Shown here piece after piece: positions 1 to 64,000 of a stretch of 64,000 nucleotides of DNA. The DNA is from Candidatus Forterrea multitransposorum CG_2015-17_Forterrea_25_41 (lineage in GTDB: Archaea > Iainarchaeota > Iainarchaeia > Iainarchaeales > CSSED10-239): assembly GCA_009392915.1 (NCBI GenBank), contig CP045477.1, positions 96,001-160,000 on the forward strand, given 5' to 3'. The position numbers and the translations under genes were made by a program. A model generated the notes under the pieces. It made no database searches. It worked only from the letters and a program-made list of their open reading frames with translations, and had not been told where the DNA came from. How positions within the stretch are numbered: position 1 is the first letter of the stretch; every line of letters starts with the position of its first letter.

Positions 1-61
1 TATGAAATATTTAACTTTAGAAGAAATTTCAAAAAGATTAGGTGCAAAATATTCAAATTAA
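1..61 (+). CDS. rpl13: ribosomal protein uL13, C-terminal end (partial, runs off window start)
   Basis: Frame-2 reading frame open from the window edge, stop TAA at 59-61. Tail is ..LTLEEISKRLGAKYSN. Position directly upstream of uS9 fits the conserved archaeal L13-S9-RpoN order. Confidence 0.4.
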   Translation, partial: MKYLTLEEISKRLGAKYSN

Positions 62-78
62 GAGTAATGTGATAGATT

Positions 79-486
79 ATGGTAAAAAATTATATGGTTA
101 AAGCAACTAGAAAAAATGCAGTTGCAAGAGCTTCAATTAAACCTGGGAAAGGAGAAATAAGAGTTAATAAAATGTCTCTTGATGCTATTTATCCTACAGG
201 TTATAAAAAAGCAATTGTTTTAGAACCTACAAAAATTGCTTCTGAAGAATTTTCTAAATTTAATTATAATGTTAATGTTATTGGTGGAGGATCTTCTTCA
301 CAAGTCCAAGCAGTTAGAAGTTGTATTGCTAAGGGAATTGTACTTGCTAATGGTAATAAAAAAGCATTAAAAGATAAATTCTTAGAATATGATAGACATC
401 TTTTAATTGATGATGCTAGAAATAAAGAACCAAAGAAAGAACTTGGTGTTGGTGCTAGAAAGAAGAAACAAAAATCTAAGAGGTGA
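79..486 (+). CDS. rps9: 30S ribosomal protein uS9 (S16e)
   Basis: 135-aa ORF with basic C-terminus ..GARKKKQKSKR typical of uS9. Sits in an L13-S9-RpoN-S2 neighbourhood. Alternative start Met at 94. Confidence 0.9.
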   Translation: MVKNYMVKATRKNAVARASIKPGKGEIRVNKMSLDAIYPTGYKKAIVLEPTKIASEEFSKFNYNVNVIGGGSSSQVQAVRSCIAKGIVLANGNKKALKDKFLEYDRHLLIDDARNKEPKKELGVGARKKKQKSKR

Positions 487-493
487 ATAATTA

Positions 494-688
494 ATGATTA
501 TTCCAGTTCGTTGTTTTTCTTGTGGGCAAGTAGTTGCTCACAACTATGAAGAATTTTTAAAAGAAATTAAAGATAAAAAATTAAAACCTACAGATGTTTT
601 AGATAACTTAGGTGTAAAAAAATATTGTTGTAGAAGAATGTATATTTCAAATGTTGAAGTAATTGATGAAATTATGAAATATAATTAA
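494..688 (+). CDS. rpoN: DNA-directed RNA polymerase subunit N (Rpo10/Rpb10)
   Basis: 64 aa, MIIPVRCFSCGQ...YCCRRM zinc-bundle signature of Rpb10/RpoN. SD GAGGTGA lies 7 nt upstream. Confidence 0.95.
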   Translation: MIIPVRCFSCGQVVAHNYEEFLKEIKDKKLKPTDVLDNLGVKKYCCRRMYISNVEVIDEIMKYN

Positions 689-714
689 ATATTGAAAAAA
701 AAGTGTGAAAAAAA

Positions 715-1452
715 ATGAATAAAAGTACAGAAAATAAAGCTATTGAAAATAATCCTTCTGAGAAAAGAACTCCAAATAATAGATTTCAAAAAACATTAGT
801 AAATATTGATCTTTATTTAAAAAATGGTATCCATATTGGAACTAAATATAAAAATGGAGCTATGAGAAGATTTATCTTTAAATCAAGAAGTGATAAATTA
901 AATGTAATGGATGTTCAGATAATTGATCAAAGAATAAAAACTTCAATTGAATTTTTATCAAAATTTAATCCTGAAGATGTTGTTTTTGTTTCAAGAAAAA
1001 AATATGCTTTATTTGGTTTAACTTTACTTGAAAAAACTTTTGGTTATAAAATAAAGGTTGGAAGATTTATTCCTGGTACTTTTACAAATCCAGATTCAGA
1101 ACACTTTATGGAACCAAAACTTGTTTTTGTAGTTGATCCTAATATAGATAGACAAGCTATTTTAGAAGCAACTAAAATTAGAGTACCTATAGTTGCTCTT
1201 GCAACAACTTCTAGTAATGTGAGAAATATTGATCTTTTAGTTCCTTTTAACAATAAAGGACGTAAATCTATTGCTCTTTATTTTTGGCTTTTAAACAGAG
1301 AGCTTCAATTAAAGAATGGTTTTATCAAGTCTGAAAAAGAATATAATTACAAAGTAGATGATTTTGTAATAACTAATGATGATAAAAAAGATGATGAAAC
1401 TAGAGATAGAAAACCAAGACCTAGATTTGTTAAGAAACCTTTTAGAAAATAA
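715..1452 (+). CDS. rps2: 30S ribosomal protein uS2, with N- and C-terminal extensions
   Basis: YLKNGIHIGTKYKNGAMRRFIF core and ..PIVALATTSSN.. motif of uS2. K/R/D-rich C-terminal tail. Follows rpoN as in other archaea, but rpoK and eno are absent. Confidence 0.9.
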   Translation: MNKSTENKAIENNPSEKRTPNNRFQKTLVNIDLYLKNGIHIGTKYKNGAMRRFIFKSRSDKLNVMDVQIIDQRIKTSIEFLSKFNPEDVVFVSRKKYALFGLTLLEKTFGYKIKVGRFIPGTFTNPDSEHFMEPKLVFVVDPNIDRQAILEATKIRVPIVALATTSSNVRNIDLLVPFNNKGRKSIALYFWLLNRELQLKNGFIKSEKEYNYKVDDFVITNDDKKDDETRDRKPRPRFVKKPFRK

Positions 1453-1579
1453 AAGGTTTTTAAATTTTTAAATAAGCTTTTAAATGTTACTATACATCTT
1501 ATATATAGTAATTAATTAATCTAAAAAGGTTAATATTGTTAACAATTATAAAAAAACGTAAAAAAGAGTGTGAAAAATC

Positions 1580-2305
1580 ATGAAAGATAATTATTTAGTT
1601 TCACTTTTAAAAGAACTTAATTTAACTGAATATGAAGCAAAAGCTCTTGTTACGTTATTTAAATTTTCAGAATCTGATGCTCCAACTATTAGTAGAAATT
1701 CTGAAATTCCAAAAACTAGAATTTATGATGTTTTAGATAGACTTAAAGATAAAGGTTTTGTTTTAGAAGTTTATAAAAGTCCTAAAACCTATAAAATAGT
1801 TAATCCTGAAGAAATTTTTAAAGGACTTTTAGATTTAAAACAAAATGAACTTTTAAATCTTTCAAAAAAAGTAGATGATGTTATTTTAAACTCAACATGG
1901 TCTTCTTATGCAAATAGTAATCCTGAAAAAGTATTACAAGTAAACAATATTAAAGATTATAATAAATTTTTATCACAAGAATTTGAAACTGCAGAAAAAG
2001 AAATACATGGTTTTACAAATCTTGATGAAAGAATTGATTCTTTAAAATCTGTTTTTACAAATAAAAATTTATCAATTAATATTTTAACAAATCCAGTTAC
2101 AAAAATACATGAAATTCCAAAACATGTAACTATTCAAGAAACTAACCATTCAATGGATGCTTTTGTTTTAGATAAAAAGAAAGTTATTATGGCTTTAAAT
2201 GATTTATCTTCTCCTAAAAAAGCATATAATTTAACTGTTCTTGAAAATAATCCTACCCTTGCAAATGCACTCTTATCTCATTTTAAGGATTACTGGAAAA
2301 AATAG
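1580..2305 (+). CDS. TrmB-family transcriptional regulator
   Basis: N-terminal wHTH LKELNLTEYEAKALVTLFKF..APTISRNSEIPKTRIYDVLDRLKDKGFV is the TrmB (PF01978) signature. Confidence 0.85.
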   Translation: MKDNYLVSLLKELNLTEYEAKALVTLFKFSESDAPTISRNSEIPKTRIYDVLDRLKDKGFVLEVYKSPKTYKIVNPEEIFKGLLDLKQNELLNLSKKVDDVILNSTWSSYANSNPEKVLQVNNIKDYNKFLSQEFETAEKEIHGFTNLDERIDSLKSVFTNKNLSINILTNPVTKIHEIPKHVTIQETNHSMDAFVLDKKKVIMALNDLSSPKKAYNLTVLENNPTLANALLSHFKDYWKK

Positions 2306-2347
2306 TTTTTTTTAATATATTGAATACTTTTTTAAAGTTAACTATCT

Positions 2348-2357
2348 TTATAAATAT
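2348..2357 (+). promoter_or_regulatory. TATA box (TTTATAAATA) upstream of the metalloprotease gene
   Basis: Exact TTTATAAATA about 40 nt upstream of ATG 2397, with SD AGAGGT at 2382-2387. The same motif recurs upstream of other genes and a tRNA in this window. Confidence 0.45.
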
Positions 2358-2396
2358 ATATAAGGGTATATTAACTTTTAAGAGGTAATAAATTAT

Positions 2397-4484
2397 ATGC
2401 AGTTAAAGAAACTAACTTTAGTTTTATTATTTTTATTTATTTTTTCCATACCAGTTTTTTCTTCTTCTATAACTCTTTATGTTTCCTCTCCTTTTTCCTC
2501 TTCATCTTCAAATTTTAGTATTTCTCCTTCACTTTCTTTTGACAAGTTATCTTTAGTTTCAGAAGATAATTTATCTTTATTAAGAGAGCAAAATATTATT
2601 GTTAAAGAAGAAATTATTAAAGAAAAAGAATCTTCTTTAGAAGATAATTCTCTGTTAGAAGAAATAAATTCTCCAAATCATATTTATGAAACTTATTTTC
2701 AAGATTCTGTAATGATTGGAGATGTTTATTTTCCAGAAGGTATAATTGATTCTTCTCAAGTAAGAGAAAGAAGAAATATTAACTCTCAGTCTACAGTTGA
2801 TAATATTTGGGGTACCACTCCATTAACTGGAGAATATCATATTCCTGTTTTTTTAGTTGATTTTTCAGATGTTCCACATACTCTTTCTAAAGAAGTTTTT
2901 GAAGAACAATTTAATTCTCCTCTTTACTTGGACGGTAATGGTACAAGTGTAAGTCAGTATTACAAGAAACAATCCTATGGTGAACTTGATATTACTTTTG
3001 ATGTTTATGATTGGAGAGAAATGCCTGAAACTTATGAATATTATAGTACAAGATTAGGTGTTTTTGGAGCTCAAACAATAGATCTTTTTGGAACTGGTCC
3101 AAATGCAATTGATTTAACTCAATATGATTCTGATAATGATGGTAGGATAGATGGTTTTGTAATTGTTCACGCTGGTTTTTCTTTACAGAACGCTGGTACT
3201 GGTCATATTAAGACATCTACTTTATTAATGTATTCTGATGAAATTTTAACCATTCAAGGTTTGCATTATGGTAATATAGCTGTTACTTCTGAGAGATATC
3301 CTAGTTGTTCTTCTGGTTTTAATGAAAATTTAATTCCATATCCAGATGATTGTAGAATTGGTGTTTTAGATCAAACACATGAGTTTGGTCATATTTTAGG
3401 TCTTCCAGACTTTTATGGTATTGATCCAAATACTGGTGGTCAATCTCCTGGTCTTCAAAACCTAACTATGATGATGATGTATGATGACATTCCTCAAAAA
3501 CCAATTAATTTAGATGCTTGGGCAAGATATTTTTTAGGTTGGATACAACCAACTGTAATTGAAGAGGGCATGGAAGGTGTTTATCCAGTTTATTCAATTG
3601 ACACCAATCCAGATGGTGCTTTTATTTTACAAGATCTAACTGAGATGGATGAACGTGAATTTTTTATAATTGAAAATAGATTTATGCAAAACTCCCCTTA
3701 TAATCAAGATACTTTTCTTTTAAACACTTCTCAACTAAATTGGGATTATTTAAATGGTCATTTTGGTGGAATTGCAGTTTATCATGTTGATGAGCAATAC
3801 ATTGAAGATAATTATCCAACTAACAGTATCATGTGGGATCCTGATGGAGATTTTTATGATGATACTATAGGGCATCCTGGAATCGTTTTTGAAGAAAATA
3901 TAAAATTTTCAGAAAATAATTGGGATTATTCATTAGGAGATTTATATTCTAGTGAACGTAATGCTGGTTTTGGAGATAATACTTTTGGTAATTTTGATAG
4001 ATACCAAAGATTTTATCCAGAATATAATATGTTATGGGATTATCACAATAAAGCCTATAATGGTAATTTAACTGGTGTTACTGTTGGCACTTTAAGTGGT
4101 AGTGGATCTATAGTTTATGCTTATCTTCAAAGTTATCAAGAAACTTTTAATGCTTTAATCTCTTCTCCAAAAAATAACAGATGGTATAAGTATACTAATA
4201 ATTTAAATTTCATTTCAAGTTATTATAATAATTTAGGAGATGTAAGTTGTGTTTGGGAAGATTCCAGTAATAATATTCTATCTCAAGATTGTGAATTTTC
4301 TGCAACTCCAGAAGATTTAGGTTTACCAATCAGTGAATGTTCTGAGAAAATCACTCTAACTTTAGAAATAACAGATCAAGAAACTGGTGATACAATTATT
4401 GATACTGTTGATATAAAGATTTATGAAACCATAAGAGATATTTGTGAGACTGCTCATAACAACACCCAAGCAGCCACAAAATAA
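2397..4484 (+). CDS. secreted M6-family (immune inhibitor A-like) zinc metalloprotease
   Basis: N-terminal signal peptide (LTLVLLFLFIFSIPVFSSS). HEFGHILGLPDFYG matches the HExxHxLGLPDxY motif of the M6 metalloprotease domain (TIGR03296/PF05547 type). Large C-terminal non-catalytic region. Confidence 0.7.
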   Translation: MQLKKLTLVLLFLFIFSIPVFSSSITLYVSSPFSSSSSNFSISPSLSFDKLSLVSEDNLSLLREQNIIVKEEIIKEKESSLEDNSLLEEINSPNHIYETYFQDSVMIGDVYFPEGIIDSSQVRERRNINSQSTVDNIWGTTPLTGEYHIPVFLVDFSDVPHTLSKEVFEEQFNSPLYLDGNGTSVSQYYKKQSYGELDITFDVYDWREMPETYEYYSTRLGVFGAQTIDLFGTGPNAIDLTQYDSDNDGRIDGFVIVHAGFSLQNAGTGHIKTSTLLMYSDEILTIQGLHYGNIAVTSERYPSCSSGFNENLIPYPDDCRIGVLDQTHEFGHILGLPDFYGIDPNTGGQSPGLQNLTMMMMYDDIPQKPINLDAWARYFLGWIQPTVIEEGMEGVYPVYSIDTNPDGAFILQDLTEMDEREFFIIENRFMQNSPYNQDTFLLNTSQLNWDYLNGHFGGIAVYHVDEQYIEDNYPTNSIMWDPDGDFYDDTIGHPGIVFEENIKFSENNWDYSLGDLYSSERNAGFGDNTFGNFDRYQRFYPEYNMLWDYHNKAYNGNLTGVTVGTLSGSGSIVYAYLQSYQETFNALISSPKNNRWYKYTNNLNFISSYYNNLGDVSCVWEDSSNNILSQDCEFSATPEDLGLPISECSEKITLTLEITDQETGDTIIDTVDIKIYETIRDICETAHNNTQAATK

Positions 4485-4561
4485 AAAAATAAGTAAACCA
4501 TTTATATACTTTATGTTATATAATTTATAATATAATTATTTAAAATAAAAAATAAATTAAG

Positions 4562-7531
4562 GTGAATATTTTGATAAAAATAAAAAAAGGACAAATTTCT
4601 TTAGAAGCAATTATTATAATTGGTGTTATTGTTTTAGCAAGTATTATATTTGCGACATTCTATATTTCTAATGTTAATAAAAAAATAGATACTGCAAGTA
4701 ATCTAGATCCTAATTTTTCTGGAATGATTGGATCTGATGAAATGGGGTCAACTGATCCTATAACTATTGGTGAAGAACCAGGTCCAGGCCCAGGTCCAGG
4801 AGGAAGTACTTGTGGTGATAATATTATTGAAGGTACAGAAGATTGTGATGGTACTAATTTAGGTGGTGCTACATGTGAGTCTGAAGGTCAAGGTACAGGA
4901 GATTTATCTTGTAATTCAAATTGTACTTTTGATTATTCTGGTTGTTCTAGTCCAACAGCAAGTTATACAATAACTTCAAGTCATGGATCAAATGGAACTA
5001 TTTTTCCTTTAGGAGCTGTAACAGTTTTAGAAGGGGCAAGTAAAAAATTTAATTTGTATCCAAATGCAGGTTATGATGTAGATACTGTTTCAATTGATGG
5101 TGCAGAAGTTTCTCTTAGTGAAAGAAGAAGTTATACTTTTAATAATGTTACTTCCGGTCATACTATTCATGTAACTTTTAAACCTTATGCTTCAAATGAA
5201 CATATTATTTTTGCAAGTAGTGGTTCTCATGGAACCATAGATCCTGCAAGAAATAATACAGTTATAGAAGGAGATGATATTACTTTTACATTTAATCCAG
5301 ATACAGGATATCGTGTAGGTAATGTCTATATTGATGATACTACTGTTGGTTCAGAACAAATAGAGATTATTAATGATTTTTCTTCAAAAGATTCTGAAAA
5401 TAATAATTTATATTTTTCAGAAGAAGATGTTTTATATTTTGCATCTGATACAGGGACAGGTACTTCTTCAAATTTAGTTTATACTTTTGAAGATGTAGAT
5501 GATAGTCATACTATTCATGTAACTTTTATATCAAACACAACTCCTACATATACTTTAGAATATATTGCTGGAGCAAATGGTAGTATTTCTGGTCCAAATC
5601 CTCAAACTGTAAGTCAAGGAGAAGATGGTACAGAAGTATGTGCTGTTGCAGATGAAGGTTATGAATTTTTTAAATGGGATGATGATTATTATTCTGAATG
5701 TAGAACTGAAACAAATGTAACAAGTAATCAAACATATACTGTTATCTTTAATGAAAATGCAGGTCAAACAATGGCTATGAATTTAGAAGGTGTTGAATCA
5801 ACTCCAATAAATCAAAACTTTGATGTTGTTGTTAATACTTCTGAAACTCCAGGAACTGTAAGTTATGGTTTAGTTGCAGGATTATTAATTTATAATGATG
5901 TTGCAGGAGATTATTTGCCAACAAACAATTGTTCTTATAACGGAACTTTTGCTTCAAATCATACACTTGAAACAAATCAATCTCCAGGTATTGAAAATTA
6001 TACTTTTACATGTAATACTTCTGGAAACTATAAATTTACATTTACAGCAACAGATACAACTAACTCAACAAATGATGTTTCAAGAGATAAATTAATTACT
6101 GTTGTAAATAACCAAACAGCAGCACCAACATTTTCAATTGATGGAGGTACTTATTTTAATGATCAAACATTAACTTTAAGTTCAACAACTCCTAGTGCAA
6201 CTATAAAATACACAACTAATGGTACTATCCCAACTTGTACTACAGGAACAACTTATTCTCCTGCAAGTCCAATTCAAATTAATCAAATTTTAACAGTAAA
6301 AGCAATTGCTTGTAAATCTGGATATATTGATAGTCAAGTTGTTACAGAAATTTATAATTTAAAAGTTGGATATCCAGAACCAAGTGTTAATCCTGGTGTA
6401 TATTCTCAAGCACAGACAATTACTCTTTCAACAGAAACAATTGGTGCAACTTTGTATTATTCAACAGATGGTTCTGATGCTTTTGATGGAAGTGTTTACG
6501 TTCCAGGAGAAGAAATTATAATTTCAAAACCATATACTGAATTAAGAGTGGCAGGAGAAAAATCAAATTATAATGATAGTTCAGAATTTGATGAATATTA
6601 TTATATAAATGGTTATGAATCTCCAACTCCAAGTATGGTTTTTACAAATTATTATGGAGATGCATATAATCTTGTAGGTGCTGCAAATTTAACTCACTCA
6701 GATGTTTTCTTTGAAGATGAAGAAAATAATTTAGTAAGATTTGTTAATCCTAAATTAAATGGAGATTATTTTAACGGAAGTAATGCTTCAGGAGCTACAT
6801 TAATAGATTGTGAGGCATTTTGTTCTGAAAAGTATCTTGGAGGAACTTGTGATTCTTTTGATAAAACTAATTATTCTGGAAATGCAAATAATTTGATATA
6901 TTATAGAAATATGATTCCTGGTTCTGGTGGTGCAAATGATGTTTTCCCTTACACAATTGGGGGTGAGTTATCTAATTCTCCTCAATGGGCTTATGCTTCT
7001 GGAGCTATTGGTGGACCAGATAGAGTAGGATACTTCACTTGTGATTTTTCACACACCTCCAGTCCAGAAGATGCAGACTTTGGATTTATTGATTTATATA
7101 CTGAAGATTTATTATTAAATTATGGTGATCCATTTGATGGTACAGAATTCTATTATGATTCTTCAAGAGTAACTTTTGATAATGTTACAAAGTCTGGTTC
7201 AGAATATACTTATTCAGGTTTAAATGTTGTAGGTAATTTTGACACACCAGGCGCAACTGCTCCAACAGGAACAGTTTATATACTTTCAGATGATTTTTCA
7301 CAAGCTTGTGATGCTGTATGTGATGCTTTATATCAAGAAAGTTCTTGTGAAAATTATGATACAACAGATGTATATACTGCTAAAGGAGTTTCATATAATT
7401 ATTATCCTCCTGAATATGCAACAATATTTAATCCTAATTTAAGTACAGGTTATTATTGGACATCTGGAAGTCAACTTTTCTATGATGTTTGGTCAGAAGC
7501 TGTTCTTTCAGAAGTTACTTGTTCAAAGTAA
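4562..7531 (+). CDS. giant surface adhesin-like protein with archaeal class III (type IV pilin-like) signal peptide
   Basis: N-terminus ..IKIKKG|QISLEAIIIIGVIVLASIIF: short basic leader, G|Q, S+3, E+5, hydrophobic helix (QxSxE, DUF361-type). SD AAGGTGA 4559-4565 favours TTG 4571 as the real start. Also has a PGPGPGPGG linker and a Cys-rich CGDN..EDCDG..C..C repeat. Contains repeated ~80-aa beta modules (YTITSSHGSNGTI / HIIFASSGSHGTI / YTLEYIAGANGSI) and two TIKYTTNGT / TLYYSTDGS modules. Confidence 0.75.
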   Translation: MNILIKIKKGQISLEAIIIIGVIVLASIIFATFYISNVNKKIDTASNLDPNFSGMIGSDEMGSTDPITIGEEPGPGPGPGGSTCGDNIIEGTEDCDGTNLGGATCESEGQGTGDLSCNSNCTFDYSGCSSPTASYTITSSHGSNGTIFPLGAVTVLEGASKKFNLYPNAGYDVDTVSIDGAEVSLSERRSYTFNNVTSGHTIHVTFKPYASNEHIIFASSGSHGTIDPARNNTVIEGDDITFTFNPDTGYRVGNVYIDDTTVGSEQIEIINDFSSKDSENNNLYFSEEDVLYFASDTGTGTSSNLVYTFEDVDDSHTIHVTFISNTTPTYTLEYIAGANGSISGPNPQTVSQGEDGTEVCAVADEGYEFFKWDDDYYSECRTETNVTSNQTYTVIFNENAGQTMAMNLEGVESTPINQNFDVVVNTSETPGTVSYGLVAGLLIYNDVAGDYLPTNNCSYNGTFASNHTLETNQSPGIENYTFTCNTSGNYKFTFTATDTTNSTNDVSRDKLITVVNNQTAAPTFSIDGGTYFNDQTLTLSSTTPSATIKYTTNGTIPTCTTGTTYSPASPIQINQILTVKAIACKSGYIDSQVVTEIYNLKVGYPEPSVNPGVYSQAQTITLSTETIGATLYYSTDGSDAFDGSVYVPGEEIIISKPYTELRVAGEKSNYNDSSEFDEYYYINGYESPTPSMVFTNYYGDAYNLVGAANLTHSDVFFEDEENNLVRFVNPKLNGDYFNGSNASGATLIDCEAFCSEKYLGGTCDSFDKTNYSGNANNLIYYRNMIPGSGGANDVFPYTIGGELSNSPQWAYASGAIGGPDRVGYFTCDFSHTSSPEDADFGFIDLYTEDLLLNYGDPFDGTEFYYDSSRVTFDNVTKSGSEYTYSGLNVVGNFDTPGATAPTGTVYILSDDFSQACDAVCDALYQESSCENYDTTDVYTAKGVSYNYYPPEYATIFNPNLSTGYYWTSGSQLFYDVWSEAVLSEVTCSK

Positions 7532-7552
7532 TTTTAAAACAATTACTTTTAA

Positions 7553-7595
7553 AAAAGCTTAATTTCTTTTAAGCTTTTCTTTTTTTTTTCTTTTT
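7553..7595 (+). terminator. hairpin plus T-run terminator after the adhesin gene
   Basis: Perfect 10-bp stem AAAAGCTTAA (7553-7562) / TTAAGCTTTT (7569-7578) with a 6-nt loop, followed by CTTTTTTTTTTC. Confidence 0.6.
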
Positions 7596-7715
7596 ATATA
7601 GCTTTTTTTAAATAATTATATTTAAAAACATTCCTCCATATATAATATTTATATATATAGTTCTTTTTTTTAAAAAAACTAAAAAACCAATGACACTATA
7701 AGGAGGTTGTTTGTC

Positions 7716-8255
7716 ATGTCTGAATTTATAAAATTCTCTGTACCTGAAGATTTAAGAGTTTTACAAGATGAAACTATTAAAAAATTATCAAAATCAGGTA
7801 AAATAAAAATAGGTATAAACGAAGTTACAAAAACAATTGAAAGAGGAAATGCAAAATTTGTTATTATTGCTGAAGATGTATCTCCTGCTGAAATTGTAAT
7901 GCATATACCAATAATCTCAAAAGAGAAAAAAATCCCTTTTTCTTATGCAAAAACTAAAGAAGATTTAGGTAAAATGGTTGGTATCTCTGCAAAAGCAAGT
8001 TGTGTTGCTATAACAGATGCTGGTTCAATGCAAAAAGAATTAACAACATTAATTGATAAGATTGAAGAAGTTTCTGGTGGTAAAAAAGCAGCTGTAAAAA
8101 CAGAAGATGTTAAAAAAGAAAAACCTTCTCCTAAAAAAGAAGAAGTAAAAAAAGAAGCTCCTTCTCCTAAAAAAGAAGAAGAAGTAAAAAAAGAAACACC
8201 TAAAGAAGAAAAACCAGAAAATAAAGAAGAAGTTAAAAAAGAAAACAAAGAATGA
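7716..8255 (+). CDS. rpl7ae: 50S ribosomal protein L7Ae (eL8) with K/E/P-rich C-terminal extension
   Basis: ..KIKIGINEVTKTIERGNAKFVIIAEDVSP.EIV.HIP core of L7Ae. SD AGGAGG at 7702-7707 fits ATG 7716 (track start TTG 7707). About 60 extra residues of KKE/PSPKKEE repeats. Confidence 0.9.
   Translation: MSEFIKFSVPEDLRVLQDETIKKLSKSGKIKIGINEVTKTIERGNAKFVIIAEDVSPAEIVMHIPIISKEKKIPFSYAKTKEDLGKMVGISAKASCVAITDAGSMQKELTTLIDKIEEVSGGKKAAVKTEDVKKEKPSPKKEEVKKEAPSPKKEEEVKKETPKEEKPENKEEVKKENKE
8124..8195 (+). repeat. in-frame tandem repeat (33 and 36 nt) encoding PSPKKEE(E)VKKE in the L7Ae tail
   Basis: CCTTCTCCTAAAAAAGAAGAAGTAAAAAAAGAA at 8124-8156 recurs at 8160-8195 with one extra GAA. Confidence 0.7.
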
Positions 8256-8267
8256 GGTGAATAATTT

Positions 8268-8480
8268 ATGGCTGATGAAGGAATACCTGCAGAAGTAGTA
8301 GAAGTTGTAGGTAGAACTGGTTCTCGTGGAGAAGCTACCCAAGTTCTTTGTAGAGTTATTGATGGTTATGAGAAAGGTAGAATTAAAAAAAGAAATGTCA
8401 AAGGTAATGTTAAGAAAGGAGACATTCTATTATTAATGAATCCAGAAACAGAAGCAAAGGACATTAAGGCACGTAGGTGA
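8268..8480 (+). CDS. rps28e: 30S ribosomal protein S28e
   Basis: PAEVVEVVGRTGSRGEATQVLCRV is the S28e signature. SD GAGGTGA upstream. Confidence 0.9.
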   Translation: MADEGIPAEVVEVVGRTGSRGEATQVLCRVIDGYEKGRIKKRNVKGNVKKGDILLLMNPETEAKDIKARR

Positions 8481-8486
8481 TTTTTA

Positions 8487-8681
8487 ATGCAATGTACATT
8501 TTGCGGAAAAGAAGTTCCAAAAGGGACTGGTGTTTTATATGCAAAGAAAGATGGAACTACTTTTATATTTTGTTCAAGCAAATGTAAAATTAATGTTCTT
8601 GAAAAAAAATTCAAAGCACATAAAACCAAATGGACAAATAAATATCATGTAGAAAAAGAAAGACATTTAAAGAAAAAATAA
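8487..8681 (+). CDS. rpl24e: 50S ribosomal protein L24e
   Basis: CTFCGKEVPKGTGVLYAKKDG..FIFCSSKC zinc-ribbon signature of L24e. Completes the conserved L7Ae-S28e-L24e trio. Confidence 0.9.
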   Translation: MQCTFCGKEVPKGTGVLYAKKDGTTFIFCSSKCKINVLEKKFKAHKTKWTNKYHVEKERHLKKK

Positions 8682-8781
8682 TTTTTTTTTCTTTTTCTTT
8701 TTTCTTCAAATATTTCTAAATATAAATATTTTTTTTAATATAAATTAAATATTTAAAATAAAAATAAATAAAAGGTGGTTT

Positions 8782-10524
8782 TTGTTGTTTAGACAACCAA
8801 TAATTACAATAATGGGACACATTGATTCTGGAAAAACAACTTTTCTAGATAAGATCAAGGGTACCGGTATTGCAAAACTAGAAGCTGGTAAAATAACACA
8901 GCATATTGGTGCAACAGAGATATCTTTAGATGTTATTTTAAAAATTTGTTCTCATCTTTTAGAAAAATATAAATTTGAAGTAACTATTCCAGGTTTATTA
9001 TTTATTGATACTCCAGGACATAATGCTTTTGATAATTTAAGAGAGAGAGGTGGATCTTTAGCAGATTTAGTTGTTTTAGTTGTTGATATTAATAAAGGTC
9101 TTCAAGCACAAGATATTGAAACTTTAGAAATATTAAAAATGTATAAAGTTCCATTTATTATTGCTGCAAATAAAATAGATTTAGTTTCAGGATATTTTCA
9201 AGAAGGAAAAGATATCTCTCAAGCTTTAGAAAAACAATCAAAATCAACTGAAGATAAAATAGATGAATTAATCTACAAAATTGTTGGACAGCTTTATGAC
9301 AAAGGTTTTCAAGCTGAAAGGTTTGATAGAATCTCTGACTTTAAAAAACAAATTGCAATTATTCCAACCTCTTGTGAAAAAGAATATGGTTTAACAGAAG
9401 CAATTTTATTTTTATCAGTTCTTTCTCAAAAGTTTTTAGGTCCAAGAATAACACTTGATTCTTCTCAAAAACCACAAGCAACAATCTTAGAGGTTGGAGA
9501 AATAACTGGTATTGGAAAAACAGTTGATGCAATTGTTTATCAAGGAGTTTTAAAAGTAAAAGATAAAGTTTCTTTTCTTTCAAGAGAAGGAGTTATTGAA
9601 ACAAAAATAAAATCTCTTCTTAAATTAAATGTAATGAGTGCAATTAATAAAAAAAGAGATTATAAAAACGTAGATTTTGTATCAGCTGCAAGTGGAGTTA
9701 AAATAGTTGGTCCTGATCTTGATAAATGTATTCCAGGAAGTATTATTGTTTCTTCTGAAGATTTAGATGCTGTTGAAAGATTAAAAGAAAAAACATTAAA
9801 TAGTTTTGTATCATCAGATATTGATGGTGCTTTTCTAAAAACAGATACTTTAGGATCTTTAGAAGCATTAATTAAACTTCTTACAAAAAATAAAATTCCA
9901 ATTGCAAAAGCAGATATTGGTCCTATTACACAAAAAGATATTTTAGAGATAAAAGTTTTAAATCAAAGAGATAAGAAAAAAGGAGTTTTGTTTTTATTTA
10001 ATGCAAATATTTCAAAAGATTTTTTAGAAGATTTAAATAAAGAAAAAATTCCAGTTTTTAAAAATAATATAATCTATAAACTTATAGAAGAACATGCCGA
10101 TTGGCTTTTAAAAGAAAACAAAATTGAAAAAGATAGTTTACTTAAGGAAATTATTTTTCCTTGTGAAATTAAAGTTTTAAAAAACCATATATTCAGAACT
10201 AGTAAACCTGCAATTGTTGGAGTTAAAGTTGTTGCAGGAAAATTAACTCCTGGTTCAAGAGTATTATTAAATGATAAAGAAATTGGAGTTGTTGAAGGAA
10301 TTCAAGCTGAAGGAAAATCTTTAGATATTTTAGAAAGAGGTTCTGAAGCTGCAATTTCAATTAAACATGCAGTATATTTAAAAGATTTTAAAGAGGAAGA
10401 TGTTTTTTCAGTATATGTTCCTGATTCCTCTATTAAAAAACTTGAACAAATGATAGATGATCTTACAAATGAAGAACAAGAAATGTTATATAAAATTAAA
10501 TCAAAAAGAATTAATGTAAATTAA
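8782..10524 (+). CDS. infB: translation initiation factor aIF5B (IF2-type GTPase)
   Basis: RQPIITIMGHIDSGKTT (G1), DTPGH (G3), NKID (G4). 580 aa, TTG start preceded by AGGTGG. Confidence 0.9.
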   Translation: MLFRQPIITIMGHIDSGKTTFLDKIKGTGIAKLEAGKITQHIGATEISLDVILKICSHLLEKYKFEVTIPGLLFIDTPGHNAFDNLRERGGSLADLVVLVVDINKGLQAQDIETLEILKMYKVPFIIAANKIDLVSGYFQEGKDISQALEKQSKSTEDKIDELIYKIVGQLYDKGFQAERFDRISDFKKQIAIIPTSCEKEYGLTEAILFLSVLSQKFLGPRITLDSSQKPQATILEVGEITGIGKTVDAIVYQGVLKVKDKVSFLSREGVIETKIKSLLKLNVMSAINKKRDYKNVDFVSAASGVKIVGPDLDKCIPGSIIVSSEDLDAVERLKEKTLNSFVSSDIDGAFLKTDTLGSLEALIKLLTKNKIPIAKADIGPITQKDILEIKVLNQRDKKKGVLFLFNANISKDFLEDLNKEKIPVFKNNIIYKLIEEHADWLLKENKIEKDSLLKEIIFPCEIKVLKNHIFRTSKPAIVGVKVVAGKLTPGSRVLLNDKEIGVVEGIQAEGKSLDILERGSEAAISIKHAVYLKDFKEEDVFSVYVPDSSIKKLEQMIDDLTNEEQEMLYKIKSKRINVN

Positions 10525-10546
10525 AATAAACTGAGGTGTTTTGAAA

Positions 10547-10930
10547 ATGAAATTAAATATTGCAGACCCAAAAAAAGCAAAAACATATTCCATAGAAGCA
10601 GATGAAAAAAATAGTCTTTACTTTGTTGGAAAAAAATTAAAAGATGAAGTTGATTTATCTTTCATTGCAGCAGGACTTAAAGGAGTAATTACTGGTGGTT
10701 CTGATAAAGATGGTTTTCCAATGCACGGAGCACTCGATTCAGAAAATAGAAAAAAATTATTATTATCTGGTGGAGTTGGATTTAAACCTACAAGAAAAGG
10801 TGAAAGAAGAAGAAAAAGAGTTGCTGGAAGAATAATTACAACACACATTCAACAAATAAATATTAAAGTAACTGCAGGAGATTCAGCAGTTTTAGAAGAA
10901 AAACATACAAAAAAAGATGAAAAAAAATAA
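10547..10930 (+). CDS. rps6e: 30S ribosomal protein S6e
   Basis: MKLNIADPKK..GGSDKDGFPM..GERRRK.V.G pattern of S6e. SD GAGGTG at 10533-10538 favours ATG 10547 over the track start TTG 10541. Confidence 0.85.
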   Translation: MKLNIADPKKAKTYSIEADEKNSLYFVGKKLKDEVDLSFIAAGLKGVITGGSDKDGFPMHGALDSENRKKLLLSGGVGFKPTRKGERRRKRVAGRIITTHIQQINIKVTAGDSAVLEEKHTKKDEKK

Positions 10931-10957
10931 AAGGATAAAATAAGTAGGTATTAATAT

Positions 10958-12163
10958 ATGAATAATGAAATTCAAGCAGAACTAAATATAGGGATTGTAG
11001 GACACGTTGATCACGGAAAAACAACATTAACTTCAAAGCTAACCGGTAAATGGACAGATAGACATTCTGAAGAAATAAAACAAGGAATTTCTATTAAATT
11101 AGGTTATGCAGACGCAGAGTTCTATATTGATCCATCAGTTTCTGGAATTTCAAGCTATACCTCTCAAAAAACACATCCTTTGACAGGAAATAAAACAGAG
11201 TTGGTTAGAAAAGTGTCATTTGTTGATGCTCCTGGCCACGAAACCTTAATGGCAGTTATGCTCTCTGGAGCTGCATTATTAAATGGTGCAATTTTAGTTG
11301 TTGCTGCAAATGAAGAATGTCCTCAACCAAGAACTATTGAACATCTTTTAGCACTTAAGATGCATGGTATTAAAAATTTAGTTGTTGCTCAAAATAAAAT
11401 AGATTTAGTTTCAAAAGAAGAAGCTCTTTTAAATTATAAAAAACTAAGAGAGTTTTTAGATTCTGAAGGTTATAAGGATTCTCCAATTATTCCAACTTCT
11501 GCTCATTTTGATACAAATATCGATGCTTTAATTTATGCAATTGTAAACACTATTGAAAAACCTTCAATTGAAAAATTATCCTCTAAACCTTTAAAGATGC
11601 AGATTGTAAGATCTTTTGATATTAATAAACCTTCAACAAAATTAAAAGAACTTAAAGGTGGAGTTTTAGGTGGAGCTATTTTAGAAGGTAAAATCTCAGT
11701 TAATGAAAAATGTTTTATTTATCCTGGTTTTGAAAATGGTCCAATTGAGTTTAAAGTTAAATCTTTAAATTCTGAAAAGATTTCTCTTAAAGAAGCACAT
11801 TTAGGTGGACTTATAGCAATTGGAACTGATTTAGATCCTTTCTTTTGTTTTTCAGATAAAATGGTTGGTCAGATTGTTTGTGAAGAAAAATCAAAACCTA
11901 CTCTTTCAAATATTATTAAGATTGATTATAATAAAATAGAAAGATTAATTGAGCCAAATCAATCAGAATTTAAGATTGGAGAAAGAGTTGTTTTAGTTAT
12001 AGGATCTTCTGCTCAAGTAGGAGTTATTAAAAAAATAAATAAAAATAATGAATTTGAAATAATGCTTGCAAGAAATGCAGCTTTTTATCCAAAAAATAAA
12101 GTTGCAGTAAGCAGAAATGTTAATAGTAGATGGAGACTTGCAGGATATGGGGAGATTAAATAA
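10958..12163 (+). CDS. eif2g: translation initiation factor aIF2 gamma subunit (zinc knuckle cysteines absent)
   Basis: NIGIVGHVDHGKTTL, DAPGHE, QNKIDL GTPase motifs. Collinear by eye with remembered aIF2gamma sequences. The segment between G1 and G3 has no Cys. Confidence 0.9.
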   Translation: MNNEIQAELNIGIVGHVDHGKTTLTSKLTGKWTDRHSEEIKQGISIKLGYADAEFYIDPSVSGISSYTSQKTHPLTGNKTELVRKVSFVDAPGHETLMAVMLSGAALLNGAILVVAANEECPQPRTIEHLLALKMHGIKNLVVAQNKIDLVSKEEALLNYKKLREFLDSEGYKDSPIIPTSAHFDTNIDALIYAIVNTIEKPSIEKLSSKPLKMQIVRSFDINKPSTKLKELKGGVLGGAILEGKISVNEKCFIYPGFENGPIEFKVKSLNSEKISLKEAHLGGLIAIGTDLDPFFCFSDKMVGQIVCEEKSKPTLSNIIKIDYNKIERLIEPNQSEFKIGERVVLVIGSSAQVGVIKKINKNNEFEIMLARNAAFYPKNKVAVSRNVNSRWRLAGYGEIK

Positions 12164-12554
12164 TGTTTTGATTGATACTAATGTATTAATCTATATGTAT
12201 GAAAACAAAAAAGATATCTTTGATTATGTTACAGTTTTAATCCCTGATCCTAAGTTTTTTATTTTAGATAAAGTTTTTGATGAACTTTCAAAAGTTTATA
12301 AAGCTAAACCAAATAAATTTTTAGGTATTAAAAGATATTTAGAAAAATTAAAAGAAATAAATAAGTTTGAAATTATTGAAGTTGGAGAAGATGTTTTAAG
12401 TCTTAGTGTTAAATTTACAAAAATAGATAACTTATTAATATATTACAGTAATAAATATTTAGTATATACAAATGATAAAATATTAAAAGATAAAATTAAA
12501 AAAAAAGGAAATAGAGTTTTAACTTTAAAAAATAATGGTGTTTTATTAATTTAA
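12147..12554 (+). CDS. PIN-domain nuclease (Fcf1/Utp24-like, COG1412-type) of the aIF2gamma-PIN-Rpo7 cluster
   Basis: VLIDTNVLIY start of a PIN fold and later ..YTNDK.L acidic site. Sits in the conserved position between aIF2gamma and rpoE. Likely start ATG 12147, overlapping the aIF2gamma stop (track start 12117). Confidence 0.7.
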   Translation: MGRLNNVLIDTNVLIYMYENKKDIFDYVTVLIPDPKFFILDKVFDELSKVYKAKPNKFLGIKRYLEKLKEINKFEIIEVGEDVLSLSVKFTKIDNLLIYYSNKYLVYTNDKILKDKIKKKGNRVLTLKNNGVLLI

Positions 12555-12583
12555 AAAAAAATATAAAAAGAGGAAGATTTTAT

Positions 12584-13213
12584 ATGGGTTATAAAAAATT
12601 TGATGTAGAAGGAATCGTTTCAGTATCTCCTTTAAATTTATCTGGAGAATTAAAAGATATTTTAAAAGAACAATTATCAATTAACTATGATGGTGTTATT
12701 GATAAAGACATAGGTCTTATAATTGCAATAACAGATGTTTTAGATCATAGTGAAGGAGAAATTATTCCTGGAGATTCAGATGTTTTCTTTAAAGTTAAAT
12801 TTAGAGTAATAAGTTTTCTTCCTAAATTACATGAAGTTATTAGAGGTAGAGTTACACAAGCAACTGATTTTGGTGCTTTCATAAATATTGGCCCTTTTGA
12901 AGGTTTATGTCACGTATCTCAAGTAATGCCAGATTTTAATTCTTATAACCCTGAACTTCCTGGTTTCTTTGCAAAAGAAAGTAAAAAAACATTAGTGGTT
13001 GAAGATAAAGTTTTAACTAGAATTTCAAACATTAGTTTTAAGAAAACAATTGCTGAAACAAAAATTGGTCTTACAATGAGACAAACAGGTCTTGGTAAAG
13101 AAGAATGGATTGCAATTGATGCAAAGGCTGAGAAGAAAACTACTAAAAAAACATCTAAAAAAGATGATACTAAAGAAAAAAAGACCACAACTAAAAAAGG
13201 TGGTAAAAAATGA
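12584..13213 (+). CDS. rpoE: RNA polymerase subunit E prime (Rpo7) with S1 domain and K/T-rich tail
   Basis: N-terminal Rpb7-like fold followed by the S1 motif GRVTQATDFGAFINIGPFEGLCHVSQV. Tail is KKTTKKTSKKDDTKEKKTTTKKGGKK. Confidence 0.9.
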   Translation: MGYKKFDVEGIVSVSPLNLSGELKDILKEQLSINYDGVIDKDIGLIIAITDVLDHSEGEIIPGDSDVFFKVKFRVISFLPKLHEVIRGRVTQATDFGAFINIGPFEGLCHVSQVMPDFNSYNPELPGFFAKESKKTLVVEDKVLTRISNISFKKTIAETKIGLTMRQTGLGKEEWIAIDAKAEKKTTKKTSKKDDTKEKKTTTKKGGKK

Positions 13214-13434
13214 ATAAAAAAGCATGTAGAAAGTGTAGAAAAATTATAGAAGAAGTTGAAGTTAATGAAAAAGGAAAAGAAGAATCTGTAAAGGTTTGTC
13301 CTGTATGTGAAAGTACAAATTTCACAACTTTTTGGAAAGGTTCTGCACTTGTTGTAAATCCTGAAAAATCAGAAATTGGTAAGGCAATGGATGTAACAGT
13401 TCCTGGAAAATATGCCTTAAGATTAAGTAGGTGA
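13210..13434 (+). CDS. spt4: transcription elongation factor Spt4 (RpoE double-prime)
   Basis: 74 aa, CRKCRK...CPVCES zinc ribbon. 4-nt overlap (ATGA) with rpoE, the conserved gene order. Confidence 0.85.
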   Translation: MNKKACRKCRKIIEEVEVNEKGKEESVKVCPVCESTNFTTFWKGSALVVNPEKSEIGKAMDVTVPGKYALRLSR

Positions 13435-13437
13435 TTT

Positions 13438-13462
13438 ATAAGTATTATTATACTTATTTTTT
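13438..13462 (+). terminator. hairpin plus T6 after spt4
   Basis: ATAAGTAT (13438-13445) / ATACTTAT (13450-13457) perfect 8-bp stem with 4-nt loop, followed by a T-run. Confidence 0.4.
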
Positions 13463-13570
13463 AAGAATGGATTTTACGAAAGTAAAGTCTTAAATTTTTC
13501 TTGAAAATTAGTTTTTTTAAGGAAAATAAAAATCTCTCTCAAAGATTTTAGAAATATAAGGTGAAAATTA

Positions 13571-13981
13571 ATGGAAATAGAATTTGAAAAATCAAGAAAT
13601 GAACTTTTAAATAGAACAAATGTTTTTGTAAAAATAAGAAGTGTTAAAACACCAAGTAAAAAAGAACTTCAAACAAAAGTTGCTTCTGTTCTTGCGTGTG
13701 ATCAAGCATTAGTTGTTGTTGATAAAATTTCTCAAGAATTTGGATCTAAAATTTCAAATGCATATGTTAAGGTTTATGATTCTTTAGAAGTTTTAAAAAA
13801 AATAGAACTTGAACATAATATTAGAGATCTTTTAAAAGAAGAAAAAGAAAAAGAAGATGCTCTTAAGGCTGAAAGAAAAGCAAAAAAAGAAGCTGCAAAA
13901 AAACCAGCTGAACCTGAAAAAGAAGAAGCTGAAAAAGAAGAAGCTGAAGAAAAGTCTCAGGAAGAAGTTAAAGAAGAGTAG
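13571..13981 (+). CDS. rps24e: 30S ribosomal protein S24e with K/E-rich C-terminal extension
   Basis: NELLNR..V.V....KTPSKKEL..KVA pattern of S24e. Sits upstream of S27ae as in other archaea. SD AGGTGA. Roughly 50-aa EKEE/KKEA tail. Confidence 0.8.
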   Translation: MEIEFEKSRNELLNRTNVFVKIRSVKTPSKKELQTKVASVLACDQALVVVDKISQEFGSKISNAYVKVYDSLEVLKKIELEHNIRDLLKEEKEKEDALKAERKAKKEAAKKPAEPEKEEAEKEEAEEKSQEEVKEE

Positions 13982-14033
13982 TTTTTAAACAAAAACTAAT
14001 TTTTAAAAAATTGGAAAATTAAGGTGAAAAATT

Positions 14034-14261
14034 ATGGCTAAAAAGAAAGGAGCTAATTCAGTTAAGAAAGGTAAGAAAGCTCATAAGAAAACTGTAAGAG
14101 TTAAAGTGAATAAATTTTATGAAGTTTCTGGCGCAAGTGTTACAAGAAAAGGAAAAGATTGTCCTAAATGTGGTACTGGTGTAAAGATGGGTTCTCACAA
14201 AACAAAAGATGGTCAAGTAAGATATGCTTGCGGTAAATGTGGGACAACAGTTTGGGAATAG
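14034..14261 (+). CDS. rps27ae: 30S ribosomal protein S27ae
   Basis: CPKCGTGVKMGSH....YACGKCG zinc ribbon, basic N-terminus. SD AGGTGA. Confidence 0.85.
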   Translation: MAKKKGANSVKKGKKAHKKTVRVKVNKFYEVSGASVTRKGKDCPKCGTGVKMGSHKTKDGQVRYACGKCGTTVWE

Positions 14262-14375
14262 TTTTATTTTAAATAAATGTGATTTAATATTTTCTATATA
14301 TTAGATCTCTTTTTATTTTTATTTCCTATTTATTTTTTATTTTTTGAAAATAGAAAAATTAAATTTAAAGAGATT

Positions 14376-14816
14376 TTGTCTAATTTTGGTGTTAAAAAAA
14401 TCTCTTTTAAATATTTTATAAAACATACTTTTATTGTTTTTTTTATTTTGTTATTTATAAGTATGTTTATTAATCTAGTATTTATTTTATTTGGTTTTAC
14501 AGATTTAGGTCTTGTTACTGAAAAAATAAAAACTCTTTCTCCATTTTTTATAGTTTATTTATTAGTTATTAGAGTTTTTTTAGAAGAATGGTTTTTTAGA
14601 GGTTTTTTAGTTTATAAAACAGGTATTTTATTTTCTGCATTTCTATTTGCTGCAGGACATTATGGGTATGGGTCTATTGTTGAAGTAGTGGGTGCTTTTA
14701 TATTAGGTTTAGTTTTAGCTTTCTATTATAAAAAAATAAATAATATTTATCCTCTTTATGCTGCGCATTTTCTATATAACTTAATGGTTATTTTAGTTAC
14801 TTTTTTTACAATTTAA
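14376..14816 (+). CDS. CPBP-family intramembrane glutamic endopeptidase (CAAX protease-like)
   Basis: Polytopic membrane protein with EEWFFRGFL, ..AAGHYGYG and HFLYN motifs (PF02517 pattern EExxxR / H / HxxxN). TTG start. Confidence 0.8.
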   Translation: MSNFGVKKISFKYFIKHTFIVFFILLFISMFINLVFILFGFTDLGLVTEKIKTLSPFFIVYLLVIRVFLEEWFFRGFLVYKTGILFSAFLFAAGHYGYGSIVEVVGAFILGLVLAFYYKKINNIYPLYAAHFLYNLMVILVTFFTI

Positions 14817-15180
14817 TTTTAATTAACAATAGTTAATTAATTATATTTTTTAAAAATTAATTTAAAGAAAAGAATAGTGGTATAGTTTAATTTATTAATG
14901 TGTAATATTTTGTATATCTATTTTAGTATTATATATATATAGTTTATGTTCTATTCTTATATTGGATTGAAAAAGCTATTCTTTATAGAGATGATAGAAG
15001 AGCTTTTGTGAGTATTATGAGTATGACAATACAACACAAATCCGATAGTTAGGAGGAGCTAAACTCAACGTGTTTAAACGGAAAAAAAATTAAGGTGTGC
15101 TCCCCTATCTTTAACATTTACTATTTTTATTATTTTCTAATATTATTTTTTCAAATTCTATTTTTTTAAGTAAATCGTAA

Positions 15181-15231
15181 TTTATAAATAATTTTTTAAT
15201 AAGTAACCTAAGTAACAATGTTACATAGGTT
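15181..15231 (+). promoter_or_regulatory. TATA box plus 27-bp near-perfect palindrome (putative PadR operator)
   Basis: TTTATAAATA at 15181-15190. AACCTAAGTAACA-A-TGTTACATAGGTT at 15205-15231 (12/13 arm match) lies where transcription would start, 31 nt before the padR ATG. The centre contains ATGT/ACAT. Confidence 0.55.
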
Positions 15232-15261
15232 TATATTCTTTTTGTTATATGTATTCTTATA

Positions 15262-15624
15262 ATGGTTACAATAAAAAATATGGCTGATAATCCTGAAAAG
15301 ATATGGTTGCAATTTCTTATATTGAGATTGATTTATGAAAATCCAACTTATGGTTATAAGTTAATTAAAGATATTAATAAAATAAGTAATGGAAAATATA
15401 TTGTTAAATCAGGTACTATGTATACTACACTTAGACGAATGGAAAAAAATAAATTACTAAATTCTATTTGGGAAAAAAATGAGTCTGGTCCTAGTAGTAG
15501 AATTTATAATCTAACTATAAAAGGTAAAATGAAACTTAAAAATTTACTTAAAATGGTTGTTGAAAGAAAAAAAATAATAGATCAGTTAATTAAATTTTAT
15601 GAAAAAGAATTTAAAGAACAATAA
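15262..15624 (+). CDS. PadR-family transcriptional regulator
   Basis: ..LRLIYENPTYGYKLIKDINK...VKSGTMYTTLRRMEKNKLL matches the PadR wHTH (PF03551). Confidence 0.8.
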   Translation: MVTIKNMADNPEKIWLQFLILRLIYENPTYGYKLIKDINKISNGKYIVKSGTMYTTLRRMEKNKLLNSIWEKNESGPSSRIYNLTIKGKMKLKNLLKMVVERKKIIDQLIKFYEKEFKEQ

Positions 15625-15648
15625 ATATAATGTAAATTAAGATTATTT

Positions 15649-15873
15649 ATGAAAATAAAATTACATCAAATATTACTTTGGATTACAATAATTTCTTTAA
15701 TAGTTTTAGTTATATCTACTGTGCCTTTATTAGTTAGTTATTTAAAAAATCTAGATGTTAAATTTCCAATGTTTGTAACTATTCATGTTTGGTCTGGTAT
15801 TATACTATTAGTGGTTGTATTATTAAGAGTTTTTATTAATCGTAAAAAATTAAAGATAATGCTTACTAATTAG
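15649..15873 (+). CDS. small two-TM membrane protein
   Basis: 74 aa with two hydrophobic helices (..HVWSGIILLVVVLL..). Tightly spaced in the PadR operon. No family recognised. Confidence 0.4.
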   Translation: MKIKLHQILLWITIISLIVLVISTVPLLVSYLKNLDVKFPMFVTIHVWSGIILLVVVLLRVFINRKKLKIMLTN

Positions 15874-15897
15874 TTATTTTAAAAATTAAGGAGTTAA

Positions 15898-17103
15898 TTG
15901 ATTAATATGTTTTCAAAAAAAATTATTTTAGTATCTGTTTTATTTTTACTTACATCTTTATTTTCGGGGTTGATTTTCTCTGAAAGATATATAGATAGTT
16001 CTTATGTTCAAGTTATTGCTCAAGAAGTAAGTCCTGAACCAGTAGAGCCTGGTCAAGATTTTTTACTAAAAGTTAGAGTTCATAATTTTGGAACAGTGGA
16101 TGCTAAAAATGTAAAAATTAATCTTGATTTAAATTATCCTTTTTATTTAAAAAATACAAGTGAGTCTTATATTGACTTTAATTCGATTTGTTCTAATTGT
16201 TCTGCAGAAAATACATATTATTTTACAGTTTCAAGTTCTGCAGTTTCAGGGATATATCCAATACATTTTAATATATCTGAAATAAATAATGAAACTGTTT
16301 CTTTTAAACCTCAAATAATAGATATTTCCATATTAGGTAAACCTGATTTAGTTTTAGAAACCATAAAAGTAGATCAAAATATTTCTGCCGGAGATATATT
16401 TAATATTAAATTTTTATTAAGGAATATAGGTACTGGGAATTCTAGAAATATAAAAATAATTCCTAATTCTGATGATTTTATGCTTATTGGGACAAATACT
16501 AAATGGTTTGAAGAATTAGGTCCCAATAAAGAAATTATTTTTGATTTAAATTTTATTTCAAACAAAGATTTAATTTCAAATAGTTATATTTTTCCTATAG
16601 ATCTTGAATTTTTAGGAGAAAAACAAAATTTTTATACCTCTTCATATAATATTGGAATTAATCTTTTAGGAAAAGCAGATTTATCTTTACAAAATTTAAA
16701 AATTACTCCTTTAAACCCTTCTTTAAAAGATTTAATTAATTTTGAAGGAATTATTGAAAATATAGGAAATGGAAAAGCAAATAATGTTTCTTTAGAATTA
16801 TTTGTTTCAAATGATGAGAATTATAAATATTATATTGGTCAATTAAATAAAGATGATGATGCTCCTTTTTATTTTAATGAAATTAAATTTAATTCTGTTG
16901 GAAATAATAAAGTAAATTTGATTGTAAATTATGATGATGATTACGGTAATTATAAAATAGAAATTCCTTTAAATCAAAATATAAATAAATCTAATAATTT
17001 ATCTTTATTTTTTATAGTTTTATTTTTATTTTTGGTTTTATTTTTTAGTTTGTATTTATTAAAAAATAATAAACACAATAAAAATAAAAAAATAAAGAAT
17101 TGA
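15898..17103 (+). CDS. surface protein with repeated CARDB/COG1361-like domains, C-terminal TM anchor
   Basis: Signal peptide. Repeated ~100-aa modules with V.P..PG..F.L.V...N.G...A.NV (e.g. EPVEPGQDFLLKVRVHNFGTVDAKNVKINL; NISAGDIFNIKFLLRNIGTGNSRNIKI; LINFEGIIENIGNGKANNVSLEL). C-terminal TM plus KNNKHNKNKKIKN tail. Confidence 0.6.
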   Translation: MINMFSKKIILVSVLFLLTSLFSGLIFSERYIDSSYVQVIAQEVSPEPVEPGQDFLLKVRVHNFGTVDAKNVKINLDLNYPFYLKNTSESYIDFNSICSNCSAENTYYFTVSSSAVSGIYPIHFNISEINNETVSFKPQIIDISILGKPDLVLETIKVDQNISAGDIFNIKFLLRNIGTGNSRNIKIIPNSDDFMLIGTNTKWFEELGPNKEIIFDLNFISNKDLISNSYIFPIDLEFLGEKQNFYTSSYNIGINLLGKADLSLQNLKITPLNPSLKDLINFEGIIENIGNGKANNVSLELFVSNDENYKYYIGQLNKDDDAPFYFNEIKFNSVGNNKVNLIVNYDDDYGNYKIEIPLNQNINKSNNLSLFFIVLFLFLVLFFSLYLLKNNKHNKNKKIKN

Positions 17104-17114
17104 TTTAGATTTAT

Positions 17115-18314
17115 ATGAATAAAAAAGATATTAAGCTAATGTTTTTTTTAGCTTATAAAAATATAATTAAAAGTAAATCTACTTTTATTGTAATTGTAGC
17201 TGTAATGGCTATGAGTTTTTTGTCAATAACTTTTTTTTCTGCAATTATTGATGGGTTAAGTTATGAATTTGAAGAGTCGATGATTGATGGTCAAACAGGG
17301 CATTTAATGATCGAACCATCTAATGAAGAAAGTTTTATATTTAATTCTGATAGATTAGAAAAAAATATTTCTAAAATTCCAGGAGTAATTGGTGTTTCTT
17401 CAAGATTAGAATCAAATATTTTAATTACTTATAAAAATGAAGAGCTAGGGGCACCTGTTTTCTTTATTGATCCTATTGATGAACAAAAAGTATCTAATTT
17501 TCATGAAAGTTTAATAGAAGGTAGTTTTCTTTCATATAAAGATACATCTGAAATTATTATTGGTTCTGATTTACTAGAACAGTATGCGCCTATAGATGAT
17601 ACTAAGAAAAGGTTTAATCTTAGAATAGGGGATAATATTATTTTAACTTTTAATAATGGTTATAAAAAAGAATATAAAATCAAAGGTATTTTTAAAACAG
17701 GTTCTAAGTTTAATGATGATAAAATTTTAATTAATAAAGAAGAATATTTTTCAATATTTAATAAAGAAGATATTTCTCATAAAATACTTGTTAAACTTCC
17801 TTCAAGAGGTCTTGAAAAAGAATATATTCAAAAGATAGAAGCTTTAGGAATAATTGAACAGATTAACCCTTGGGAAACTAAGATTGGTATGATTAAACAA
17901 TTTGTAGGAAGTCTTCAAATTACAAATCAGATAACTGGTTTTATAGGTTTATTAACTGCATTTGCAACAATTTACATAATTATTTTTATAAATGTAACTA
18001 ATAAAAGAAAGCAGATAGGTATATTAAAAGCTATAGGTATAAAAAAAAAAATTATTCTTGGATCATATATTATTCAATCTTTTATTTATGGTTTTGTAGG
18101 TGTTATTTTTGGAAATATTATTATGCAAATTTTGTTGGCTTTACTTGCAAGTTATCCATTATCTATGCCTATTGGGGATGTAGTTCCATTACTAACAATA
18201 GGTAAATTATTAACTACCTCTTTTATTTTAATTTTAGCCTCTATTGTTGCAGGTTTTTTCCCTTCTAGAAAAGCTTCTAATGATAATATCTTAGATGCTA
18301 TATTTGGAGGATAG
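17115..18314 (+). CDS. ABC transporter permease, FtsX/MacB-type with large extracytoplasmic domain
   Basis: TM1, ~230-aa loop, then a 3-TM FtsX domain (..KRKQIGILKAIGIKK..). Immediately followed by a MacB/LolD-type ATPase. Confidence 0.85.
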   Translation: MNKKDIKLMFFLAYKNIIKSKSTFIVIVAVMAMSFLSITFFSAIIDGLSYEFEESMIDGQTGHLMIEPSNEESFIFNSDRLEKNISKIPGVIGVSSRLESNILITYKNEELGAPVFFIDPIDEQKVSNFHESLIEGSFLSYKDTSEIIIGSDLLEQYAPIDDTKKRFNLRIGDNIILTFNNGYKKEYKIKGIFKTGSKFNDDKILINKEEYFSIFNKEDISHKILVKLPSRGLEKEYIQKIEALGIIEQINPWETKIGMIKQFVGSLQITNQITGFIGLLTAFATIYIIIFINVTNKRKQIGILKAIGIKKKIILGSYIIQSFIYGFVGVIFGNIIMQILLALLASYPLSMPIGDVVPLLTIGKLLTTSFILILASIVAGFFPSRKASNDNILDAIFGG

Positions 18315-18317
18315 ATT

Positions 18318-19007
18318 ATGATTAAAAATATTATTGAAGTAAATAAACTTGAAAGAATATATTCTAATGGAATTGTTAAAACTTATGCCTTAAAAGACGT
18401 TTCTTTAAGTATAAAACCTGGTGAATTTGTTGCAATTATGGGGCCTAGTGGTTCTGGAAAAAGCACTTTACTTCATCAGTTAGGACTGTTAGATACTCCA
18501 ACTAATGGAAGTATTATTATTGATAATGAAGATGTATCGAAATTAACTGATAAACAAAAAACTACCTTTAGATTAGAAAAATTAGGTTATGTTTTTCAGT
18601 CATATAATTTATTACCAGAACTTAATGTTATTGAAAATGTTTTTTTAACCTCTATGGCTAAAGGTTTAGATCCTAAAGAATATAATTTGAGAGCAAAAGA
18701 TATTCTTGAAAAAGTAGGTTTAAAAGATAGATTGTATTATTATCCTTCTGAACTTTCTGGAGGTCAACAACAAAGAGTTTCTATTGCAAGAGCATTAGTT
18801 AATAAACCTAAAATTTTATTTGCAGATGAACCAACTGCAAATCTTGATTCTGATTCTTCTCAAGATATAATTGATTTATTTAAAAAATTAAATAAAGAAA
18901 TTAATCAAACTATTGTTATGGTAACACATGAATTAGAAGAAGGTAAAAAAGCAGATAGGATAATTTGGATTAAAGATGGTATTCTAGATAAGTCTGTAAA
19001 AGTTTAA
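18318..19007 (+). CDS. ABC transporter ATP-binding protein (MacB/LolD-type)
   Basis: Walker A GPSGSGKST, signature LSGGQQQRVSIARAL, Walker B ILFADEPT, H-loop VTHE. Confidence 0.95.
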   Translation: MIKNIIEVNKLERIYSNGIVKTYALKDVSLSIKPGEFVAIMGPSGSGKSTLLHQLGLLDTPTNGSIIIDNEDVSKLTDKQKTTFRLEKLGYVFQSYNLLPELNVIENVFLTSMAKGLDPKEYNLRAKDILEKVGLKDRLYYYPSELSGGQQQRVSIARALVNKPKILFADEPTANLDSDSSQDIIDLFKKLNKEINQTIVMVTHELEEGKKADRIIWIKDGILDKSVKV

Positions 19008-19108
19008 CTATTTATAAATAAAATATTTAATATTTTTATTATAACTATATTTTAAATAAAATTTAGATCTATAGATATTTTTATATATTTTATTAATATA
19101 GTTTATTT

Positions 19109-19618
19109 ATGAAGTCAAGATATATTTTATTAGTTTTAATATTGTTAATTATAATTATAGGTTTTATTATATTTTATAATAAATCAAATTCTAATTATTT
19201 TTTAAAAAATAATATTTTGGATAATAATTTATCTGTAGAAGAAATAAATGCTTTAAACGCAACTTTAAATGATGAATATAAAGCAGAAGCTATCTATCAA
19301 AAAGTTATTAATAAATTTGGAAATGTTCCACCTTTTGTAAATATTATGTCTGCTGAACAAAAACATAGTTCTTCTTTAATTATGTTATATAATAAATATA
19401 ATTTAACTATTCCAGAAAATGATTGGTATAATGAAGTTCCAGAATATGAAAGTGTTCAAGAAGCTTGTAAAGCAGGAGTTAATGCTGAAATTGAGAATGC
19501 TGCTTTATATGATGAAATGATGAAAAATATAACTCATGAAGATATAATTCAAGTTTTTAATTCCTTAAAAAATGCTTCTTTAGAAAAACATCTTCCTGCT
19601 TTTGAAAGATGTTCTTAA
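19109..19618 (+). CDS. DUF2202-type ferritin-like protein, N-terminally membrane-anchored
   Basis: N-terminal TM. LNDEYKAEAIYQKVI.KFG.V.PF.NI..AEQKH...L..L pattern remembered from DUF2202 (ferritin-like four-helix) proteins. Confidence 0.6.
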   Translation: MKSRYILLVLILLIIIIGFIIFYNKSNSNYFLKNNILDNNLSVEEINALNATLNDEYKAEAIYQKVINKFGNVPPFVNIMSAEQKHSSSLIMLYNKYNLTIPENDWYNEVPEYESVQEACKAGVNAEIENAALYDEMMKNITHEDIIQVFNSLKNASLEKHLPAFERCS

Positions 19619-19799
19619 TTAGTTGTATTAAATTTCATTTTTCTTTGAGGTTCAATTTCCGCCAGAAGCTTTGCTTTTTAATTTATGTTATTTTAATTTA
19701 TTTTTTATTACTTTTAGAAATAAATCTATTTAAATAGTTTATTTTTATATATATGTATTATTCGCGAATAATGTTGGACAAAAATTTTGAGGTGGTTGT

Positions 19800-20474
19800 G
19801 TGTTTGATATCGCAGATTTTCCAAAATTAGAATCTCCCTTTATAAGAAAAACTATTAATGAAAAATATATAGTAACTTTTGAGATTAATCCTAAATATAA
19901 ATGGATTTTTAATAGAAACATTGTTTTAGCTTCAGAAAAGATAGATGGAACTAATGTTTCAATAATTATAAATAAAGGAAAAATAATTGATATATACAAT
20001 AGAAAAAATAAAATTGAAATATTAGCAAATAAAAAATATTTTAGATTTATAGATGGTATCAACTATGCCTTATATAAAGAATTATTTAGAACAAATAAAT
20101 CTATGCAAATATTTGGAGAATTAATTGGGCCAACAGTTAATGGAAATCCCTATAATGAAGTAAGAAACATATGGGTGCCTTTTTCTTACTTAAAAGAAAA
20201 ATGTGAATTTAAATTTTGGAATAAATTTTTAGAAGAAGAAATTGACGGTAAAGATTTAAGCGAAAAAGAAATATTTGAAAAAACATCAAATATTTTTAAA
20301 AATCTTTGGAGTCTTTATTATAGAAGAAAAACAGGCGAAAAGATATTTGCTGAAGGAATTGTATTTTATAATAAAGAAACTGGAGAGATGTGTAAACTAA
20401 GAAGAGATATGTTTGATTGGTATGAAGGAATTAGTCATGATTTTTTTAAAGCTAAAGCAAAAAAAGATCTATAA
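19800..20474 (+). CDS. minimal ATP-dependent RNA ligase (Rnl2/PF09414-like adenylyltransferase domain only)
   Basis: Nucleotidyltransferase motifs in order: I EKIDGTN, III FGELIG, IV AEGIVFY, V CKLRR. 224 aa, no extra C-terminal domain. GTG start with GAGGTGG SD. Confidence 0.6.
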   Translation: MFDIADFPKLESPFIRKTINEKYIVTFEINPKYKWIFNRNIVLASEKIDGTNVSIIINKGKIIDIYNRKNKIEILANKKYFRFIDGINYALYKELFRTNKSMQIFGELIGPTVNGNPYNEVRNIWVPFSYLKEKCEFKFWNKFLEEEIDGKDLSEKEIFEKTSNIFKNLWSLYYRRKTGEKIFAEGIVFYNKETGEMCKLRRDMFDWYEGISHDFFKAKAKKDL

Positions 20475-20500
20475 AATGTAATTTTTATAAACATATTTTA

Positions 20501-20555
20501 TATTACTCACATCTGTGTATTACTCACAATCTTTTTAAATGTTTTGAGTAATACA
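20501..20555 (+). promoter_or_regulatory. direct and inverted repeats immediately upstream of the Fic gene
   Basis: TATTACTCACA at 20501-20511 and 20518-20528. TGTATTACTCA (20516-20526) is perfectly complementary to TGAGTAATACA (20545-20555), ending 5 nt before ATG 20561. TATA-like TTTTTATAAA at 20483-20492. Confidence 0.55.
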
Positions 20556-20560
20556 TATTT

Positions 20561-21496
20561 ATGAGTTATTTATCTAAACTTAAAAGAAATAATAAAACAT
20601 ATTATTATCTTGTAGAAAATATTCCTATATCTAAAGGTAGGCGAAAACAAATTAGAAAATATATAGGGACAATTAAACCTACAGATCAAAAATTATCTTT
20701 AGAACTATTAAAGTTTGAAAAAGAAATTACTTCTAAAAAAAAACAAATGCAAGGATTTACCTATTTAACTAAAGAAGAAATAAAAGAAGTAGATGAAATT
20801 AATTCAAATTTTTGGAAAAAATATAATAAATTATCAAAAACTGAGAGAGAAGAATTTTGGAATAATTTTATTGGAATTTTTGTTTTTAACACAAACTCAA
20901 TAGAAGGTTCAACTTTAACATTAAAGGAAGTTGAACTACTATTATCTGAAAATATATCTCCAAATAGACCTTTAGAAGATGTTTTAGAAGCAAAATCTGC
21001 AAAAAAAGCAATTAATTTTATTTTAAATTATAAATCTGATTTGTCAATAGATTTAATTACTAAAATTCATAAAATATATTTTAAAGAAAGCTTTCCAGAT
21101 ATAGCTGGTAAATTTAAAAGATTAAATAATAGAATAAAAGGATCAAAATTTGATACTACTCCAAAAGAACTAGTTTTAACTGATTTAAAAATACTTATAG
21201 ATAATTATAAAAAATTTAAAAAAGAATTACATCCAATAGAATTATCTGCTTGGTTGCATTGGTCTTTTGTAAAAATTCATCCTTTTCAAGATGGAAATGG
21301 AAGAATTTCAAGATTACTTATGAATTTTATACTTTTTAAAAATAAATATGCTTTAATAGATATTAAAACAAAAGAAAAACAAACATATTTTAATTCTCTT
21401 GAAAAATGTAATTATTTGAATAATGGAAAACCATTAGCTCAAAGATTAGTTAGAAGATTTAAAAAACAGTATAAAAATATATTTTCAAATTTATAG
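20561..21496 (+). CDS. Fic/DOC-family protein (AMPylase-type motif)
   Basis: Canonical Fic motif HPFQDGNGRISRLLMNF (HxFx[DE]GNGRxxR). Confidence 0.9.
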   Translation: MSYLSKLKRNNKTYYYLVENIPISKGRRKQIRKYIGTIKPTDQKLSLELLKFEKEITSKKKQMQGFTYLTKEEIKEVDEINSNFWKKYNKLSKTEREEFWNNFIGIFVFNTNSIEGSTLTLKEVELLLSENISPNRPLEDVLEAKSAKKAINFILNYKSDLSIDLITKIHKIYFKESFPDIAGKFKRLNNRIKGSKFDTTPKELVLTDLKILIDNYKKFKKELHPIELSAWLHWSFVKIHPFQDGNGRISRLLMNFILFKNKYALIDIKTKEKQTYFNSLEKCNYLNNGKPLAQRLVRRFKKQYKNIFSNL

Positions 21497-21525
21497 TTTT
21501 ATTAATTTTTTTTTAAAAGAAAAAA

Positions 21526-22272
21526 CTATTTATAACTTAAAAGCTTTTTAACATTTATATTCTCATTAAAAATCTCTTTTGACATTCCTTCAACATGTCC
21601 AGCACCAACAACAACCACAATGCTGTTAACATCTTCTTGTTGTAAGATCTGTCTAATACCATAAGCCATAAACTGATCTCTCTCATCAATCATTATTCTC
21701 TTTAAGGTCTTATGTCTTTTCATGAAAATTTCAAGAAGTTTATTTAGTTTGTCACCACTCTCTTCATCATCAACGCTTTTTAAAAGAACATTTACATCAA
21801 AGTCTTTACCAAGTTCTTTTCTTGTGTTAAATCCTCCAAAGAAAAGTCTAAATTTATCTCTAAAGGTTAAATTTTTTAAAAGTTTACTTAAAGTAAACTC
21901 TGCATCTCTATCCAGAAGTAAAAGCTTTGATTTATTCTCTTGAGCAGAAATAACTCCTTGCATCATTTCTTCTCCAGGAGTTGTATCAAATTTACTTGCA
22001 ATTTTTTTTTGAAATTTTTGTAAAACATAATATACTAAAAAAAGTCCAGGTTTTTTAGCTCTAAAAATATCTTTTAATCTAATCTCTCTTTTATTTTCTT
22101 TTGTCATCATGCTTTGAAATCTTTTTCTATCAAGCTCAATTCCAACAACATCAGGTTTTTCTAAATCAATAGTTTCTTTTACTTTTTCCTTGCTTTTTTT
22201 AGAAATATGTGCTGTTCCAACAATAATTATTTTTTTATTATTATAAAAAATAGTTTTAATCATAATTTTCAC
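21526..22272 (-). CDS. TraB/PrgY-family protein
   Basis: IIIVGTAHISKKS near the N-terminus and VVVVGAGHVEGM near the C-terminus are the two TraB-family (PF01963) signatures. Confidence 0.8.
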   Translation of the reverse strand: MKIMIKTIFYNNKKIIIVGTAHISKKSKEKVKETIDLEKPDVVGIELDRKRFQSMMTKENKREIRLKDIFRAKKPGLFLVYYVLQKFQKKIASKFDTTPGEEMMQGVISAQENKSKLLLLDRDAEFTLSKLLKNLTFRDKFRLFFGGFNTRKELGKDFDVNVLLKSVDDEESGDKLNKLLEIFMKRHKTLKRIMIDERDQFMAYGIRQILQQEDVNSIVVVVGAGHVEGMSKEIFNENINVKKLLSYK

Positions 22273-22380
22273 TTAAAATAAACATTTAAATAGGTTTTTA
22301 ATATATTATATATTATAAATAATAGGAAACATTTTTAATATGTTTTTAAAATATTTAAATTAAGGAAAATCAAGATATAT

Positions 22381-25300
22381 ATGAAAAATAAGATACTAAT
22401 AATTTTTTTATTTACAATTTTACTTTCAACTTTTATTTTTTCAGATCCTGTTGTAAAGATAAATGATAATTTAACAACATATACAAACAGTGATTCTGAA
22501 AACTTCTATGTTGAAGTAAGTAATACTGGAGATAATTGTGAAGTTGAATCTGATTTTATAAGTATTAATTTAAGTTCAGATGCAGCAAGTTCTTTTCCAT
22601 ATTTAATATACTGTAATCTTGAAAGAAATTATAGTGGTTATTTTTCAGTAGATTTTTCAACAAACACACCAACACCTCCAATACCAAATGTTTTAGTTAA
22701 TAATGAAGATACTGTTATTGCAGACTATAATGGGTTTACTGCTAATTTAGTAGTTGACACAATAAATACTATAACAGGAACTTTTGATTTAAATTCTGTT
22801 GATTCAGTTGTAAATAATTACTATAAAGGAGATGTTGAAGTTACTTCTTTAAGTTCTTTTTCAGATGCACATTCTGGTTTAAAAGAATATTACATTTATA
22901 TTGTTGAAGTTGATTCAGTAAATGACTATAGAGATGATTATTATAAGAGATTAATTGTAGATGTTAATGAAACTTCTATTGATTTAGGTACATCTACAAC
23001 TGTTTCTGATGGAAATTATTTTGTTTTAGTTGAAGCTTTAGATTATGCTGAAAATCTTGCAATACCTTCTCAAGTAATTTTAAATAAAAAAAATATGTAT
23101 GTTGATAATACAGCACCTCAAGTAACTTCTTTTAGTTTAGGAAGTTTTTCAGAAGGTACAACTTATTATGTTCCTTCAACAACTACTACTTTGACTTTAT
23201 TAATTGAAGATGATGGTGTAGGGGTAAGGAATGAACCTCTATATACACAAATAGATAGAGATAGTGTAAAGTTAGCAGATTATAATTCTATATTAGGCGG
23301 TTTCTTTTTTGATTTTACAACAGTTGATTATGATATTGATGGTTCATATGAGCTTGCAGCAACAGATCTTTTAGGTAATTTAAATGAAAAAACATTTTCA
23401 ATAATGATAGATGAAACTTCTCCAACAACTCCAACAATTTCAACAGTTACAAGAGCTGTAGATAATAATGTTACAATTTCAAATTGGGGTACTTCAACTG
23501 ATTCTGGAAGTGGTTTAAAAGAATACAAAGTCTATAGGTCAACTTCTTCTTTTACAGAAGTTTCAAATCAAGATTTAATTTGTACAGTTTCTGCAGCTGC
23601 TTCAAAAACTTGTCTTGATTCAACTTCAAAATCAGATGATACAAGATATTATTATGGTGTTACTGCAGTTGATAATGCAGGAAATAATAGTCCAGTTGTA
23701 ACTGCAAGCATAAAAACAGGTCCTGAACTTGATATTTATATTGATTTAGAAGATTCTGATTTTGTAAATACTGTTACTCCAGAGATAACTTTAGAGTATG
23801 GTTCTGATGTTAATGCTGTTAGATTTAGTTGTAATGCTTCAACTTTTACATCATGGGTTGAAGTTTCGGGAACTTCTGAGGTTTATGAAAGTTTTAATGT
23901 AACTTCTGGAAATGGATGTAATACAGATCAAGGAGATAAAATAATTTATGTTGAAGCAAGAAGTGAAGACGATCCTTATCTTATTACTAGAGAATCTTTT
24001 GAGTTTGAACTTGATTCAAAAGCACCAACAATACCTAGTAACATAGAAGTTTTAGAACAAGCAAATGGTTCTTTAAATATTTCTTGGACAAGCTCAACAG
24101 ATGTAAATGGTAGTGGTCTTGAAGAATACAGGATTTATTATTCAGAATCTGAGTCAGTTTCTAAATCCTCACAATATATGACTTCTTCAGATGAAGAGTA
24201 TATTTTTAATCCTAATGAAGATAAAACATTTTATTTTAAAATATCTGCAATTGATGAAGCATTAAATGAATCTGATCTTTCATCTATTGCTTCTGGAACT
24301 GCAAAAAGATTTGGACCTTCTTTTACTTTTAATGCAAGCCCAAAAAATTTAATTGATGATGTTTATTATTTAAAAAAAGGAAATGTTTTATTTACTATTA
24401 CAAGTAGTGAAGAATTAAAACAAACACCTATTATTAGACTTAAAATTGGTAATTCACCTTATAAATCAATTTCTGCAATTTATAGTAATTTAATTACAAC
24501 TTTTAATTATTCTTTAGAAGAAAGTGGAGATTCAATTTTAGAAATTACAGGTACAAATAATAATAATGAAACAACAACTGATACTTTTAATTTTATAGTA
24601 GATGCAGAAGTTCCAACTTTTACTGCTGACTATAATTTCTTTGAAGATACTAAATTATATGAATTTAAAATAAGTGATTTTTCAGATGATGTTTTCAGAG
24701 TTCAATATTTATTTAATAATGTTGAAGAAGTTTGTTTTATTGAAGATTCAAATAACAATTATCTTTGTTCACTTGATTCTACTCTTTATAAAGATGGTAA
24801 TCATAAAATGTATGTTTTAGTTTATGATAGAGCATTAAATTATGAAACTGAAATTATTTCTTTTGAAATAGATAATGTTGATGAAGCTTTAATTTTAAAA
24901 GAAAATTTAGTTGCTGAAATTAATACAAATATTTTTACAATTGAAGATAGAATTTCTTTCCTTCAAGCAATCTCTTTAGAAGTTTCTCAAGATGTTTTAG
25001 ATAAATTTTCTGAAGCTAAAGAAAAAGTTGTTCTTGCAAAATCTCTAGAAGATTCAAATAATTTTTCAGAAGCTGTAAATACTTATACTTCTGTAAATAA
25101 TTCTTTACTTGAGATATTAGAAGTTTTACCTACAGAAAATGTTTTAAAAACAAAAACTATTGAAATTGATCTTTTAGATAATTCTTTTGATCTTAATACA
25201 GTTATTTTGGATCAAAATATATTAACTGATAATTTGTCTTTTTATGATGTTAATAATCAAGACCTAAATTTTATATCAGTTTCAAGAGAATTTAGTGTTT

Positions 25301-25959
25301 TTGAAGTATCTGGTCAAAACTTTTATTCTAGTAATTTAATTTTTGTAAATGACTCTAATGTAGATAAAGTAATTTCTTTTATTGAAGTAATACCTAAAGA
25401 ATTTGAAAAATCTTCAGATAATATTTATTTTGATAGAAATATTGTTGTAATTGATAAAGATCCAATAATTCTTTATAATTTAGTAATTCCTAAAAATTCT
25501 TCTCTTACAACAAAATATATTAGTCAAACAGCAATTACAAGTTTTGATATTTTAACTAAATTTGATGCAATTGTTTACAAGTCTCCTCTTCTTTTAACTG
25601 GATCTGTAAATTTAGAAGATTTAAATTTTGAAAAACCTTTAATTGATAGTAAATCTTTATTTATGATAGCAGTTGTTCTTTTAATAATAATTATCTTACT
25701 TTTAGTAATCTGGATGGTGGCTTCTGGTCGTAAGAAAAAAGAAGATGTCTTTAAAGAAATGGAACCTAAGGATGCTATGAATAAATATCTTGGAAATAAA
25801 CTAAATAGTAATTCTCAAGAAAAATCTTCAACTGATTCTTCTTCATCTAAAACTTTAGAAGAAAAAGAAGAAGAGCATAAAAGTGATCTTGAAAAGAAAA
25901 AGAAGTATGATAGTAATTATGAGTTTATTTTAGATGCTGTTAAAAGAAGTAATAAATAA
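22381..25959 (+). CDS. large type-I membrane surface protein with Fn3-like repeats
   Basis: Signal peptide. Repeated modules containing [HG]SGL[KE]EY.[IV]Y ... A.D.A.N.S (three copies). C-terminal TM LFMIAVVLLIIIILLLVIWMV plus K/E/S-rich cytoplasmic tail. Confidence 0.6.
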   Translation: MKNKILIIFLFTILLSTFIFSDPVVKINDNLTTYTNSDSENFYVEVSNTGDNCEVESDFISINLSSDAASSFPYLIYCNLERNYSGYFSVDFSTNTPTPPIPNVLVNNEDTVIADYNGFTANLVVDTINTITGTFDLNSVDSVVNNYYKGDVEVTSLSSFSDAHSGLKEYYIYIVEVDSVNDYRDDYYKRLIVDVNETSIDLGTSTTVSDGNYFVLVEALDYAENLAIPSQVILNKKNMYVDNTAPQVTSFSLGSFSEGTTYYVPSTTTTLTLLIEDDGVGVRNEPLYTQIDRDSVKLADYNSILGGFFFDFTTVDYDIDGSYELAATDLLGNLNEKTFSIMIDETSPTTPTISTVTRAVDNNVTISNWGTSTDSGSGLKEYKVYRSTSSFTEVSNQDLICTVSAAASKTCLDSTSKSDDTRYYYGVTAVDNAGNNSPVVTASIKTGPELDIYIDLEDSDFVNTVTPEITLEYGSDVNAVRFSCNASTFTSWVEVSGTSEVYESFNVTSGNGCNTDQGDKIIYVEARSEDDPYLITRESFEFELDSKAPTIPSNIEVLEQANGSLNISWTSSTDVNGSGLEEYRIYYSESESVSKSSQYMTSSDEEYIFNPNEDKTFYFKISAIDEALNESDLSSIASGTAKRFGPSFTFNASPKNLIDDVYYLKKGNVLFTITSSEELKQTPIIRLKIGNSPYKSISAIYSNLITTFNYSLEESGDSILEITGTNNNNETTTDTFNFIVDAEVPTFTADYNFFEDTKLYEFKISDFSDDVFRVQYLFNNVEEVCFIEDSNNNYLCSLDSTLYKDGNHKMYVLVYDRALNYETEIISFEIDNVDEALILKENLVAEINTNIFTIEDRISFLQAISLEVSQDVLDKFSEAKEKVVLAKSLEDSNNFSEAVNTYTSVNNSLLEILEVLPTENVLKTKTIEIDLLDNSFDLNTVILDQNILTDNLSFYDVNNQDLNFISVSREFSVFEVSGQNFYSSNLIFVNDSNVDKVISFIEVIPKEFEKSSDNIYFDRNIVVIDKDPIILYNLVIPKNSSLTTKYISQTAITSFDILTKFDAIVYKSPLLLTGSVNLEDLNFEKPLIDSKSLFMIAVVLLIIIILLLVIWMVASGRKKKEDVFKEMEPKDAMNKYLGNKLNSNSQEKSSTDSSSSKTLEEKEEEHKSDLEKKKKYDSNYEFILDAVKRSNK

Positions 25960-25971
25960 TTTTGAAAAAAT

Positions 25972-27156
25972 ATGATTGAAGGTATAGATAAAAGAATAAT
26001 TATTGTTGGTGGTGGACCAACAGGACTTTATTGTGCTTATCTTTTAAAAAAATTAAATCCAAATATAATTATTACAGTCATAGAAGAACATAAAACTTGT
26101 GGTTCTCCAATGTGTTGTAGTGGTTTAATTGATGTTTCTGGTTATAATAGATTAAAGCTTAAAAATTTTTTAGTTTTAAAAGACTTTTTAATAAATAAAA
26201 TATATGGATCTCACATCTATGGTCCTTTAGAAGCAAAAATAGATGTTCTTTCAAAAGATGTTAAAGCATATGTTATTGATAGAGAAAAATTTGATAATAG
26301 TATAAAAGAATTAGCCTTAAGTTTTGATGTTGAACTTTTATCTGGAAAAAGAGTTGTTTCTATTGAAAATAATTTTGTAACTTTTAAAGATTTAGAAACT
26401 GATTCTGAAGAACAATTAAGATACGATTATTTAGTTGGAGCAGATGGTCCTAATTCTTTGGTGAGAAAAACTTTTTTCCCTGAAATTAAAAACTCAGAGT
26501 TTGTGCATACTTATCAAGTAACAGTTGAAGGAAATTTTGATAATAGAAATGTTTCTGTTTATTTAGGTGATTTTGCAAAAGGTTTATTTGCATGGATTGT
26601 TCCTGAATCATCAAGTGTTGCAAAAATTGGTTTAGGTGTTTCTTTAGGTAAAAATCCTAAAGATGCTTTTTTAAAATTTAAAGAAAAATATAAATTGACT
26701 TATCAAAGAGAGATTTATGAATGTTCAGGTATATTGCCTATCTCTAAACCATTAAAAAATTTAGTGCATGACAATGTTTTACTTGTTGGAGATGCTGCTT
26801 GTTTTGTAAAGTCTACAACTGGAGGAGGAGTGAATTTTGGACTTCTTTCTTCTGAAATGGCATCAAAAGCAATTAATGAAAGAATTAAAGAGTATAAGTC
26901 TCTTAAAAACTATAATACTTTATTAAAAAAATACCGTAAAGAATTAAATACTCATTATAAGATTAGGAATTATTTATTGTCTAAAAATTTTGTAGAACAA
27001 GATAAATTGCTTTTAAAGATTAAAGATTCAAATATTCATAAAATTTTAGAAGAATATGGCAACATGGATTATCCTAGTGAATTTTTATCAAAGATTTTTA
27101 CAAATAAAAATAGTTTTTTATTAATTCCTGAATTTTTTAAATTTATTATTAAATAG
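25972..27156 (+). CDS. geranylgeranyl reductase-family FAD-dependent oxidoreductase
   Basis: Dinucleotide-binding IIIVGGGPTGLYCAYLL, ..LVGADGPNS.. and LLVGDAACFV motifs typical of archaeal GGR. Confidence 0.8.
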   Translation: MIEGIDKRIIIVGGGPTGLYCAYLLKKLNPNIIITVIEEHKTCGSPMCCSGLIDVSGYNRLKLKNFLVLKDFLINKIYGSHIYGPLEAKIDVLSKDVKAYVIDREKFDNSIKELALSFDVELLSGKRVVSIENNFVTFKDLETDSEEQLRYDYLVGADGPNSLVRKTFFPEIKNSEFVHTYQVTVEGNFDNRNVSVYLGDFAKGLFAWIVPESSSVAKIGLGVSLGKNPKDAFLKFKEKYKLTYQREIYECSGILPISKPLKNLVHDNVLLVGDAACFVKSTTGGGVNFGLLSSEMASKAINERIKEYKSLKNYNTLLKKYRKELNTHYKIRNYLLSKNFVEQDKLLLKIKDSNIHKILEEYGNMDYPSEFLSKIFTNKNSFLLIPEFFKFIIK

Positions 27157-27769
27157 ATTTATTTTCTAATTTTTCAATTTCTCTTTCAAAATCTTTCCAA
27201 CTTTCAATTTTTTTAGTATTTTTAGGAAGTGGTCTTTTTTTATTCCATTTATATTGATTATTTTTATCAAATAAAAAAAGTTTTGTTTTTGAATTTTTTG
27301 AAGCTATGTCTTTTATTTCATCTAAATTATCTTCAATTACAACATCTATTTTAAATTTATTTACTAAATCTCCTTTAGTAAATATAGGTTCATTTTTATC
27401 TGTATTTTTATAATCAATAAATAATATTTCTTCAAATTTATTTTTATAATGTTTATCAATCCAAAGAATTGTTTGAAATTTAACTTTACTATTTCTTGCT
27501 GTAATTATATATATTTGATGTTTTAAACTTAATTTCTTAATAACTCTTGTAGAGCCTTTAATAGGTTTCATTGATAAATGTTTTTCTGTATTAAGAAATT
27601 CTTCCCAGTCATTATAAAAACTATTAAAATCAGAATGGAATAAATCATAGCCTGATGGTTTTTTTGAATGCACTTCTTTTTTTTTAAGAGAATATTTTTT
27701 ATTTAAATAGTTAATAATTGTTTTGAAAGTAGGTGCAATGGTATTATCAATATCTATTCCAATTTTCAT
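27149..27769 (-). CDS. HAD-superfamily 5'(3')-deoxyribonucleotidase-like protein (NT5C family)
   Basis: HAD motif I at the N-terminus (MKIGIDIDNTIA). Size and ..IITAR.. / ..VIEDN.. motifs resemble PF06941. Confidence 0.55.
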   Translation of the reverse strand: MKIGIDIDNTIAPTFKTIINYLNKKYSLKKKEVHSKKPSGYDLFHSDFNSFYNDWEEFLNTEKHLSMKPIKGSTRVIKKLSLKHQIYIITARNSKVKFQTILWIDKHYKNKFEEILFIDYKNTDKNEPIFTKGDLVNKFKIDVVIEDNLDEIKDIASKNSKTKLFLFDKNNQYKWNKKRPLPKNTKKIESWKDFEREIEKLENKSI

Positions 27770-27802
27770 AATTAATCATATTTTATTATATATATTAAAT
27801 AT

Positions 27803-27874
27803 AGCTCGGAGGAGATTCGAACTCCTGTCGTAAGATCCAGGGTCTTACATGCTTGGCCTCTACACTACCGAGCT
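27803..27874 (-). tRNA. tRNA-Gln (anticodon CUG) with unusual C at position 33
   Basis: Manual cloverleaf on the reverse complement. Acceptor AGCTCGG/CCGAGCT, D stem GTGT/GCAT, anticodon stem TAAGA/TCTTA with loop CCCTGGA, T arm AGGAG-TTCGAAT-CTCCT. No encoded CCA. TATA-like box about 25 nt upstream. Confidence 0.8.
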
Positions 27875-27957
27875 TTTTTTGTTTTTAAATCTTTCTTTAT
27901 ATATAATATATTTATCATATAAAAATCTATTTAAAACAATTGTATTAATATATAATT

Positions 27958-29172
27958 ATGGATATTTTAAAAATTAGAGAAGATTTTAAAGTTTTAAAAG
28001 AAAATAAAATAATATATTTTGATAATGCAGCATCTTCTTTAAAACCAAAACAAGTTTTAGAAGGAATTAGTGAGTATTATTTAGACTTTCCTGTAAACAT
28101 TCATAGAGGTATACACAAATTATCAATGAGAGCATCTATAATCTATCAAGAAACAAGAGAAAAGCTTGCAAAGTTTATAGGATCTAAAGAAAATGAAGTT
28201 GTTTTTACAAACAATAGTACAGATGCAATCAATTTAGTGATGTATTCTCTTTATAATTCTGAATATTTAAAAAAAGATGATGAAATAATTCTTTCAATTC
28301 TAGAACATCATGCAAATTTAGTTCCTTGGCTTTTTTTATCTAAAAAAATAGGTGTTAAACTTAAGTTTGTTGAAATAAAAGATGATTTTACACTTGATAT
28401 GGAAGATTTTAAAAATAAACTTTCTTCTAAAACAAAGTTAGTTGCAATTACACATATTTCAAATACTACAGGAACTATTGTTCCAATTAAAGAAATTATT
28501 TCTTTATCTAAGAAATATGATTGTTTAACATTAATTGATGCTTCTCAATCAGCACCACATTTTAAAATAAACTTTAAAGAACTTGATTGTGATTTTCTTG
28601 TATTTACAGCTCATAAAATGTTAGGTCCTACAGGTTTAGGATTTTTAATTTCAAAAGAAAATAATTTAGAAAAGTTTATGCCATTTAAGTTTGGTGGGGA
28701 CATGATTAAAAATGTTTCAACAACTGATTTTAGTACTAATAGTGTTCCTTTTAAATTTGAAGCAGGAACTCCAAATATATCAGCAGTTTTTGGTTTTTCA
28801 AAAGCTATTGATTATTTATCTGATATTGGACTTGAAAATATTGAAAAACAAGATAAACTTTTATTAGAGTATGGTATTGAAAAATTAAAAGCTATTAAAA
28901 ATTTAGAATTTTTTAATCCTTTAGATAAAAATTTACAAAGTCCTATCTTTTTATTTAGACTTAAAGGTATTGATTGTAATGATCTTTCTGCAATTTTAGA
29001 TGATATGTCAAATATTGCAACTAGAGCGGGAGTTCATTGTGCAGAACCAATTGTTACAAGATTTGATAAAAATGGACTTTCAAGAGCTTCTCTTTATTTT
29101 TATAATACTTTTGAAGAAATTGATAAGTTTGTAGAGTCAATAAAGACAGTTGATGGTAAAATAAATGGATAG
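27958..29172 (+). CDS. cysteine desulfurase (class V aminotransferase, SufS/CsdA-like)
   Basis: ..FDNAASS.., ..ITHISNTTG.., PLP-lysine context FTAHKMLGPTGLGFL, and C-terminal ..RAGVHCAEP with the active-site Cys. Confidence 0.85.
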   Translation: MDILKIREDFKVLKENKIIYFDNAASSLKPKQVLEGISEYYLDFPVNIHRGIHKLSMRASIIYQETREKLAKFIGSKENEVVFTNNSTDAINLVMYSLYNSEYLKKDDEIILSILEHHANLVPWLFLSKKIGVKLKFVEIKDDFTLDMEDFKNKLSSKTKLVAITHISNTTGTIVPIKEIISLSKKYDCLTLIDASQSAPHFKINFKELDCDFLVFTAHKMLGPTGLGFLISKENNLEKFMPFKFGGDMIKNVSTTDFSTNSVPFKFEAGTPNISAVFGFSKAIDYLSDIGLENIEKQDKLLLEYGIEKLKAIKNLEFFNPLDKNLQSPIFLFRLKGIDCNDLSAILDDMSNIATRAGVHCAEPIVTRFDKNGLSRASLYFYNTFEEIDKFVESIKTVDGKING

Positions 29173-29271
29173 TTTTGTTTTTTGTATAATAATTAATATT
29201 TTAAATACTTTCTATTCATAATATTAATATAAAATGTACATATACAATTCCGATATAAAAGGGGGAAAAAT

Positions 29272-29562
29272 ATGACTAGCGAAAATGGATCTGTTGAAAC
29301 AAATATAATATATATTGGTAAAAAAGTAACAATGTCTTATGTTTTAGCAGTAATAACTCAATTTAACCAAGGTGCAGAAAGTGTTGTTATTAAAGCAAGA
29401 GGTAAAACAATATCAAAAGCAGTTGATGTTTCTGAGATTGTGAAAAATAAATTTGTAAATACTTTAAGAGTTGAAAAAATAAATATTTCTACAGAAGAGA
29501 TAACAACTGAAAACAATACCCCTATGAAAGTTTCTGCAATTGAAATTATACTTGCAAAGTAA
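29272..29562 (+). CDS. albA: DNA/RNA-binding protein Alba
   Basis: NIIYIGKK..MSYVLAVITQFNQGAESVVIKARGKTISKAVDVSEIVKNKF matches the Alba (PF01918) core. Confidence 0.85.
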   Translation: MTSENGSVETNIIYIGKKVTMSYVLAVITQFNQGAESVVIKARGKTISKAVDVSEIVKNKFVNTLRVEKINISTEEITTENNTPMKVSAIEIILAK

Positions 29563-29566
29563 ATTT

Positions 29567-31015
29567 CTAATTAACTATTAGTTTTGGTATTGGTAAGTTT
29601 AATTGAGGAAAATAATTATTTATTTTCTCAATAATTTTTTTTTCTTTTACAATTACTTTTTCTTTGTCTATTAAATATTTATTTTCATTTACATCTATTT
29701 TCTTAATGGTTTCAAGCTTCAAATATTTTATTGATTGAGCAAGTAAAGAATCATAAAACTTAGTATTTTTATGTTCTATAAACTTAGGTATCTCTTCAAT
29801 AAGGTCATTTATAAGTTTGTATTCTGTTAGATATTGTATAAACATAGGATTTTGTTCTAAATTGTTCTTGAAAGAATAATTATAGTTAAAAGAATTACTT
29901 AAATTTATAGAAGTTTCTAAATATTTTAATCTCTTTAAATATTCTTTTATTTTAATAGATAAGAAAGATTCTTTCTTTAAACAATACCATTTGATTTCAT
30001 CTAAGTTATCAATTATTTCAATTTCTTCTTCTGAAACTAAATTTACTGCATCTATTAAAGGAATACTTGCAAAATCTCCTTTGTAAAAAGGTCCTGTTGG
30101 CATTTCTTTTAAACCATTATTTTTTTTGAAATTAATTCTATTTTCTTTATTTATATTCTCTTGATGGAATTGTTCATATGCCCATTTTTGATCTTTTGAA
30201 ATAAAATAGAATCCTTGTTTTTTAAATCTTACTTTAACAATTGAATTTGATAAAACATTTATATCTAAATAGTTTTTTGGTTTACAACAATCACAATTTA
30301 AAGTATCATGCCCTATATTGTAAAAATCTTTTGTTAAAAGATATGGCCAGATATTTGAAAAATCCATTTTAATTCCTTGTCTTATGTTTTTTTCTTTTTC
30401 TAAGTATTCTATACTAATTTTATTGTTTAGCATCATTTTATTTTCAAAATATAAGTTTTCAAAGAAATTATTTAAAATTTCTTGATTATTAATATTTTTA
30501 ATTTTTATTTTTAATATGTTACTTAAAAGTAGTTTTTTAGTTAAGTTTTCAATTAACTTTAATTGCTCTTCTTTTAAGAAAGGATTTATATATTTTTTAA
30601 CAATTGAACTTATATTGTTATTTTCTATTTTTTTAATTCTTGTTTTTGAAACAATTATAAATAAATCATAATAACTCCATTCTTTCTCAATTAAATACTC
30701 TCTTTCAATATCTAAGATTAATATGTTTTTAGAAGTAGATATAGATAATATTTTATAAATCTTATTTAATGTTTCTTTATTTTTTGCAATTACTTTAATT
30801 TTATTTTTTTCAATTTTTTCTATATTTACTTCTCTTTTAAAATCAGATAATAGCTTTTGTACTACTTCTTTTGGAAGGTCAATATAAAAATAAGGGTTAA
30901 ATTTTTCCTTATAAACAAAATCATACTTATTGCTATAAGGATCTTTTGAAAAATAGCTTATAATTCTTTGTTTTTCTTCTTCATACACGCATTCTGTTAA
31001 ATATAGTTGTTCCAT
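29567..31015 (-). CDS. family-B DNA polymerase-like protein, truncated and probably catalytically inactive
   Basis: By-eye collinearity with remembered archaeal PolB. FNPYFYIDL (cf. F[RK]PY[IF]YAL), LDIEREYLIEKEW, MDFSNIWPYLL..HDTLNC (cf. motif A DFxSLYPSII..SPDTL), INLSNSFNYNYSF (cf. motif B KxLANSFYGYYGY). No DTD motif C (only FYDSLL). 482 aa versus about 775 aa, with the exonuclease region largely missing. Confidence 0.4.
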   Translation of the reverse strand: MEQLYLTECVYEEEKQRIISYFSKDPYSNKYDFVYKEKFNPYFYIDLPKEVVQKLLSDFKREVNIEKIEKNKIKVIAKNKETLNKIYKILSISTSKNILILDIEREYLIEKEWSYYDLFIIVSKTRIKKIENNNISSIVKKYINPFLKEEQLKLIENLTKKLLLSNILKIKIKNINNQEILNNFFENLYFENKMMLNNKISIEYLEKEKNIRQGIKMDFSNIWPYLLTKDFYNIGHDTLNCDCCKPKNYLDINVLSNSIVKVRFKKQGFYFISKDQKWAYEQFHQENINKENRINFKKNNGLKEMPTGPFYKGDFASIPLIDAVNLVSEEEIEIIDNLDEIKWYCLKKESFLSIKIKEYLKRLKYLETSINLSNSFNYNYSFKNNLEQNPMFIQYLTEYKLINDLIEEIPKFIEHKNTKFYDSLLAQSIKYLKLETIKKIDVNENKYLIDKEKVIVKEKKIIEKINNYFPQLNLPIPKLIVN

Positions 31016-31196
31016 AATCTATTCACTTAATTTTCACAAATATTATAAATAATCTAAAAAGTTGGCAGTTCTTTTTAGGTTATCTTTAAAGGCAATATAT
31101 AATTAGATTGTATAAAATATATCTCTTTTCAAGGGGGGTACTTGGCCGAGAAAGATAATCTTTTAGTTTAAAAATAGTTCTCTCCATTATTTCTAT

Positions 31197-32831
31197 ATGG
31201 CAATTAAAAAAAATATTTTAACTTTAGAGCTCAAATTATTAATATTTTCTCTAATTTCTTTATTTGTCCTTAAAATATTTTATATTAAACAATTAGATAT
31301 AATCTTAATTACAACTTTTTTTGATATTTTAATTTTTACATTTATTTTTTCAATTTTTATTTTATTTAAAAATATTTTTTCAAAAGTTTTATTTCATATT
31401 ATTTATGTTTTAAATTTTATTCTTTTTTCTTTTTTCTACATTTTCTATTATGATGTATCTCAAAGAGGGCTTTTCATTTCTAAAATAAAATTAGATGCAA
31501 TTACTTTTGTTTTAAAAAATATTATTTCTTTTAAATTAATATTAATTGTATTTCTTGCTTTATTTTTTATCTATTTTTTATCTTTTTTTATTTTAAAATA
31601 TAAAAAGTTTTTATTAAATTCATTTACTTTAAAATTAGTTTCTGTGATTTCTCTTTTAATATTTTTATTTCTAGTATTATTATTTAATCTAAATTATAAT
31701 CCTTATGCTGATGTTGTTTTAAATTTTAAAAATAGTTTTAGTTATATTCCTTTAGAAGATAATTCTAAAGATTTATCTATTTTTCCAGTAAACAATACAT
31801 TATATCCTGAAAATGAATTAGATATTAAATATAAAAAAATAATTCTGCTTATTGGTGAAGAATGGATGTTTTCTAGCTTTTTGAAAGATAGTAATTCTTT
31901 AGATAATAGTTTTTTTAAAAAAACTGAAAATAATACTCATTTTTATTCAAATTATTACACCACAAATCAAGATAGTAGAACTGCTATTTACACTTTACTT
32001 ACAAGTCAATTTATTCCTTTTGAAGCATATTTAGATTCTACTTATTCAATATATCTTGAAAAGATTAAAACAGTTCCAAGTCTTGTAGATTATTTTAATG
32101 ATAATAATTATTCTTCTTTCTTTGTAGTTTCTTCAATTGAACAACCAGATATTGCAACTCCTTTTAATTGGACTGAAATTGTAACTTTAAAAGAAGATGT
32201 TTATAATAGTAATAATTATTATTGTTCTTCACTTTTTACATATGAAACTTCTTGTGAAGATCTTTCTATTTTAGATGATGTGAAAAAAAAATTAATTTCT
32301 GATGAAAATATATTTTTAGTTCAAGAGTTTATTTATGGTCATAGCTACAAACATATTATAGATACTAAAAAATCAAGAACTCAATATTATAATAATTATT
32401 TTAATTCATTATATGATTTTTTAGAAAAAGAATCCTTGTTAAAAGATACTTTAATAATCATTACTTCAGATCATGGTTCTAGAGCTTACAATGAAATGGT
32501 TTCTCCTGAAGGATATCATATTCCTTTTTTAGTAATTTCAAACAATTTAGATTATAAAGATGATGATTCTCTTTTATCTCATTTAAATTTTAAAGATATT
32601 CTTTATAAATATATCTTAGGTATAGATTATATACCAAACAATAAATCTATAATGTTTACTGGTGGAACAAACAGTGATCTTTTAGGTTTTATTACAAATA
32701 AAAATGATTTTGGAATAATTAATTCTTCTAAATCATTATTAATAAATTATAATAAAGAAGATTTATCTATTAAAGAGAAATCTCAAAATCATTATAGTTA
32801 TTATAATTTTTTAAAAAATAATTTTAAATAA
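31197..32831 (+). CDS. membrane-bound sulfatase-superfamily protein, LtaS/phosphoglycerol-transferase-like
   Basis: About five N-terminal TM helices followed by an extracytoplasmic domain. That domain has IILLIGEEWMFSSF, TNQDSRTAIYTLLTS and IIITSDHGS, which resemble alkaline-phosphatase/sulfatase fold motifs as in LtaS/OpgB/EptA. Confidence 0.55.
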   Translation: MAIKKNILTLELKLLIFSLISLFVLKIFYIKQLDIILITTFFDILIFTFIFSIFILFKNIFSKVLFHIIYVLNFILFSFFYIFYYDVSQRGLFISKIKLDAITFVLKNIISFKLILIVFLALFFIYFLSFFILKYKKFLLNSFTLKLVSVISLLIFLFLVLLFNLNYNPYADVVLNFKNSFSYIPLEDNSKDLSIFPVNNTLYPENELDIKYKKIILLIGEEWMFSSFLKDSNSLDNSFFKKTENNTHFYSNYYTTNQDSRTAIYTLLTSQFIPFEAYLDSTYSIYLEKIKTVPSLVDYFNDNNYSSFFVVSSIEQPDIATPFNWTEIVTLKEDVYNSNNYYCSSLFTYETSCEDLSILDDVKKKLISDENIFLVQEFIYGHSYKHIIDTKKSRTQYYNNYFNSLYDFLEKESLLKDTLIIITSDHGSRAYNEMVSPEGYHIPFLVISNNLDYKDDDSLLSHLNFKDILYKYILGIDYIPNNKSIMFTGGTNSDLLGFITNKNDFGIINSSKSLLINYNKEDLSIKEKSQNHYSYYNFLKNNFK

Positions 32832-32838
32832 ATTTATC

Positions 32839-34143
32839 ATGGCCTTTAAATTATCAAAAAGAATGTTTTTTTTTATAATCTTTCTATTTATCTTTATTTT
32901 TTATTATATTTCTATTAAAGGAAGTTTTGTAGTTTTTTTAATAATGTCTTTTATTTTTTTATATTTAATAGTTTTAATAATTATTTTATATGTTCTTTAT
33001 CCAAATATTGCAAAAGAGAGGGCTTTTCCTAAAAAAGCACCAACTGTTGCAGTAGTAACTTATGCTTTTAATAATTTTCAACCTGTAAAAAGAACTATTG
33101 AAGCTTTATTAAAATTAGAGTATCCTATCCCTTTTAAGGTTTATGTAATAACTGACGGAACTTGTATTTTTTTAAAAAACTTAAAAGGTGTAAAACAAAT
33201 TGTAATTGATAAAAAATATTTTAAAAAATCAAAAAATACTAAATCTATTGTGATGAATGAAGGTTTAAAATATATTAAAGATGAAAATATTTTTTGTGTT
33301 GATGGAGATACTATAGTTGATAGTAAGGCTTTAAAAAGAATGACTGGTTTTTTAGATGAAAAACAAGTAGTTGCTGTAAATGGAATTTTAGTTCCTGAAA
33401 ATAGAAGTAGTTTTTGGGAAAAAGTTCAAGTTATAGAATATAGTCTTAATTGGGGTATTTATCAAAGAATTTTATCTGCAATGGATTCTATTAATATTCC
33501 TATTGGTGCAATGTTTCTAATGAAAAAGAAAGTATTTGATCAATTAGGAGGCTATTCTACAAACAATTTTGTTGAAGATAAAGAATTAGGTTATAGAATT
33601 ATTAAAGCTGGTTATAAGATAAGATGTTGTGAAGTTGCATATGGTTTTACAGAAACTCCTAAAACATTAAATGGCTGGTATAAACAAAGGAAAAGATGGT
33701 CTAGAGGAGAGCTTGCAACTATATATGAGCATAGAGATGTTTTATTTAATTTTAAATATAGTGTATTTGGAATGTTTGTTTTACCTTTTACTTTTTTTGT
33801 TCAAACTGTAGGTGTTGCTTTTATTTTTACATATATTTTTATTTATTTAAGAAGATTTATTATTTTTATTTATTTTTTAATTTCTGAATTTTTAAAAAAC
33901 TCTATTTTATTATATCCTAATTTTAGTAGTATTGTGCTTCCATCTACAATTTATGTTATTTTCTTATCTTTAATAATTTTCTTGATATATGCTTTATTTG
34001 CATTTAAAATAACAAAATTTAACTTAAATTACAAATATATTCTTCCTTTTGCATTTTTTATATTTATATATACCTATTTATTAATTTCTGTATATTTAAT
34101 ATCTATAATACAAGAGTTTTTAGGTTTTGAAAACAAATGGTAG
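32839..34143 (+). CDS. processive family-2 glycosyltransferase (QxxRW synthase type)
   Basis: N-terminal TMs, GT2 core (VAVVTYAFNN.., DGDT, VEDKELGYR), QRKRWSRGE (QxxRW) motif and C-terminal TM bundle. Architecture of PgaC/IcaA/NodC/cellulose-synthase-like enzymes. Confidence 0.8.
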   Translation: MAFKLSKRMFFFIIFLFIFIFYYISIKGSFVVFLIMSFIFLYLIVLIIILYVLYPNIAKERAFPKKAPTVAVVTYAFNNFQPVKRTIEALLKLEYPIPFKVYVITDGTCIFLKNLKGVKQIVIDKKYFKKSKNTKSIVMNEGLKYIKDENIFCVDGDTIVDSKALKRMTGFLDEKQVVAVNGILVPENRSSFWEKVQVIEYSLNWGIYQRILSAMDSINIPIGAMFLMKKKVFDQLGGYSTNNFVEDKELGYRIIKAGYKIRCCEVAYGFTETPKTLNGWYKQRKRWSRGELATIYEHRDVLFNFKYSVFGMFVLPFTFFVQTVGVAFIFTYIFIYLRRFIIFIYFLISEFLKNSILLYPNFSSIVLPSTIYVIFLSLIIFLIYALFAFKITKFNLNYKYILPFAFFIFIYTYLLISVYLISIIQEFLGFENKW

Positions 34144-34153
34144 TTGAAATGAT

Positions 34154-34852
34154 ATGAATAAAAAAGATAAAAAATTTATTAAAAATAAAACTTTTAACAA
34201 TAATGTATTATTATTTGCATTCTTAATAATTGTGGTGTTATTTATTATTGTCTTTTCTGCAATTAATTTTTATGATAGTCATAAAAGAAAAGTAATTGAA
34301 GACGATTATAATATTTTACAACAACAGATTATTTTAAATGATCTTTATAAAAAATATTTAGATGAAACTAATTCTGAAAAATGTACTGTTTTAAAAAATC
34401 AATTAGATTCTTATCTTAATATTAATAGTGAACTTTACTTAAGACTTAAAAAAATAAATAGAAATGCAATTGTTGAATCAGATGATAGAACTAAACTTTT
34501 ATTTGTTTTAACAAATATTAATCTTTGGCTTCATTATAACTCTATTGAAAAAGAGTGTGGATATAATAAAGAAAGAGCAATTTTATATTTTTATCCTGAG
34601 TTTCAAGATTTTAGTGTCGAAAAAGCAGAATCTGATGCTAGAACTTTATTTTTTGCAGAAAAATTAGAAAGATTAACTAAAGAGTGTAATTTAAATTCAA
34701 TTGCTCTTCCTTATGTTGATTATATTCCTATTTTAAATCAAATAATTTCTGATTATAATATTAATTCATCTCCATCAGTATATATTAATGGAAAAGTATA
34801 TTATGATGTAAATTTAGATGAATCTTTCTTAAAAGAGATTGGATGTAGATAA
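34154..34852 (+). CDS. N-terminally anchored extracytoplasmic protein, unknown function
   Basis: Single N-terminal TM (VLLFAFLIIVVLFIIVFSAINF). C-terminal ..SSPSVYINGKVYY resembles the end of DsbA-like folds, but no CxxC is present. Confidence 0.35.
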   Translation: MNKKDKKFIKNKTFNNNVLLFAFLIIVVLFIIVFSAINFYDSHKRKVIEDDYNILQQQIILNDLYKKYLDETNSEKCTVLKNQLDSYLNINSELYLRLKKINRNAIVESDDRTKLLFVLTNINLWLHYNSIEKECGYNKERAILYFYPEFQDFSVEKAESDARTLFFAEKLERLTKECNLNSIALPYVDYIPILNQIISDYNINSSPSVYINGKVYYDVNLDESFLKEIGCR

Positions 34853-34864
34853 AAGGGATAACTT

Positions 34865-35605
34865 TTGGCTTTACAGCAAACACATGTTATTTTTTTAAAA
34901 GAAATTATAGAGCTACATCCTAATCTTTTAAAAAACTATAATAAAAAATCGCTTTATTATGGAGCTGTTTATCCAGATATTTTTTATATTAGGCTACTTA
35001 AAACTAGACCTAATTTTTCACTTTATCTTCATGAAAATAAAAATATTATAAAAATAGGTGAAGAACTTTATAATAATTCATCTAATATTTCTGAAAGATC
35101 TTTTTCAATTGGTTTTTTATCTCATTTTTTTCTAGATAAAAGAATACATGGTTATTTAGAGAAAATTGGATTTATAGATGGCCCTGAACATTTATCTCTT
35201 GAGTTTTATTTATATATGTTTTTAGATAAAAAAACAAAAGTTAGTGTTTCTAAAAATCCAAACAAATTATTAAAAAAAATATTTAAATTTTATTTTAATA
35301 AACAAAATTATTTTTTTATTCCAAACATATTAATTAAAAGATTATTTTTGTTTGTTTGTAATTATATAATTAAAGAGACTATTGATATTAAGTATAAAAA
35401 AATAAAAAAAGGTAATTTTTTTAAAAATAATTTACTTAAAATCTCTTATTATTTTGCTTTTAATTCTTATGGTTACAGTGTATCTAAATTATTTAATCCA
35501 GATTTTAAATTTTTAGAAAAACATTTGCCTTTTCTTTTAAAAGAATATAATCTGGCAAAAAAAGATTTTATTGATTTTTTAAATAATGGTAATTTTTATG
35601 GTTAA
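34865..35605 (+). CDS. zinc-dependent phospholipase C-like family protein (tentative)
   Basis: ..THVIFL.. near the N-terminus, YYGAVYPDIFY and GFLSHFFLDKRIHGYL resemble the H / G.xxPD / HxxxDxxxH pattern of PF00882-like proteins. TTG start. Confidence 0.4.
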   Translation: MALQQTHVIFLKEIIELHPNLLKNYNKKSLYYGAVYPDIFYIRLLKTRPNFSLYLHENKNIIKIGEELYNNSSNISERSFSIGFLSHFFLDKRIHGYLEKIGFIDGPEHLSLEFYLYMFLDKKTKVSVSKNPNKLLKKIFKFYFNKQNYFFIPNILIKRLFLFVCNYIIKETIDIKYKKIKKGNFFKNNLLKISYYFAFNSYGYSVSKLFNPDFKFLEKHLPFLLKEYNLAKKDFIDFLNNGNFYG

Positions 35606-36077
35606 AATATTATTTGTTTGTAGTGGGAATGTTTTTAGAAGTATGTGTGCTAAATATTGTTTAGAATATTTTTTAGCTAAAAATAATATTAAAAATATTT
35701 CTGTAGATTCTGCAGGTATTTCTGTAACTTCTAAAAAACCACAAAATATTGCTTTAGAAGTTAAAGAGTTACTTTTTAAAAAAGGAATAGATGTTTCAAA
35801 GCATTTATCTAAGAATGTTTCAAAAGTTGATTTAAAATCTTTTGATTTAGTAATCTCTATGGGTTATAATCATAAAAAATATTTAAAAGAAAAATATGGT
35901 ATTTCTTCTGTTTTATTTAATAAAGTGTGTTACGGTGTTAATTATCCTGTTTATGATAATAATGAAATTTTAAAAGAATATAAAGGTTTTAGAGGTAAGA
36001 TTTATAATATAGAAGTTGTTAAAAAAATTTATTCAGATATTAAATTTTTTCACAAAAATTATAAAAAATTCATTTAA
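35598..36077 (+). CDS. low-molecular-weight protein-tyrosine phosphatase / ArsC-like
   Basis: P-loop MVKILFVCSGNVFRS (CX5R[ST]). ATG 35598 overlaps the upstream stop (ATGGTTAA); track start is 35586. Confidence 0.8.
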   Translation: MVKILFVCSGNVFRSMCAKYCLEYFLAKNNIKNISVDSAGISVTSKKPQNIALEVKELLFKKGIDVSKHLSKNVSKVDLKSFDLVISMGYNHKKYLKEKYGISSVLFNKVCYGVNYPVYDNNEILKEYKGFRGKIYNIEVVKKIYSDIKFFHKNYKKFI

Positions 36078-36705
36078 TTTTTTTTAAACAAATTTTGTTT
36101 ATTGGGCATTTTTCACAATTAGGATTTCTTGGAAAACAAATGTTTTGTCCTAAGATAACAAATAAATAGTTTGTATCTATCCAAAATTTTTTAGGAAGTT
36201 TATTTCTTAAAACCATTTCTGTTTCTAAAGGGTTTTTTGTTTCAATATAGCCTATTCTATTAAATATTCTGTGTACATGTGTATCTACACAAATAGCTGG
36301 TATTTTATATGATACTGCAATTACTAGATTTGCAGTTTTTCTTCCTACACCTGGAAGAGTAATTAATTCTTCTATGGTTCTTGGTACTTTATTATTAAAA
36401 TCTTCTTTTAATTTTTTTGCAAGTAACTTTAAGTTTTTAGCTTTAGTTTTATAAAATCCAACAGGATATAATAATTGTTCTAATTTTTCAATTTTAATTT
36501 TTATTAAGTCATCTGTATTCTTTATTTCTTTAAATAAATTATCACAAACTTTTGCAGTAATTTGATCTTTTGTTCTTGCTGAAAGCATTGTTCCAATTAA
36601 TACATAAAAAGAATTTTTACTTTTAATATCTATTTGTTCTGCAAGAGGAATTGTGTACTCTTTTAACTCTTTTTCAAGAATTTTATATATTTTTTCAATA
36701 TCCAT
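36070..36705 (-). CDS. nth: endonuclease III (DNA glycosylase/AP lyase)
   Basis: HhH-GPD LPGVGRKTANLV, catalytic-Lys region, VDTHVHRI, and C-terminal 4Fe-4S cluster CFPRNPNCEKCPINKIC. Confidence 0.9.
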   Translation of the reverse strand: MDIEKIYKILEKELKEYTIPLAEQIDIKSKNSFYVLIGTMLSARTKDQITAKVCDNLFKEIKNTDDLIKIKIEKLEQLLYPVGFYKTKAKNLKLLAKKLKEDFNNKVPRTIEELITLPGVGRKTANLVIAVSYKIPAICVDTHVHRIFNRIGYIETKNPLETEMVLRNKLPKKFWIDTNYLFVILGQNICFPRNPNCEKCPINKICLKKIK

Positions 36706-36791
36706 ATTAATTATTTTTGTTAAGAAAACATTTAAAAAGACATCTATAATATATATTAATATTTTAAATATATTTTAAAGAGATTATTAAT

Positions 36792-38186
36792 ATGAACAAA
36801 AATTTAACAAAATTATTTTTCTGGATATTTGGTATAATATTCAGTGGAATTTTTTATTTTTTCTCAAAAACATCTACTTCTTTATCATATATTAATGAAA
36901 TTAAGTTTCTTCCATACGTAATAATGTTAATAATTATTTTGTTATTTTTCTTAATTGGTATTTTATTTTCGAAAATACCTTTTTTTTGGTATTCAAAATT
37001 TAGAAAATCCAATCTTAATGAAGTTTTATCTGAAGTTGATGTAAAAAAAACTGAAGAAAATATTGATCAATTAATTGATAAATTAAAAGATGCTATAAAA
37101 AATATTAGTAAAAGTAATTATTCTCAAATATCTATAAATTATTTAATAAAGAATGTAGGTATTTCAAAAGAAAGTGCAGATGGAATTATTAAAAATATAA
37201 AGAGATTAAAAAGATTAAAAACTTTATCAATAGCTTTAGGAATTATAATTTCTTTAGGTTTATATTTTTTTGTAAGTAGTTTACCAGTATTTAATATTAT
37301 TCCAAATTATGTGTTTATAATATCTGCAGTAATTATTTTTCTTTTATTTGTTTTAGAAGGTTATTTAATTACAAGAATGCCTGATTCATTTTATTTAAAT
37401 TTAATTAATATAAATAAAGAAAAAATATTAGAAGTTAAAAGAGAATCTTTAGAAAAAGAAGAAAAGTTAAATAATTATAATCAAAAACAAAAAGGTTTGT
37501 TAGATAATATTCAAAAAGCAACTAAATTTCTTTTATCTCAAGATGTAAGTAAAGAAGCAATTTCTAATTTCTTTAGTAAATATGATGTTGATCAGTCTAC
37601 AATTTCAAAATTTATTGAACTTTCAGAAAAAGAATTAAATATTGAAAAGAATAATTCTGGAAAAGTTTTATTTAATGCAAAATCAGATTCTGCAATAAGA
37701 TTAACTCTTTCTAAAATACACGATAGTTTTGAACAAATTAATCAAATATATAATGAAGTTTCAAAACTTCAAAAAGAAGTAAGTGATATTTCTCAAAGAC
37801 AAGAAAAACTTGAAAAAATGTCAACTATTAGTGTTTCAAAAGAAGTTAAAAAACTTAAAAAAGAACCAATAATGTCAAACAAGTATAAGGATTTAAAAAA
37901 AGCAGATCCTAAAGAAATTAAAGAATTGTTAGATAAAAGAAATGAAGAATATGATAAACTTATAAGTTATTTATATCACTTGTTCTTACCATCTGTTGAA
38001 ACTTCTTCTCAAAATGATGTTTTTTCTACATTAGTTTATTATGGTTATCCTTATGAGATTGTAGAAGATGTTTTACAAAAGTTTAAAGATAAAAAAATTA
38101 ATTTCGGGAAAGATAAAAAAGTATCTTTCTCTGAAAAATTAGTAAATAAAATTAATGGTTTTTATGAATTATTTGCCTCTAAATAA
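36792..38186 (+). CDS. uncharacterised 4-TM / coiled-coil protein, paralog A (see 49583-50956)
   Basis: Two TM hairpins separated by a helical loop, a long K/E-rich helical region, and a small C-terminal domain. Clear by-eye paralogy with the 457-aa ORF at 49583. Confidence 0.6.
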   Translation: MNKNLTKLFFWIFGIIFSGIFYFFSKTSTSLSYINEIKFLPYVIMLIIILLFFLIGILFSKIPFFWYSKFRKSNLNEVLSEVDVKKTEENIDQLIDKLKDAIKNISKSNYSQISINYLIKNVGISKESADGIIKNIKRLKRLKTLSIALGIIISLGLYFFVSSLPVFNIIPNYVFIISAVIIFLLFVLEGYLITRMPDSFYLNLININKEKILEVKRESLEKEEKLNNYNQKQKGLLDNIQKATKFLLSQDVSKEAISNFFSKYDVDQSTISKFIELSEKELNIEKNNSGKVLFNAKSDSAIRLTLSKIHDSFEQINQIYNEVSKLQKEVSDISQRQEKLEKMSTISVSKEVKKLKKEPIMSNKYKDLKKADPKEIKELLDKRNEEYDKLISYLYHLFLPSVETSSQNDVFSTLVYYGYPYEIVEDVLQKFKDKKINFGKDKKVSFSEKLVNKINGFYELFASK

Positions 38187-38189
38187 AAA

Positions 38190-39479
38190 CTATATTAATT
38201 TTACTTTTTGTATTTTTGAAAAACTATAAAGTGAGCTTCCAAAGAACTTTTGTTCTTTTGAAAATTCTATTTCTTTAAATAGTTCTTTTAAATTACCTGT
38301 TAAATTTAAGTTTGTAATAGTTTCCTTAAAATTACCATCTTTAATAACCTTTCCAGAAGATATTGTTAATGAAAAGTCACCAGTTGTTATTTTGTTTGTG
38401 TGAAACCCTAAAATCTCATAAACTAAGATTCCTTTTTTAGTTTTTGATATCATATCTTCTATTTTTTTAGTACCTGCTTCTTGTATTAAGTTTGTATATT
38501 CTGGATTAAATCCATTTTCAAGGAATGCATTTCCAGTTGGTTTTTTATTATATTTTATACTTTCATAAAGATTATAGATTGGTTTTCTAAAAATACCTTT
38601 ATTAATTATATTTTTCTTAGAAGTCTTAAATCCTTCATCATCTATTCTTGAAGAATTTAAAAAATAATCAATAGTTGGATCTTCTTTTAGATTTATGTTT
38701 TCAGAAAATATTTTTTTTCCTAAAGAATCGTGTAAAAAACTATTTTTCTTTTCAATAGCTTCTCCTTTTGTTCCTGAAAGAATAAATTCAAAAAATTCTC
38801 TTGTAATTTCTGGAGTAAATATTAAAGTGTATTCTCCTTTTTCACCATTTACAGGATCCATTAAAGTATATGCATTATGTTTTGCTTGCATAAATGTTTG
38901 ATTAATGTCAATATCTTCTTTTTTTGTAAATATTGAAGAAAAATCACCAGATGATTTTTTTTTATTTTTTGTAATTACTAGAGATGATAGTGAAATAAAA
39001 TCAATTTTATTTTCTTTACTAAGATAAGGATTTATAAAAAAACTTTCTATATGGTTTTTTGAAACACCTCCAAGATATCCTTGAATATATTTATCTTTAG
39101 TTAAGTTTTCTTTAATTTTTTCTAAAGTTTTTGAAAAATCTATTTTTTCTATTTCTGAATCATATTTTATTTTCTTATTATTAATATCTTTTCCAAAATT
39201 TTCAAACTTAACTTCTGATTTTTTATTTCTGGCAATATCTTTTGCTTTCTTAACACCTTTTTCAATTTTTTCTTTTGTAATTCCTTGTATGCTGTAGGAA
39301 CCTATTTTTCCTTTATCTATAACTCTTATAAATAATCTATCTATGTTATTCATTCTATAATTTTCAATTGAGAAATTTCTAAATTCTCCTTTTTCACTTT
39401 CATTTTTTATATATTTAAAAGTAACTTCTTCTTTTTTACTTATTTTTTCACAATAATTAAATATTTCTTCTTTATTCAT
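38190..39479 (-). CDS. pmbA: TldD/PmbA-family protein (PmbA-like subunit)
   Basis: Size, 8-nt overlap with the upstream tldD-like gene, and C-terminal ..GILVYEILGFHT.N..TGDFS..SGK.I.DG pattern of PF19289/PF01523 proteins. Lacks HExxxH. Confidence 0.75.
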   Translation of the reverse strand: MNKEEIFNYCEKISKKEEVTFKYIKNESEKGEFRNFSIENYRMNNIDRLFIRVIDKGKIGSYSIQGITKEKIEKGVKKAKDIARNKKSEVKFENFGKDINNKKIKYDSEIEKIDFSKTLEKIKENLTKDKYIQGYLGGVSKNHIESFFINPYLSKENKIDFISLSSLVITKNKKKSSGDFSSIFTKKEDIDINQTFMQAKHNAYTLMDPVNGEKGEYTLIFTPEITREFFEFILSGTKGEAIEKKNSFLHDSLGKKIFSENINLKEDPTIDYFLNSSRIDDEGFKTSKKNIINKGIFRKPIYNLYESIKYNKKPTGNAFLENGFNPEYTNLIQEAGTKKIEDMISKTKKGILVYEILGFHTNKITTGDFSLTISSGKVIKDGNFKETITNLNLTGNLKELFKEIEFSKEQKFFGSSLYSFSKIQKVKLI

Positions 39480-40860
39480 GTTTTGTACCCCCTACAATAA
39501 CATTTTCTATTTTAATTAAGGGGCTACTTCCACTTACAAAAGCTGTTTGCCCATTTTTTCCACAATACCCAAATTCAAAATTTCCAACCTTGTTTGAAAT
39601 TTCTGTTATTTTATTTAAATATTTTAAAATATCTCCAGATATTGATGCTTGTTTATATTTATTTATAATTTCTCCATGTTTATATTCATAAGCTTGTCTA
39701 ATTCCAAACATAAATGTTCCAATATTTGTATCTACTTCTCCACCTGAAAATCCTTTAAGTAAAAATCCAGTGTAATCTGATAACATATCTTTTACTTTAG
39801 TTGTTCCTTCTTTAAAATATGTGTTGCTCATTCTAACTATAGGAAGATAATTATAGTTTTCACTTCTTGCAGAACCATTTGAAACTTCATTTAATTTTGT
39901 TGCAGTTGTAATATCTGTCATAAACTCATTTACAACTCCATTTTTAATAAGATCTACTTTTTTTGATTTAATTCCTTCATCATCATATTTAAAATATCCA
40001 AAATCTTTTTTCTCTGGATTATCTATAATATTTACTTCTTTGTTATTTGAAACTTTTAATCCTTTTTTAAGAACTGTTGTTTTATCTATTAAAAAATCTC
40101 CTTCACAAGCATGACCTATTGCTTCATGTGCTAAAAGTTCACCAACATCTGGACTTAAAATAATATCTGTTGTAATTGCAGGACATGGTTTTGATTCTAA
40201 TAATTCTTGAAGTGTTCTTCTATTTTCAAGAACCGTTTTCATTTTATCTTCTTTGTTAAATATTTCAAGACCACCTAGATTTCCAAGTCTATCTACATTA
40301 GTTTCTATTTGGTTATTTCTTTTTCCTGTTATTTTTGAATAAAACACAGTATATGGTCTTTTTTGATGTATTTCTGAATCGTTTGTTAAAAAGTATTTTT
40401 CAATTTCTGTTTCTTTATAAATTATTTCTGAATTTAGTATGTTTATATCTCTATTACTTGTTTTTAATATTTCTTTATTAATTTCATTAAATTCTTTTAT
40501 TTTTTGAGAATTTGAAATACTTTCAAAATCTTTATATTTTAAAATATCTTTTCCTTTATTTGTGGAATAATTCTTAAATTCTGTTTTTTTATTTATTTTT
40601 TTTGTATTTTCAATAACTCTATCTATTTTTTCTTTATATTTTGAAAATTCATTTAATGCTAAGAAACCTACTTTTTTATCTACAATTATTCTAATTCCAA
40701 TTCCTTCAGTTTCTTTTTCAATAAGTTCTTTTGTAGAAGTATTTTCAACATCTATTATTCTATTTTTATGTTTTTCAAACCTTACTTCAAAATAATCAAG
40801 GTTTTTTGTATTTAGATATTTTTTAATATCATAAAGCATAGGTATTATTTTTTTATCCAT
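39472..40860 (-). CDS. tldD: TldD-family metalloprotease
   Basis: HEAIGHACEGD (HExxxH of TldD) and C-terminal GxC ..GYCGKNGQ..VSGSSP.. motif. Confidence 0.85.
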   Translation of the reverse strand: MDKKIIPMLYDIKKYLNTKNLDYFEVRFEKHKNRIIDVENTSTKELIEKETEGIGIRIIVDKKVGFLALNEFSKYKEKIDRVIENTKKINKKTEFKNYSTNKGKDILKYKDFESISNSQKIKEFNEINKEILKTSNRDINILNSEIIYKETEIEKYFLTNDSEIHQKRPYTVFYSKITGKRNNQIETNVDRLGNLGGLEIFNKEDKMKTVLENRRTLQELLESKPCPAITTDIILSPDVGELLAHEAIGHACEGDFLIDKTTVLKKGLKVSNNKEVNIIDNPEKKDFGYFKYDDEGIKSKKVDLIKNGVVNEFMTDITTATKLNEVSNGSARSENYNYLPIVRMSNTYFKEGTTKVKDMLSDYTGFLLKGFSGGEVDTNIGTFMFGIRQAYEYKHGEIINKYKQASISGDILKYLNKITEISNKVGNFEFGYCGKNGQTAFVSGSSPLIKIENVIVGGTKHE

Positions 40861-40952
40861 GTAATATTAGTGTATAGTTACTTTTTTAAAACAATATTTA
40901 GTATAATTATTTATATACAGTAATTTAAATTATAGTGTTATATGATACAAAC

Positions 40953-41489
40953 ATGAAACAAACAAAGCTATCTGACTTTAAGCTTAAAAAACCTAGTTTT
41001 TTTAATAGTTTAATAGTTTATAAGAAAACTTCTTTTATCTATAAAATCTATTATTGGTTAATGGACTTTAAGTTGTTCTATAAAAATAAAAAAACTCTTA
41101 AATATCTAGTCATAGGTCTTTCAGGAGAAATTATTGATTTTTCATTTTTACTTTTATTTACAGAAGTTTTTAATATTTTTTATCTATTATCAGCTGTTAT
41201 TGCATATTTTTTTGCTATAATAAATAATTTCTTTTTAAATGTGATATTTACTTTTAAATATAAACCTTTAAATAAATCTGAATTAATTGGTGCTTTATTT
41301 AATTATTTTCTAGTCTCTTTATTTGGTTTTATATTAAGTGTTTTATTGATATTTGTTTTTGTTGAAGTCTTAAATATTTATTATTTAATTGGTAAAGTCT
41401 TTTCTTCAATAATTGTTTTTATTATGATATATACTGGTCATAATTTTGTGTTTTCAAGAAAAAAATTATCAATTTGTAAATTCAATTAA
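40953..41489 (+). CDS. GtrA-like membrane protein
   Basis: Four TM helices with YLVIGLSGEIIDFSFL..F and ..NNFFLN..FTFK typical of GtrA (PF04138). ATG 40953 (track GTG 40935). Confidence 0.65.
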   Translation: MKQTKLSDFKLKKPSFFNSLIVYKKTSFIYKIYYWLMDFKLFYKNKKTLKYLVIGLSGEIIDFSFLLLFTEVFNIFYLLSAVIAYFFAIINNFFLNVIFTFKYKPLNKSELIGALFNYFLVSLFGFILSVLLIFVFVEVLNIYYLIGKVFSSIIVFIMIYTGHNFVFSRKKLSICKFN

Positions 41490-41538
41490 AAAGAACAATT
41501 ATATTTGTTTTGTTATAATATAATATATGTGATATATA

Positions 41539-42879
41539 ATGAAAAACTTAACAACTGACGATATTGGTAAAATCATAGAAATCAAAAGAAAAGTAAATAA
41601 TCAAGAGATAACTCATAAAGGTTATTTAGTTGAAATCTTAAATGATTCTTTAAAAGTTAAGCTTTTAGATAATGGTTATAATATAAGTATTTTTTCAAAA
41701 GAAATTTCTTCTTTTTCTTTAGATGAGTCTAAAGTTTCTTTAGGAAAAGTTAATTCTAAAGACTTTAAAGAAAATTCTTCTCTTCCAAATATTGTATATA
41801 TTGGAACAGGTGGAACTATTGGAACACATGTTGATTATGTTACTGGTGGAGTTACAATGTCAAGAACTCCTCAAGAAATAATTTCTACAACACCTGAACT
41901 TGAAAATATAATTAATATTAAAAAAATAGAATCTCCTTTTAGAAAAGCATCAGAAGACATTTATTATAAAGATTGGCTTGTTTTATCTGAAGTTGTTTTT
42001 AAATATTTAAATGATCCTTCAATTGACGGAATAATTATAACTCATGGAACAGATACTTTATCTTTTACAGGGAGTGCACTTTCTTTTTTAATTGAAAACA
42101 TAAATAAACCTGTTCTTTTAGTTGGTGCTCAAAGATCTCCTGATAGAGCAAGTTTTGATGGATCTTTAAATCTTATTTGTGCAGCTCGTTTTGTAAAGGA
42201 AAAAATACCTGGTGTTTTTACTGTTATGCATGGTTCTATTAATGATGATTTTTGTTCAGTTATTAAAGCTGTTAAATCTAGAAAAATGCATACTTCTAGA
42301 AGAGATGCTTTTATTCCAGTAAATGATATTGTTTATGCAAAAGTTTTTTCTGATGGTAAAATAGATTTTTTAAAAAAAGAAATTTTTTCAAAAGATAAAA
42401 TTCCTTTATTAAATAAAGAATATGAAGAAAAAGTAGCACTTATAAAAATACATCCAAATATTGATCCTTCAATAATTGATTGGTATATTGAAAAAGGTTA
42501 TAAAGGAATTATTTTTGAAGGAACTGGTTTAGGTCATGTTCCAACTGCAGAAAATAATGATTCTATTCTTCCTTTAAAATATCAGTTTATACCTTATATT
42601 AAAAAAGCAATTGAATCTAAATTAATTGTAGTTATGTCTTCCCAATGTCTTTTTGGAAGAGTAAATAATAAAGTTTATTCTAACCTTAGATATCTTTCTC
42701 AAGCAGGTGTTGAATATTTAGATTCTCATGACATTTTACCAGAAGTTTTACAAATAAAACTTTCAGTTGCTTTAAAAAAATTTAAACCAAAAGAAGAAAT
42801 AATTAAATATCTTAAGACCAATATTTCTGGCGAAATAACTTCTAAAGAAGTTCCTTCTTTTTATGATGAAGTTTTATAA
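41539..42879 (+). CDS. gatD: Glu-tRNA(Gln) amidotransferase subunit D
   Basis: Asparaginase-type motifs GTGGTIG and ITHGTDTL after an N-terminal AD1-like domain. Directly upstream of gatE. Confidence 0.9.
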   Translation: MKNLTTDDIGKIIEIKRKVNNQEITHKGYLVEILNDSLKVKLLDNGYNISIFSKEISSFSLDESKVSLGKVNSKDFKENSSLPNIVYIGTGGTIGTHVDYVTGGVTMSRTPQEIISTTPELENIINIKKIESPFRKASEDIYYKDWLVLSEVVFKYLNDPSIDGIIITHGTDTLSFTGSALSFLIENINKPVLLVGAQRSPDRASFDGSLNLICAARFVKEKIPGVFTVMHGSINDDFCSVIKAVKSRKMHTSRRDAFIPVNDIVYAKVFSDGKIDFLKKEIFSKDKIPLLNKEYEEKVALIKIHPNIDPSIIDWYIEKGYKGIIFEGTGLGHVPTAENNDSILPLKYQFIPYIKKAIESKLIVVMSSQCLFGRVNNKVYSNLRYLSQAGVEYLDSHDILPEVLQIKLSVALKKFKPKEEIIKYLKTNISGEITSKEVPSFYDEVL

Positions 42880-42900
42880 TGTTTATTAATATGATTTATT

Positions 42901-44823
42901 ATGATTAAAATTGATATAAATAATTTAGATTATGAAAAACTAGGCCTTATGTGTGGTCTTGAATTACATCAACAGTTAAACACAAATAAACTTTTTTGTA
43001 ATTGTCCTTCAAAATTAATTAATGATGATTTAAAGCCAGATAAAGTAATCCATAGACAATTAAGAGCAGTTTCTTCAGAGACTGGAGATTTAGATGTTAC
43101 TGCAAAAGAAGAACAAGATAAAAATAAAATTTTTAAATATCTTTTTTATAATTCTTGTAATTGTTTAGTTGAAACAGATTCACAACCTCCTTTAAATATT
43201 AATAAAGATGCTTTAAATATTGCTTTAGTTGTTTCTTTTTTAACAAATTCAGTTGTTGTAAATACTTCTCATGTTATGAGAAAACAAGTAATTAATGGTT
43301 CTAATGTTTCTGGTTTTCAGAGAACTACAATGATTTCAACTGATGGTTATCTTGATTTTAGTTTTGGAAAAGTAAGAATTGATAAAATTCTTTTAGAAGA
43401 AGATGCTGCTAGAACAATTGAAAAAACTGATTCTATTGTAACTTATTCTTTAGATAGGCTTGGTATTCCTTTAATAGAATTAGTTGCATGGCATGATATG
43501 CACACTCCTGAACAAGTTAAAGAAGTTGCATTATATCTTGGACAAATGTTTCGAAGTACTGGTAAAACTAAAAGAGGTTTAGGTTCAATCAGACAAGACA
43601 TTAATATTTCTATTAAAGATGGTTCTAGAGTAGAGATTAAAGGTTGTCAAGATCTTGATTTAATTCCAGAGATTGTTAATAGAGAGATTGTTCGTCAATT
43701 AAATTTAATAGATATTAAAAAAGAAGTTATTGAAAAAAATCTTACTTCATTTTCTTTAAAACCTATTATGATTAATGATTATTTTAAGCAAACTGATTCT
43801 AAAGTTGTTTTAAAATCTTTTTCAGAAAATAAAAATGCTTATTTATTTTTACTTCCTGGATTTAAGGGTTTTTTAGGTAGAGAAATTCAACCAAACAGAA
43901 GACTTGGAACTGAAATTGCAAGTGTTTTAAAAATGAGAACTACTCTAAAAGGTCTTTTCCATTTAGATGAACTTCCAAATTATGGTATTACAGAAAAAGA
44001 AGTTAATTTAATTAAAAAAGATTTTTCTGTTAAAGAAAATGATTCCTTTATAATTATTTTTTCTTCTGAAAATGAAATTTCTTCAGTTAAAAATGTAATT
44101 GAAGATAGACTTAATAAACTTAAAGACGGGGTTTTAAAAGAAACTAGAGCTTCAACTGTTGAAGGAAATACAGAATATCAAAGACCTCTTTCAACTTCTT
44201 CAAGAATGTATCCTGAAACTGATCTTTCACCAATTGTTTTTAATGAAGAATTATTAGCTTTAGCTAAAAAAGAAGTTCCTTTATCTTTAGAAGATAGAAA
44301 AAAATTATATGTTGATACTTTTAAACTAAGTTCACAACTTGCAGATAAAATGAAACTTAATAATTTTGCACCAATTTTTGAAAAAATAGTTTCTGAATAT
44401 AAAATTAATCCTACAACTCTTTCAGTATTTTTACTTGAAGATTTAATTAAAGCTTCAAGAGAAGGAGTTTTAGATCTTGATGATGTTAATGATTCTTTAT
44501 TAATTAATTTTTTTAAAACAAAAGATTTGTTTAACAGAATTAATAAAAATAAACTTTTAGATGTCTTTATTGAATTTTTAAAAAATCCTCTTGATTTAGA
44601 AAGAATTATTCAAGAAAATAAAAAAGAGGATTTATCTTTTGATGTATTAACTAATATTATTGATCAAGTAATAGATGAAAATAAAGATTTTATTTTAAAA
44701 CAAAAAGAAAGATCTTTAGGTTTATTGATGGGAAGAGTAATGTCTAAAACTGAAAATAAATATGATGGGAAAATTATTTCTCAAACAATTAAAGAAAGAT
44801 TAAATCTTTTTTTAAAAAATTAA
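42901..44823 (+). CDS. gatE: Glu-tRNA(Gln) amidotransferase subunit E
   Basis: MCGLELHQQL...KLFC.CP..., ..NVSGFQRT.., ..GSIRQDINISI.. GatB/GatE core with the archaeal insertion domain. 640 aa. Confidence 0.9.
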   Translation: MIKIDINNLDYEKLGLMCGLELHQQLNTNKLFCNCPSKLINDDLKPDKVIHRQLRAVSSETGDLDVTAKEEQDKNKIFKYLFYNSCNCLVETDSQPPLNINKDALNIALVVSFLTNSVVVNTSHVMRKQVINGSNVSGFQRTTMISTDGYLDFSFGKVRIDKILLEEDAARTIEKTDSIVTYSLDRLGIPLIELVAWHDMHTPEQVKEVALYLGQMFRSTGKTKRGLGSIRQDINISIKDGSRVEIKGCQDLDLIPEIVNREIVRQLNLIDIKKEVIEKNLTSFSLKPIMINDYFKQTDSKVVLKSFSENKNAYLFLLPGFKGFLGREIQPNRRLGTEIASVLKMRTTLKGLFHLDELPNYGITEKEVNLIKKDFSVKENDSFIIIFSSENEISSVKNVIEDRLNKLKDGVLKETRASTVEGNTEYQRPLSTSSRMYPETDLSPIVFNEELLALAKKEVPLSLEDRKKLYVDTFKLSSQLADKMKLNNFAPIFEKIVSEYKINPTTLSVFLLEDLIKASREGVLDLDDVNDSLLINFFKTKDLFNRINKNKLLDVFIEFLKNPLDLERIIQENKKEDLSFDVLTNIIDQVIDENKDFILKQKERSLGLLMGRVMSKTENKYDGKIISQTIKERLNLFLKN

Positions 44824-44838
44824 AAATGTGAATTATTT

Positions 44839-45348
44839 ATGGCTAAACATGATATTCTTTATGCTCCTTGGAGAAAAAAATATGTAACTTCAAATACTAA
44901 AAAAGAAAGTAAAAATCCTAAAACTTGTATTTTTTGTAAAGCTCCAAAAGAAGAGGTAATATTTTCAAGTAAAAAAATATTTCTTCAAGCAAATAAATAT
45001 CCTTATGGGGAAGGTCATCTTTTAGTAATTCCAAAAAGACATGTAAATCAAGTTATAGATCTAACTTCTAAAGAAAGAGAAGAATTATTTAATATGATTG
45101 ATCTTTCAGTTTATGCTTTAAATATTTTTATGAAACCTGAAGGTTATAATATTGGTTGTAGTATAGGTGATGTTGCTGGAGAAAGTATTAAACATTTGCA
45201 TTTTCATATCTTACCAAGATATAAAGGAGATGTTGCATGGTCAAGACTTTGTGATTTTGAAGTTGTTTCATTATCTCCAAATGAATTAGCTATTAGTCTT
45301 AAAGAAATTATTGAAAAAAATAAACTTGCAAAAAAATTTAATCTTTAA
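44839..45348 (+). CDS. HIT-family nucleotide hydrolase/transferase
   Basis: Histidine triad IKHLHFHILPR. N-terminal LYAPWRKKYV. Confidence 0.85.
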   Translation: MAKHDILYAPWRKKYVTSNTKKESKNPKTCIFCKAPKEEVIFSSKKIFLQANKYPYGEGHLLVIPKRHVNQVIDLTSKEREELFNMIDLSVYALNIFMKPEGYNIGCSIGDVAGESIKHLHFHILPRYKGDVAWSRLCDFEVVSLSPNELAISLKEIIEKNKLAKKFNL

Positions 45349-45475
45349 GTAAAATAGTTTGTTTTTTTATCTTTTTTTAAGTTTTTCTAAGGTTTATATG
45401 TAACCATTAGTTTTTAAATATATTTATACATTATATATATAAATTTTATATTTATGCTTTTTTGGTGATTAAGAT

Positions 45476-45961
45476 ATGTTTAAACTATTTAAGAAGACAA
45501 GAGTTACAGAAGTTGTTGAAATTGATGAGTCTACTATTTCTGAAATTAAAAGACCTAAAGTTGTTCAAGTAGAACAAAAGAACTATAGAGTTAAATCTAT
45601 TGATTGGTTAGAACAACATTATATAGTTGTTTCAGAAGTTGCATCTGGTAAAAAAACTGGTGCAAGACAACAAGGAAAATTTACTTTTGAAGGAAGACAG
45701 ATCTATAAGGATGATGTTACAAGAAAACTTTATAGTGATCTTTTAGATAATTATAGTTATTATGCTATGACTGTTAAAAGATATATTGTTGTTAGAAAAG
45801 AACTTGAGATTATTGATAAACAAAAAGATGAAGAATACTTAATTGCAGGTAGAGCGAAAGAATTTAATTTAGAAGCTTCAAGACTTGAGAATGCATTAAA
45901 TGTTTATCTAACAAATATTAATGTTATTAAAAATAAGATTAAGGATTATTTATATTCTTAA
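45476..45961 (+). CDS. hypothetical protein
   Basis: 161-aa ORF with GGTGA SD. Ordinary K/E-rich composition. No motif recognised. Confidence 0.5.
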   Translation: MFKLFKKTRVTEVVEIDESTISEIKRPKVVQVEQKNYRVKSIDWLEQHYIVVSEVASGKKTGARQQGKFTFEGRQIYKDDVTRKLYSDLLDNYSYYAMTVKRYIVVRKELEIIDKQKDEEYLIAGRAKEFNLEASRLENALNVYLTNINVIKNKIKDYLYS

Positions 45962-46008
45962 ATCTTTTTTCTATTTTCTTATAAAATTAGTTTTTTTTAA
46001 AAAATATT

Positions 46009-46203
46009 TTAAATCATTCCTTTTGCCATACCTTTGGTTGATCTTAAACATTTTTTATGCCAATACTGTCCACCCCATTTTTTATCACAACCTTTTTGGT
46101 TGCAAAGGGCGCATGTTTCATCAGGATATTTAGATTTTGAGAAATCTATTCTTTTTTCATTATCTTCTTTATTTTCTTTTTTTTTAAATAATCCAAATAC
46201 CAT
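46009..46203 (-). CDS. small Cys/His-rich protein (putative zinc-binding)
   Basis: 64 aa, CALCNQKGCDKKWGGQYWHKKC. Composition is protein-like, whereas the two overlapping + strand ORFs are F/L/I-rich shadows. Co-oriented downstream of tRNA-Gln(UUG). Confidence 0.45.
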   Translation of the reverse strand: MVFGLFKKKENKEDNEKRIDFSKSKYPDETCALCNQKGCDKKWGGQYWHKKCLRSTKGMAKGMI

Positions 46204-46238
46204 TTTTTTTCACAATTAGTTTTTTTTTAAAAAATTAT

Positions 46239-46310
46239 AGTCCGGAGGAGATTCGAACTCCTGTCGCCAGGTTCAAAGCCTGACATGCTTGGCCACTACA
46301 CTACCGGACT
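46239..46310 (-). tRNA. tRNA-Gln (anticodon UUG)
   Basis: Manual cloverleaf on the reverse complement. Acceptor AGTCCGG/CCGGACT, anticodon stem TCAGG/CCTGG, loop CTTTGAA, T arm AGGAG-TTCGAAT-CTCCT. Near-identical D and T arms to the tRNA at 27803. Confidence 0.9.
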
Positions 46311-46443
46311 ATTTTATTTAGCAAAGAAATATTTTCTTTTCTATTAATATCTAAAAAAGGAAGGGTTTTTATTTCTTTATTAAGTTAAATATTTAATAAT
46401 AGAAATATTTTTATATACTATTCTTTATAAATTAATATATAAA

Positions 46444-46518
46444 GGGAGTGTAGCTTAGTCTGGTTGGAGCACTCGACTGATAATCGAGAGGCCGCAGGTT
46501 CGAATCCTGCCATTCCCA
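46444..46518 (+). tRNA. tRNA-Ile (anticodon GAU)
   Basis: Acceptor GGGAGTG/CATTCCC, anticodon stem CTCGA/TCGAG, loop CTGATAA, T arm GCAGG-TTCGAAT-CCTGC, discriminator A. TTTATAAATT box about 20 nt upstream. Confidence 0.9.
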
Positions 46519-46559
46519 CTTTCTATTTTTATATAGATTTTAAAAAAAGAGGATAATTT

Positions 46560-46733
46560 ATGAGAAATATACAAGATGTATTAAAATCAGATTCCGATTA
46601 TGATTTTTCTGAATTTGATTATGATGAAGATCCTAAAAAGAAAAAACAAGACCAATTAGATTCACAAGAAGAAGAAATTCGTGTTGATGATGAATGGGAT
46701 GATGAGTCAGATGATAGTGATTCTGACTATTAA
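46560..46733 (+). CDS. 57-aa extremely acidic small protein (below the ORF-track cutoff)
   Basis: ATG 46560 preceded by GAGGA 7 nt upstream, stop TAA 46731-46733. Translation is MRNIQDVLKSDSDYDFSEFDYDEDPKKKKQDQLDSQEEEIRVDDEWDDESDDSDSDY. Confidence 0.4.
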   Translation: MRNIQDVLKSDSDYDFSEFDYDEDPKKKKQDQLDSQEEEIRVDDEWDDESDDSDSDY

Positions 46734-46853
46734 TTTTTTTTATTTTTTTACTTAATTTTAGTGCTATTTTTTAGTTAATAATAATCTATTTAAATACTTT
46801 GTACCATATATTATTATAGTGTTTTTAATAATTAATGAAAGGGGTATTTAAAT

Positions 46854-47267
46854 ATGAGTGAAGTTGAAAAACAAATAAATGATCAAGAAGTTTTAGAAAA
46901 AAAAGAAGAAGCTTTAGTTGATGATGAAGATGAAGCTTTAGAAGAAGATGATGAAAAACTTCCTTTCCCTAATGCTAGAGTTGTAAGACTTATGAGAGAA
47001 AGTTTAGATCAAAATAAACAAATCAAATCTGTTGTTAAAAAAGAAATGAATATTTTCTTAGGAAGAATAGTTGAAACTATTTGTAAGAAAATGAACGAAT
47101 TTGATTATAGTTATGTTGATTATGGTATGTTTAAGCAAGCAATAGAAACTTTTGAAAATATTCAAACAATTGAACTTGAAAAAATAAGAATCATAAAAGC
47201 TTTAGAAAAAATAAAAGCAGATTGTGATGTCTTAGTAAATGATGTTGAAAGAAAATTCCATGAATAG
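46854..47267 (+). CDS. histone-fold protein with acidic N-terminal tail and long C-terminal helix
   Basis: LPFPNARVVRLMRE (alpha1) - SLDQNKQIKS (L1) - VVKKEMNIFLGRIVETICKKMNEF (alpha2) - DYSYVDY (L2) - GMFKQAIE (alpha3) resembles archaeal histone / NF-Y-like folds. About 35 acidic residues lie before the fold and about 40 helical residues after it. Confidence 0.6.
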   Translation: MSEVEKQINDQEVLEKKEEALVDDEDEALEEDDEKLPFPNARVVRLMRESLDQNKQIKSVVKKEMNIFLGRIVETICKKMNEFDYSYVDYGMFKQAIETFENIQTIELEKIRIIKALEKIKADCDVLVNDVERKFHE

Positions 47268-47357
47268 ATGGAATTTTTTATTTTTATTTTTTTTAAAATA
47301 TTTTTTTTTTAACTTTAAAAAAAAACAAAAAACCTATTTAAAAAGAAGGTGATTTTT

Positions 47358-48980
47358 ATGACTGATTCTCAAACACAAAATAACGCCATGTTTGGTGAAG
47401 GAACTAGACGTGAGAGGGGCAAAGATGCTCAAAAAATAAACATACTTGTTGCAAAAGCAGTTGCTAATGCGGTAAAGTCTACTTTAGGTCCAAGAGGGAT
47501 GGACAAGATGCTTGTTGATGAACTTGGAGATGTAACTATTAGTAATGATGGTGCTACAATTTTAAAAGAAATGTCAATAGAACACCCTATAGGTAAGATG
47601 TTTGTTGAACTTGCAAAAACACAAGATGATGAAGTTGGAGATGGTACTACTTCAAGTGTTATTATTGCAGGTGAGTTAGTTTCTAAAGCTGAAAACTTAC
47701 TTGATGAAAATATACATTCTTCAATAATTATTAGAGGATATAAAATGGCTTCTGAGAAAGCAATTTCTTTTTATCAAGAAATTTCAGAAGATATTTCTTT
47801 AAGTGATAAAGATCTTTTATTAAATATTGCAAAAACTTCAATGACAGGAAAAGCTTCAGACTATAGTGATTATCTTTCAAAAGCTGTTGTTGATTCTATA
47901 TTGATGATTTTAAATGAAACAAATTATAAAGAAATTGATAGAGATAAAATAAGACTTGAAAAAAAGATTGGATCTTCAATTTCTGAAACAAAAATAATTG
48001 ATGGTATTGTTCTTGATAAAGAGATTGTGCATCCTGAAATGCCAAAATCTTTAGAAAATTGTAAAGTTGCAATTTTAAATACTGCTCTTGAGATTAGAGA
48101 ACCTGAAAATGATACTAAAATACAAATCAATTCTCCTGAACAACTTCAAATGTTTATTGAACAAGAAGAAAGTCAATTAAGAAAAATGGTTGATAAATTA
48201 ATTGAAACTAAAACAAATATTGTTTTTTGTCAAAAAGGAATTGATGATCTTGCAGAACATTATCTTTCAAAAGCTGGTATTTCTGCAATTAAAAGAGTTA
48301 AACAATCAGATATTGAAATTTTAGCAAAATCTTCAGGCGCAAAGATTATTACAAGAATAAATGATATGTCACAAGAAGATTTAGGTTTCTTTGGAAAAGT
48401 TTATGAAAAGAGAATTTCTGGAGAAAATATGTTGTTTATTGAAAATCCTAAACAAAAAGGAATTGTTACAATTCTTTTAAGAGGTTCTTCAGAACAAGTT
48501 TTATCTGAAACAGAAAGAACAATTACAGATGCTATTGGTGCTGTACTTTCTTCACTTAGATCAGGAAAATATGTTTCTGGTGGGGGTTCTTGTGAAATTG
48601 AAGTTTCTTTAAGACTTAAAAACTATGCTAAAACAATTGGAGGAAGAGAACAACTTGCAATTGAAGCATTTGCAGATGTTTTAGAATCTATTCCTAAAAT
48701 TTTAGCTGAAAGTTCTGGACTTGATGCAATTGATACTTTAGTTTCTTTAAGAAGTATACATCAAGATATAAATAATAAAAGTTATGGGGTAGATGTAATT
48801 AATAGTAAAATAGAAGATATGAAAAAATTACATGTTATTGAACCATTAAACCTTAAAACCCAAATTATTAATTCTTCTTTTGAAGTAGTTGAAATGATTC
48901 TTAGAATAGATGATATTATTGCAGCTTCTTCAAAGAATAAAGGGCAAGGTTTTCAAGGAATGCCAAATAATTTAATGTAG
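47358..48980 (+). CDS. ths: thermosome subunit (group II chaperonin)
   Basis: [30 protein letters not shown] and the rest collinear with the CCT/thermosome family. SD GAAGGTGA favours ATG 47358 (track GTG 47349). Confidence 0.95.
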
Positions 48981-49076
48981 ATTTTAAAAAAGAAAAATAT
49001 ATAAACTCTTACCTTCTATAAATATTTATAACTTGTAAATTTTAACAAGTTATTATTTTATAAATTTGATAAATAT

Positions 49077-49415
49077 ATGAAAGTAAAAGATATAAAACCT
49101 TTCCAAAAAAAAATAAGTCTTTTATGTAAAGTAATTTCAAAGACTGAAATAAGAAAAGTAGTTTCAAGATTAGATGAAATTGAACATAAAGTTTGTGAAG
49201 CTTTAATTGGTGATGATACTGGTGTTGTTTATCTTACTTTATGGGATTTATCTATAGAAAATTTACAAGAAGGTAAGGTTTATTCTTTTGAAAATCTTTA
49301 TTCTTCAGAGTTTAAAAAATCTTTAAGACTTAATCTTGGAAGATTTGGAGAATTTAAAGAAGTTTCTCAAGAAATTGAAGTAAACAAAGAAAATAATCTT
49401 TCAAAAGAAGTTTAA
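49077..49415 (+). CDS. single OB-fold ssDNA-binding protein (RPA/SSB-like)
   Basis: 112 aa. IKPFQKKISLLCKVISK..., ..EALIGDDTGVVYLTLWD.., ..GKVYSFENLY...F.....L.LG pattern of short archaeal OB-fold SSBs. Confidence 0.55.
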   Translation: MKVKDIKPFQKKISLLCKVISKTEIRKVVSRLDEIEHKVCEALIGDDTGVVYLTLWDLSIENLQEGKVYSFENLYSSEFKKSLRLNLGRFGEFKEVSQEIEVNKENNLSKEV

Positions 49416-49450
49416 TTTTTTTCTTTTTAAAAAAGTATTATTATTATTTT

Positions 49451-49525
49451 GGAAGTGTAGCTTAGTCTGGTTAGAGCATTGGTCTTATACACCAAAGGTC
49501 GCAGGTTCGAATCCTGCCATTTCCA
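49451..49525 (+). tRNA. tRNA-Ile (anticodon UAU)
   Basis: Acceptor GGAAGTG/CATTTCC, anticodon stem TTGGT/ACCAA, loop CTTATAC (UAU), T arm GCAGG-TTCGAAT-CCTGC. D and T arms almost identical to tRNA-Ile(GAU) at 46444. Confidence 0.85.
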
Positions 49526-49582
49526 CTTTTTTTTAAAAATAAAGCTTTATAAATCTAATTAACTACTATATATTAGATAATT

Positions 49583-50956
49583 ATGGGTTATTCTTTTAAA
49601 AAAGAAAGTAGATTATTTTTTTGGATATTAAGTATTTTACTTTCTTCATTAATATTTTCTATATTATATTTCTTCCAAGTGTTTGGAAGTTCTCAAAATA
49701 ATTCTCTTTCATTTATCTTTTCATTAATTATTTTAATTGTTTTATTTATTGTTGGTATGTTTAATTATAAACTTACAACAAAGCTATATGGTTTTATTTC
49801 TTCACAAAGAGATTTATCTAAACTTATAAGTAGAATTAATCTAGATGATTCTGAAGAAAATATTCAAAAAATGATTAGTAGATTTAAAGAAGTTTTTTAT
49901 AATCTTGATCTTTCAGATAAAGAAGGTTCAATTTTAATTATTAGAAAAACTGTTGGCTTAGATTCTGATGCTGCTTTCAAAGTATATAAGATTCTAAAAA
50001 ATATTAGTTTTACAAAAAATGTTTTAACTATTTCTGGTTTTTTAATATCTGTAATTGTTTATTTTATAATTACAAAAATTAATTTTTTTAATATTATTAC
50101 TGAAACTAAGTTTTTCCCACTTGCAATTTCTTTATTATTATTTTTTATATTTTTATTTGAAAGTAGATTGTCTTCTAAAATACCTTCTAGTTTTTATATT
50201 AACCTTGTAATTATTAATAAAAAAGCATTAACAAATAGTAAAAAGGATGTAATTGATAGTGAAAATCAATTAAATAATATTTTTAAAAAAAGAGATGAAA
50301 TTAGAGAAAAAATAAAAGATATTGTTTTTAATTTAACAAAACAAGGTTTTAAAAAAAAAGATGTTGTTGAAATAATTAATTCTAGAAAAAAAGATTCTTA
50401 TGGTCTAAAAGATTTAATTATGCAATCAAATGAAGATTTTAATTCAGAAGCAAAAAAAGCTTCTTTTAAAGATGTTTCTTTAGATATTGAGAATATTTTA
50501 AAATTTTATGAAGATGTTAAAAATAAAGAAAAAGAAGTGCTTTCTTTAAAAGAGAAAATAAACCAAATTAGAGAAATTCAAGAAACTGTTGAAAAAATAA
50601 ATTCTAATGATTGGGATTATTATAAAAATATTAAATTTAATTTAAATAAATCTAAAGAATTTGAAAGAAACATAACTGATGAAATTTCAAGTAAATTACA
50701 TCATAGATCTGAACTTAAGGAAGATAAAGAAGTTATAATTAAAAATTTATATAATTTATTCATAAATTATAAAGACTCAATTACAAAAGATCAAGTTTAT
50801 TCTTTTTTAATTTCTAAAGGTTATTGTTATGAAACTATTATGGATCTTTTTGATGAATTTAAGAAAAATAATATTGATTTAACTAAAAATAAAAAAACTT
50901 TTCAAGACAAAATTATTTCAAAGATTAATAATGTTTATGAAAGTTTTAAAGATTAG
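49583..50956 (+). CDS. uncharacterised 4-TM / coiled-coil protein, paralog B (see 36792-38186)
   Basis: Same architecture and shared strings as paralog A: LFFWI, SEENIQ/TEENID, [KR][IM]P[SD]SFY[IL]NL[VI][IN]INK, C-terminal ..GY.YE.[IV].D...[EK]FK...I......K..F..K[IL][IV][SN]KIN..YE.F. Confidence 0.6.
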   Translation: MGYSFKKESRLFFWILSILLSSLIFSILYFFQVFGSSQNNSLSFIFSLIILIVLFIVGMFNYKLTTKLYGFISSQRDLSKLISRINLDDSEENIQKMISRFKEVFYNLDLSDKEGSILIIRKTVGLDSDAAFKVYKILKNISFTKNVLTISGFLISVIVYFIITKINFFNIITETKFFPLAISLLLFFIFLFESRLSSKIPSSFYINLVIINKKALTNSKKDVIDSENQLNNIFKKRDEIREKIKDIVFNLTKQGFKKKDVVEIINSRKKDSYGLKDLIMQSNEDFNSEAKKASFKDVSLDIENILKFYEDVKNKEKEVLSLKEKINQIREIQETVEKINSNDWDYYKNIKFNLNKSKEFERNITDEISSKLHHRSELKEDKEVIIKNLYNLFINYKDSITKDQVYSFLISKGYCYETIMDLFDEFKKNNIDLTKNKKTFQDKIISKINNVYESFKD

Positions 50957-51061
50957 TTTTTAGATAAATTTAAAAATCTGTTTATAAATATAATAAATAA
51001 AAGAGATATATTTAAATTTAAAAGAGATAATAAAAATAGATAATAAAAGAGATAATAAAAC

Positions 51062-52408
51062 ATGATTGAACCAAACACATTTTTTTTAATATTTTCAGCA
51101 ATTTTTTTAATTGCTTTTTTTGGAAATCTTTTTTTTAAAAAGACAAGATTTTCAGATATTTCTATTCTTTTAATCATCGGTTTTTTAATTGGTTCTGTGT
51201 TTAACATTATTACCAATTCTCAACTTGAAATTTTAAAAAGTATGTCTTCTTTATTTGGTTCTTTAGCTTTAATTATTATTCTTTTTGAAGGTGGACTTCA
51301 TCTTAATTTTTATAAAGTTTTAAGAGAGATTGGAAAAGCTACAATGTTTACAATTGCAGTTTTCTTTTTTACAGTTCTTTTCTCTGGAGTTTTACTTCAT
51401 TATATTTTTTCAATACCTGCAATTTATGCACTTTTAATTGGTTCTGCAATTGGAGGTGTAAGTTCTGCTGTGGTAATTCCTTTAGTTATGAACTCTAAAT
51501 CTAAAGAAGAAACTAAAACTTTAATTACTTTAGAGTCTGCAATTACTGATGTTTTGTGTATTATTGTCTTTATAACTCTTTTTGAAATAATTGTGACTCA
51601 AAAATCAAGTATTCAGTTTGTTACTCAAAATATAATTTCTGCATTTGCAATTGCAACTGTTATAGGTGCAGTTTCAGGAATTGTTTGGACAAAGGTTTTA
51701 AGAGATTTTAATGTTATTAGAAAATTTAATTATCTTTTAACTCTTTCTTTTTTATTTTTAATTTATGTTTTAATTGAATATGCAAAAGGAAATGGAGCTT
51801 TTGGAGTTTTAATCTTTGGTTTAGTTTTAGGTAATTCTAATGAAATTTTAAAAATATTTAAAATGAAAACTTTAAGTCTTGATAATGTTGTTAGTTTAAA
51901 TGAAGTTTATAAGTTTCAAGCAGAAATTAGTTTATTTATTAAAGCATTTTTCTTTATTTATTTAGGACTTATAATTGATCTTTCTTCTGTAACTTTAAAT
52001 ATTATTTTAATTTCTGCAGTTTTAATTTTTGTATCAATTGCTTCTAGGTATTTATCCATTTATATATTTTCTGGAGATAAGACAATTAAGCAAGATACAA
52101 GATATATTTTATCTCTTCATGCAAGAGGACTTGCTGCTGCTGTTTTAGGTACTTATCCAATTGCTATGGGTCTTGTAAACAATTATACTTTAATCCTTTT
52201 ACCAATAACTTTCCTTGTAATCTTTTTAACAAATATTACAACTACTTTTATGTTTTTCTTTACAGAAAGAAATAAACTTAAGGAAGAGTCTTTAAATGAA
52301 GAATCTTCAGAAAAAGATTCTTCTCAGGAAGAAGAAACTAATCCTTATAGTTTAATTAAAAAATCTAATAAAAATAAAGATTCTAAAGAAAAAATAGATG
52401 ATAATTAA
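51062..52408 (+). CDS. cation:proton antiporter (Na+/H+ exchanger family, CPA1/NhaP-like)
   Basis: About 12 TM helices, LFEGGLHL.. and ..ESAITDVLCI.. motifs typical of PF00999. Hydrophilic K/E/S tail. Confidence 0.7.
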   Translation: MIEPNTFFLIFSAIFLIAFFGNLFFKKTRFSDISILLIIGFLIGSVFNIITNSQLEILKSMSSLFGSLALIIILFEGGLHLNFYKVLREIGKATMFTIAVFFFTVLFSGVLLHYIFSIPAIYALLIGSAIGGVSSAVVIPLVMNSKSKEETKTLITLESAITDVLCIIVFITLFEIIVTQKSSIQFVTQNIISAFAIATVIGAVSGIVWTKVLRDFNVIRKFNYLLTLSFLFLIYVLIEYAKGNGAFGVLIFGLVLGNSNEILKIFKMKTLSLDNVVSLNEVYKFQAEISLFIKAFFFIYLGLIIDLSSVTLNIILISAVLIFVSIASRYLSIYIFSGDKTIKQDTRYILSLHARGLAAAVLGTYPIAMGLVNNYTLILLPITFLVIFLTNITTTFMFFFTERNKLKEESLNEESSEKDSSQEEETNPYSLIKKSNKNKDSKEKIDDN

Positions 52409-52414
52409 AAATCT

Positions 52415-52474
52415 ATTCCTTTATAAATATTTTGTATCTATAAAATATTTATGACTTACAATAATACTTTAAGT
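52415..52474 (+). promoter_or_regulatory. shared ~58-nt promoter/leader element, copy A (upstream of ileS)
   Basis: ATTCCTTTATAAATATTTTG (52415-52434) is identical to 55743-55762. Downstream blocks AATATTTATG and CAA(T)AATACTTT are also shared. Contains TATA box TTTATAAATA at 52420-52429, about 175 nt before the ATG. Confidence 0.5.
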
Positions 52475-52527
52475 TTTTATAAAGATAACTTAATTTCTAT
52501 AATTATAAGTATTATTATATATTGATA

Positions 52528-52603
52528 GGCAAAGATTAACCTTCATTCTAATTTTAATCTTTTGCCAAAATTTTAAGCTTTAAAGGTAGGTGGGCAAAAA
52601 TTA
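52528..52603 (+). promoter_or_regulatory. ileS leader hairpin with alternative pairing onto the SD/start region
   Basis: GGCAAAGATTAA (52528-52539) pairs with TTAATCTTTTGCC (52554-52566), 12 bp with one bulge. The nearly identical GGCAAAAATTA (52593-52603) overlaps the spacer and start codon and could pair with the same 3' arm. Confidence 0.35.
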
Positions 52604-55443
52604 TGTTTTCAAATCAAAATGAAAAAGAAATAAAAGAGTTTTGGGAAAAAAATAATATTCCTAAAAAAGTAAGAGAAAAAGAGTCTGATAAACATTATTA
52701 TTTTATAGACGGACCTCCATATGCAACAGGTTCTATTCATTTAGGAACTGCAATGAACAGGATCTTAAAAGATATTCTTTATAGGTTTAAAAGACAAGAA
52801 GGTTTTAAGGTTTTAGACATTCCTGGTTTTGATACTCATGGTGTGCCAATAGAACGTAAGGTGCAAAAAAAATATGATTTAAAATCAAAAGAAGATATTG
52901 AAGCTTTTGGTATTGAAAAATTTTCAAAAGAATGTCATGCATTTGCAACTAAACACATCTCTGAAATGTCAAAAGATATTTATGATTTAGGACAATGGAT
53001 GGATTGGGAAAATCCATATAGAACTTTAGATCAAACCTATATGCAATCTGCTTGGTGGACTTTTAAAAAAGCTTTTGATAAAGGTCTTTTATTTCATGAC
53101 AAATATCCTATCCATGTCTGTCCTGATTGTGAAACTTCAGTTTCTTTTAATGAAATTGAATATCAAGATTTAACTGATCTTTCAATTTTTGTTTCCTTAC
53201 AATCAAAAGAAGATTCTTCTCTTTTCTTTGTTATTTGGACAACAACTCCATGGACTCTACCTGCAAACATGGCAATCATGGTTCACCCTAAATATACATA
53301 TGTTGAGCTTATCTCAAACAATAAAAAATATATTGTTGCAAAAGATTTATCTGAAAAATTAATAAAAGAATTTAATTTTGAAAACTATACTTTAGGTAAA
53401 GAATATTTAGGAGAAGAACTTGTAGGTAAAGAATATCTTCCTGTTCTAGGAGAATGGTTAAATCTTCCTGAAGATTATACAAAAAATGCATATAAAATAA
53501 TCTCTTCAGCAAGACATGTAAACCTAGAAGACGGTTCTGGTTTAGTTCATTGTGCTCCAGGACATGGTAAAGAAGATTATCAAGTTGGAAGAGAATTTAA
53601 TATTCCTATATTTTCTCCGGTTACAATGTCAGGTGAGTATGATGATTCTGTTTCTTTTGGAAAAGGAAAAAAAGTTAAAGAACTTGATTTAGATATAATG
53701 AAATATTTACATGAAAAAGAATGTATCTTAGCTAAAAGAAAAGTAAAACATAGTTACCCTACATGTTGGAGATGTCATAATCCTTTAATAATGGTATCTT
53801 TACCTCAGTGGTTTTTAAGAATTGAAGATTTAAAACCAAGACTTGTAGAACTTAATGAAAGTGAAGTTTCTTGGCATCCTTCTTGGGGAAAAGATAGATT
53901 TTCAAACTGGCTTAAAAATTTATCTGATTGGCCAATTTCAAGAGCAAGATATTGGGGAACTCCTGTTCCTATTTGGAAATGTGATAACTGTGAAAAAATA
54001 CATGTCTTTGAGTCTTTAGAAGATTTAAAGAAAAAAGCTCCTGAAGTAGATTTAAATATGGATATTCATAAACCATTTATTGACAAAATAGAAATTACTT
54101 GTGATTGTGGAACAAAGGTGAAAAGAATTCCAGAAGTATTTGATGTTTGGTTTGATTCTGGTGTTGCATCATGGGCATCTTTAGGTTATCCTTTCAAAAA
54201 AGAATTATTTGATAAATATTGGCCAGCAGATGCTAATTTAGAAGGTCCTGATCAAATAAGAGGTTGGTGGAATTCTCAAATAATTGCTTCTGTAATTGCT
54301 TTTGATAAAGTTCCATTTAAACAAATTTCTATGCATGGTATGGTTCTTGCTGGAGATAAAAGAAAGCTTTCTAAATCTGAAGGAAATGATATTCCTTTAA
54401 TTGAAAGATTTTCACAAACTTCAATTGATTACTATAGATATTATTTTGCAAAAGAATTTTCAGGAGAAGACATTGTTTTAGATTCTAAAAAATTTGATGA
54501 AGTTAGAAGAACTTTAAATCTTTTAGAAAATCTTTATAATTTCATTTCTCTTTATGATGAAAAACAAACATTTGTAACTTCTTTAGATGTTTCAAAAGAA
54601 ACTTTACTTGTTGAAGATAAATGGATTCTTTCAAGATTTAATAATCTTTTAAAAAATAGTTATGCAAACTTTTCAACAACTAACTATTCAAAAGTTATAA
54701 ATGATTTTGAAAAATTTTTGCTTGAAGATTTTAGTAGAATATATGTTAAACTTTTAAGAAAAAGAAAAGATGAAAATCATGTTCTTTCATATGTCTTTTC
54801 CTCAAGTTTAATATTGATCTCACCAATAGTTCCTCATTTTACAGAATTCATGTATCAAAAGTTTTCTGTAAAAGAAAAAGAATCTGTGCATTTCTACCAT
54901 AATCCTTTAATCAATGAAAGTTTAATTGATTTAGATCTTGAAAAGAACTTTGACCTTTCTCAAGAAGTTGTAAAAACAGCTCTTTCTTTAAGAGAGGACT
55001 TAAAGAAAAGATTAAGATGGATCTTACCTGAAATGCATGTTGTTTTAAAAGACTTTGAAAAAATATCTATCTTTAAGGAAATTATAGAAGATATGGCAAA
55101 TATTGAAAATGTAAGTTTTTCAAATAATGCTCCTGATAACATGCCTTCAAAAGAAGTTTTAAAAGATGTTTTTGTATACATTAATGAAAACATTGATTCT
55201 TCTTATAAAGAAGTTTGGGAAGTATCAGAGCTTACAAGGCTTATACAGTCTGAGAGAAAGAAACAAAAGTTAAATCCAAATGATAAAGTTTCTTTGAAGA
55301 TATCTTGTAGTGAAAAAGATTTCCTTGTAAAAAATAAACCTAAAATTGAAGATGCAACAAACACTATTCTTGATATCTTGGACGATTTAAGTGAAGACAA
55401 TAAACAAAAGTTAATAGAGAGAGAAGTTTCTTTCTCTTTTTAA
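52603..55443 (+). CDS. ileS: isoleucyl-tRNA synthetase
   Basis: HIGH (PPYATGSIHLGTAMN) and KMSKS (KLSKS) motifs, editing domain, Cys clusters CPDC/CWRCHNP/CDNC/CDCG. 946 aa. Confidence 0.95.
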   Translation: MFSNQNEKEIKEFWEKNNIPKKVREKESDKHYYFIDGPPYATGSIHLGTAMNRILKDILYRFKRQEGFKVLDIPGFDTHGVPIERKVQKKYDLKSKEDIEAFGIEKFSKECHAFATKHISEMSKDIYDLGQWMDWENPYRTLDQTYMQSAWWTFKKAFDKGLLFHDKYPIHVCPDCETSVSFNEIEYQDLTDLSIFVSLQSKEDSSLFFVIWTTTPWTLPANMAIMVHPKYTYVELISNNKKYIVAKDLSEKLIKEFNFENYTLGKEYLGEELVGKEYLPVLGEWLNLPEDYTKNAYKIISSARHVNLEDGSGLVHCAPGHGKEDYQVGREFNIPIFSPVTMSGEYDDSVSFGKGKKVKELDLDIMKYLHEKECILAKRKVKHSYPTCWRCHNPLIMVSLPQWFLRIEDLKPRLVELNESEVSWHPSWGKDRFSNWLKNLSDWPISRARYWGTPVPIWKCDNCEKIHVFESLEDLKKKAPEVDLNMDIHKPFIDKIEITCDCGTKVKRIPEVFDVWFDSGVASWASLGYPFKKELFDKYWPADANLEGPDQIRGWWNSQIIASVIAFDKVPFKQISMHGMVLAGDKRKLSKSEGNDIPLIERFSQTSIDYYRYYFAKEFSGEDIVLDSKKFDEVRRTLNLLENLYNFISLYDEKQTFVTSLDVSKETLLVEDKWILSRFNNLLKNSYANFSTTNYSKVINDFEKFLLEDFSRIYVKLLRKRKDENHVLSYVFSSSLILISPIVPHFTEFMYQKFSVKEKESVHFYHNPLINESLIDLDLEKNFDLSQEVVKTALSLREDLKKRLRWILPEMHVVLKDFEKISIFKEIIEDMANIENVSFSNNAPDNMPSKEVLKDVFVYINENIDSSYKEVWEVSELTRLIQSERKKQKLNPNDKVSLKISCSEKDFLVKNKPKIEDATNTILDILDDLSEDNKQKLIEREVSFSF

Positions 55444-55461
55444 TTTTTTAAGTGATATTTT

Positions 55462-55647
55462 ATGAAATTAATTATAGATTCTAAATTAGATATATCTTTA
55501 AAAGAATGGTCTGAAGGAAAAAAATCTTTAGGAGATGTTTCTAAAGAAAATAATTTATCTATATGTCAAACAATGGAAGAAGCTAAAAAAAGAGGTCTTT
55601 CTTCAAGCATATCTTTAGAAGATATAAAAGATGATTTCAACTTATAA
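55462..55647 (+). CDS. UPF0175-like small protein (orphan antitoxin-like)
   Basis: 61 aa. SLKEWSEGKKSLGDVSKENNLSICQTMEEAKKRGL resembles the UPF0175 core (..Y..G.[IL]SLG.AA.LAG.S...F...L...G[IL]), as does the gene at 58120. Confidence 0.45.
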   Translation: MKLIIDSKLDISLKEWSEGKKSLGDVSKENNLSICQTMEEAKKRGLSSSISLEDIKDDFNL

Positions 55648-55742
55648 AGGTTATTTATAGTTTTTTCTTATATTTTATTTTTAATAATCTTTTTTTAAAT
55701 TAATTTTTATAATTAATAAATATCTTTAAAAGGTTATTTTCA

Positions 55743-55801
55743 ATTCCTTTATAAATATTTTGCTTCTTATTAATATTTATGTATTTCAAAATACTTTTAT
55801 C
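55743..55801 (+). promoter_or_regulatory. shared ~58-nt promoter/leader element, copy B (upstream of the AsnRS-like gene)
   Basis: See copy A. The 20-mer at 55743-55762 is identical, TATA box at 55748-55757, about 235 nt before ATG 55983. Confidence 0.5.
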
Positions 55802-55982
55802 AAAAACAAGATTTTTACAAATCTACTTATTTTCTGTAGTTAACTTTAATCTCCTTTAGAGGGAGAGAATTTAATATTTATCGGTTTATATAATATTTAT
55901 AGTACTTTATTAAAATAAAGTCTAAACATATTTATAGTAATTTTTAAAAAAAATATATTTATAAAAAAGGAGTTAATAATTT

Positions 55983-57287
55983 ATGGAAAAAAAATATTTA
56001 TCAATAAAAGAAGTTTTAGAAAAGAAAGAAGGAGAGGTATCTTTAAGAGGATGGGTACACAGGTTTAGAGACCAAAAGACAACAATCTTTATAACCTTAA
56101 GAGATGTTACAGGGGTAATACAACTTGTGTGTGATCAAGATAAAGTATCTCCAGAGCTTTTTGAAAAAATAAAACAAACAACTATAGAATCATCAATAGT
56201 TGTTTCTGGAACTGTAAGAAAAGAAGAAAGATCTCCTCAAGGTTATGAAATTGATATAAAAGATTATGAGATTGCAGGTCTTGCAGAAACTTATCCAATA
56301 TCAAAAGATTTTTCTGAAGAATTTCTTTTAGATGTAAGACACTTATGGTTAAGATCAAGAAAAATGCAAGCAATCTTAAAAATAAGATCAACTGTCTTTA
56401 GAGCTATTCATGATTATTTTAGAAGTCAAGATTATTATGAATATCAATCTCCAGTTCTTCAGTCAGTTCAATGTGAAGGAGGATCAAGTTTATTTAAGGT
56501 TGATTACTTTGAAAAGAAAGGTGTCTTTTTAGCACAGACATGGCAATTGTATGCAGAGCCAGCTATCTTTTCTTTAGAAAGAATATATACAATCTCTCCA
56601 TCTTTTAGAGCGGAAAAGTCAAAGACAACAAGACATTTAGCTGAATATTGGCATGCAGAGATGGAAGGAGCTTGGGTTTCTTTTGAAGAGTTACAAGAGC
56701 ATGCAGAAGGTTTAATAAAAAAAGTAATCTCTGATGTTTTAAAACACCATAGAGATGATCTTGAAACTTTAAAGAGAGATGTTAAAGTTTTAGAAACTGC
56801 AATTTCAAAACCTTTTGTAAAAATGACATACACCGAAGCTTTAGAGATTTTAAAAAAAGAGCATGACATGCATGTTGAATGGGGAAAAGACCTAAGAACT
56901 GTTGAAGAGGATCTTTTATCTAAAATGTATGATACTTTTATTATTATTACAAGATATCCAAAAGAAGTAAAAGCTTTTTATATGAAAGAAGATCCACAAG
57001 ACCCTAGAGTAGTTTTAGGTTTTGATTGTATCGGTCCTGAAGGTTATGGTGAGATTATAGGTGCAAGTGAAAGAGAGGATGATATTAAAAAAATAGTTGA
57101 AAGACTTGAAAAAGACGGAGAAGATGTCTCACAATATGATTTCTATCTTGACACTAGAAAATATGGTTCTGTCCCTCATTCTGGTTTTGGAATGGGTGTT
57201 GAAAGAATAATCTCTTATATCATAAAAGCTGATACAATAAAGGATGCTATTGCTTTCCCTAGAACAATGGTAAGGTATAGACCTTAA
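55983..57287 (+). CDS. asnS: class IIb aminoacyl-tRNA synthetase, AsnRS-like (Asn/Asp not fully resolved)
   Basis: N-terminal OB anticodon-binding domain. Motif 2 FRAEKSKTTRHLAEYWHAEME is closer to AsnRS FRAENSNTSRHLAEFW than to archaeal AspRS. Motif 3 GFGMGVERII...AFPR. 434 aa. Confidence 0.7.
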   Translation: MEKKYLSIKEVLEKKEGEVSLRGWVHRFRDQKTTIFITLRDVTGVIQLVCDQDKVSPELFEKIKQTTIESSIVVSGTVRKEERSPQGYEIDIKDYEIAGLAETYPISKDFSEEFLLDVRHLWLRSRKMQAILKIRSTVFRAIHDYFRSQDYYEYQSPVLQSVQCEGGSSLFKVDYFEKKGVFLAQTWQLYAEPAIFSLERIYTISPSFRAEKSKTTRHLAEYWHAEMEGAWVSFEELQEHAEGLIKKVISDVLKHHRDDLETLKRDVKVLETAISKPFVKMTYTEALEILKKEHDMHVEWGKDLRTVEEDLLSKMYDTFIIITRYPKEVKAFYMKEDPQDPRVVLGFDCIGPEGYGEIIGASEREDDIKKIVERLEKDGEDVSQYDFYLDTRKYGSVPHSGFGMGVERIISYIIKADTIKDAIAFPRTMVRYRP

Positions 57288-57595
57288 TTTTTTAAAAGAT
57301 AAAAGTATTATACTTTTTATAATACTTTTTCTTATATTATTTTAGATAATTTTATTTTGGGAATATATGATTAAAAATAAATCTAAGATTGTTTTAGAAG
57401 TAATTAAAGAAGTTGAAAAATTAAAAAAACAAAAGATTAAACCAATGTCAAAGAATGATTTAAATGATTTCTTTGAAAATGCTAAAAATTAATTTTTTAT
57501 ATTTAAATATTTTTTATATTCAATTTATTTGTCTAATTTTGTTTTTGTAATACAAATAGATTGTTTTTTAAACTTTTTGTATTACATAAATATAT

Positions 57596-58099
57596 ATGTT
57601 AAATAATAAAGTTAATGCTGTAATTGACTCTTCATTTTGGATAAACTTGAGTAGAGTTGATCTTACAAAATATTTATTAGATTATTTTACTATTTATTCT
57701 ACCATAAAAGTAAAAGAAGAACTTTTTGATTTTTACGAAAGAAGAGGTTATTTTTCAAAAGATTCTTATCTTTTTAAGTTATATTTAGAAGCAGATTTTA
57801 TTATTTTAAAAGACCTTAAAGAAATTACTTTAAAAATAAAGCAAGAATTGTCAAAAGATTCTGGAGAGTTATATTCTGCTGCTCTTTTAAAGGAAATTGG
57901 AGGTGTTTTTTTAACAGATGATAAGGGGGCACTTAATTTTTGCAAAAATAATAATCTTTTTGCAATTACTTCTGTTTATTTAATAGTTAGACTTTATAAG
58001 GATAATTTAATATCAAAAGAAAAAGCTAAATTTTCAATTATGCGATTAAAAGGAAAAATAAGTAATATACATATACAATCTGCTTTAAAGGATTTATAG
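57596..58099 (+). CDS. PIN-like nuclease, DUF3368-type toxin
   Basis: N-terminal VIDSSFWINL (acidic PIN site), later ..GELYSAALLKEIG..FLTDDKGA... Directly followed by a UPF0175 gene, the usual partner of DUF3368. Confidence 0.6.
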   Translation: MLNNKVNAVIDSSFWINLSRVDLTKYLLDYFTIYSTIKVKEELFDFYERRGYFSKDSYLFKLYLEADFIILKDLKEITLKIKQELSKDSGELYSAALLKEIGGVFLTDDKGALNFCKNNNLFAITSVYLIVRLYKDNLISKEKAKFSIMRLKGKISNIHIQSALKDL

Positions 58100-58119
58100 T
58101 ATAAAAGGAGGTTTTTAAC

Positions 58120-58476
58120 ATGGTTAAAAAAGATTATAAATTGAAATCTTATAGATTATCTGATAGTTCCTTAAAATTAATATATAATGTTTCTAAAGAA
58201 AAAGATTTGAGTGAATCTGAAGCTTTAAGAATGTTAGTTGACAAAGGGCTTTATGAATATAAGTTAGAGTCAGCAATAAAAACATATTATGATAAAAATT
58301 TAGATTTAACTGCTGGAGCAAAACTTGCTGGTATTTCCAAAAGAGAGTTTATGGAAGAACTTTCAAGAAAAGGGGAAGGTATTAATCTTTCAAAAGAAGA
58401 TTATGATTATTCTAAAAAATCTTTTGAAAAATTATTTGGAAAAACAAAAAAGAAAACTACTCAAAAGCCCAAGTAG
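58120..58476 (+). CDS. UPF0175-family antitoxin-like protein
   Basis: ..AIKTYYDKNLDLTAGAKLAGISKREFMEELSRKGEGI matches the UPF0175 core. The N-terminal part looks RHH-like (KSYRLSDSSLKLI). Confidence 0.6.
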   Translation: MVKKDYKLKSYRLSDSSLKLIYNVSKEKDLSESEALRMLVDKGLYEYKLESAIKTYYDKNLDLTAGAKLAGISKREFMEELSRKGEGINLSKEDYDYSKKSFEKLFGKTKKKTTQKPK

Positions 58477-59905
58477 TTTTTTCTTTAGAATCAAAAAGAA
58501 TAACTCCTTTTTTCTTAAGGTTTATTCTTATGATGTCTGCTTCTTCCCATTTCTTAGAATCTCTTAATTCTTGTCTTTTTAAAATTAATTTTTCAATTTC
58601 TTCAACAGGCATTTTATTTTTTGCTTTATTTTCACTATTACTTTCAAAATTTAAAACTTTAAAAACAAGATTTACTTTTTTCAAAAATTCTAAAATCTGT
58701 GATGCTTCTTCTCTGGTTAATTTTTCTTGATCCATTAGTTTGTTTGTTTCTTTTACAAGGAAAAAGATTTGCGCCCATGCATTTGGTGTGTTAAGATCAT
58801 CATCCATGGCTTTTTCAAAATTAAAGATTGATGTTTCAATAATTTCTTTTGCATAAAACATTTCTTTTTCTTGTTTAACTTCTTGAAGTCTTCTTATATA
58901 GTTGTTTAGGTTTTGTAAAGTTTTTTTAGCATCTAAAATAGATTGTTCTGTATAGTTTTGTGGTTTTCTATAATGTCCTGTTGAGAAAACATATCTAAGT
59001 TCTTCAGCTGTATTTTTCTTTAAAAAGTCTTCAATGGTTATAAAGTTTCCTAAGGATTTTCCCATTTTCTTTCCATCAATTGAAAGCATTGCTGTATGTA
59101 CCCAGTAGTTTACCATCTTATGATTTAAACAACCAAAGTTTTGTGCAATTTCATTTTCATGATGAGGGAAAACATGTTCTATTCCTCCGCCATGAATATC
59201 AAAATTATCTCCAAGATATTTATTACCCATAACTGAACATTCCATGTGCCAACCAGGATAGCCAAGACCCCATGGAGAATTCCATTTCAAGATATGCTCT
59301 GATTTTGCTTTTATCCAAACTGCAAAGTCTGCTGGGTTTTTCTTTTCTTCATCATTTTTAAATCTTGTATCTTTTAAAAGATCTTCAATCTTTCTGTTTG
59401 AAAAAGAACCATATTCTGAATATTTTGAAACATCAAAATAAATTCCATTTTTAGTTTCATATGCAAAACCATTTTCAAGAAGTTTTTTAACCCATTCTAT
59501 TATTTCTGGAACATGTGCTGAGGCTTGTGGTTCTATGTTTGGTCTTGATATTTTTAAATCATCAAAAGCTTTCCACATTCTATGTGAATATTTATAAGCA
59601 AGTTCCATTGGGTGTACTTTTCTTTCTTTTGCTCTTTTTGTCATTTTGTCTTCTCCAGAATCTCCTAAGCCATCATCTGTTAGATGACCAACATCTGTAA
59701 TGTTTCTAACATAGAAAATCTGGTAGTTATGAAAAATTTTAAAATAATTGATTAAAAGATCATAGTAGATATATGACATTGCATGCCCTAAATGAACATC
59801 ATCATAAACAGTTACTCCACACACATATATTTTAAGTAAACCTTTTTCAACAGGTTTAAAGGCTTCTTTTTTTCTTGTAAGTGTGTTGTAGAGTTTTATT
59901 GTCAT
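58457..59905 (-). CDS. cysS: cysteinyl-tRNA synthetase
   Basis: CGVTVYDDVHLGHA (HIGH), KMGKSLGN (KMSKS), ..GGIEHVFPHHENE.. 482 aa. Confidence 0.95.
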   Translation of the reverse strand: MTIKLYNTLTRKKEAFKPVEKGLLKIYVCGVTVYDDVHLGHAMSYIYYDLLINYFKIFHNYQIFYVRNITDVGHLTDDGLGDSGEDKMTKRAKERKVHPMELAYKYSHRMWKAFDDLKISRPNIEPQASAHVPEIIEWVKKLLENGFAYETKNGIYFDVSKYSEYGSFSNRKIEDLLKDTRFKNDEEKKNPADFAVWIKAKSEHILKWNSPWGLGYPGWHMECSVMGNKYLGDNFDIHGGGIEHVFPHHENEIAQNFGCLNHKMVNYWVHTAMLSIDGKKMGKSLGNFITIEDFLKKNTAEELRYVFSTGHYRKPQNYTEQSILDAKKTLQNLNNYIRRLQEVKQEKEMFYAKEIIETSIFNFEKAMDDDLNTPNAWAQIFFLVKETNKLMDQEKLTREEASQILEFLKKVNLVFKVLNFESNSENKAKNKMPVEEIEKLILKRQELRDSKKWEEADIIRINLKKKGVILFDSKEKTTWAFE

Positions 59906-60141
59906 ATATTTTTCACCTTTTTATAATATATTTATAATTAATATTATAGTATAAAAAGTTTATAAAATGCTTCTTTTGTTTTATTTTTGTAATTTTTAAT
60001 ATTTTAAGAATATATATAAATATATTGTTTCTTATATAATATATAGTTTAGATAGTTATTGTTAACTTAAAAACTATATTTAATTAATTTAAATTTATGA
60101 AATAATAATTATGGAACATTTATAAAAGAGGTTTTATTAAT

Positions 60142-62544
60142 ATGCAAAAGAGATTAGGTATTTTAGGTATTTTTTTAATAGTTTTAATGTTTGTTTTTTC
60201 ATCAGGCTTTGTTTTTGCTGAAAATTCATTTGTAAGTTATAGTTCTACTTCAAAAGTAGGTTGGGAAATAACTTCTGCTGAAATTACAAATGATAATATT
60301 GAAATTAATTACATGAATAATCTTGAAGCAAGAGATTCTTGTAAAACAAATGAAAGAACTTTTATGTGGGTTCCTTTTGCAACAGAATATAGAGGTTTGT
60401 TTTTAGTAACTCTTTTTGTTCCTAATAATTTTAATAATGAATCTGGATTTGATTCATTTTTGTATGATAATTTGTCTGACAGAGGAAAAAGTGAAAATGA
60501 AACAGAAGATACTCTTAAAAAATATGAACGATATTTAAAAAGTAATGATCCTACTTTTATGAATTATTTAAATAGTTATGTTAGTGAAGATAAATATTTT
60601 TATATAGTTAAAATTGAAGATGATTTTAAACAAAATAAAAATTATACTCATAATATTGATTTAAGTATGATTAATGAATTAGATAAATTTGGAAAAGTTT
60701 ATATTTATTTATATGATCATTGTGGAAGTTTATCTTCATTTTATCATAATGACTATAAAATTTCTAAAAATCTTGCGAAAGCAGTTTATAATTTTAGTGA
60801 TGGTCAAGAAGAAACTTCTAAAAAAGAAAATGCTACTTCAATAAAATTATCTTCTTCTATTGAAGATAATAAAATAAAATTAGATTCAAATGTTACTGAT
60901 AATGTTAATATTTATTATACATTAGATGATTTTAATTTAGAAAACCATTTTAAATCAAAATTTGTTGAATTTAATTATAATAAAGAAAAAATAAATACTT
61001 ATCTTAAAAGTAATTCTTGGAATATTAATCAATTTGGGGTAAATTTTAAAGTGACTAAATATACTGCACCTGTATCTTTATCTTCTGGACAAAAACTAAA
61101 TGCAATTGCAGTTAATTATGATAATTTTACTTTAAGTAATTATCTTGAAGGAATTACTCTTTCATCTTCTGAAAATTATTCTTCATCTTCTCAAAGCAAT
61201 AATTTTTCAATTAACTTTAAAGAAGATAAAAAAACAGATAATGTGATTTGTGAAAAGGAAACAAAAATTTGTTATGTTAAATTTAATCAAAACATTGATT
61301 TAGATTTAATTGCAAATAAAGTAAATGATGGAAATGTTTATTTTTATATTAATGATATAGAAGGAGATATTGAAAATATTGTAAAAAGCTTATCTTCTCC
61401 TCTTTTAAATATTACACCACCTGCTAAATTAAATGATAATAAACTAAGTTTAGGAAGTAATTTATTCAAATATTCAGATTTAGAAAATTATACTCTAAAT
61501 CTTAATCAAAATGAATCAAAGTTTTTTACTATTAGTGCTTTCCAATTAAATACAAATGTTGATAAGTTATATTTTGTATTTTTACCTGACGAAAACTTTG
61601 AAGATTTAGTAAAATATAAAACTTTACAAAAAATAATAAATTCTGTATATTGTGATGGTTGTAAAATTCCAGATTGGATGCCAAATGGATTAATAATTGA
61701 TAATCAAAATTTATCTACTAGTGATCCTGATCCTTCTACTAGTGATCCTGATCCTTCTACTAGTGATCCAAATTGTAAATATACTGGTGATTTTGAAATT
61801 TTATGTGATTTTCATATCTTTAATTTAGATAAAGATATTGGAAGTAGTTCTATTGATAGTTCAGCAGGAACATTTAGCCCTAAAGAAACATATTATTTAG
61901 AAATTGAATATTTTTATAATGATAAAAAAAATAATTTTAATAAAAATTTAGAAGCTTATAAATTATTTGAATCTGAAAAAAATAATTTTAATCTTACTGA
62001 AAATGAAATTACAATATTTTTTTCAATAATTGGAGGAGAATCCTCTTTTTTAAATGATCAAGCTGGTGATCAAGGAGAATCTATAGGTTTAACTCAAATA
62101 AATAAACCTATATGGAGAACAGAAAGTGGTTTTAATGATCTAAAAGTATATCTTCCAAGTGAAGTTAATACAGTTGAAAAATATTATAAATATTTTGATG
62201 ATTCTAAAAATGATTTAAATAAATCTTTATATTTAGGTCTTGCAGTTTTTAAATATAATTTAAATTATGCTAAAAATAATATTTCTAACTTTAATTCAAA
62301 GTATTCAGATATTGATAGAGCATTTATAATGTTTTACGCACACCAGTTTAATATAAGAGATACAAAAACATTCTTTAATACTGTAAATATTCCTACAGAT
62401 AAAGAAAATGTAATTATTAATTGTGCAGGAACTGGTAATGATTTATTCCAAAATTCTTCTTTAAAGAAACTTGGTTGTGTTGCGACTGTAGGTTCTGTAA
62501 GAAAAATTGGATGGTATCTTAATTACATAAATAATTTAAATTAA
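60142..62544 (+). CDS. secreted 800-aa protein with C-terminal lytic-transglycosylase-like (SLT, PF01464-like) domain
   Basis: Signal peptide LGIFLIVLMFVFSSGFVFA. C-terminal ..IIGGESSFLNDQAGDQGESIGLTQI.. matches the SLT pattern ES.F...A.S..GA.GLMQ. Downstream ..LYLGLAVFKYNL.. and ..FIMFYAHQ.. resemble later SLT helices. An STSDPDP linker precedes it. Confidence 0.55.
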   Translation: MQKRLGILGIFLIVLMFVFSSGFVFAENSFVSYSSTSKVGWEITSAEITNDNIEINYMNNLEARDSCKTNERTFMWVPFATEYRGLFLVTLFVPNNFNNESGFDSFLYDNLSDRGKSENETEDTLKKYERYLKSNDPTFMNYLNSYVSEDKYFYIVKIEDDFKQNKNYTHNIDLSMINELDKFGKVYIYLYDHCGSLSSFYHNDYKISKNLAKAVYNFSDGQEETSKKENATSIKLSSSIEDNKIKLDSNVTDNVNIYYTLDDFNLENHFKSKFVEFNYNKEKINTYLKSNSWNINQFGVNFKVTKYTAPVSLSSGQKLNAIAVNYDNFTLSNYLEGITLSSSENYSSSSQSNNFSINFKEDKKTDNVICEKETKICYVKFNQNIDLDLIANKVNDGNVYFYINDIEGDIENIVKSLSSPLLNITPPAKLNDNKLSLGSNLFKYSDLENYTLNLNQNESKFFTISAFQLNTNVDKLYFVFLPDENFEDLVKYKTLQKIINSVYCDGCKIPDWMPNGLIIDNQNLSTSDPDPSTSDPDPSTSDPNCKYTGDFEILCDFHIFNLDKDIGSSSIDSSAGTFSPKETYYLEIEYFYNDKKNNFNKNLEAYKLFESEKNNFNLTENEITIFFSIIGGESSFLNDQAGDQGESIGLTQINKPIWRTESGFNDLKVYLPSEVNTVEKYYKYFDDSKNDLNKSLYLGLAVFKYNLNYAKNNISNFNSKYSDIDRAFIMFYAHQFNIRDTKTFFNTVNIPTDKENVIINCAGTGNDLFQNSSLKKLGCVATVGSVRKIGWYLNYINNLN
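61714..61770 (+). repeat. perfect 21-nt in-frame tandem repeat (2.7 copies) encoding STSDPDP
   Basis: TCTACTAGTGATCCTGATCCT at 61714-61734 and 61735-61755, then TCTACTAGTGATCCA at 61756-61770. Confidence 0.95.
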
Positions 62545-62610
62545 ATATTTTTACTTTAATTAAAAGAGAAACAATTCTCTTTTTATTTCTTTATTTACTA
62601 TATATTATAT

Positions 62611-64000
62611 ATGAGTAAAAGATATTTTACAATAATTTTCTTTATATTTCTAATAATAGGTTTATCTGTTCCTATTTTTTCTGCAGAAATAAACCTAAAT
62701 CCTTCTAAAACTTATTACTACAACCAAGAAATTAATCTAGGAACAACTTCTCTTCCAGAAGAAACTTTCTATGTAAACCTAAAAATAACTTCTGAAAACA
62801 GAACTTTATTTGAAAGAGATTTTTTAAAAGAAGAAGCTTTTAACATCCCTTTTATCTTTCAAGACTTCTACCCTTCTTCTTTAACTTTAACTTATAATTA
62901 TTTTTCAGTTTCTAAAGATTTACTTGAAACAAAAGAAGCTAATTTACTTTTAACAAAACTAAACCAAGAGATTGAATATTTTTTCTGTAATGAAATTGAA
63001 TGTGAAAAAGAACTTTTTGATGTTATTGAAGAAAATAAAGATTTCTATCTTTCCTCTTCTCTAAAAAACATGTCTTTTACAGTAAAGATAACTTCACAAG
63101 ATTATTTAAAAGACTACAAAGAAGTATCTTTACCTTTAAAACTTAATTTAAAAGAAGGAGTTTATTCTTTAGAGATTTCAACACTTCTTGATGATTCAAT
63201 ATTTTCAAAGACTTTAGATATTATTGTAGTCTCACAAGATCAGATTTCTTCTCCTGAAAACAATCCTTCAGGTCTTGAAGGTTTAGGTTCTGGTGTTCAA
63301 GGTGTTCCTTCTCAAAATATTTTTCAAAAAATAAAAAGTAACAGCTTACAAGATAATTTAAGAAGCTATTGGTATATTCTTTTAATAATTATTATTTTAT
63401 TATTTTTAATATTTAAAAAAAGAAAAAAAGAACCTATGCAAGAAAATATTAAAAAAGAAAGTTCTCTTTCAAGAAGAGAAGCAAGAAAAATACATTTATT
63501 TATATTATTAATAATTATTTCTTTATTTTCACAAATTACTTTTGCAAACTTTGTTGATAAAGAATACGAGTTTAGTTACTTTACAGATGATTATAAACTT
63601 TTAGAAAAAAACTTTCCTCAAGAAAACGAAATTTCTTTATATCTTACAAATTTAAAGCAAACTAATTCTTATTTTTTACCTTTAATAAACCATACAAACC
63701 AATCTTTAGTTTATTCTCAGAAAAAAGAACTTTATCAAGGAACACTAGAATACATTCCAATATATTCTTTATTTGCAATTGATATAAATAAATCACAAGG
63801 AAATTATGCTCCTTTCTTGCCAAATGAACAATATTCTCAATATTGTAAACCAGTTTTAGATTATTTTAAAAATCATCCTGTTAGTACAAAAGTAGATTTA
63901 ATAAACAGAAATAAATTTTATTTAACAAATTATATTGGTTTTTCAAAAGAATGTATAGATGAGCTTATCTCTAAAAGATGGCTTCAAGAAAAATATGTTT
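62611..64000 (+). CDS. secreted/membrane protein, partial (open to window end), two signal-peptide-bearing modules in one frame
   Basis: Hand translation from ATG 62611 shows no stop to 64000, so it is absent from the ORF track. MSKRYFTIIFFIFLIIGLSVPIFSA signal, TM YWYILLIIIILLFLIF plus KKRKKE at about 63370-63432. Then Met (63436) QENIKKESSLSRREARKIHLFILLIIISLFSQITFA|N looks like a second signal peptide. Confidence 0.6.
   Translation, partial: MSKRYFTIIFFIFLIIGLSVPIFSAEINLNPSKTYYYNQEINLGTTSLPEETFYVNLKITSENRTLFERDFLKEEAFNIPFIFQDFYPSSLTLTYNYFSVSKDLLETKEANLLLTKLNQEIEYFFCNEIECEKELFDVIEENKDFYLSSSLKNMSFTVKITSQDYLKDYKEVSLPLKLNLKEGVYSLEISTLLDDSIFSKTLDIIVVSQDQISSPENNPSGLEGLGSGVQGVPSQNIFQKIKSNSLQDNLRSYWYILLIIIILLFLIFKKRKKEPMQENIKKESSLSRREARKIHLFILLIIISLFSQITFANFVDKEYEFSYFTDDYKLLEKNFPQENEISLYLTNLKQTNSYFLPLINHTNQSLVYSQKKELYQGTLEYIPIYSLFAIDINKSQGNYAPFLPNEQYSQYCKPVLDYFKNHPVSTKVDLINRNKFYLTNYIGFSKECIDELISKRWLQEKYV

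Follow-up and report, generated by a model that had tools for sequence, protein, structure and literature searches.

Is the 482-residue protein encoded at this locus a family-B DNA polymerase (PolB), the remains of one, or something else built on the same frame? We find that the protein, here called mini-PolB, is a paralogue of the DPANN-type family-B DNA polymerase, remade as a non-enzymatic protein, and its architecture is solid. What it does in the cell we can answer only tentatively, from the genes that accompany its relatives.

Descent from family-B polymerases

The open reading frame is present with its ATG start as given by a sequence-only reading of this DNA, which took the product for a miniaturised, apparently inactivated family-B polymerase homologue (Table 1). 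Within the window, the whole 64-kb stretch of DNA analysed, the gene is monocistronic.

Structure comparison and profile–profile alignment both uphold that identification. With the predicted fold as query, the best 50 PDB matches from Foldseek are all PolBs (best E 8e-8), and hhalign joins the mini-PolB family to DPANN plus Thermococcales PolBs with a probability of 98.5% (E 1.6e-15; DPANN PolBs alone, E 4.6e-16; Thermococcales PolBs alone, E 1.4e-3). Mini-PolB retains the N-terminal domain, palm and fingers, collinear with PolB, and passes our test of fold and homology; these three parts are the cradle of PolB for template and junction binding. Segment by segment, hhalign places residues 136–250 on PolBs (E 3e-12), the N-terminal domain/first palm region on Pfu 330–435 (E 7e-4) and residues 340–482 on DPANN PolBs (E 2e-10), with this last region also mapped by hmmsearch to 5mdn_A. 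Three strings singled out in the sequence-only reading, FNPYFYIDL, LDIEREYLIEKEW and the motif A string MDFSNIWPYLL...HDTLNC, fall on the matching PolB elements in hhalign and hmmsearch. Its expectation of a PolB-family match is borne out by hhalign and Foldseek but not by PF00136 or PF03104, neither of which matches the window protein even at E up to 10, or any of 73 family members at E up to 1. Sequence searches of Pfam, NCBIfam and the PDB, run with the protein and with a close-clade profile, returned nothing relevant. A homologue search with the broad family alignment recovered the close clade again together with P0154, and the matches listed for Pfu Pol were all from Thermococcales.

The family comprises about 160 clusters at 50% identity, hosted by Diapherotrites/Iainarchaeota and including a Micrarchaeota-labelled member. 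Its length is steady at 480–510 aa, the reading frame is intact, invariant residues persist at 18–30% identity, and the predicted fold is confident and compact. Neither Pfam nor NCBIfam holds a model for it, sources that name it call it hypothetical, and our literature search turned up no account of such a protein; the PolB census paper has nothing on Iainarchaeia or Micrarchaeia in its supplements. An origin in a defence system is unsupported (no PADLOC match), as is one in viruses or mobile elements (no relatives on viral contigs).

Table 1. Position of mini-PolB, its parts and its neighbours in the window
Feature	Position	Strand	Details
Class-V aminotransferase (cysteine desulfurase, IscS/SufS-like)	27958..29172	+	PF00266, E 6.5e-127
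Alba gene	29272..29562	+	PF01918, E 8.6e-20; convergent, 4 bp from mini-PolB stop
Mini-PolB, whole gene	29567..31015	-	482 aa, ATG start; stop codon 29567–29569; inactivated PolB paralogue
PolB N-terminal domain, first part (residues 1–130)	30626..31015	-	Holds FNPYFYIDL and the EREYLIEKEWSYYD motif
Short helical linker where PolB has its ~200-residue 3'-5' exonuclease domain (residues 131–160)	30536..30625	-	From alignments and predicted model
N-terminal domain, second part, and palm, first part (residues 161–240)	30296..30535	-	Degenerate motif A KMDFSNIWPYLL at 216–227; D218
Inserted GINS B-domain-like module (residues 241–345)	29981..30295	-	Flanked by C241, C243, C244 and by C345
Fingers (residues 346–414)	29774..29980	-	Two long helices, 351–379 and 390–414; degenerate motif B position 403–411 (NDLIEEIPK)
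Palm, second part (residues 415–482)	29567..29773	-	TKFY (418–421) corresponds to PolB ARWY; motif C position is hairpin 447–453 (YLIDKEK), no DTD

Lost catalytic positions and a gained module

We scored conservation over 73 family sequences with identity down to 18%, taking the motif B and C positions from the hhalign mapping; a global MAFFT alignment of the family with PolBs misaligned the region after the insert and was therefore set aside. The motif A aspartate, D218, is kept in 56 of the 73 members (81 of 101 in a larger set), and the tyrosine position of SLYP is occupied by W, L, V or F, with Y in no member. At motif B the lysine is K in 7/73, the tyrosine has become proline in 48/73 and the asparagine is lost, while both basic residues of the fingers are gone across the 73 sequences (Arg to Leu or Ile, Lys to Glu or Asp). 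The first aspartate of motif C is D in 11 members and the second is E in 7, with D outside the eight commonest residues there; in the window protein itself the three carboxylate positions are filled by D218, D450 and E452. Because conservation is lost at every catalytic or dNTP-binding position, the description as inactivated is supported, and to judge from these alignments mini-PolB is not a polymerase.

The same mapping shifts some earlier assignments. The string INLSNSFNYNYSF (residues 369–381), previously read as motif B, forms the tip loop that joins the two finger helices, and the motif B position lies further on. The absence of YxDTD stands, but FYDSLL (420–425), once the best candidate for motif C, aligns with the PolB 'ARWY' that follows motif B, upstream of the true position.

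Two whole domains are also missing. The alignment leaps over PolB residues ~131–329 (Pfu numbering), which hold the 3'-5' exonuclease domain with ExoI–III: hhalign breaks off where the N-terminal domain ends (Pfu ~130) and resumes at Pfu ~330, and the linker region is predicted to form helices at 135–143 and 148–168. At the other end, the alignment stops near Pfu ~575–590 of 775, so that mini-PolB terminates at the point where the PolB thumb would start, and the thumb and KxY motif are absent. In balance, ~200 residues of exonuclease domain and ~185 of thumb are lost and a module of ~100 residues is gained; an earlier figure of about 290 missing residues, mostly exonuclease, is correct as a net value only, having overlooked both the thumb loss and the insertion.

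The profile–profile alignment with PolBs has a single long gap, between CxCC and the WFC cysteine, and this is the insertion site. The loop here carries an insert that resembles a GINS B-domain in fold and sequence signature, and nowhere is the family better conserved than in this insert and its four cysteines (the four Cys, G308 and D322 are invariant in 73 sequences). Below Pfam gathering thresholds, PSF2_N matches 7 of 62 module sequences (best E 5.5e-4) and Gins51_C matches 3 of 62 (best E 0.005). In hhalign the module aligns with human PSF2 (sequence verified against the PDB) at E 3.7e-4, a value reached by 0 of 300 shuffles; when the module profile was run against PDB sequences with hmmsearch, no GINS was among the matches. 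The module passes our GINS B-domain fold test. It shares with GINS B-domains (Gins51 C-terminal; Psf2/Psf3/Gins23 N-terminal) their small beta-rich fold and the signature GPF-x(6-7)-[IV]PL-x-[DL]A-x2-L...W, seen here as PTGPF...IPLIDAVNL...W at residues 306–343 (nt 29987–30100).

GINS B-domains are protein-docking modules. Unlike them, the mini-PolB module sits within a polymerase palm, is clamped by four cysteines and has an additional internal two-helix insert bearing the conserved residues H284 and R293. A GINS subunit also has an alpha-helical A-domain, whereas the remainder of mini-PolB is PolB-derived; without that A-domain it is unable to form a GINS tetramer. By homology to the PolB loop, the four cysteines presumably lie close together. 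One subclade has aspartate in place of C243; this substitution, the tandem CC and the IscS/IscU synteny are hints of Fe–S at the Cys4 site.

Gene neighbourhood and possible function

Pfam identifies NurA, HerA and Rad50 among the neighbours of mini-PolB. The 17 deep-branching loci include 16 with Rad50 next to mini-PolB, 15 with HerA and 12 with NurA, and loci linked to herA/nurA/rad50 occur on both sides of the deepest split of the family, at pairwise identities down to 20%. In several lineages with no more than 20–30% identity to one another, herA and mini-PolB share a strand and lie as little as 73–240 bp apart; in an independent case (P0154) HerA lies 74 bp upstream. We infer the ancestral order nurA-herA-miniPolB-rpoK-rps17e, convergent with rad50. 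As the conserved block also holds the unrelated housekeeping genes rpoK and rps17e, downstream of mini-PolB in the deep-branching clade, part of the synteny may reflect slow genome rearrangement, and with rad50 on the opposite strand the genes do not make up one operon. Motif scans and Pfam detect no Mre11-like phosphoesterase in any locus. The linkage to herA/nurA/rad50 has been lost in the clade of the window: tblastn finds none of the three proteins in the 64 kb, and none is detectable within 10 kb in the closest clade.

Other neighbours recur less widely. The tail-to-tail arrangement with Alba is as first described, and Alba is found in 16 of 35 loci, all from close or intermediate clades and sometimes with other genes intervening. 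This adjacency is conserved synteny of the close clade only, and a functional linkage is unlikely; the informative context is NurA, HerA and Rad50 instead of the convergent Alba gene on which the sequence-only reading drew. The aminotransferase family of Table 1 adjoins mini-PolB in 14 loci, joined in one (L028) by IscU/NifU_N, and a cysteine desulfurase next door is possibly relevant if the Cys4 site binds an Fe–S cluster.

Since its relatives adjoin DNA-break-repair genes, mini-PolB is probably an undescribed non-enzymatic adaptor of DNA repair or replication. Our preferred reading, to which we give a probability of roughly 45%, is a non-catalytic DNA-binding adaptor that would act in DNA-end processing or replication restart, a function suggested by the gene neighbourhood of its relatives. 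The PolB-derived cradle would bind single-stranded DNA or a single-strand/duplex junction without performing chemistry. The GINS-B-like module, stapled by metal (Zn or Fe–S), would offer a docking surface for proteins, by analogy with the B-domains in GINS, which bind GAN/Cdc45, the N-terminus of DP1/Dpb2, or MCM. Mini-PolB could thus be an adaptor for the HerA–NurA/Rad50 DNA-end-processing machinery that holds or protects the 3' strand or junction, or delivers ends, once resected, to the replication machinery; its gene would since have become unlinked from these partners in the lineage of the window. We consider this role the most likely because of the ancestral nurA-herA-miniPolB order, the convergent rad50 and the lack of mre11 nearby.

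A replisome adaptor, already suggested by the sequence-only reading as a scaffold, is a live alternative that we think rather unlikely. Here the GINS-B-like module would mimic the Gins51/Psf1 B-domain and contact GAN/RecJ (Cdc45), the PolD DP1 N-terminal domain or MCM, and the whole protein would be analogous to the C-terminal PolB module of eukaryotic Pol epsilon, a non-catalytic part that holds the polymerase on CMG. The partners known for B-domains are replisome proteins, Gins51C binding GAN and DP1N (PMC9023282). A gene of the DHH family, to which GAN and RecJ belong, lies divergently upstream, but only in one subclade (P0029), and two members match DUF1744, the inactive C-terminal module of Pol epsilon, so faintly (E 0.018) that the matches are far under threshold. 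Moreover, no MCM, GINS, PCNA, primase or PolD gene stands beside mini-PolB in the 35 loci or in the window, and the ancestral conserved neighbours are repair genes; a replisome role is not the best-supported function. It is less probable still that the neighbourhood carries no information and that mini-PolB is a stand-alone nucleic-acid-binding factor, for example in chromatin or RNA metabolism or in redox/Fe–S sensing through the Cys4 site. The directly adjoining Alba of the close clade, rpoK and rps17e downstream in the deep-branching clade, the recurrence of IscS and IscU and the monocistronic gene of the window would suit such a factor, as would the RNA-binding-like fold of the PolB N-terminal domain. 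Alba, however, is convergent and in some relatives parted from mini-PolB by inserted genes, and the short same-strand spacing from herA at 20–30% identity is hard to explain without functional linkage.

A working polymerase, either a split enzyme with exonuclease and thumb supplied in trans or one with unconventional catalytic residues in the manner of PolB2/Dpo2, is very improbable. Its appeal is that polymerase activity has been found for PolB2, which had long been predicted to be inactive (PMC8764526), and that the window protein has a carboxylate at all three positions. These carboxylates are nevertheless unconserved (D218 in 56/73, D450 in 11/73, E at 452 in only 7/73), the Lys, Asn and Tyr of motif B, both basic residues of the fingers and the SLYP tyrosine are all lost, the thumb and KxY region are missing, and no adjacent gene for a thumb-like or exonuclease-like fragment was found; on proper alignment, then, the active split fragment that had been named as a refuting case finds no footing. 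That a functionless, pseudogene-like PolB is simply decaying would account for the lost domains and catalytic motifs, but is effectively refuted by conservation: the frame is intact at 480–510 aa across the ~160 clusters, residues stay invariant at 18–30% identity, the predicted fold is confident and compact, and a new domain has been gained on which conservation is strongest. The word relic, applied to the protein earlier, is thus out of place.

Comparison with known systems

The closest known proteins, and the best profile match, are canonical DPANN PolBs with NCxCC...WFC (for example an 810-aa Woesearchaeota PolB, L046:8714-11146), which have the N-terminal domain, palm, fingers and four cysteines in common with mini-PolB. 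The two are almost identical around motif A (HNIGPDTLNCDCC and YNIGHDTLNCDCC) and similar at the start of the fingers (FCKNKKGFISS and YCLKKESFLS). The canonical proteins differ in being 754–829 aa long with an exonuclease domain, a thumb and an intact motif C, most of them matching the strict motif B pattern, and they span the gap from CxCC to the fourth cysteine with 12–20 residues (L046–L055) where mini-PolB has its ~100-residue insert. The same loop position is the Cys428–Cys442 disulfide in Thermococcales PolB and the CysX Fe–S staple in Pol epsilon.

As a dead polymerase presumably reused as a scaffold, mini-PolB follows the same concept as PolB2 and the C-terminal half of Pol epsilon (DUF1744), paralogues that are conserved despite lost catalytic motifs (PMC2527604, PMC2669801, PMC7544198); the Pol epsilon module has a structural role, anchoring the polymerase to CMG (PMC7544198). 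Such scaffolds are central to the construction of the eukaryotic replisome. Inactivated PolB2 proteins are near full length, with a degenerate exonuclease, a thumb, one conserved motif C Asp and a D(K/R) motif (PMC7544198), and mini-PolB, with no exonuclease domain, no thumb and no conserved motif C Asp, falls outside that group. PolB2 and the Pol epsilon C-terminal module keep their degenerate exonuclease and thumb, and neither has a reported GINS-like insertion or herA-nurA linkage. Earlier archaeal examples of dead PolBs are near full length, one of them having proved active, and the remodelling of mini-PolB is far more radical: two domains deleted, every catalytic residue drifted, and a GINS-B-like domain grafted into the palm at the hinge position of the Pol epsilon P-domain.

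In gene order, the comparison is with the archaeal herA-mre11-rad50-nurA cluster. Deep-branching mini-PolBs lie between herA and rad50 with nurA upstream, approximately in the place of mre11 in thermophilic archaea, although here no Mre11 was found in any locus, rpoK/rps17e are interleaved, rad50 is convergent and the window gene is unlinked; mini-PolB also has no nuclease-like features. This ancestral linkage to nurA-herA and rad50 without mre11 offers a testable hypothesis, that of a missing DNA-end-processing component in a poorly understood archaeal phylum of reduced genomes.

The closest architectural parallel to the insertion is the P-domain of Pol epsilon with its CysX [4Fe-4S] 'iron staple' (yeast Pol2 C665/C668/C677...C763; PMC6582351). 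Both are extra domains that interrupt the palm after motif A and before the fingers, with three cysteines on the N-terminal side and one on the C-terminal, at offsets from the motif A Asp of +25, +28, +37 and +123 in Pol2 (verified sequence) and +23, +25, +26 and +127 in mini-PolB; there is no detectable homology between them (hhalign E 0.36), and Pol epsilon, unlike mini-PolB, is an active polymerase. A bolder and improbable proposal is that mini-PolB corresponds, in archaea, to Pol epsilon's non-catalytic PolB module and is a coupling subunit whose Fe–S-stapled GINS B-domain would dock HerA–NurA, Rad50, GAN/RecJ or PolD DP1 and which may take the Mre11 position in the herA-rad50 cluster of Diapherotrites. 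If true, double-strand-break resection would be tied directly to replication restart, the cysteine-stapled insertion at the palm–fingers hinge would have arisen in archaeal PolBs, and CxCC...C would give the 'iron staple', until now regarded as exclusive to Pol epsilon, a second and independent instance.

A short, inactivated PolB paralogue

The minus-strand reading frame at 29567–31015 opens with ATG and encodes the 482-aa mini-PolB, as the sequence-only reading had it, in a window that is AT-rich (GC about 19–29%) and recognizable as an archaeal chromosome segment from its genes for aIF5B, GatE, Alba, aminoacyl-tRNA synthetases, a class III signal peptide protein and the thermosome. The gene is well conserved: we retrieved 38 close homologues of 481–535 aa (42–95% identity), all unnamed or 'hypothetical protein'; the locus of 'Candidatus ainarchaeum sp. 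isolate STF1_257' (L011) shares 95% protein identity with the window. An HMM scan of the complete set of 1.84 billion representatives returned 160 clusters at E ≤1e-3; all 150 of those listed have lengths ≤546 aa, with no full-length PolB among them. Where members have a named source, the MAGs are of Candidatus Iainarchaeum, ainarchaeum and Diapherotrites; there are also many unclassified 'archaeon' MAGs and one cluster member labelled Candidatus Micrarchaeota. Viral contigs contained no relative, and defence-system models did not match. The 535-aa homologue P0016 carries a ~53-residue internal tandem duplication (columns 220–272 of A1, the alignment of mini-PolB homologues) of a segment from the second part of the N-terminal domain (KIRPEINIKNDEILNILFENNFY...), absent from its near-identical relatives.

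Direct searches of Pfam, NCBIfam and PDB sequences matched nothing, and PF00136 and PF03104 gave no match even with E up to 10. AlphaFold2, given 29 homologues, predicts the structure with confidence (pLDDT 86.4, pTM 0.86), and the model's best 50 Foldseek matches in the PDB are family-B polymerases only (best E 8e-8, probability 1.00), including those of Tgo, 9°N, P. abyssi, KOD and Pyrobaculum and Pol epsilon. The best PDB-wide sequence match of a broad family profile (73 sequences, identity down to 18%) is the PolB 5mdn_A (E 0.011, two collinear pieces), and hhalign of this profile against Pfu Pol (a query matching 3a2f_A end to end with 1749.5 bits, and P. furiosus polymerase at 100% identity) gives E 7e-4, with residues 161–250 matching Pfu 330–435. 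Our genome-scan pattern, G[YFP][ED]T[LIY][NK]Cx[CD]C, also picked up ten canonical PolBs (L046–L055) from Woesearchaeota, Nanoarchaeia and Nanobdellati MAGs and two Methanosarcinales-labelled MAGs. Seven of these ORFs are apparently complete (754–829 aa), motif C is intact in all except the intein-length L049 ORF, and most contain the strict motif B pattern. Profile–profile comparison of the family with seven DPANN-type and four Thermococcales PolBs gives a probability of 98.5% and E 1.6e-15 which, together with the Foldseek result, bears out the homology to PolB read from the sequence. Against DPANN PolBs alone E is 4.6e-16, versus 1.4e-3 for Thermococcales alone; these profile scores thus identify the family as a paralogue that descends from DPANN-type PolBs, which already have the Cys4 motif.

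Two of the canonical loci, L051 (CAYNCK010000040.1) and L055 (CAYSWQ010000007.1), both labelled 'uncultured Methanosarcinales archaeon', encode a DPANN-type CxCC PolB as in the Woesearchaeota loci, and may reflect mis-binning or horizontal transfer. The PolB reading frame L049:2955–6644 spans 1230 codons, among which no DTD was seen; it is probably interrupted by an intein and extends past the contig end.

We mapped domains by region-by-region hhalign and the secondary structure of the AlphaFold2 model (table). The protein ends where the PolB thumb would start and a linker stands in place of the exonuclease domain, so both domains are absent. An earlier estimate of ~290 missing residues stands as a net figure, about 385 residues having been lost against a gain of about 100.

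Domains of mini-PolB (residue numbers) and features of the window (nucleotide positions)
Feature	Position	Strand	Remarks
Short helical linker	residues 131–160		replaces ~200-residue exonuclease domain
N-terminal domain second part and first palm segment with motif A	residues 161–240		E 3e-12
Insert without PolB counterpart	residues 241–345		only 16 N-terminal-edge residues (232–247, YNIGHDTLNCDCCKPK) align
Two finger helices	residues 346–414
Second palm segment	residues 415–482		hhalign of 340–482: E 2e-10
Alba			convergent, 4 bp downstream of mini-PolB gene
Class-V cysteine desulfurase (IscS/SufS-like)	27958–29172	+	next after Alba
Sulfatase-like membrane protein and GT2 glycosyltransferase			divergent, upstream of mini-PolB
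RNA-ligase-family gene	19800–20474	+	beside Fic/DOC gene, about 9 kb from mini-PolB
Fic/DOC-family gene	20561–21496	+	beside RNA-ligase gene
EndoIII-type glycosylase	36070–36705
ORF, no Pfam match (E ≤1e-3)	60142–62544	+	800 aa
ORF, no Pfam match (E ≤1e-3)	36792–38186	+	464 aa
ORF, no Pfam match (E ≤1e-3)	34154–34852	+	232 aa
ORF, no Pfam match (E ≤1e-3)	45476–45961	+	161 aa

Mapping PolB functional positions by hhalign and by hmmsearch gave agreeing results, and residues were counted over 73 members. In motif A, the D218 position is occupied by Asp in 56/73 (81/101 in a larger set) and the SLYP Tyr position never by Tyr; in the fingers, Leu/Ile replaces the Arg (Pfu R461) and Glu/Asp the Lys (K465). 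Motif B retains its Lys in 7/73 and has Pro for Tyr in 48/73, while the first motif C position is Asp in 11/73 and the second Glu in 7/73. The window protein has D218, D450 and E452 at the catalytic positions, where there is no family-wide constraint. Judged from these alignments mini-PolB is catalytically dead, as had been proposed, with catalytic and dNTP-binding positions unconserved in the 73 members; with neither a thumb nor residues for dNTP binding, it cannot work as a conventional polymerase. An active split enzyme is ruled out, because no neighbouring gene in the window or the relatives' loci offers the missing parts. The motif placements made by eye need correction: 'INLSNSFNYNYSF', taken for motif B, is the finger-tip loop (true position 403–411), and 'FYDSLL', the motif C candidate, aligns with PolB ARWY (true position 447–453).

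A conserved insert with GINS-B-like features

Invariant in the 73 sequences are P41, C241, C243, C244, G308, D322 and C345, and nearly so R293 and P309 (72/73 each), W343 (71/73) and H284 (68/73). All except P41 fall within residues 241–345; by this measure the new module is the conserved core of the family. In P0016, P0017, P0019 and P0021 (A1), the second CxCC cysteine (C243) becomes Asp (NCNDCKP), a subclade substitution compatible with a metal ligand swap that may help to separate Zn from Fe–S.

Fold matches of the insert include Tko GINS (3anw_A and 3anw_B), then eukaryotic Psf2, Psf3, Sld5 and Psf1; since the N-terminal domain of bL9 reaches comparable scores, evidence from the fold by itself is moderate. 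Scanned singly, 7/62 modules match Pfam PSF2_N (best E 5.5e-4) and 3/62 Gins51_C (best E 0.005), the window's own module matching Gins51_C over residues 308–330 (E 0.13), all below the gathering threshold; other Pfam families match one module each. Hhalign of the module profile with human PSF2 (query identical to 2e9x_B) pairs residues 306–336 (PTGPFYKGDFASIPLIDAVNLVSEEEIEII) with PSF2 32–62 (E 3.7e-4), and the full-length family profile carries the alignment to W343/W65. None of 300 shuffles (mean 11.7, SD 2.1, maximum 20.8) reaches the real score, 28.1. Searching PDB sequences with the module profile found no GINS. The alignment evidence for GINS-B likeness agrees independently with that from the fold, and we read the module as a predicted GINS B-domain-like fold to which two helices (276–300), bearing H284 and R293, have been added; it may have arisen either by capture from a GINS gene or by convergence on the same fold. 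The insert does not qualify as a Pol epsilon P-domain, its hhalign match to the Pol2 P-domain region being non-significant (E 0.36).

Genomic neighbourhood

Synteny was compared across 35 species-representative loci, with a deep-branching set of 17 (L028–L045, excluding L044). In 16 of these 17, a convergent Rad50 gene (Pfam SMC_N, AAA_23, SbcC Walker B) lies downstream, at 0.5–0.9 kb in 15 and 2.3 kb in L039; in 15, HerA (DUF87) precedes the gene on the same strand, as near as 73–240 bp, with NurA farther upstream in 12. The ~550-bp stretch ahead of rad50 contains rpoK (Pfam Rpb6 in L006) and a small gene, putatively rps17e from its sequence. HerA also lies 74 bp upstream in P0154, a divergent member that was identified independently. 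When an NJ tree is rooted on canonical PolBs, the linked loci fall on either side of its deepest split, L028 and L034 branch as sister to the clade of the window, and pairwise identity within the linked group falls to 20% (median 30%); the herA–nurA/rad50 arrangement is thus ancestral. Linkage eroded stepwise: an intermediate clade has HerA 3–7 kb off, and the window's clade has none of HerA, NurA and Rad50 inside 10 kb; none of the three has a tblastn match in the window. No Mre11-like phosphoesterase was found beside herA, nurA or rad50 in any locus (L011–L045 and the window).

In Diapherotrites loci, Rad50 stands by itself on the opposite strand. The P0029 subclade has a divergent 293–296-aa DHH-family neighbour about 320 bp upstream (L009:1969–2850 (-), L010:1821–2711 (-)); it belongs to the superfamily of GAN/RecJ/Cdc45, which is known to partner the Gins51 B-domain. 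The P0034 clade (L001–L003:10508–13012) encodes an intein-containing HerA of 834 aa (DUF87, Intein_splicing and LAGLIDADG) 3 kb downstream.

In the window the mini-PolB gene is monocistronic, and replisome or repair genes are absent within about 15 kb, except the EndoIII-type glycosylase. The Alba adjacency noted previously is present, and is kept in the close clade only, sometimes with inserted genes. The cysteine desulfurase adjoins mini-PolB in 14 loci and, in L028 (both at 3693–5434, -), has an IscU/NifU_N scaffold gene beside it; this neighbourhood may be coincidental, yet is notable given the Cys4 site. At 49451–49526 (+) and 46444–46519 (+), ARAGORN finds tRNA-Ile(TAT anticodon) besides tRNA-Ile(GAT); it also finds two tRNA-Gln (CTG, TTG).

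Possible function and the parallel with Pol epsilon

Mini-PolB is a conserved, dead PolB paralogue without exonuclease domain and thumb, carrying a four-Cys-bracketed GINS-B-like insert at the palm–fingers hinge. This architecture is secure; its function is hypothetical. The PolB-derived cradle could bind ssDNA or a junction, with the insert as docking surface and the Cys4 site holding Zn or an Fe–S cluster, and the ancestral neighbourhood suggests a part in DNA-end processing alongside HerA–NurA and Rad50. There it might form a bridge to the restart of replication, given that the B-domains of Gins51 bind GAN and the N-terminus of PolD DP1 (PMC9023282). The main rival, an adaptor in the replisome (CMG or PolD), draws on the same B-domain analogy, the DHH-family neighbour of one subclade and faint DUF1744 matches, but no replisome gene neighbourhood supports it. 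Inactivated PolBs are already known, as PolB2 and the Pol epsilon C-terminal module (PMC2527604, PMC2669801); in the literature searched we found no description of a PolB derivative combining exonuclease and thumb loss, a GINS-like insertion and herA–nurA–rad50 linkage, and a 2020 census of PolB diversity mentions none.

A clade of canonical, apparently active DPANN PolBs (Woesearchaeota, Nanoarchaeia and Nanobdellati; L046:8714–11146 and ORFs of L047–L055) has the same four Cys at the palm–fingers hinge, but with a loop of only 12–20 residues between (NCxCC...WFCxKKxGF). The motif is positioned as the Thermococcales PolB disulfide and the Pol epsilon CysX Fe–S site, and might bind a metal in archaeal PolBs, for which the 2020 census reports that no such site had been detected. 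Pfu counterparts of the third and fourth Cys are C429 and C443; in Tgo and KOD polymerases the corresponding residues make up the Cys428–Cys442 disulfide. In yeast Pol2, C665, C668 and C677 before the P-domain and C763 after it hold a [4Fe-4S] 'iron staple' (PMC6582351), and PMC7544198 presents the CysX motif and P-domain as exclusive to orthologues of Pol epsilon. Counted from the motif A Asp, the cysteines lie at +25, +28, +37 and +123 in Pol2 (residues 640–1186, identical to PDB chains) and at +23, +25, +26 and +127 in mini-PolB; with such similar offsets, the insertion site and 3+1 cysteine clamp of mini-PolB parallel those of Pol epsilon.

Follow-up and report, generated by a model that had tools for sequence, protein, structure and literature searches.

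The five closely spaced genes at positions 31197–36077 of the window (the whole stretch of 64,000 nt that was analysed) raise the question of whether they form one functional unit, and what such a unit would make. The host belongs to the Iainarchaeota, within the DPANN archaea, in agreement with the original prediction, which described a bacterial-style envelope polymer cluster of five genes. The observation behind that description is confirmed, and its interpretation is partly supported.

Gene arrangement

The genes, here g1 to g5 in order on the plus strand, had been described as co-directional and tightly packed or overlapping. JGI gene calls for the source contig give the same five ORFs. 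The gaps between g1, g2, g3 and g4 are 7, 10 and 12 nt, and g4 and g5 overlap. This overlap is 20 nt with the longest g5 ORF, and it is 8 nt, as originally given, if the second ATG of g5 (M5) is the start. The 3' end of g5 overlaps a convergent HhH-GPD gene (36070–36705) by 8 nt. The packing of g1–g5 goes only moderately beyond chance. The plus strand carries 45 of the 52 genes of the window, coding density is approximately 87%, and 9 of 39 same-strand gene pairs are at most 12 nt apart. Even so, nowhere else in the window do as many as four gaps of this size follow one another, as they do in g1–g5. The flanking genes (Alba, a 482-aa ORF, HhH-GPD, PmbA/TldD, GtrA and GatDE) are syntenic in most relatives.

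All Pfam family matches (g1, g2, g4 and g5) are above the curated cut-offs and include PF00884, PF13641, PF00882 and PF01451, which had been among the families named. The quoted motifs are all present, i.e., IIITSDHGS in g1, DGDT and QRKRWSRGE in g2, H7, PD38 and H87xxxD91xxxH95 in g4, and C12-x5-R18-S in g5.

The glycosyltransferase and its thioredoxin-fold partner

Gene g2 (32839–34143, plus strand) encodes a GT2 domain with two N-terminal and about four C-terminal TM helices around it. It matches PF13641 with 83 bits and PF13632 with 67 bits, and also the GT21 family PF13506 with 47 bits. The model TIGR03937 (PgaC_IcaA) aligns over the full length with 120 bits, which is below its equivalog cut-off of 422. 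When a g2 family profile is compared with E. coli reference proteins, PgaC scores 165 bits (positions 7–426 versus 3–419) and BcsA 95 bits, and there is no HMMER match to OpgH. The best match in a PDB profile search is BcsA (3.6e-26). Alignments to BcsA, HAS and chitin synthase in that search run past QxxRW into the TM region, whereas the match to ceramide glucosyltransferase (PDB 26qs, 48 bits) ends at position 289. A function as a Dol-P-sugar synthase was considered and rejected, as DPMS scores 23 bits in the PDB profile search compared with 165 for PgaC. Residues D106, D155xD157, E246-D247 and Q283-R-x-R-W287 are invariant in 24 homologues. By these comparisons g2 is a predicted membrane-integrated, processive-type QxxRW glycosyltransferase that is PgaC-like, which upholds the original assignment.

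The similarity to the poly-beta-1,6-GlcNAc systems PgaC-PgaD and IcaA-IcaD extends to gene order. Protein g2 aligns colinearly with E. coli PgaC from end to end and has the same plan of two N-terminal TM helices, GT2 domain and C-terminal TM helices; the D, DxD, ED and QxxRW motifs are found in both. In both cases a small membrane partner is encoded directly 3' of the synthase. However, sequence identity to E. coli PgaC is just 25%, and the partner g3 is a single-pass protein with a thioredoxin fold and no similarity to PgaD. The locus is also without a PgaB/IcaB deacetylase or PgaA porin, no c-di-GMP machinery is seen, and the host is an archaeon.

Gene g3 (34154–34852, plus strand) encodes a protein with one TM segment that has itself no Pfam family match. 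It is modeled with a single N-in TM anchor (about residues 18–40), a three-helix extracellular stalk and a C-terminal thioredoxin fold. The AlphaFold2 model has a pLDDT of 79 and shows a beta-alpha-beta-alpha-beta-beta-alpha topology over residues 141–228. Nearly all Foldseek matches in the PDB are thioredoxins (E 0.007–0.1), with a probability of 0.8–0.97 in the top dozen and lower values further down. The orthologue in lineage L007 has a CNEC sequence and matches PF00085 (E 5e-4). The window protein has FQDF at the CxxC position; CxxC has been lost in the window clade and is kept in about 58 of 83 distant family representatives. Conserved cysteines of g3 are C77, C135, C178 and C231. The family is small, with 84 cluster representatives among 1.84 billion proteins. 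The original description as a TM-anchored exoprotein stands with respect to the anchor; the structural model indicates a thioredoxin-fold protein and not a generic exoprotein.

Proteins g2 and g3 are encoded adjacent to each other in all 12 related DPANN lineages. A pair of the same type is also adjacent in 6 of 6 distant contexts (L049, L051, L053, L024, L027 and L037; GC 29–61%), so that a g3 homologue is directly 3' of a PgaC-like GT2 in 18 of 18 readable contexts. The two genes often overlap, by 4–16 nt. Those GT2s that score below about 230 bits are without g3. Synteny extends widely around most of the close loci, and adjacency is therefore not independent evidence locus by locus. Among relatives, g3 is 66–72% identical where g1 is only 45–52% identical; its conservation is on par with g2 and far above g1. 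The unannotated g3, which the original prediction overlooked, is the real conserved partner of the GT2 and was previously undescribed. Only g2-g3 is invariant, and these two genes are the real core of the locus. Genes for GT87-like and PMT_2 GT-C enzymes and for GtrA recur beside the pair, in keeping with extracytoplasmic decoration as a common theme of these loci.

The LtaS-like protein and the downstream genes

Gene g1 (31197–32831, plus strand) matches PF00884 with 44 bits. Its AlphaFold2 model has a pLDDT of 81.6, with the catalytic domain mostly above 90, and displays five TM helices (10–29, 33–55, 60–82, 112–131 and 142–163) followed by a C-terminal alkaline-phosphatase/sulfatase-fold domain that is predicted to face outward. 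The top Foldseek matches in the PDB are VP1736 (3lxq), full-length PbgA/YejM (6xlp and 6v8q, at ranks 3–4), LtaP/LtaS (4uop, 4uor, 2w5r) and MCR-1. The predicted catalytic set of E221, S260, D425 and H426, together with H382, does not vary among 14 homologues. In the model, E221 is at the end of beta-1, S260 at the N-terminus of helix 260–269, and D425-H426 just after strand 418–424; these places fit the canonical metal and nucleophile positions, with S260 as the predicted nucleophile. The model, the Foldseek matches and the invariant residues bear out the earlier view of an LtaS-like protein with five TM helices and a sulfatase fold.

The plan of five TM helices with an extracellular sulfatase-fold domain is common to g1 and the COG1368-type proteins LtaS/LtaP, VP1736 and PbgA/YejM, and LtaS, like g1, has invariant residues at the positions of the metal and the nucleophile. 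Differences are a Thr in LtaS where g1 has Ser, a conserved cysteine pair in g1 (C343/C353), and identities of only 10–16%. At the window locus there are also no genes for a glycolipid anchor or a flippase, in contrast to LtaS/LtaP. The DH pair of g1 is replaced by GR in E. coli LapC/YejM. LapC is the sole E. coli reference with any signal to the g1 profile (15.7 bits; hhalign probability 48%); OpgB, BcsG and EptA give no significant match in sequence, and BcsG is absent from the top 50 fold matches.

Six of the 12 related lineages have a g1 gene beside the GT2, and two of these genes are frameshifted. It is adjacent in the window, L018, L005/17 and L048, and nearby in L021, where g1 and g2 are separated by a DHH gene. 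Lineage L007 has two g1 paralogues directly 5' of g2-g3 in a neighbourhood that is otherwise different (TFIIB, DsbA, T2SSE/F, MacB/FtsX), and thus g1, g2 and g3 are found together elsewhere. Some related lineages are without g1, others have a GT-C glycosyltransferase in its place, and no g1 is found beside any distant GT2–thioredoxin-fold pair. The link between g1 and the product of the GT2 is circumstantial because g1 is missing in half of the close and in all of the distant lineages and is frameshifted in two. By fold and distribution, g1 is a putative accessory membrane enzyme of the LtaS/OpgB/PbgA type.

Gene g4 (34865–35605, plus strand, TTG start) encodes a tri-zinc phosphodiesterase-like protein that matches PF00882 with 48 bits (superfamily of Zn-dependent PLC and nuclease P1) and has no sequence match in the PDB. 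Residues H7, D38, H56, H87, D91, H95, H109 and E113 are invariant in four homologues, with a spacing that presumably fits the zinc ligands of PC-PLC. As it has no signal peptide and no TM segment, g4 is predicted to be cytoplasmic, which leaves the proposed scavenging of host lipid head groups outside the cell without support. Only 4 of the 12 lineages (window, L012/13, L014/15 and L048) have g4 after g3.

Gene g5 (35586–36077, plus strand) matches PF01451 with 64 bits and has an LMW-PTP/YwlE-like fold; its PDB matches are YwlE, YfkJ and other LMW-PTPs (E 1e-10 to 1e-4). The P-loop C12-x5-R18-S19 and D124 are invariant in four homologues. LMW-PTPs regulate polysaccharide export in bacteria, as the original prediction pointed out; a BY-kinase for g5 to regulate was not found in the window. 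Three of the 12 lineages carry the gene near the module; in one of them, L021, an opposite-strand HhH-GPD gene is located between g3 and g5, which places g5 outside the transcription unit. Neither g4 nor g5 is found beside distant GT2–thioredoxin-fold pairs. In the window both are probably co-transcribed with the module, but they are loosely associated and not conserved parts of it. Of the unit of five genes originally proposed, only g2-g3 holds throughout.

A putative surface-glycan module and its alternatives

The reading that we favour, at about even confidence, is that the locus represents a synthase-dependent surface-glycan module, consisting of g2 and its obligate partner g3, with optional decoration by g1. 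By analogy with PgaC, BcsA and HAS, g2 would polymerise a UDP-sugar on the cytoplasmic face, and its own TM helices would provide the channel by which the growing beta-glycan leaves the cell. A GlcNAc-based product is possible. Protein g3, whose coupling to the synthase is evident from the gene pairs, would act as obligate co-subunit with its thioredoxin fold outside, and may fill the niche of bacterial PgaD, IcaD or BcsB without homology to any of them. Since the window clade has lost the ancestral CxxC, a structural and not a redox role is proposed here. Ost3/Ost6 (Tusc3/MagT1) are membrane-anchored, extracytoplasmic thioredoxin-fold CxxC subunits of the eukaryotic oligosaccharyltransferase. 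They resemble g3, by analogy only, as membrane-anchored thioredoxin-fold accessories to a membrane glycosyltransferase, but their partner is a GT-C enzyme (STT3) and not a GT2, their TM topology is different, and window g3 is without CxxC.

Where present, g1 would use Ser260 and a metal site of E221, D425 and H426 to remove a phospho-alcohol head group from an ether phospholipid of the membrane and attach it to the glycan as this emerges on the outer side. BcsG modifies cellulose in this way, and OpgB periplasmic glucans. In BcsA with BcsG and OpgH with OpgB, a QxxRW GT2 is likewise combined with a polytopic protein that has an outward alkaline-phosphatase-fold domain. In BcsG and OpgB this domain transfers the head group of a lipid to the glycan, and BcsG has a Ser nucleophile, as is predicted for g1. 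The systems differ in that the g1 profile does not match BcsG, OpgB or EptA significantly, g1 would need an ether lipid as donor, and g1 is optional in the clade.

A possible explanation, of which we are less persuaded, is that g2-g3 is the only functional unit and that g1, g4 and g5 are unrelated neighbours, clustered through a compact, strand-biased genome and long-range synteny. The strand bias, coding density and many short gaps of the window are in line with this, as are the patchy occurrence of g1, g4 and g5, the interrupted arrangement in L021, the distant pairs that have none of the three, and the synteny of the flanking genes. The run of four short gaps, which no other run in the window equals, argues against it, and for g1 so do the two paralogues 5' of the pair in the different neighbourhood of L007 and an outward-facing enzyme that topologically suits a secreted glycan.

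It is unlikely that the product is a teichoic-acid-like lipoglycan, in which g2 makes a glycosyl-archaeol anchor and g1, as a true LtaS, polymerises archaetidylglycerol-derived glycerol phosphate on it. LtaS and LtaP are among the nearest folds of g1, g2 matches GT21 and ceramide glucosyltransferase, and bacteria have processive GT21/GT2 glycolipid synthases. However, g2 scores far higher with the polymer synthases PgaC and BcsA, only polymer-synthase alignments reach the TM region past QxxRW, half of the lineages keep g2-g3 without g1, and an LtaA-type flippase was not found in the cluster.

Rather more improbable is that g1 is not a transferase. It would then be either an envelope sensor or regulator without catalytic activity, like PbgA/YejM/LapC, or a hydrolase that serves in scavenging (a phosphatase, phosphodiesterase or sulfatase). 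The high Foldseek ranks of PbgA/YejM and the LapC profile signal point in this direction. Against this, D425-H426, E221 and S260 are invariant, and LapC has GR at the DH position. The C/S-x-P-x-R motif required for formylglycine is missing from g1, which is therefore not a sulfatase, and a five-TM anchor is typical of lipid-donor transferases and not of soluble scavenging hydrolases.

That the cluster is a bacterial exopolysaccharide operon acquired recently by horizontal transfer is very improbable. The characterised homologues (PgaC, LtaS, PLC and LMW-PTP) are all bacterial, which had prompted the original label 'bacterial-style', but the accessory genes of bacterial pga, ica and bcs operons are missing, every homologue with more than about 35% identity belongs to a DPANN or uncultured archaeal MAG, flanking synteny is kept across relatives, the GC content of the locus (19–22%) matches its surroundings (20–29% in the rest of the window), and the GT2–thioredoxin-fold pair is also present on archaeal-looking contigs of 49–61% GC.

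The glycosyltransferase and its thioredoxin-like partner

Gene g2 (positions 32839–34143) is the second of five co-directional plus-strand ORFs, g1 to g5, located at positions 31197–36077. It encodes a membrane glycosyltransferase of the GT2 family that has two N-terminal and approximately four C-terminal TM helices by hydropathy. All of 24 homologues share D106, D155xD157, E246-D247 and Q283-R284-x-R286-W287; a profile was built from them and compared with solved structures and E. coli reference proteins. The D, DxD, (T)ED and Q(Q/R)xRW motifs align with those of BcsA, which is the top match among solved structures (95 bits); hyaluronan synthase and chondroitin synthase come next, and ceramide glucosyltransferase and chitin synthases score 48 and 43 bits, respectively. 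Of the E. coli proteins, PgaC is matched end to end with 165 bits (7–426 vs 3–419 of 441; pairwise identity 25%) and BcsA with 95 bits, and OpgH has no HMMER match to the profile. Matches to processive synthases do not stop at QxxRW but go on into the TM helices at the C-terminus (up to 419 of 441 for PgaC, 354 for BcsA and 402–409 for chitin synthase); the match to ceramide glucosyltransferase ends at QxxRW (289).

The top NCBIfam match of g2 is PgaC_IcaA (TIGR03937), which covers the full length at 119.6 bits, far below the equivalog cut-off of 422.3 bits, and PgaC/IcaA orthology is not reached by this score. Identity as a dolichol-phosphate sugar synthase (DPMS, GtrB), named in the original prediction as the alternative to a processive enzyme, is rejected: DPMS (5mlz) is matched only in the N-terminal half, at 22.8 bits vs 95 for BcsA and 165 for PgaC, and QxxRW is retained. 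The family matches and the homology past QxxRW thus make it very probable, at the level of sequence, that g2 is a PgaC-like, processive-type membrane GT2, and neither a PgaC orthologue nor a Dol-P-sugar synthase. There is no PF01522 domain of a PgaB/IcaB-type deacetylase within the 64-kb window, and a PgaD/IcaD-type small partner was not found in the locus.

Gene g3 (positions 34154–34852), which carried no annotation, encodes a membrane-anchored protein. The AlphaFold model (pLDDT 79) has a TM helix at the N-terminus, followed by three long helices and, at residues 141–228, a domain of beta-alpha-beta-alpha-beta-beta-alpha topology. Foldseek matches of this domain are almost exclusively thioredoxins, with weak E values of 0.007–0.1. 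The orthologue at L007, a locus from a related lineage, has CNEC where the first helix starts, and its match to PF00085 (E 5e-4) is under the gathering score. The predicted fold is that of a thioredoxin. A single TM helix after a K-rich N-terminus places the stalk and the thioredoxin domain outside the cell, and four conserved cysteines (C77, C135, C178 and C231) are compatible with an extracellular protein. There is no similarity to PgaD (hhalign probability 1.3%).

An exhaustive profile search of 1.84 billion proteins found only 84 cluster representatives of the g3 family, all of ~210–235 aa and matched over their full length. The CxxC active site is retained in ~58 of 83 distant representatives and in the L007 orthologue; it is lost in ~20 other representatives and in the clade of the window, where g3 has FQDF in its place. 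The identity of g3 in relatives is 66–72%; in the same relatives that of g1 is 45–52% and that of g2 71–77%.

Twelve distinct close lineages were collected and HMM-scanned for all five genes. g2 and g3 are adjacent in all 12, frequently with an overlap of 4–16 nt; g1 is present in six (frameshifted in L005/L017 and L048), g4 in four and g5 in three. The gene order of the original prediction is maintained throughout for g2 and g3 and only in some lineages for the other three genes. As a conserved five-gene unit the cluster does not hold up, as all five genes are found together only in a near-identical lineage (L016, 97%). Most close loci share wide flanking synteny, so the adjacency is partly inherited. 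L007 is informative in this respect because two g1 paralogues and the g2–g3 pair are present together in a different neighbourhood. In L021 the order is g1-DHH-g2-g3-[HhH-GPD]-g5; the HhH-GPD gene is on the opposite strand, which puts g5 outside the transcription unit there.

The pairing extends well beyond DPANN. Three distant g3 homologues on contigs of 49–61% GC (P0088, P0104 and P0092) are each directly 3' of a GT2 of 411–437 aa; these GT2s score 324–344 bits against the g2 profile, except for the third, a partial sequence (126 bits). A metagenome scan with the GT2 alignment gave at least three further GT2 loci with a g3 homologue immediately 3' (L024, L027 and L037). The matches listed in that scan are mostly distant GT2s with 21–32% identity, which served as an outgroup only, and among these matches none of the five-gene partners lies beside the more distant GT2s. 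The genomic coupling of g2 and g3 is strict, with the pair present in every readable context (18 of 18); g1, g4 and g5 are seen only in the DPANN clade. In all likelihood, to judge from gene order, g2 and g3 represent a functional pair. The GT2s that are paired with a thioredoxin-like partner share a basic-Trp C-terminus: NKW, QTW, RKW or ARW (positions 34126–34143 in the window, and L049, L051 and L053, the contexts of distant g3 homologues).

Several other genes recur near the pair. GT-C glycosyltransferases (GT87-like, PMT_2) are found at L014:6249–7769, L011:10014–11582 and L051:8746–10164; a GT87-like enzyme is exactly at the g1 position in L014/15, and one follows g3 in L011. The 506-aa protein at this position in L014 was considered as a divergent g1 and rejected (BLASTP E of at least 5), as it is the GT87-like GT-C enzyme. 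A GtrA-family gene is ~5 kb downstream of the locus (positions 40935–41489) and is kept in most relatives. The recurrence of GT-C enzymes together with GtrA suggests that one and the same product is decorated in alternative ways outside the cell. A DHH-family phosphoesterase gene is immediately upstream of the GT2 gene in L012:7005–7886, L014:5363–6256 and L021:7628–8527. In several relatives it is placed between g1 or the GT87 gene and g2, and it is absent from that place in the window.

The LtaS-like protein

Homologues of g1 (positions 31197–32831) form only 17 clusters, all from DPANN-like sources. In the AlphaFold model (pLDDT 81.6), five TM helices are combined with an alpha/beta domain, and the protein matches PF00884 with 44 bits. 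The first Foldseek neighbours are VP1736 (3lxq), full-length PbgA/YejM, LtaP/LtaS and MCR-1, with sulfatases only after these. The modelled architecture is of the LtaS/OpgB type, i.e., five N-terminal TM helices and then an outward-facing, extracytoplasmic domain with the alkaline-phosphatase/sulfatase fold. The LtaS-like designation of the original prediction agrees with the fold, the five helices and the Pfam match, and an assignment to a non-transferase family was not obtained.

Residues E221, S260, D425-H426 and H382 are invariant in 14 sequences. E221 ends the first strand, S260 is at the N-terminus of helix 260–269, and D425-H426 follow strand 418–424. By the secondary structure of the model, these residues are placed where enzymes of the alkaline-phosphatase superfamily canonically have their metal ligands and nucleophile, and the predicted nucleophile is Ser, not Thr. 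A pseudo-enzyme similar to E. coli LapC (YejM, PbgA) is rejected, since LapC has GR at the position of the invariant D425-H426. A formylglycine sulfatase is likewise rejected because S260-R-T-A-I does not have the Pro and Arg at +2 and +4 of the C/S-x-P-x-R motif.

Comparison of g1 with OpgB, BcsG and EptA of E. coli gave no hmmsearch match and hhalign probabilities of less than 3%. The sole sequence-level match in the PDB is 3lxq (E 3e-6), in the region around the DH residues. These sequence similarities are too weak for a subfamily placement, which is therefore by fold and architecture only.

Some copies of g1 are disrupted. Frameshifts are present within the TM region in L005:6359–7992 and L017:7026–8659. 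In L048:1–2114 the frameshifted g1 has lost the ETxCED motif and its ORF is joined in frame to the GT2, which results in P0023, a 605-aa protein with the appearance of a sulfatase–GT2 fusion. P0023 was rejected as Rosetta-stone evidence, as the C-terminus of g1 runs into the GT2 halfway through TM1; with such a junction and a frameshifted g1 that lacks ETxCED, P0023 is either a pseudogene or an artefact of assembly. The g1 frameshifts are either the decay of an accessory gene into a pseudogene or sequencing errors in homopolymers.

The locus and its proposed product

The positions of the five ORFs are exactly as originally predicted, all of the quoted motifs were found, and each of the four family assignments is above the Pfam gathering score. 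The window belongs to the 661-kb metagenome contig Ga0210011_1000003 (JGI 3300025035). It has a GC content of ~23% and carries archaeal housekeeping genes (Alba, geranylgeranyl-reductase-like, GatE, thermosome, archaeal ribosomal proteins and initiation factors). The closest public genomes are MAGs that go by the names 'Candidatus ainarchaeum sp.' and 'Candidatus Iainarchaeum archaeon', both of the DPANN phylum Iainarchaeota. Intergenic gaps from g1 to g4 are 7, 10 and 12 nt, and g4 and g5 overlap by 20 nt, or by 8 nt if g5 starts at the second ATG. These four successive gaps of ≤12 nt are the longest such run within the window, and the packing is only moderately unusual for a compact, strand-biased genome.

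Gene g4 (positions 34865–35605, TTG start) encodes a zinc phospholipase C-like protein (PF00882, 48 bits vs a cut-off of 26.8) with eight invariant His, Asp and Glu residues: H7, D38, H56, H87, D91, H95, H109 and E113. Their spacing presumably fits the tri-zinc ligands of PC-PLC and nuclease P1. No match was found among PDB sequences. The protein has neither a signal peptide nor a TM segment, and its N-terminus is MALQQTH, so there is no processed N-terminal Trp zinc ligand as in secreted PLC. The suggestion that host lipids are scavenged outside the cell is therefore unsupported. Gene g5 (positions 35586–36077) encodes a low-molecular-weight phosphatase (64 bits in Pfam) similar to YwlE- and YfkJ-type enzymes in a PDB search. 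The P-loop C12-SGNVF-R18-S19 and D124 are invariant, and the general-acid Asp is in a DN context, not DP. The original prediction noted that LMW-PTPs regulate polysaccharide export in bacteria. For such control by g5, of the Wzb–Wzc type, no partner was found: there is no cognate BY-kinase or Wzc among ORFs of at least 90 aa in the 64-kb window. Genes for Wzx/Wzy, a deacetylase or nucleotide-sugar synthesis are likewise absent from the 64-kb window. Both g4 and g5 may be co-transcribed passengers or loosely linked accessories.

In the picture proposed for the locus, g2 would polymerise and export a beta-glycan, and g3 would be its structural co-subunit, similar to PgaD, IcaD or BcsB in role and not in ancestry. 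BcsG and OpgB put a lipid-derived phospho-alcohol on glycans, and by analogy g1 would decorate the polymer in this way. The picture as a whole might equally prove right or wrong, and modification of the g2 product by g1 is a somewhat more tentative proposal, made from these analogues. A broader reading is speculative and rather unlikely: archaeal PgaC-like synthases would be obligate two-subunit enzymes with a membrane-anchored, ancestrally redox-active (CxxC) thioredoxin-like co-subunit that had gone unrecognised, and in the DPANN lineage of the window the product would be decorated by the first archaeal LtaS/BcsG-type transferase, with ether-lipid head groups, possibly host-derived, as donors. 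If true, the symbiont surface would carry the archaeal equivalent of phosphoethanolamine-cellulose or phosphoglycerol-glucans.

Almost nothing, to our knowledge, is known of the surface glycans of DPANN archaea, which live attached to host cells. A conserved synthase-dependent glycan module would offer a concrete candidate for the matrix or attachment polymer. PgaC/BcsA-like GT2s in DPANN and Methanosarcina have been noted in a review, with no mention of partners (PMC10086821). In the literature searched, neither the GT2–thioredoxin-like pair nor an LtaS-type enzyme in DPANN is described. Each enzyme of the locus is a divergent member of a known family, and the novelty seems to lie in the obligate thioredoxin-like partner and in the combination of an archaeal synthase with an LtaS-like protein. 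Through the strictly conserved pair, the processive glycan synthase family would gain a new kind of accessory subunit, and the optional LtaS-type gene raises the question of whether head-group transferases act on ether-lipid membranes.

Other features of the window

A 482-aa ORF without a Pfam match (positions 29567–31015, minus strand) is oriented divergently to g1. Nearly all syntenic relatives in DPANN have a counterpart of 482–488 aa in this position (L001, L005, L009 and L012–L015), and the product is a conserved protein with no assigned function. A 464-aa ORF with several hydrophobic segments (positions 36792–38186) follows closely downstream of the cluster. This ORF has no significant Pfam family, and the same is true of those at positions 49583–50956 (457 aa), 57596–58099 (167 aa) and 60142–62544 (800 aa).

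A 989-aa protein at positions 4562–7531 carries a signal peptide of class III (archaeal type IV pilin-like) and CHB_HEX_C, Fn3_assoc and InlB B-repeat-like domains; it is possibly a surface adhesin or a pilus-associated glycan-binding protein. A 1192-aa protein at positions 22381–25959, which combines Ig-like and fn3 domains with a hydrophobic region at the C-terminus, is conserved in relatives, where it is likewise upstream of the locus; it may be an S-layer protein or another surface protein. Three neighbouring genes at positions 19800–22272 encode an RNA-ligase-domain protein, a Fic/DOC-domain protein and, on the opposite strand, a TraB/PrgY/GumN-family protein.

Both tRNA-Gln isoacceptors are present (CUG, positions 27802–27874; UUG, 46237–46311). 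AUA is read by a modified CAU tRNA in most archaea, and a UAU tRNA-Ile would be unusual; the window has both tRNA-Ile(UAU) (positions 49451–49526) and tRNA-Ile(GAU) (46444–46519).

Follow-up and report, generated by a model that had tools for sequence, protein, structure and literature searches.

At one point only in the genetic code, the split between AUA and AUG, almost every bacterium and archaeon depends on a special modified cytidine, and organisms without this cytidine reveal the minimal alternative. In the canonical archaeal system, AUA is read specifically as isoleucine by tRNA-Ile2(agm2C-AU), which works beside tRNA-Ile1(GAU) and whose gene carries a CAU anticodon that is converted by TiaS. 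The closest described exceptions are archaea with a genomically encoded tRNA-Ile(UAU). The nanoarchaeon and korarchaeon cases were known first (PMC3895270) and were the only ones found in a survey of 167 archaeal genomes (PMC6000648), and in 2011 ARMAN-2, -4 and -5 were reported to possess tRNA-Ile(UAU) and to have lost both TiaS and tRNA-Ile(CAU) (PMC3239211). The combination of tRNA-Ile(UAU) with the absence of TiaS is documented for ARMAN, N. equitans and Korarchaeum alike (PMC3239211, PMC3575796, PMC3895270), and the UAU tRNA of Korarchaeum has its closest counterpart in the tRNA-Ile(GAU) of the same genome (PMC6000648). By 2013, 371 distinct metagenomic tDNA-Ile(TAT) sequences had been collected (PMC3575796).

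Haloarchaeal Ile tRNAs engineered to carry U34 acquire cnm5U and bind AUA best, then AUG, then AUU; their charging is poor and they retard growth (PMC3895270), so a UAU anticodon alone guarantees neither accurate decoding nor efficient charging. Since these tRNAs misread AUG and charge poorly, natural UAU users must have adapted their tRNA, synthetase or ribosome, and co-evolution of the tRNA with the ribosome has been proposed for them (PMC3895270). In the bacterium M. mobile, U34 is left unmodified, and specificity comes from a substitution in IleRS together with the ribosome (PMC3575796). How AUG misreading is avoided, which the original prediction raised for the gene described here, is a genuine question that is still posed in the literature (PMC3895270).

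We analysed a 64-kb stretch of DNA (the window) with a GC content of ~24%, in which ARAGORN finds four tRNA genes: Gln(CUG), Gln(UUG), Ile(GAU) and Ile(UAU). The features used below are these:

27802-27874, reverse strand: tRNA-Gln(CUG) (ARAGORN)
46237-46311, reverse strand: tRNA-Gln(UUG) (ARAGORN)
46444-46518, forward strand: tRNA-Ile(GAU), the isoacceptor for AUU and AUC (ARAGORN, which places the end at 46519; Rfam, 72.9 bits)
49077-49415, forward strand: Ssb-like OB-fold gene (Pfam PF21473), the upstream neighbour of tRNA-Ile(UAU), a synteny anchor only with no functional part
49451-49525, forward strand: tRNA-Ile(UAU) gene (ARAGORN, Rfam RF00005, sequence)
49527-49534, forward strand: run of eight T residues (T8) directly 3' of tRNA-Ile(UAU) (sequence)
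52603-55443, forward strand: ileS, isoleucyl-tRNA synthetase (IleRS) of 946 aa, eukaryote/archaeal type 2 (NCBIfam TIGR00392, Pfam)

ARAGORN calls a tRNA-Ile with anticodon TAT at 49451-49526 on the forward strand, and Rfam RF00005 matches 49451-49525 over its full length with 75.5 bits (E = 9.7e-15; gathering score 29), in agreement with the anticodon loop CTTATAC (UAU) that was originally read here. The loop at 49484-49490 is C32-U33-U34-A35-U36-A37-C38, with the anticodon at 49486-49488, and the complete anticodon arm is UUGGU-CUUAUAC-ACCAA. The discriminator is A73 and CCA is not encoded. By both sequence and Rfam match the gene has no intron: its cloverleaf runs uninterrupted through 75 nt, nothing is inserted after position 37, and the 37/38 intron typical of the eukaryotic tRNA-Ile(psi-A-psi) gene is absent. 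Our search pattern for intron-less UAU tRNAs matched the window once and matched none of 100 shuffles. Archaeal transcription termination uses an oligo-T signal, and the placement of the T8 run fits a putative signal of this kind; AT-rich runs are common in a genome of 24% GC. Taken with the comparative data below, the tRNA-Ile(UAU) locus is a real and conserved feature and appears to be functional.

The locus resembles those of N. equitans, K. cryptofilum and ARMAN-2, -4 and -5 in that a small archaeal genome encodes a UAU tRNA for AUA, and the ARMAN lineages (Micrarchaeota/Parvarchaeota) are likewise members of DPANN. As in those archaea, the UAU anticodon is genomically encoded, and AUA is in use and read as Ile; as in Korarchaeum, the UAU tRNA is closest to the genome's own tRNA-Ile(GAU). 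However, the UAU genes of Korarchaeum and ARMAN-2 contain a 37/38 intron, whereas the window gene does not, and the window gene comes from another phylum, Iainarchaeota. Its linkage to ileS and its phylum-wide conserved anticodon arm are seen here and are not described for N. equitans, Korarchaeum or ARMAN. TiaS-independent UAU decoding is already known; the locus adds an Iainarchaeota example of it, not a new mechanism.

The original prediction held that AUA codons are very abundant in this organism, and codon counts bear this out. Across 45 ORFs of the window (17,419 codons), AUA occurs 529 times, or 30.4 per 1000 codons, and accounts for 31% of Ile codons, compared to 5.5% for AUC; it is used 2.4 times as often as AUG. 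At 3% of all codons AUA ranks as a major codon, so the accuracy of its decoding matters here. We also considered a change of code or of tRNA identity, in which Met or some other amino acid is loaded onto the UAU tRNA and AUA no longer means Ile, as in many mitochondria. This is a formal possibility only. In three orthologue pairs with the relative L112, the AUA codons of the window face Ile at 18 of 25 positions (11 AUA, 6 AUU and 1 AUC) and Met at one of 25. When the M. maripaludis chaperonin 3KFB is the reference, I or V faces 10 of 15 AUA codons, a profile shared by AUU, and M faces 9 of 15 AUG codons. Because AUA positions align with Ile or Val in homologues and not with Met, we read AUA as Ile. 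Furthermore, the D and T arms of the UAU tRNA are those of tRNA-Ile(GAU), as is the acceptor stem but for one compensatory pair. AUA is thus a major Ile codon here, and these alignments exclude a code change, to which we give practically no credence.

The earlier description of the UAU tRNA as a near-twin of tRNA-Ile(GAU), with differences mostly in the anticodon stem-loop, proved accurate. The two genes are identical at 63 of 75 positions, and eight of the 12 differences fall in the anticodon arm. Going from GAU to UAU, these are G34 to U, A38 to C and two-sided changes of three stem pairs: 27-43 from C-G to U-A, 29-41 from C-G to G-C, and 31-39 from A-U to U-A. The acceptor stem differs by one compensatory pair (G3-C70 to A3-U70) with the other six of its seven pairs identical; besides these, G21 is changed to A in the D loop and a single variable-loop position differs. 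Both tRNAs have the same D stem, T arm and A73. The UAU tRNA therefore has the hallmarks of Ile identity, namely a body in common with tRNA-Ile(GAU), A73, and A37 beside U36.

Two genes that are 84% identical, 3 kb apart and on the same strand could represent a recent duplication, in which the UAU copy would be a possibly non-functional tRNA-Ile(GAU) with a chance anticodon mutation. We consider this very improbable. Three anticodon-stem pairs differ between the genes and all of the changes are compensatory, the covariance-model score of the UAU gene is above that of the GAU gene (75.5 vs 72.9 bits), and with AUA at 3% of codons a reader is needed. Moreover, position and synteny are conserved, and the UAU arm is identical in relatives with an IleRS that is only 46% identical to that of the window.

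The synteny extends over most of the neighbourhood. In L244 and L245, which are MAGs of Iainarchaeum sp., genes follow the same order as in the window, that is GatE, HIT, tRNA-Gln(UUG), tRNA-Ile(GAU), thermosome, Ssb-like OB and tRNA-Ile(UAU), followed by a 469-aa protein, a Na/H antiporter, IleRS, an AspRS-like protein and CysRS. L112, the closest hit among the matches listed, has a tRNA-Ile(UAU) that is 88% identical to the window gene, with tRNA-Gln(UUG) and tRNA-Ile(GAU) nearby. The Ssb-like gene is immediately upstream of tRNA-Ile(UAU) in L112, L244, L245 and L242, so that the tRNA orthologues occupy the same slot in all four, and in L244 and L112 tRNA-Ile(GAU) is placed with respect to tRNA-Gln(UUG) and the thermosome gene just as in the window. 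In the window, ileS starts 3.08 kb downstream of tRNA-Ile(UAU) on the same strand. In L242, whose IleRS is the one only 46% identical to the window's, tRNA-Ile(UAU) lies 83 nt upstream of ileS, again on the same strand. The linkage of tRNA-Ile(UAU) to ileS is thus conserved. L242 also has a hairpin with 19-nt arms between the two genes. No comparable conserved hairpin is present between tRNA-Ile(UAU) and ileS in the window or L244, where AT-rich palindromes are abundant, and we dropped the idea of a conserved regulatory hairpin.

The window, L244, L242, L032, L088 and L066 have one and the same anticodon arm, UUGGU-CUUAUAC-ACCAA. Because this identity reaches out to L242, L032, L088 and L066, whose T arms differ, the UAU arm is an old module that is specific to the anticodon. 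The remainder of the tRNA behaves differently. The T arm GCAGG/CCUGC is common to both Ile isoacceptors in the window, L244 and L112, and acceptor pairs 5-68 and 6-67 track the genome and not the anticodon in the window and L112; in L244 pairs 5-68 and 7-66 are not the same in the UAU and GAU acceptor stems. The body outside the anticodon arm either co-evolves with tRNA-Ile(GAU) under a single IleRS or is homogenised by gene conversion. To judge from these patterns, the near-twin relation is no sign of a recent duplication.

To place the window gene in a wider family, we scanned one genome per GTDB species with the pattern for intron-less UAU tRNAs. Among these species representatives, at least 22 further archaeal genomes and at least ~98 bacterial genomes, the latter mostly CPR, have a UAU tRNA. 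It had originally been held that such genes are rare and reported only for N. equitans and Korarchaeum; with the 2011 ARMAN report (PMC3239211), the 371 metagenomic tDNA-Ile(TAT) sequences (PMC3575796) and at least 22 more archaeal genomes, that view is outdated, and UAU tRNAs are far commoner in DPANN and CPR than it assumed.

Our archaeal comparison set consisted of 23 UAU tRNA genes among the matches listed. In these, pairing holds in 98.5% of the cloverleaf cells and drops to 31-46% once the partners are slid, and two-sided compensatory changes occur in 12 of 21 pairs. The covariation score is 0.603 compared to 0.200 in shuffles, and none of 500 shuffles reached it. Because the cloverleaf is kept with compensatory changes across the 23 archaeal genes, we take these to form a functional gene family rather than to represent a duplicate in decay. 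Among the matches listed, none of the 23 archaeal genes departs from G30-C40 or U31, and U31 is found in 23 of 23 archaeal genes vs 35 of 98 bacterial genes (p = 2.6e-9). The apparent conservation of C32 and A37 carries no weight, both having been preset by the search pattern. Two subtypes can be distinguished: C38 with A39 or G39 occurs in the Iainarchaeota-like group, the window included, and A38 with G39 in Micrarchaeota and in MAGs labelled Thermoplasmata and Marsarchaeota.

We then examined whether the canonical route is also present. The search for TiaS covered the 64-kb window, about 10% of a genome of 664-840 kb, and six related loci. The TiaS signature (PF22641, PF01336, PF23783 and PF08489) is found in no ORF of the window. 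With A. fulgidus TiaS as a probe, validated against PDB 4RVZ, tblastn gave a best E of 5.5 in the window and of 4.6 when the related loci were included, and no TiaS was detected in the window or related loci by an HMM for which 150 representatives were taken from 1,054 TiaS clusters, its best window match scoring 9.5 bits (E = 0.32). Likewise, ARAGORN finds no CAU tRNA in the window. The locus thus differs from the canonical archaeal arrangement, where a CAU gene is converted by TiaS, in having a UAU gene and no TiaS in the 64-kb window and related loci. The named proteins among 240 TiaS homologues listed belong to Archaeoglobi, Methanococcales, Thermoplasmatota, Halobacteriota and Methanomicrobia; no DPANN name, Diapherotrites/Iainarchaeum included, occurs among these 240, a list that is far from exhaustive. 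The best 120 homologues of A. fulgidus TiaS are all Archaeoglobi and are not informative on DPANN, and the most AT-biased TiaS representative, P0324, is of the Methanococcales type. No entry for TiaS, arCOG01115 or COG1571 occurs in the supplementary data on Undinarchaeota, and our literature search found no relevant paper on agmatidine or TiaS across DPANN, or on tilS together with CPR.

These results leave room for redundant decoding, in which TiaS and tRNA-Ile2(CAU) are encoded elsewhere in the genome and the UAU tRNA provides extra capacity for AUA. The searches covered some 10% of the genome, and L. plantarum and L. casei carry tilS and a TAT tRNA together (PMC3575796). A permissive metagenome scan for Ile-like CAU tRNAs gave at least 120 matches, mostly high-GC bacterial tRNA-Ile2 or Met genes, and among low-GC archaeal contigs L156, L157 and L213 have CAU tRNAs of the archaeal type, so a low GC content need not in itself lead to loss of the CAU tRNA. 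Against redundancy, no TiaS was found in the window or six related loci, no Diapherotrites or Iainarchaeum protein is named among the 240 TiaS homologues listed, the UAU tRNA accompanies loss of TiaS and the CAU tRNA in every archaeon studied so far, and a redundant enzyme and tRNA pair would hardly be retained in a genome of 0.66-0.84 Mb. We therefore regard redundant decoding as unlikely. From the precedents and from genome reduction, TiaS has very probably been lost from this genome.

The synthetase encoded downstream matches NCBIfam TIGR00392 (ileS) with 763.7 bits as well as Pfam tRNA-synt_1 and Anticodon_1. Its best solved structure is 8C9D, with residues 3-914 aligned to 10-924 of 1032. 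It also matches MupA/MupB-like models, and the bacterial IleRS of S. aureus aligns only to residue 802. At 946 aa it is short like the rest of its clade, in which IleRS lengths are 942-967 aa. The tRNA-Ile2(UAU) of M. mobile offers the nearest bacterial parallel: a UAU anticodon reads AUA in a reduced, AT-rich genome, and IleRS and the ribosome must cope with U34, while loss of the enzyme acting on C34 is a feature of M. mobile. However, the M. mobile enzyme is a bacterial-type IleRS with an adaptive Arg865 in a C-terminal Zn domain, whereas the window IleRS is of the eukaryote/archaeal type with a shorter and different C-terminus. Consistent with this, an Arg of the M. mobile kind at the wobble-contacting Trp position was not found, since that residue has no counterpart in the window IleRS. 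In addition, the M. mobile tRNA arose from a CAU tRNA and the window tRNA resembles the GAU isoacceptor.

We favour a model in which the window gene is a functional gene for a minor tRNA-Ile(UAU) that reads AUA, is charged by IleRS and replaces tRNA-Ile2(CAU) and TiaS, a reading that we hold with considerable confidence. The tRNA would be transcribed as a stand-alone gene and CCA would be added post-transcriptionally. Because the acceptor stem, D stem, T arm and A73 are in common, the single type-2 IleRS encoded 3 kb downstream would charge both Ile tRNAs, and an IleRS of the eukaryote/archaeal type would be expected to accept a U34 anticodon. U34 would then pair directly with the A of AUA, and tRNA-Ile(UAU) would stand in for tRNA-Ile2(CAU) and the agmatidine synthetase TiaS, most probably lost. 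AUG would most likely be discriminated by means of the UAU-specific, phylum-conserved anticodon arm (G30-C40, U31-A39, C38), which probably acts together with a co-adapted ribosome and IleRS and with competition from Met-tRNA, with U34 either modified or unmodified. Conservation of this UAU-specific arm argues that the tRNA itself may carry part of the solution to AUG avoidance.

Eukaryotes offer a further comparison with their minor tRNA-Ile(psi-A-psi). Like the window, they combine a UAU gene with an IleRS of the eukaryote/archaeal type and a co-existing major Ile tRNA, but the major isoacceptor is IAU there and GAU here. The eukaryotic tRNA-Ile(psi-A-psi) gene requires its intron for the formation of psi34 and psi36. 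There is an intron there and none here, and because the window gene has no intron the intron-dependent pseudouridine route is unlikely. AUA specificity could nevertheless come mainly from enzymatic modification of U34, to pseudouridine or another, possibly undescribed, U derivative, and not from co-evolution with an unmodified U34; this alternative concerns the last step of the mechanism only. Eukaryotes do use psi34, and a modifying enzyme might recognise the strictly conserved G30-U31 and loop context of the 23 archaeal genes. U34 in haloarchaeal Ile tRNA becomes cnm5U, but this does not stop binding to AUG (PMC3895270), and M. mobile copes with an unmodified U34 (PMC3575796). The window gene is also without the 37/38 intron of the Korarchaeum and ARMAN-2 UAU genes, which counts against pseudouridine, and no modification enzyme is found among the window ORFs. 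We consider modification as the main source of specificity quite possible, though somewhat less likely than not.

A broader hypothesis is that Iainarchaeota, and perhaps much of DPANN, underwent a clade-wide replacement of agmatidine decoding by an ileS-linked UAU tRNA, with a long-fixed arm (G30-C40, U31-A39 or U31-G39, C38 or A38) determining a new way of reading AUA and not AUG. We offer this tentatively and consider it rather doubtful. If it were true, the arm would either recruit a new U34 modification or work with a co-adapted ribosome and an IleRS with a short C-terminus, and the system would be a convergent counterpart of the apparently very common tRNA(UAU) solution of CPR bacteria. 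The locus offers three experimental handles, namely the phylum-conserved UAU-specific arm, the neighbouring short type-2 IleRS and a GAU isoacceptor with the same body. The known picture is unchanged and, with an uncultivated host, the value of the locus is comparative and not decisive.

The original prediction took the UAU tRNA to support a DPANN/Nanoarchaeota-like affiliation. MAGs labelled Thermoplasmata and Marsarchaeota also carry a UAU tRNA, so this gene alone is not diagnostic of DPANN. The protein-coding genes are more informative. Archaeal hallmark proteins in the window include aIF5B, aIF2-gamma, GatD/GatE, a thermosome subunit, ribosomal proteins of archaeal/eukaryotic type and a class III signal peptide. 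Close named homologues of the IleRS are from Iainarchaeum/Diapherotrites (43-64% identity) with the one exception of a Micrarchaeota protein (48%), and the window aIF5B falls in the same 90% cluster as a protein of a Candidatus Iainarchaeum sp. In NCBI taxonomy, Iainarchaeota are placed in the DPANN kingdom Nanobdellati. By these homologies the host is a DPANN archaeon of Iainarchaeota/Diapherotrites and not of Nanoarchaeota; the DPANN part of the predicted affiliation stands and the Nanoarchaeota part does not. The IleRS sequence of the window also recurs unchanged in the JGI metagenome contig Ga0100381_1000002 and in the NCBI MAG proteins NCP72327.1, NCP79502.1, NCP97445.1 and NCQ07269.1.

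Physical linkage joins the gene for tRNA-Ile(UAU) with ileS, the isoleucyl-tRNA synthetase (IleRS) gene, across the Iainarchaeota examined here. This holds in the window and in two relatives, L244, an Iainarchaeum sp. MAG with the gene order of the window, and the more distant L242:

Window, 49451-49525 and 52603-55443, same strand: tRNA-Ile(UAU) and ileS
L242, 9844-9918 and 10001-12856, same strand: tRNA-Ile(UAU) and ileS
L244, 6677-6753 and 10001-12856, same strand: tRNA-Ile(UAU) and ileS

The two genes are 83 nt apart in L242 and ~3.1-3.2 kb apart in the window and L244, where a 457-469 aa membrane-like protein of unknown function and a Na/H antiporter are encoded between them. In L242 the stretch that begins at the tRNA 3' end and lies upstream of ileS (9918-9957) is an inverted repeat whose 19-nt arms are 84% complementary; no conserved counterpart was found in the window or L244.

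The IleRS encoded in the window (52603-55443) is 946 aa long, and those of the relatives are 942-967 aa. Its alignment to the type-2 IleRS structure 8C9D (1032 aa) stops at residue 924 of the 8C9D chain, and the C-terminal region is therefore ~75-100 aa shorter. In bacterial IleRS, the C-terminal region contacts the anticodon.

We also compared the two isoleucine isoacceptors within three genomes, namely the window, L244 and L112, a further relative with tRNA-Ile(UAU):

Window, 46444-46518 and 49451-49525: tRNA-Ile(GAU) and tRNA-Ile(UAU)
L112, 733-809 and 6875-6952: tRNA-Ile(GAU) and tRNA-Ile(UAU)
L244, 3335-3410 and 6677-6753: tRNA-Ile(GAU) and tRNA-Ile(UAU)

Within each genome the T arm is common to the GAU and UAU tRNAs. 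Acceptor pairs 5-68 and 6-67 are also shared in the window and L112; in L244 the two acceptor stems are unlike at two pairs. The anticodon arm of the UAU tRNAs does not vary among the genomes. Because the T arm and some acceptor pairs are alike genome by genome, and the UAU anticodon arm is alike across genomes, the sequences of these three genomes suggest an old duplication overlaid by isoacceptor co-evolution or gene conversion.

Internal AUG accounts for only 12.7, and AUC for only 5.4, per 1000 codons of the window ORFs overall. With methionine codons this scarce, a U34 tRNA that misread AUG would do less harm, but the low methionine usage may be a simple consequence of AT bias.

Three metagenome contigs of 33-41% GC (L156, L157 and L213) each carry a CAU-anticodon tRNA, of Ile2 or Met type, whose D loop (GGACCCGTAGCTCAGTCTGGTTAGAGC...CTCATAACCGG...) is archaeal in type. 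Such a tRNA is therefore retained in other low-GC archaea, and low GC alone does not predict a switch to UAU. The scan for intron-less UAU tRNAs matched at least 120 species-level genomes, and ~98 of the first 120, the matches listed, are bacterial, a proportion that may differ from the true frequency; most of these bacteria belong to CPR/Patescibacteria (Saccharibacteria, Paceibacterota, Nomurabacteria and others). Among the papers searched, none ties tilS or lysidine loss to CPR.

The genes around the isoleucine tRNAs include those of the archaeal indirect Gln-tRNA pathway:

27802-27874 (-) and 46238-46310 (-): tRNA-Gln (CUG and UUG, respectively)
41539-42879 and 42901-44823, strand opposite to both tRNA-Gln genes: gatD/gatE

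The tRNA-Gln(UUG) and tRNA-Ile(GAU) genes are divergent and 133 nt apart, an arrangement also found in L244. Further downstream, an AspRS-like gene (55983-57287) and CysRS (58457-59905, -) flank a toxin-antitoxin-like pair:

57596-58099: DUF3368 PIN-like protein
58120-58476: UPF0175 protein

This pair looks like a recent insertion, since it is missing at the corresponding spot in the syntenic L244. Very large secreted or surface proteins are typical of episymbiotic DPANN, and four predicted proteins of this kind are encoded in the window:

4562-7531: class III signal peptide, CHB_HEX_C and InlB B-repeat domains
22381-25959: Big_13 domain
60142-62544: 800 aa, without family
62611 onward, beyond the window end: 1289 aa

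In the syntenic L244, the place of the 1289-aa protein is taken by one of 1290 aa that has LRR domains.
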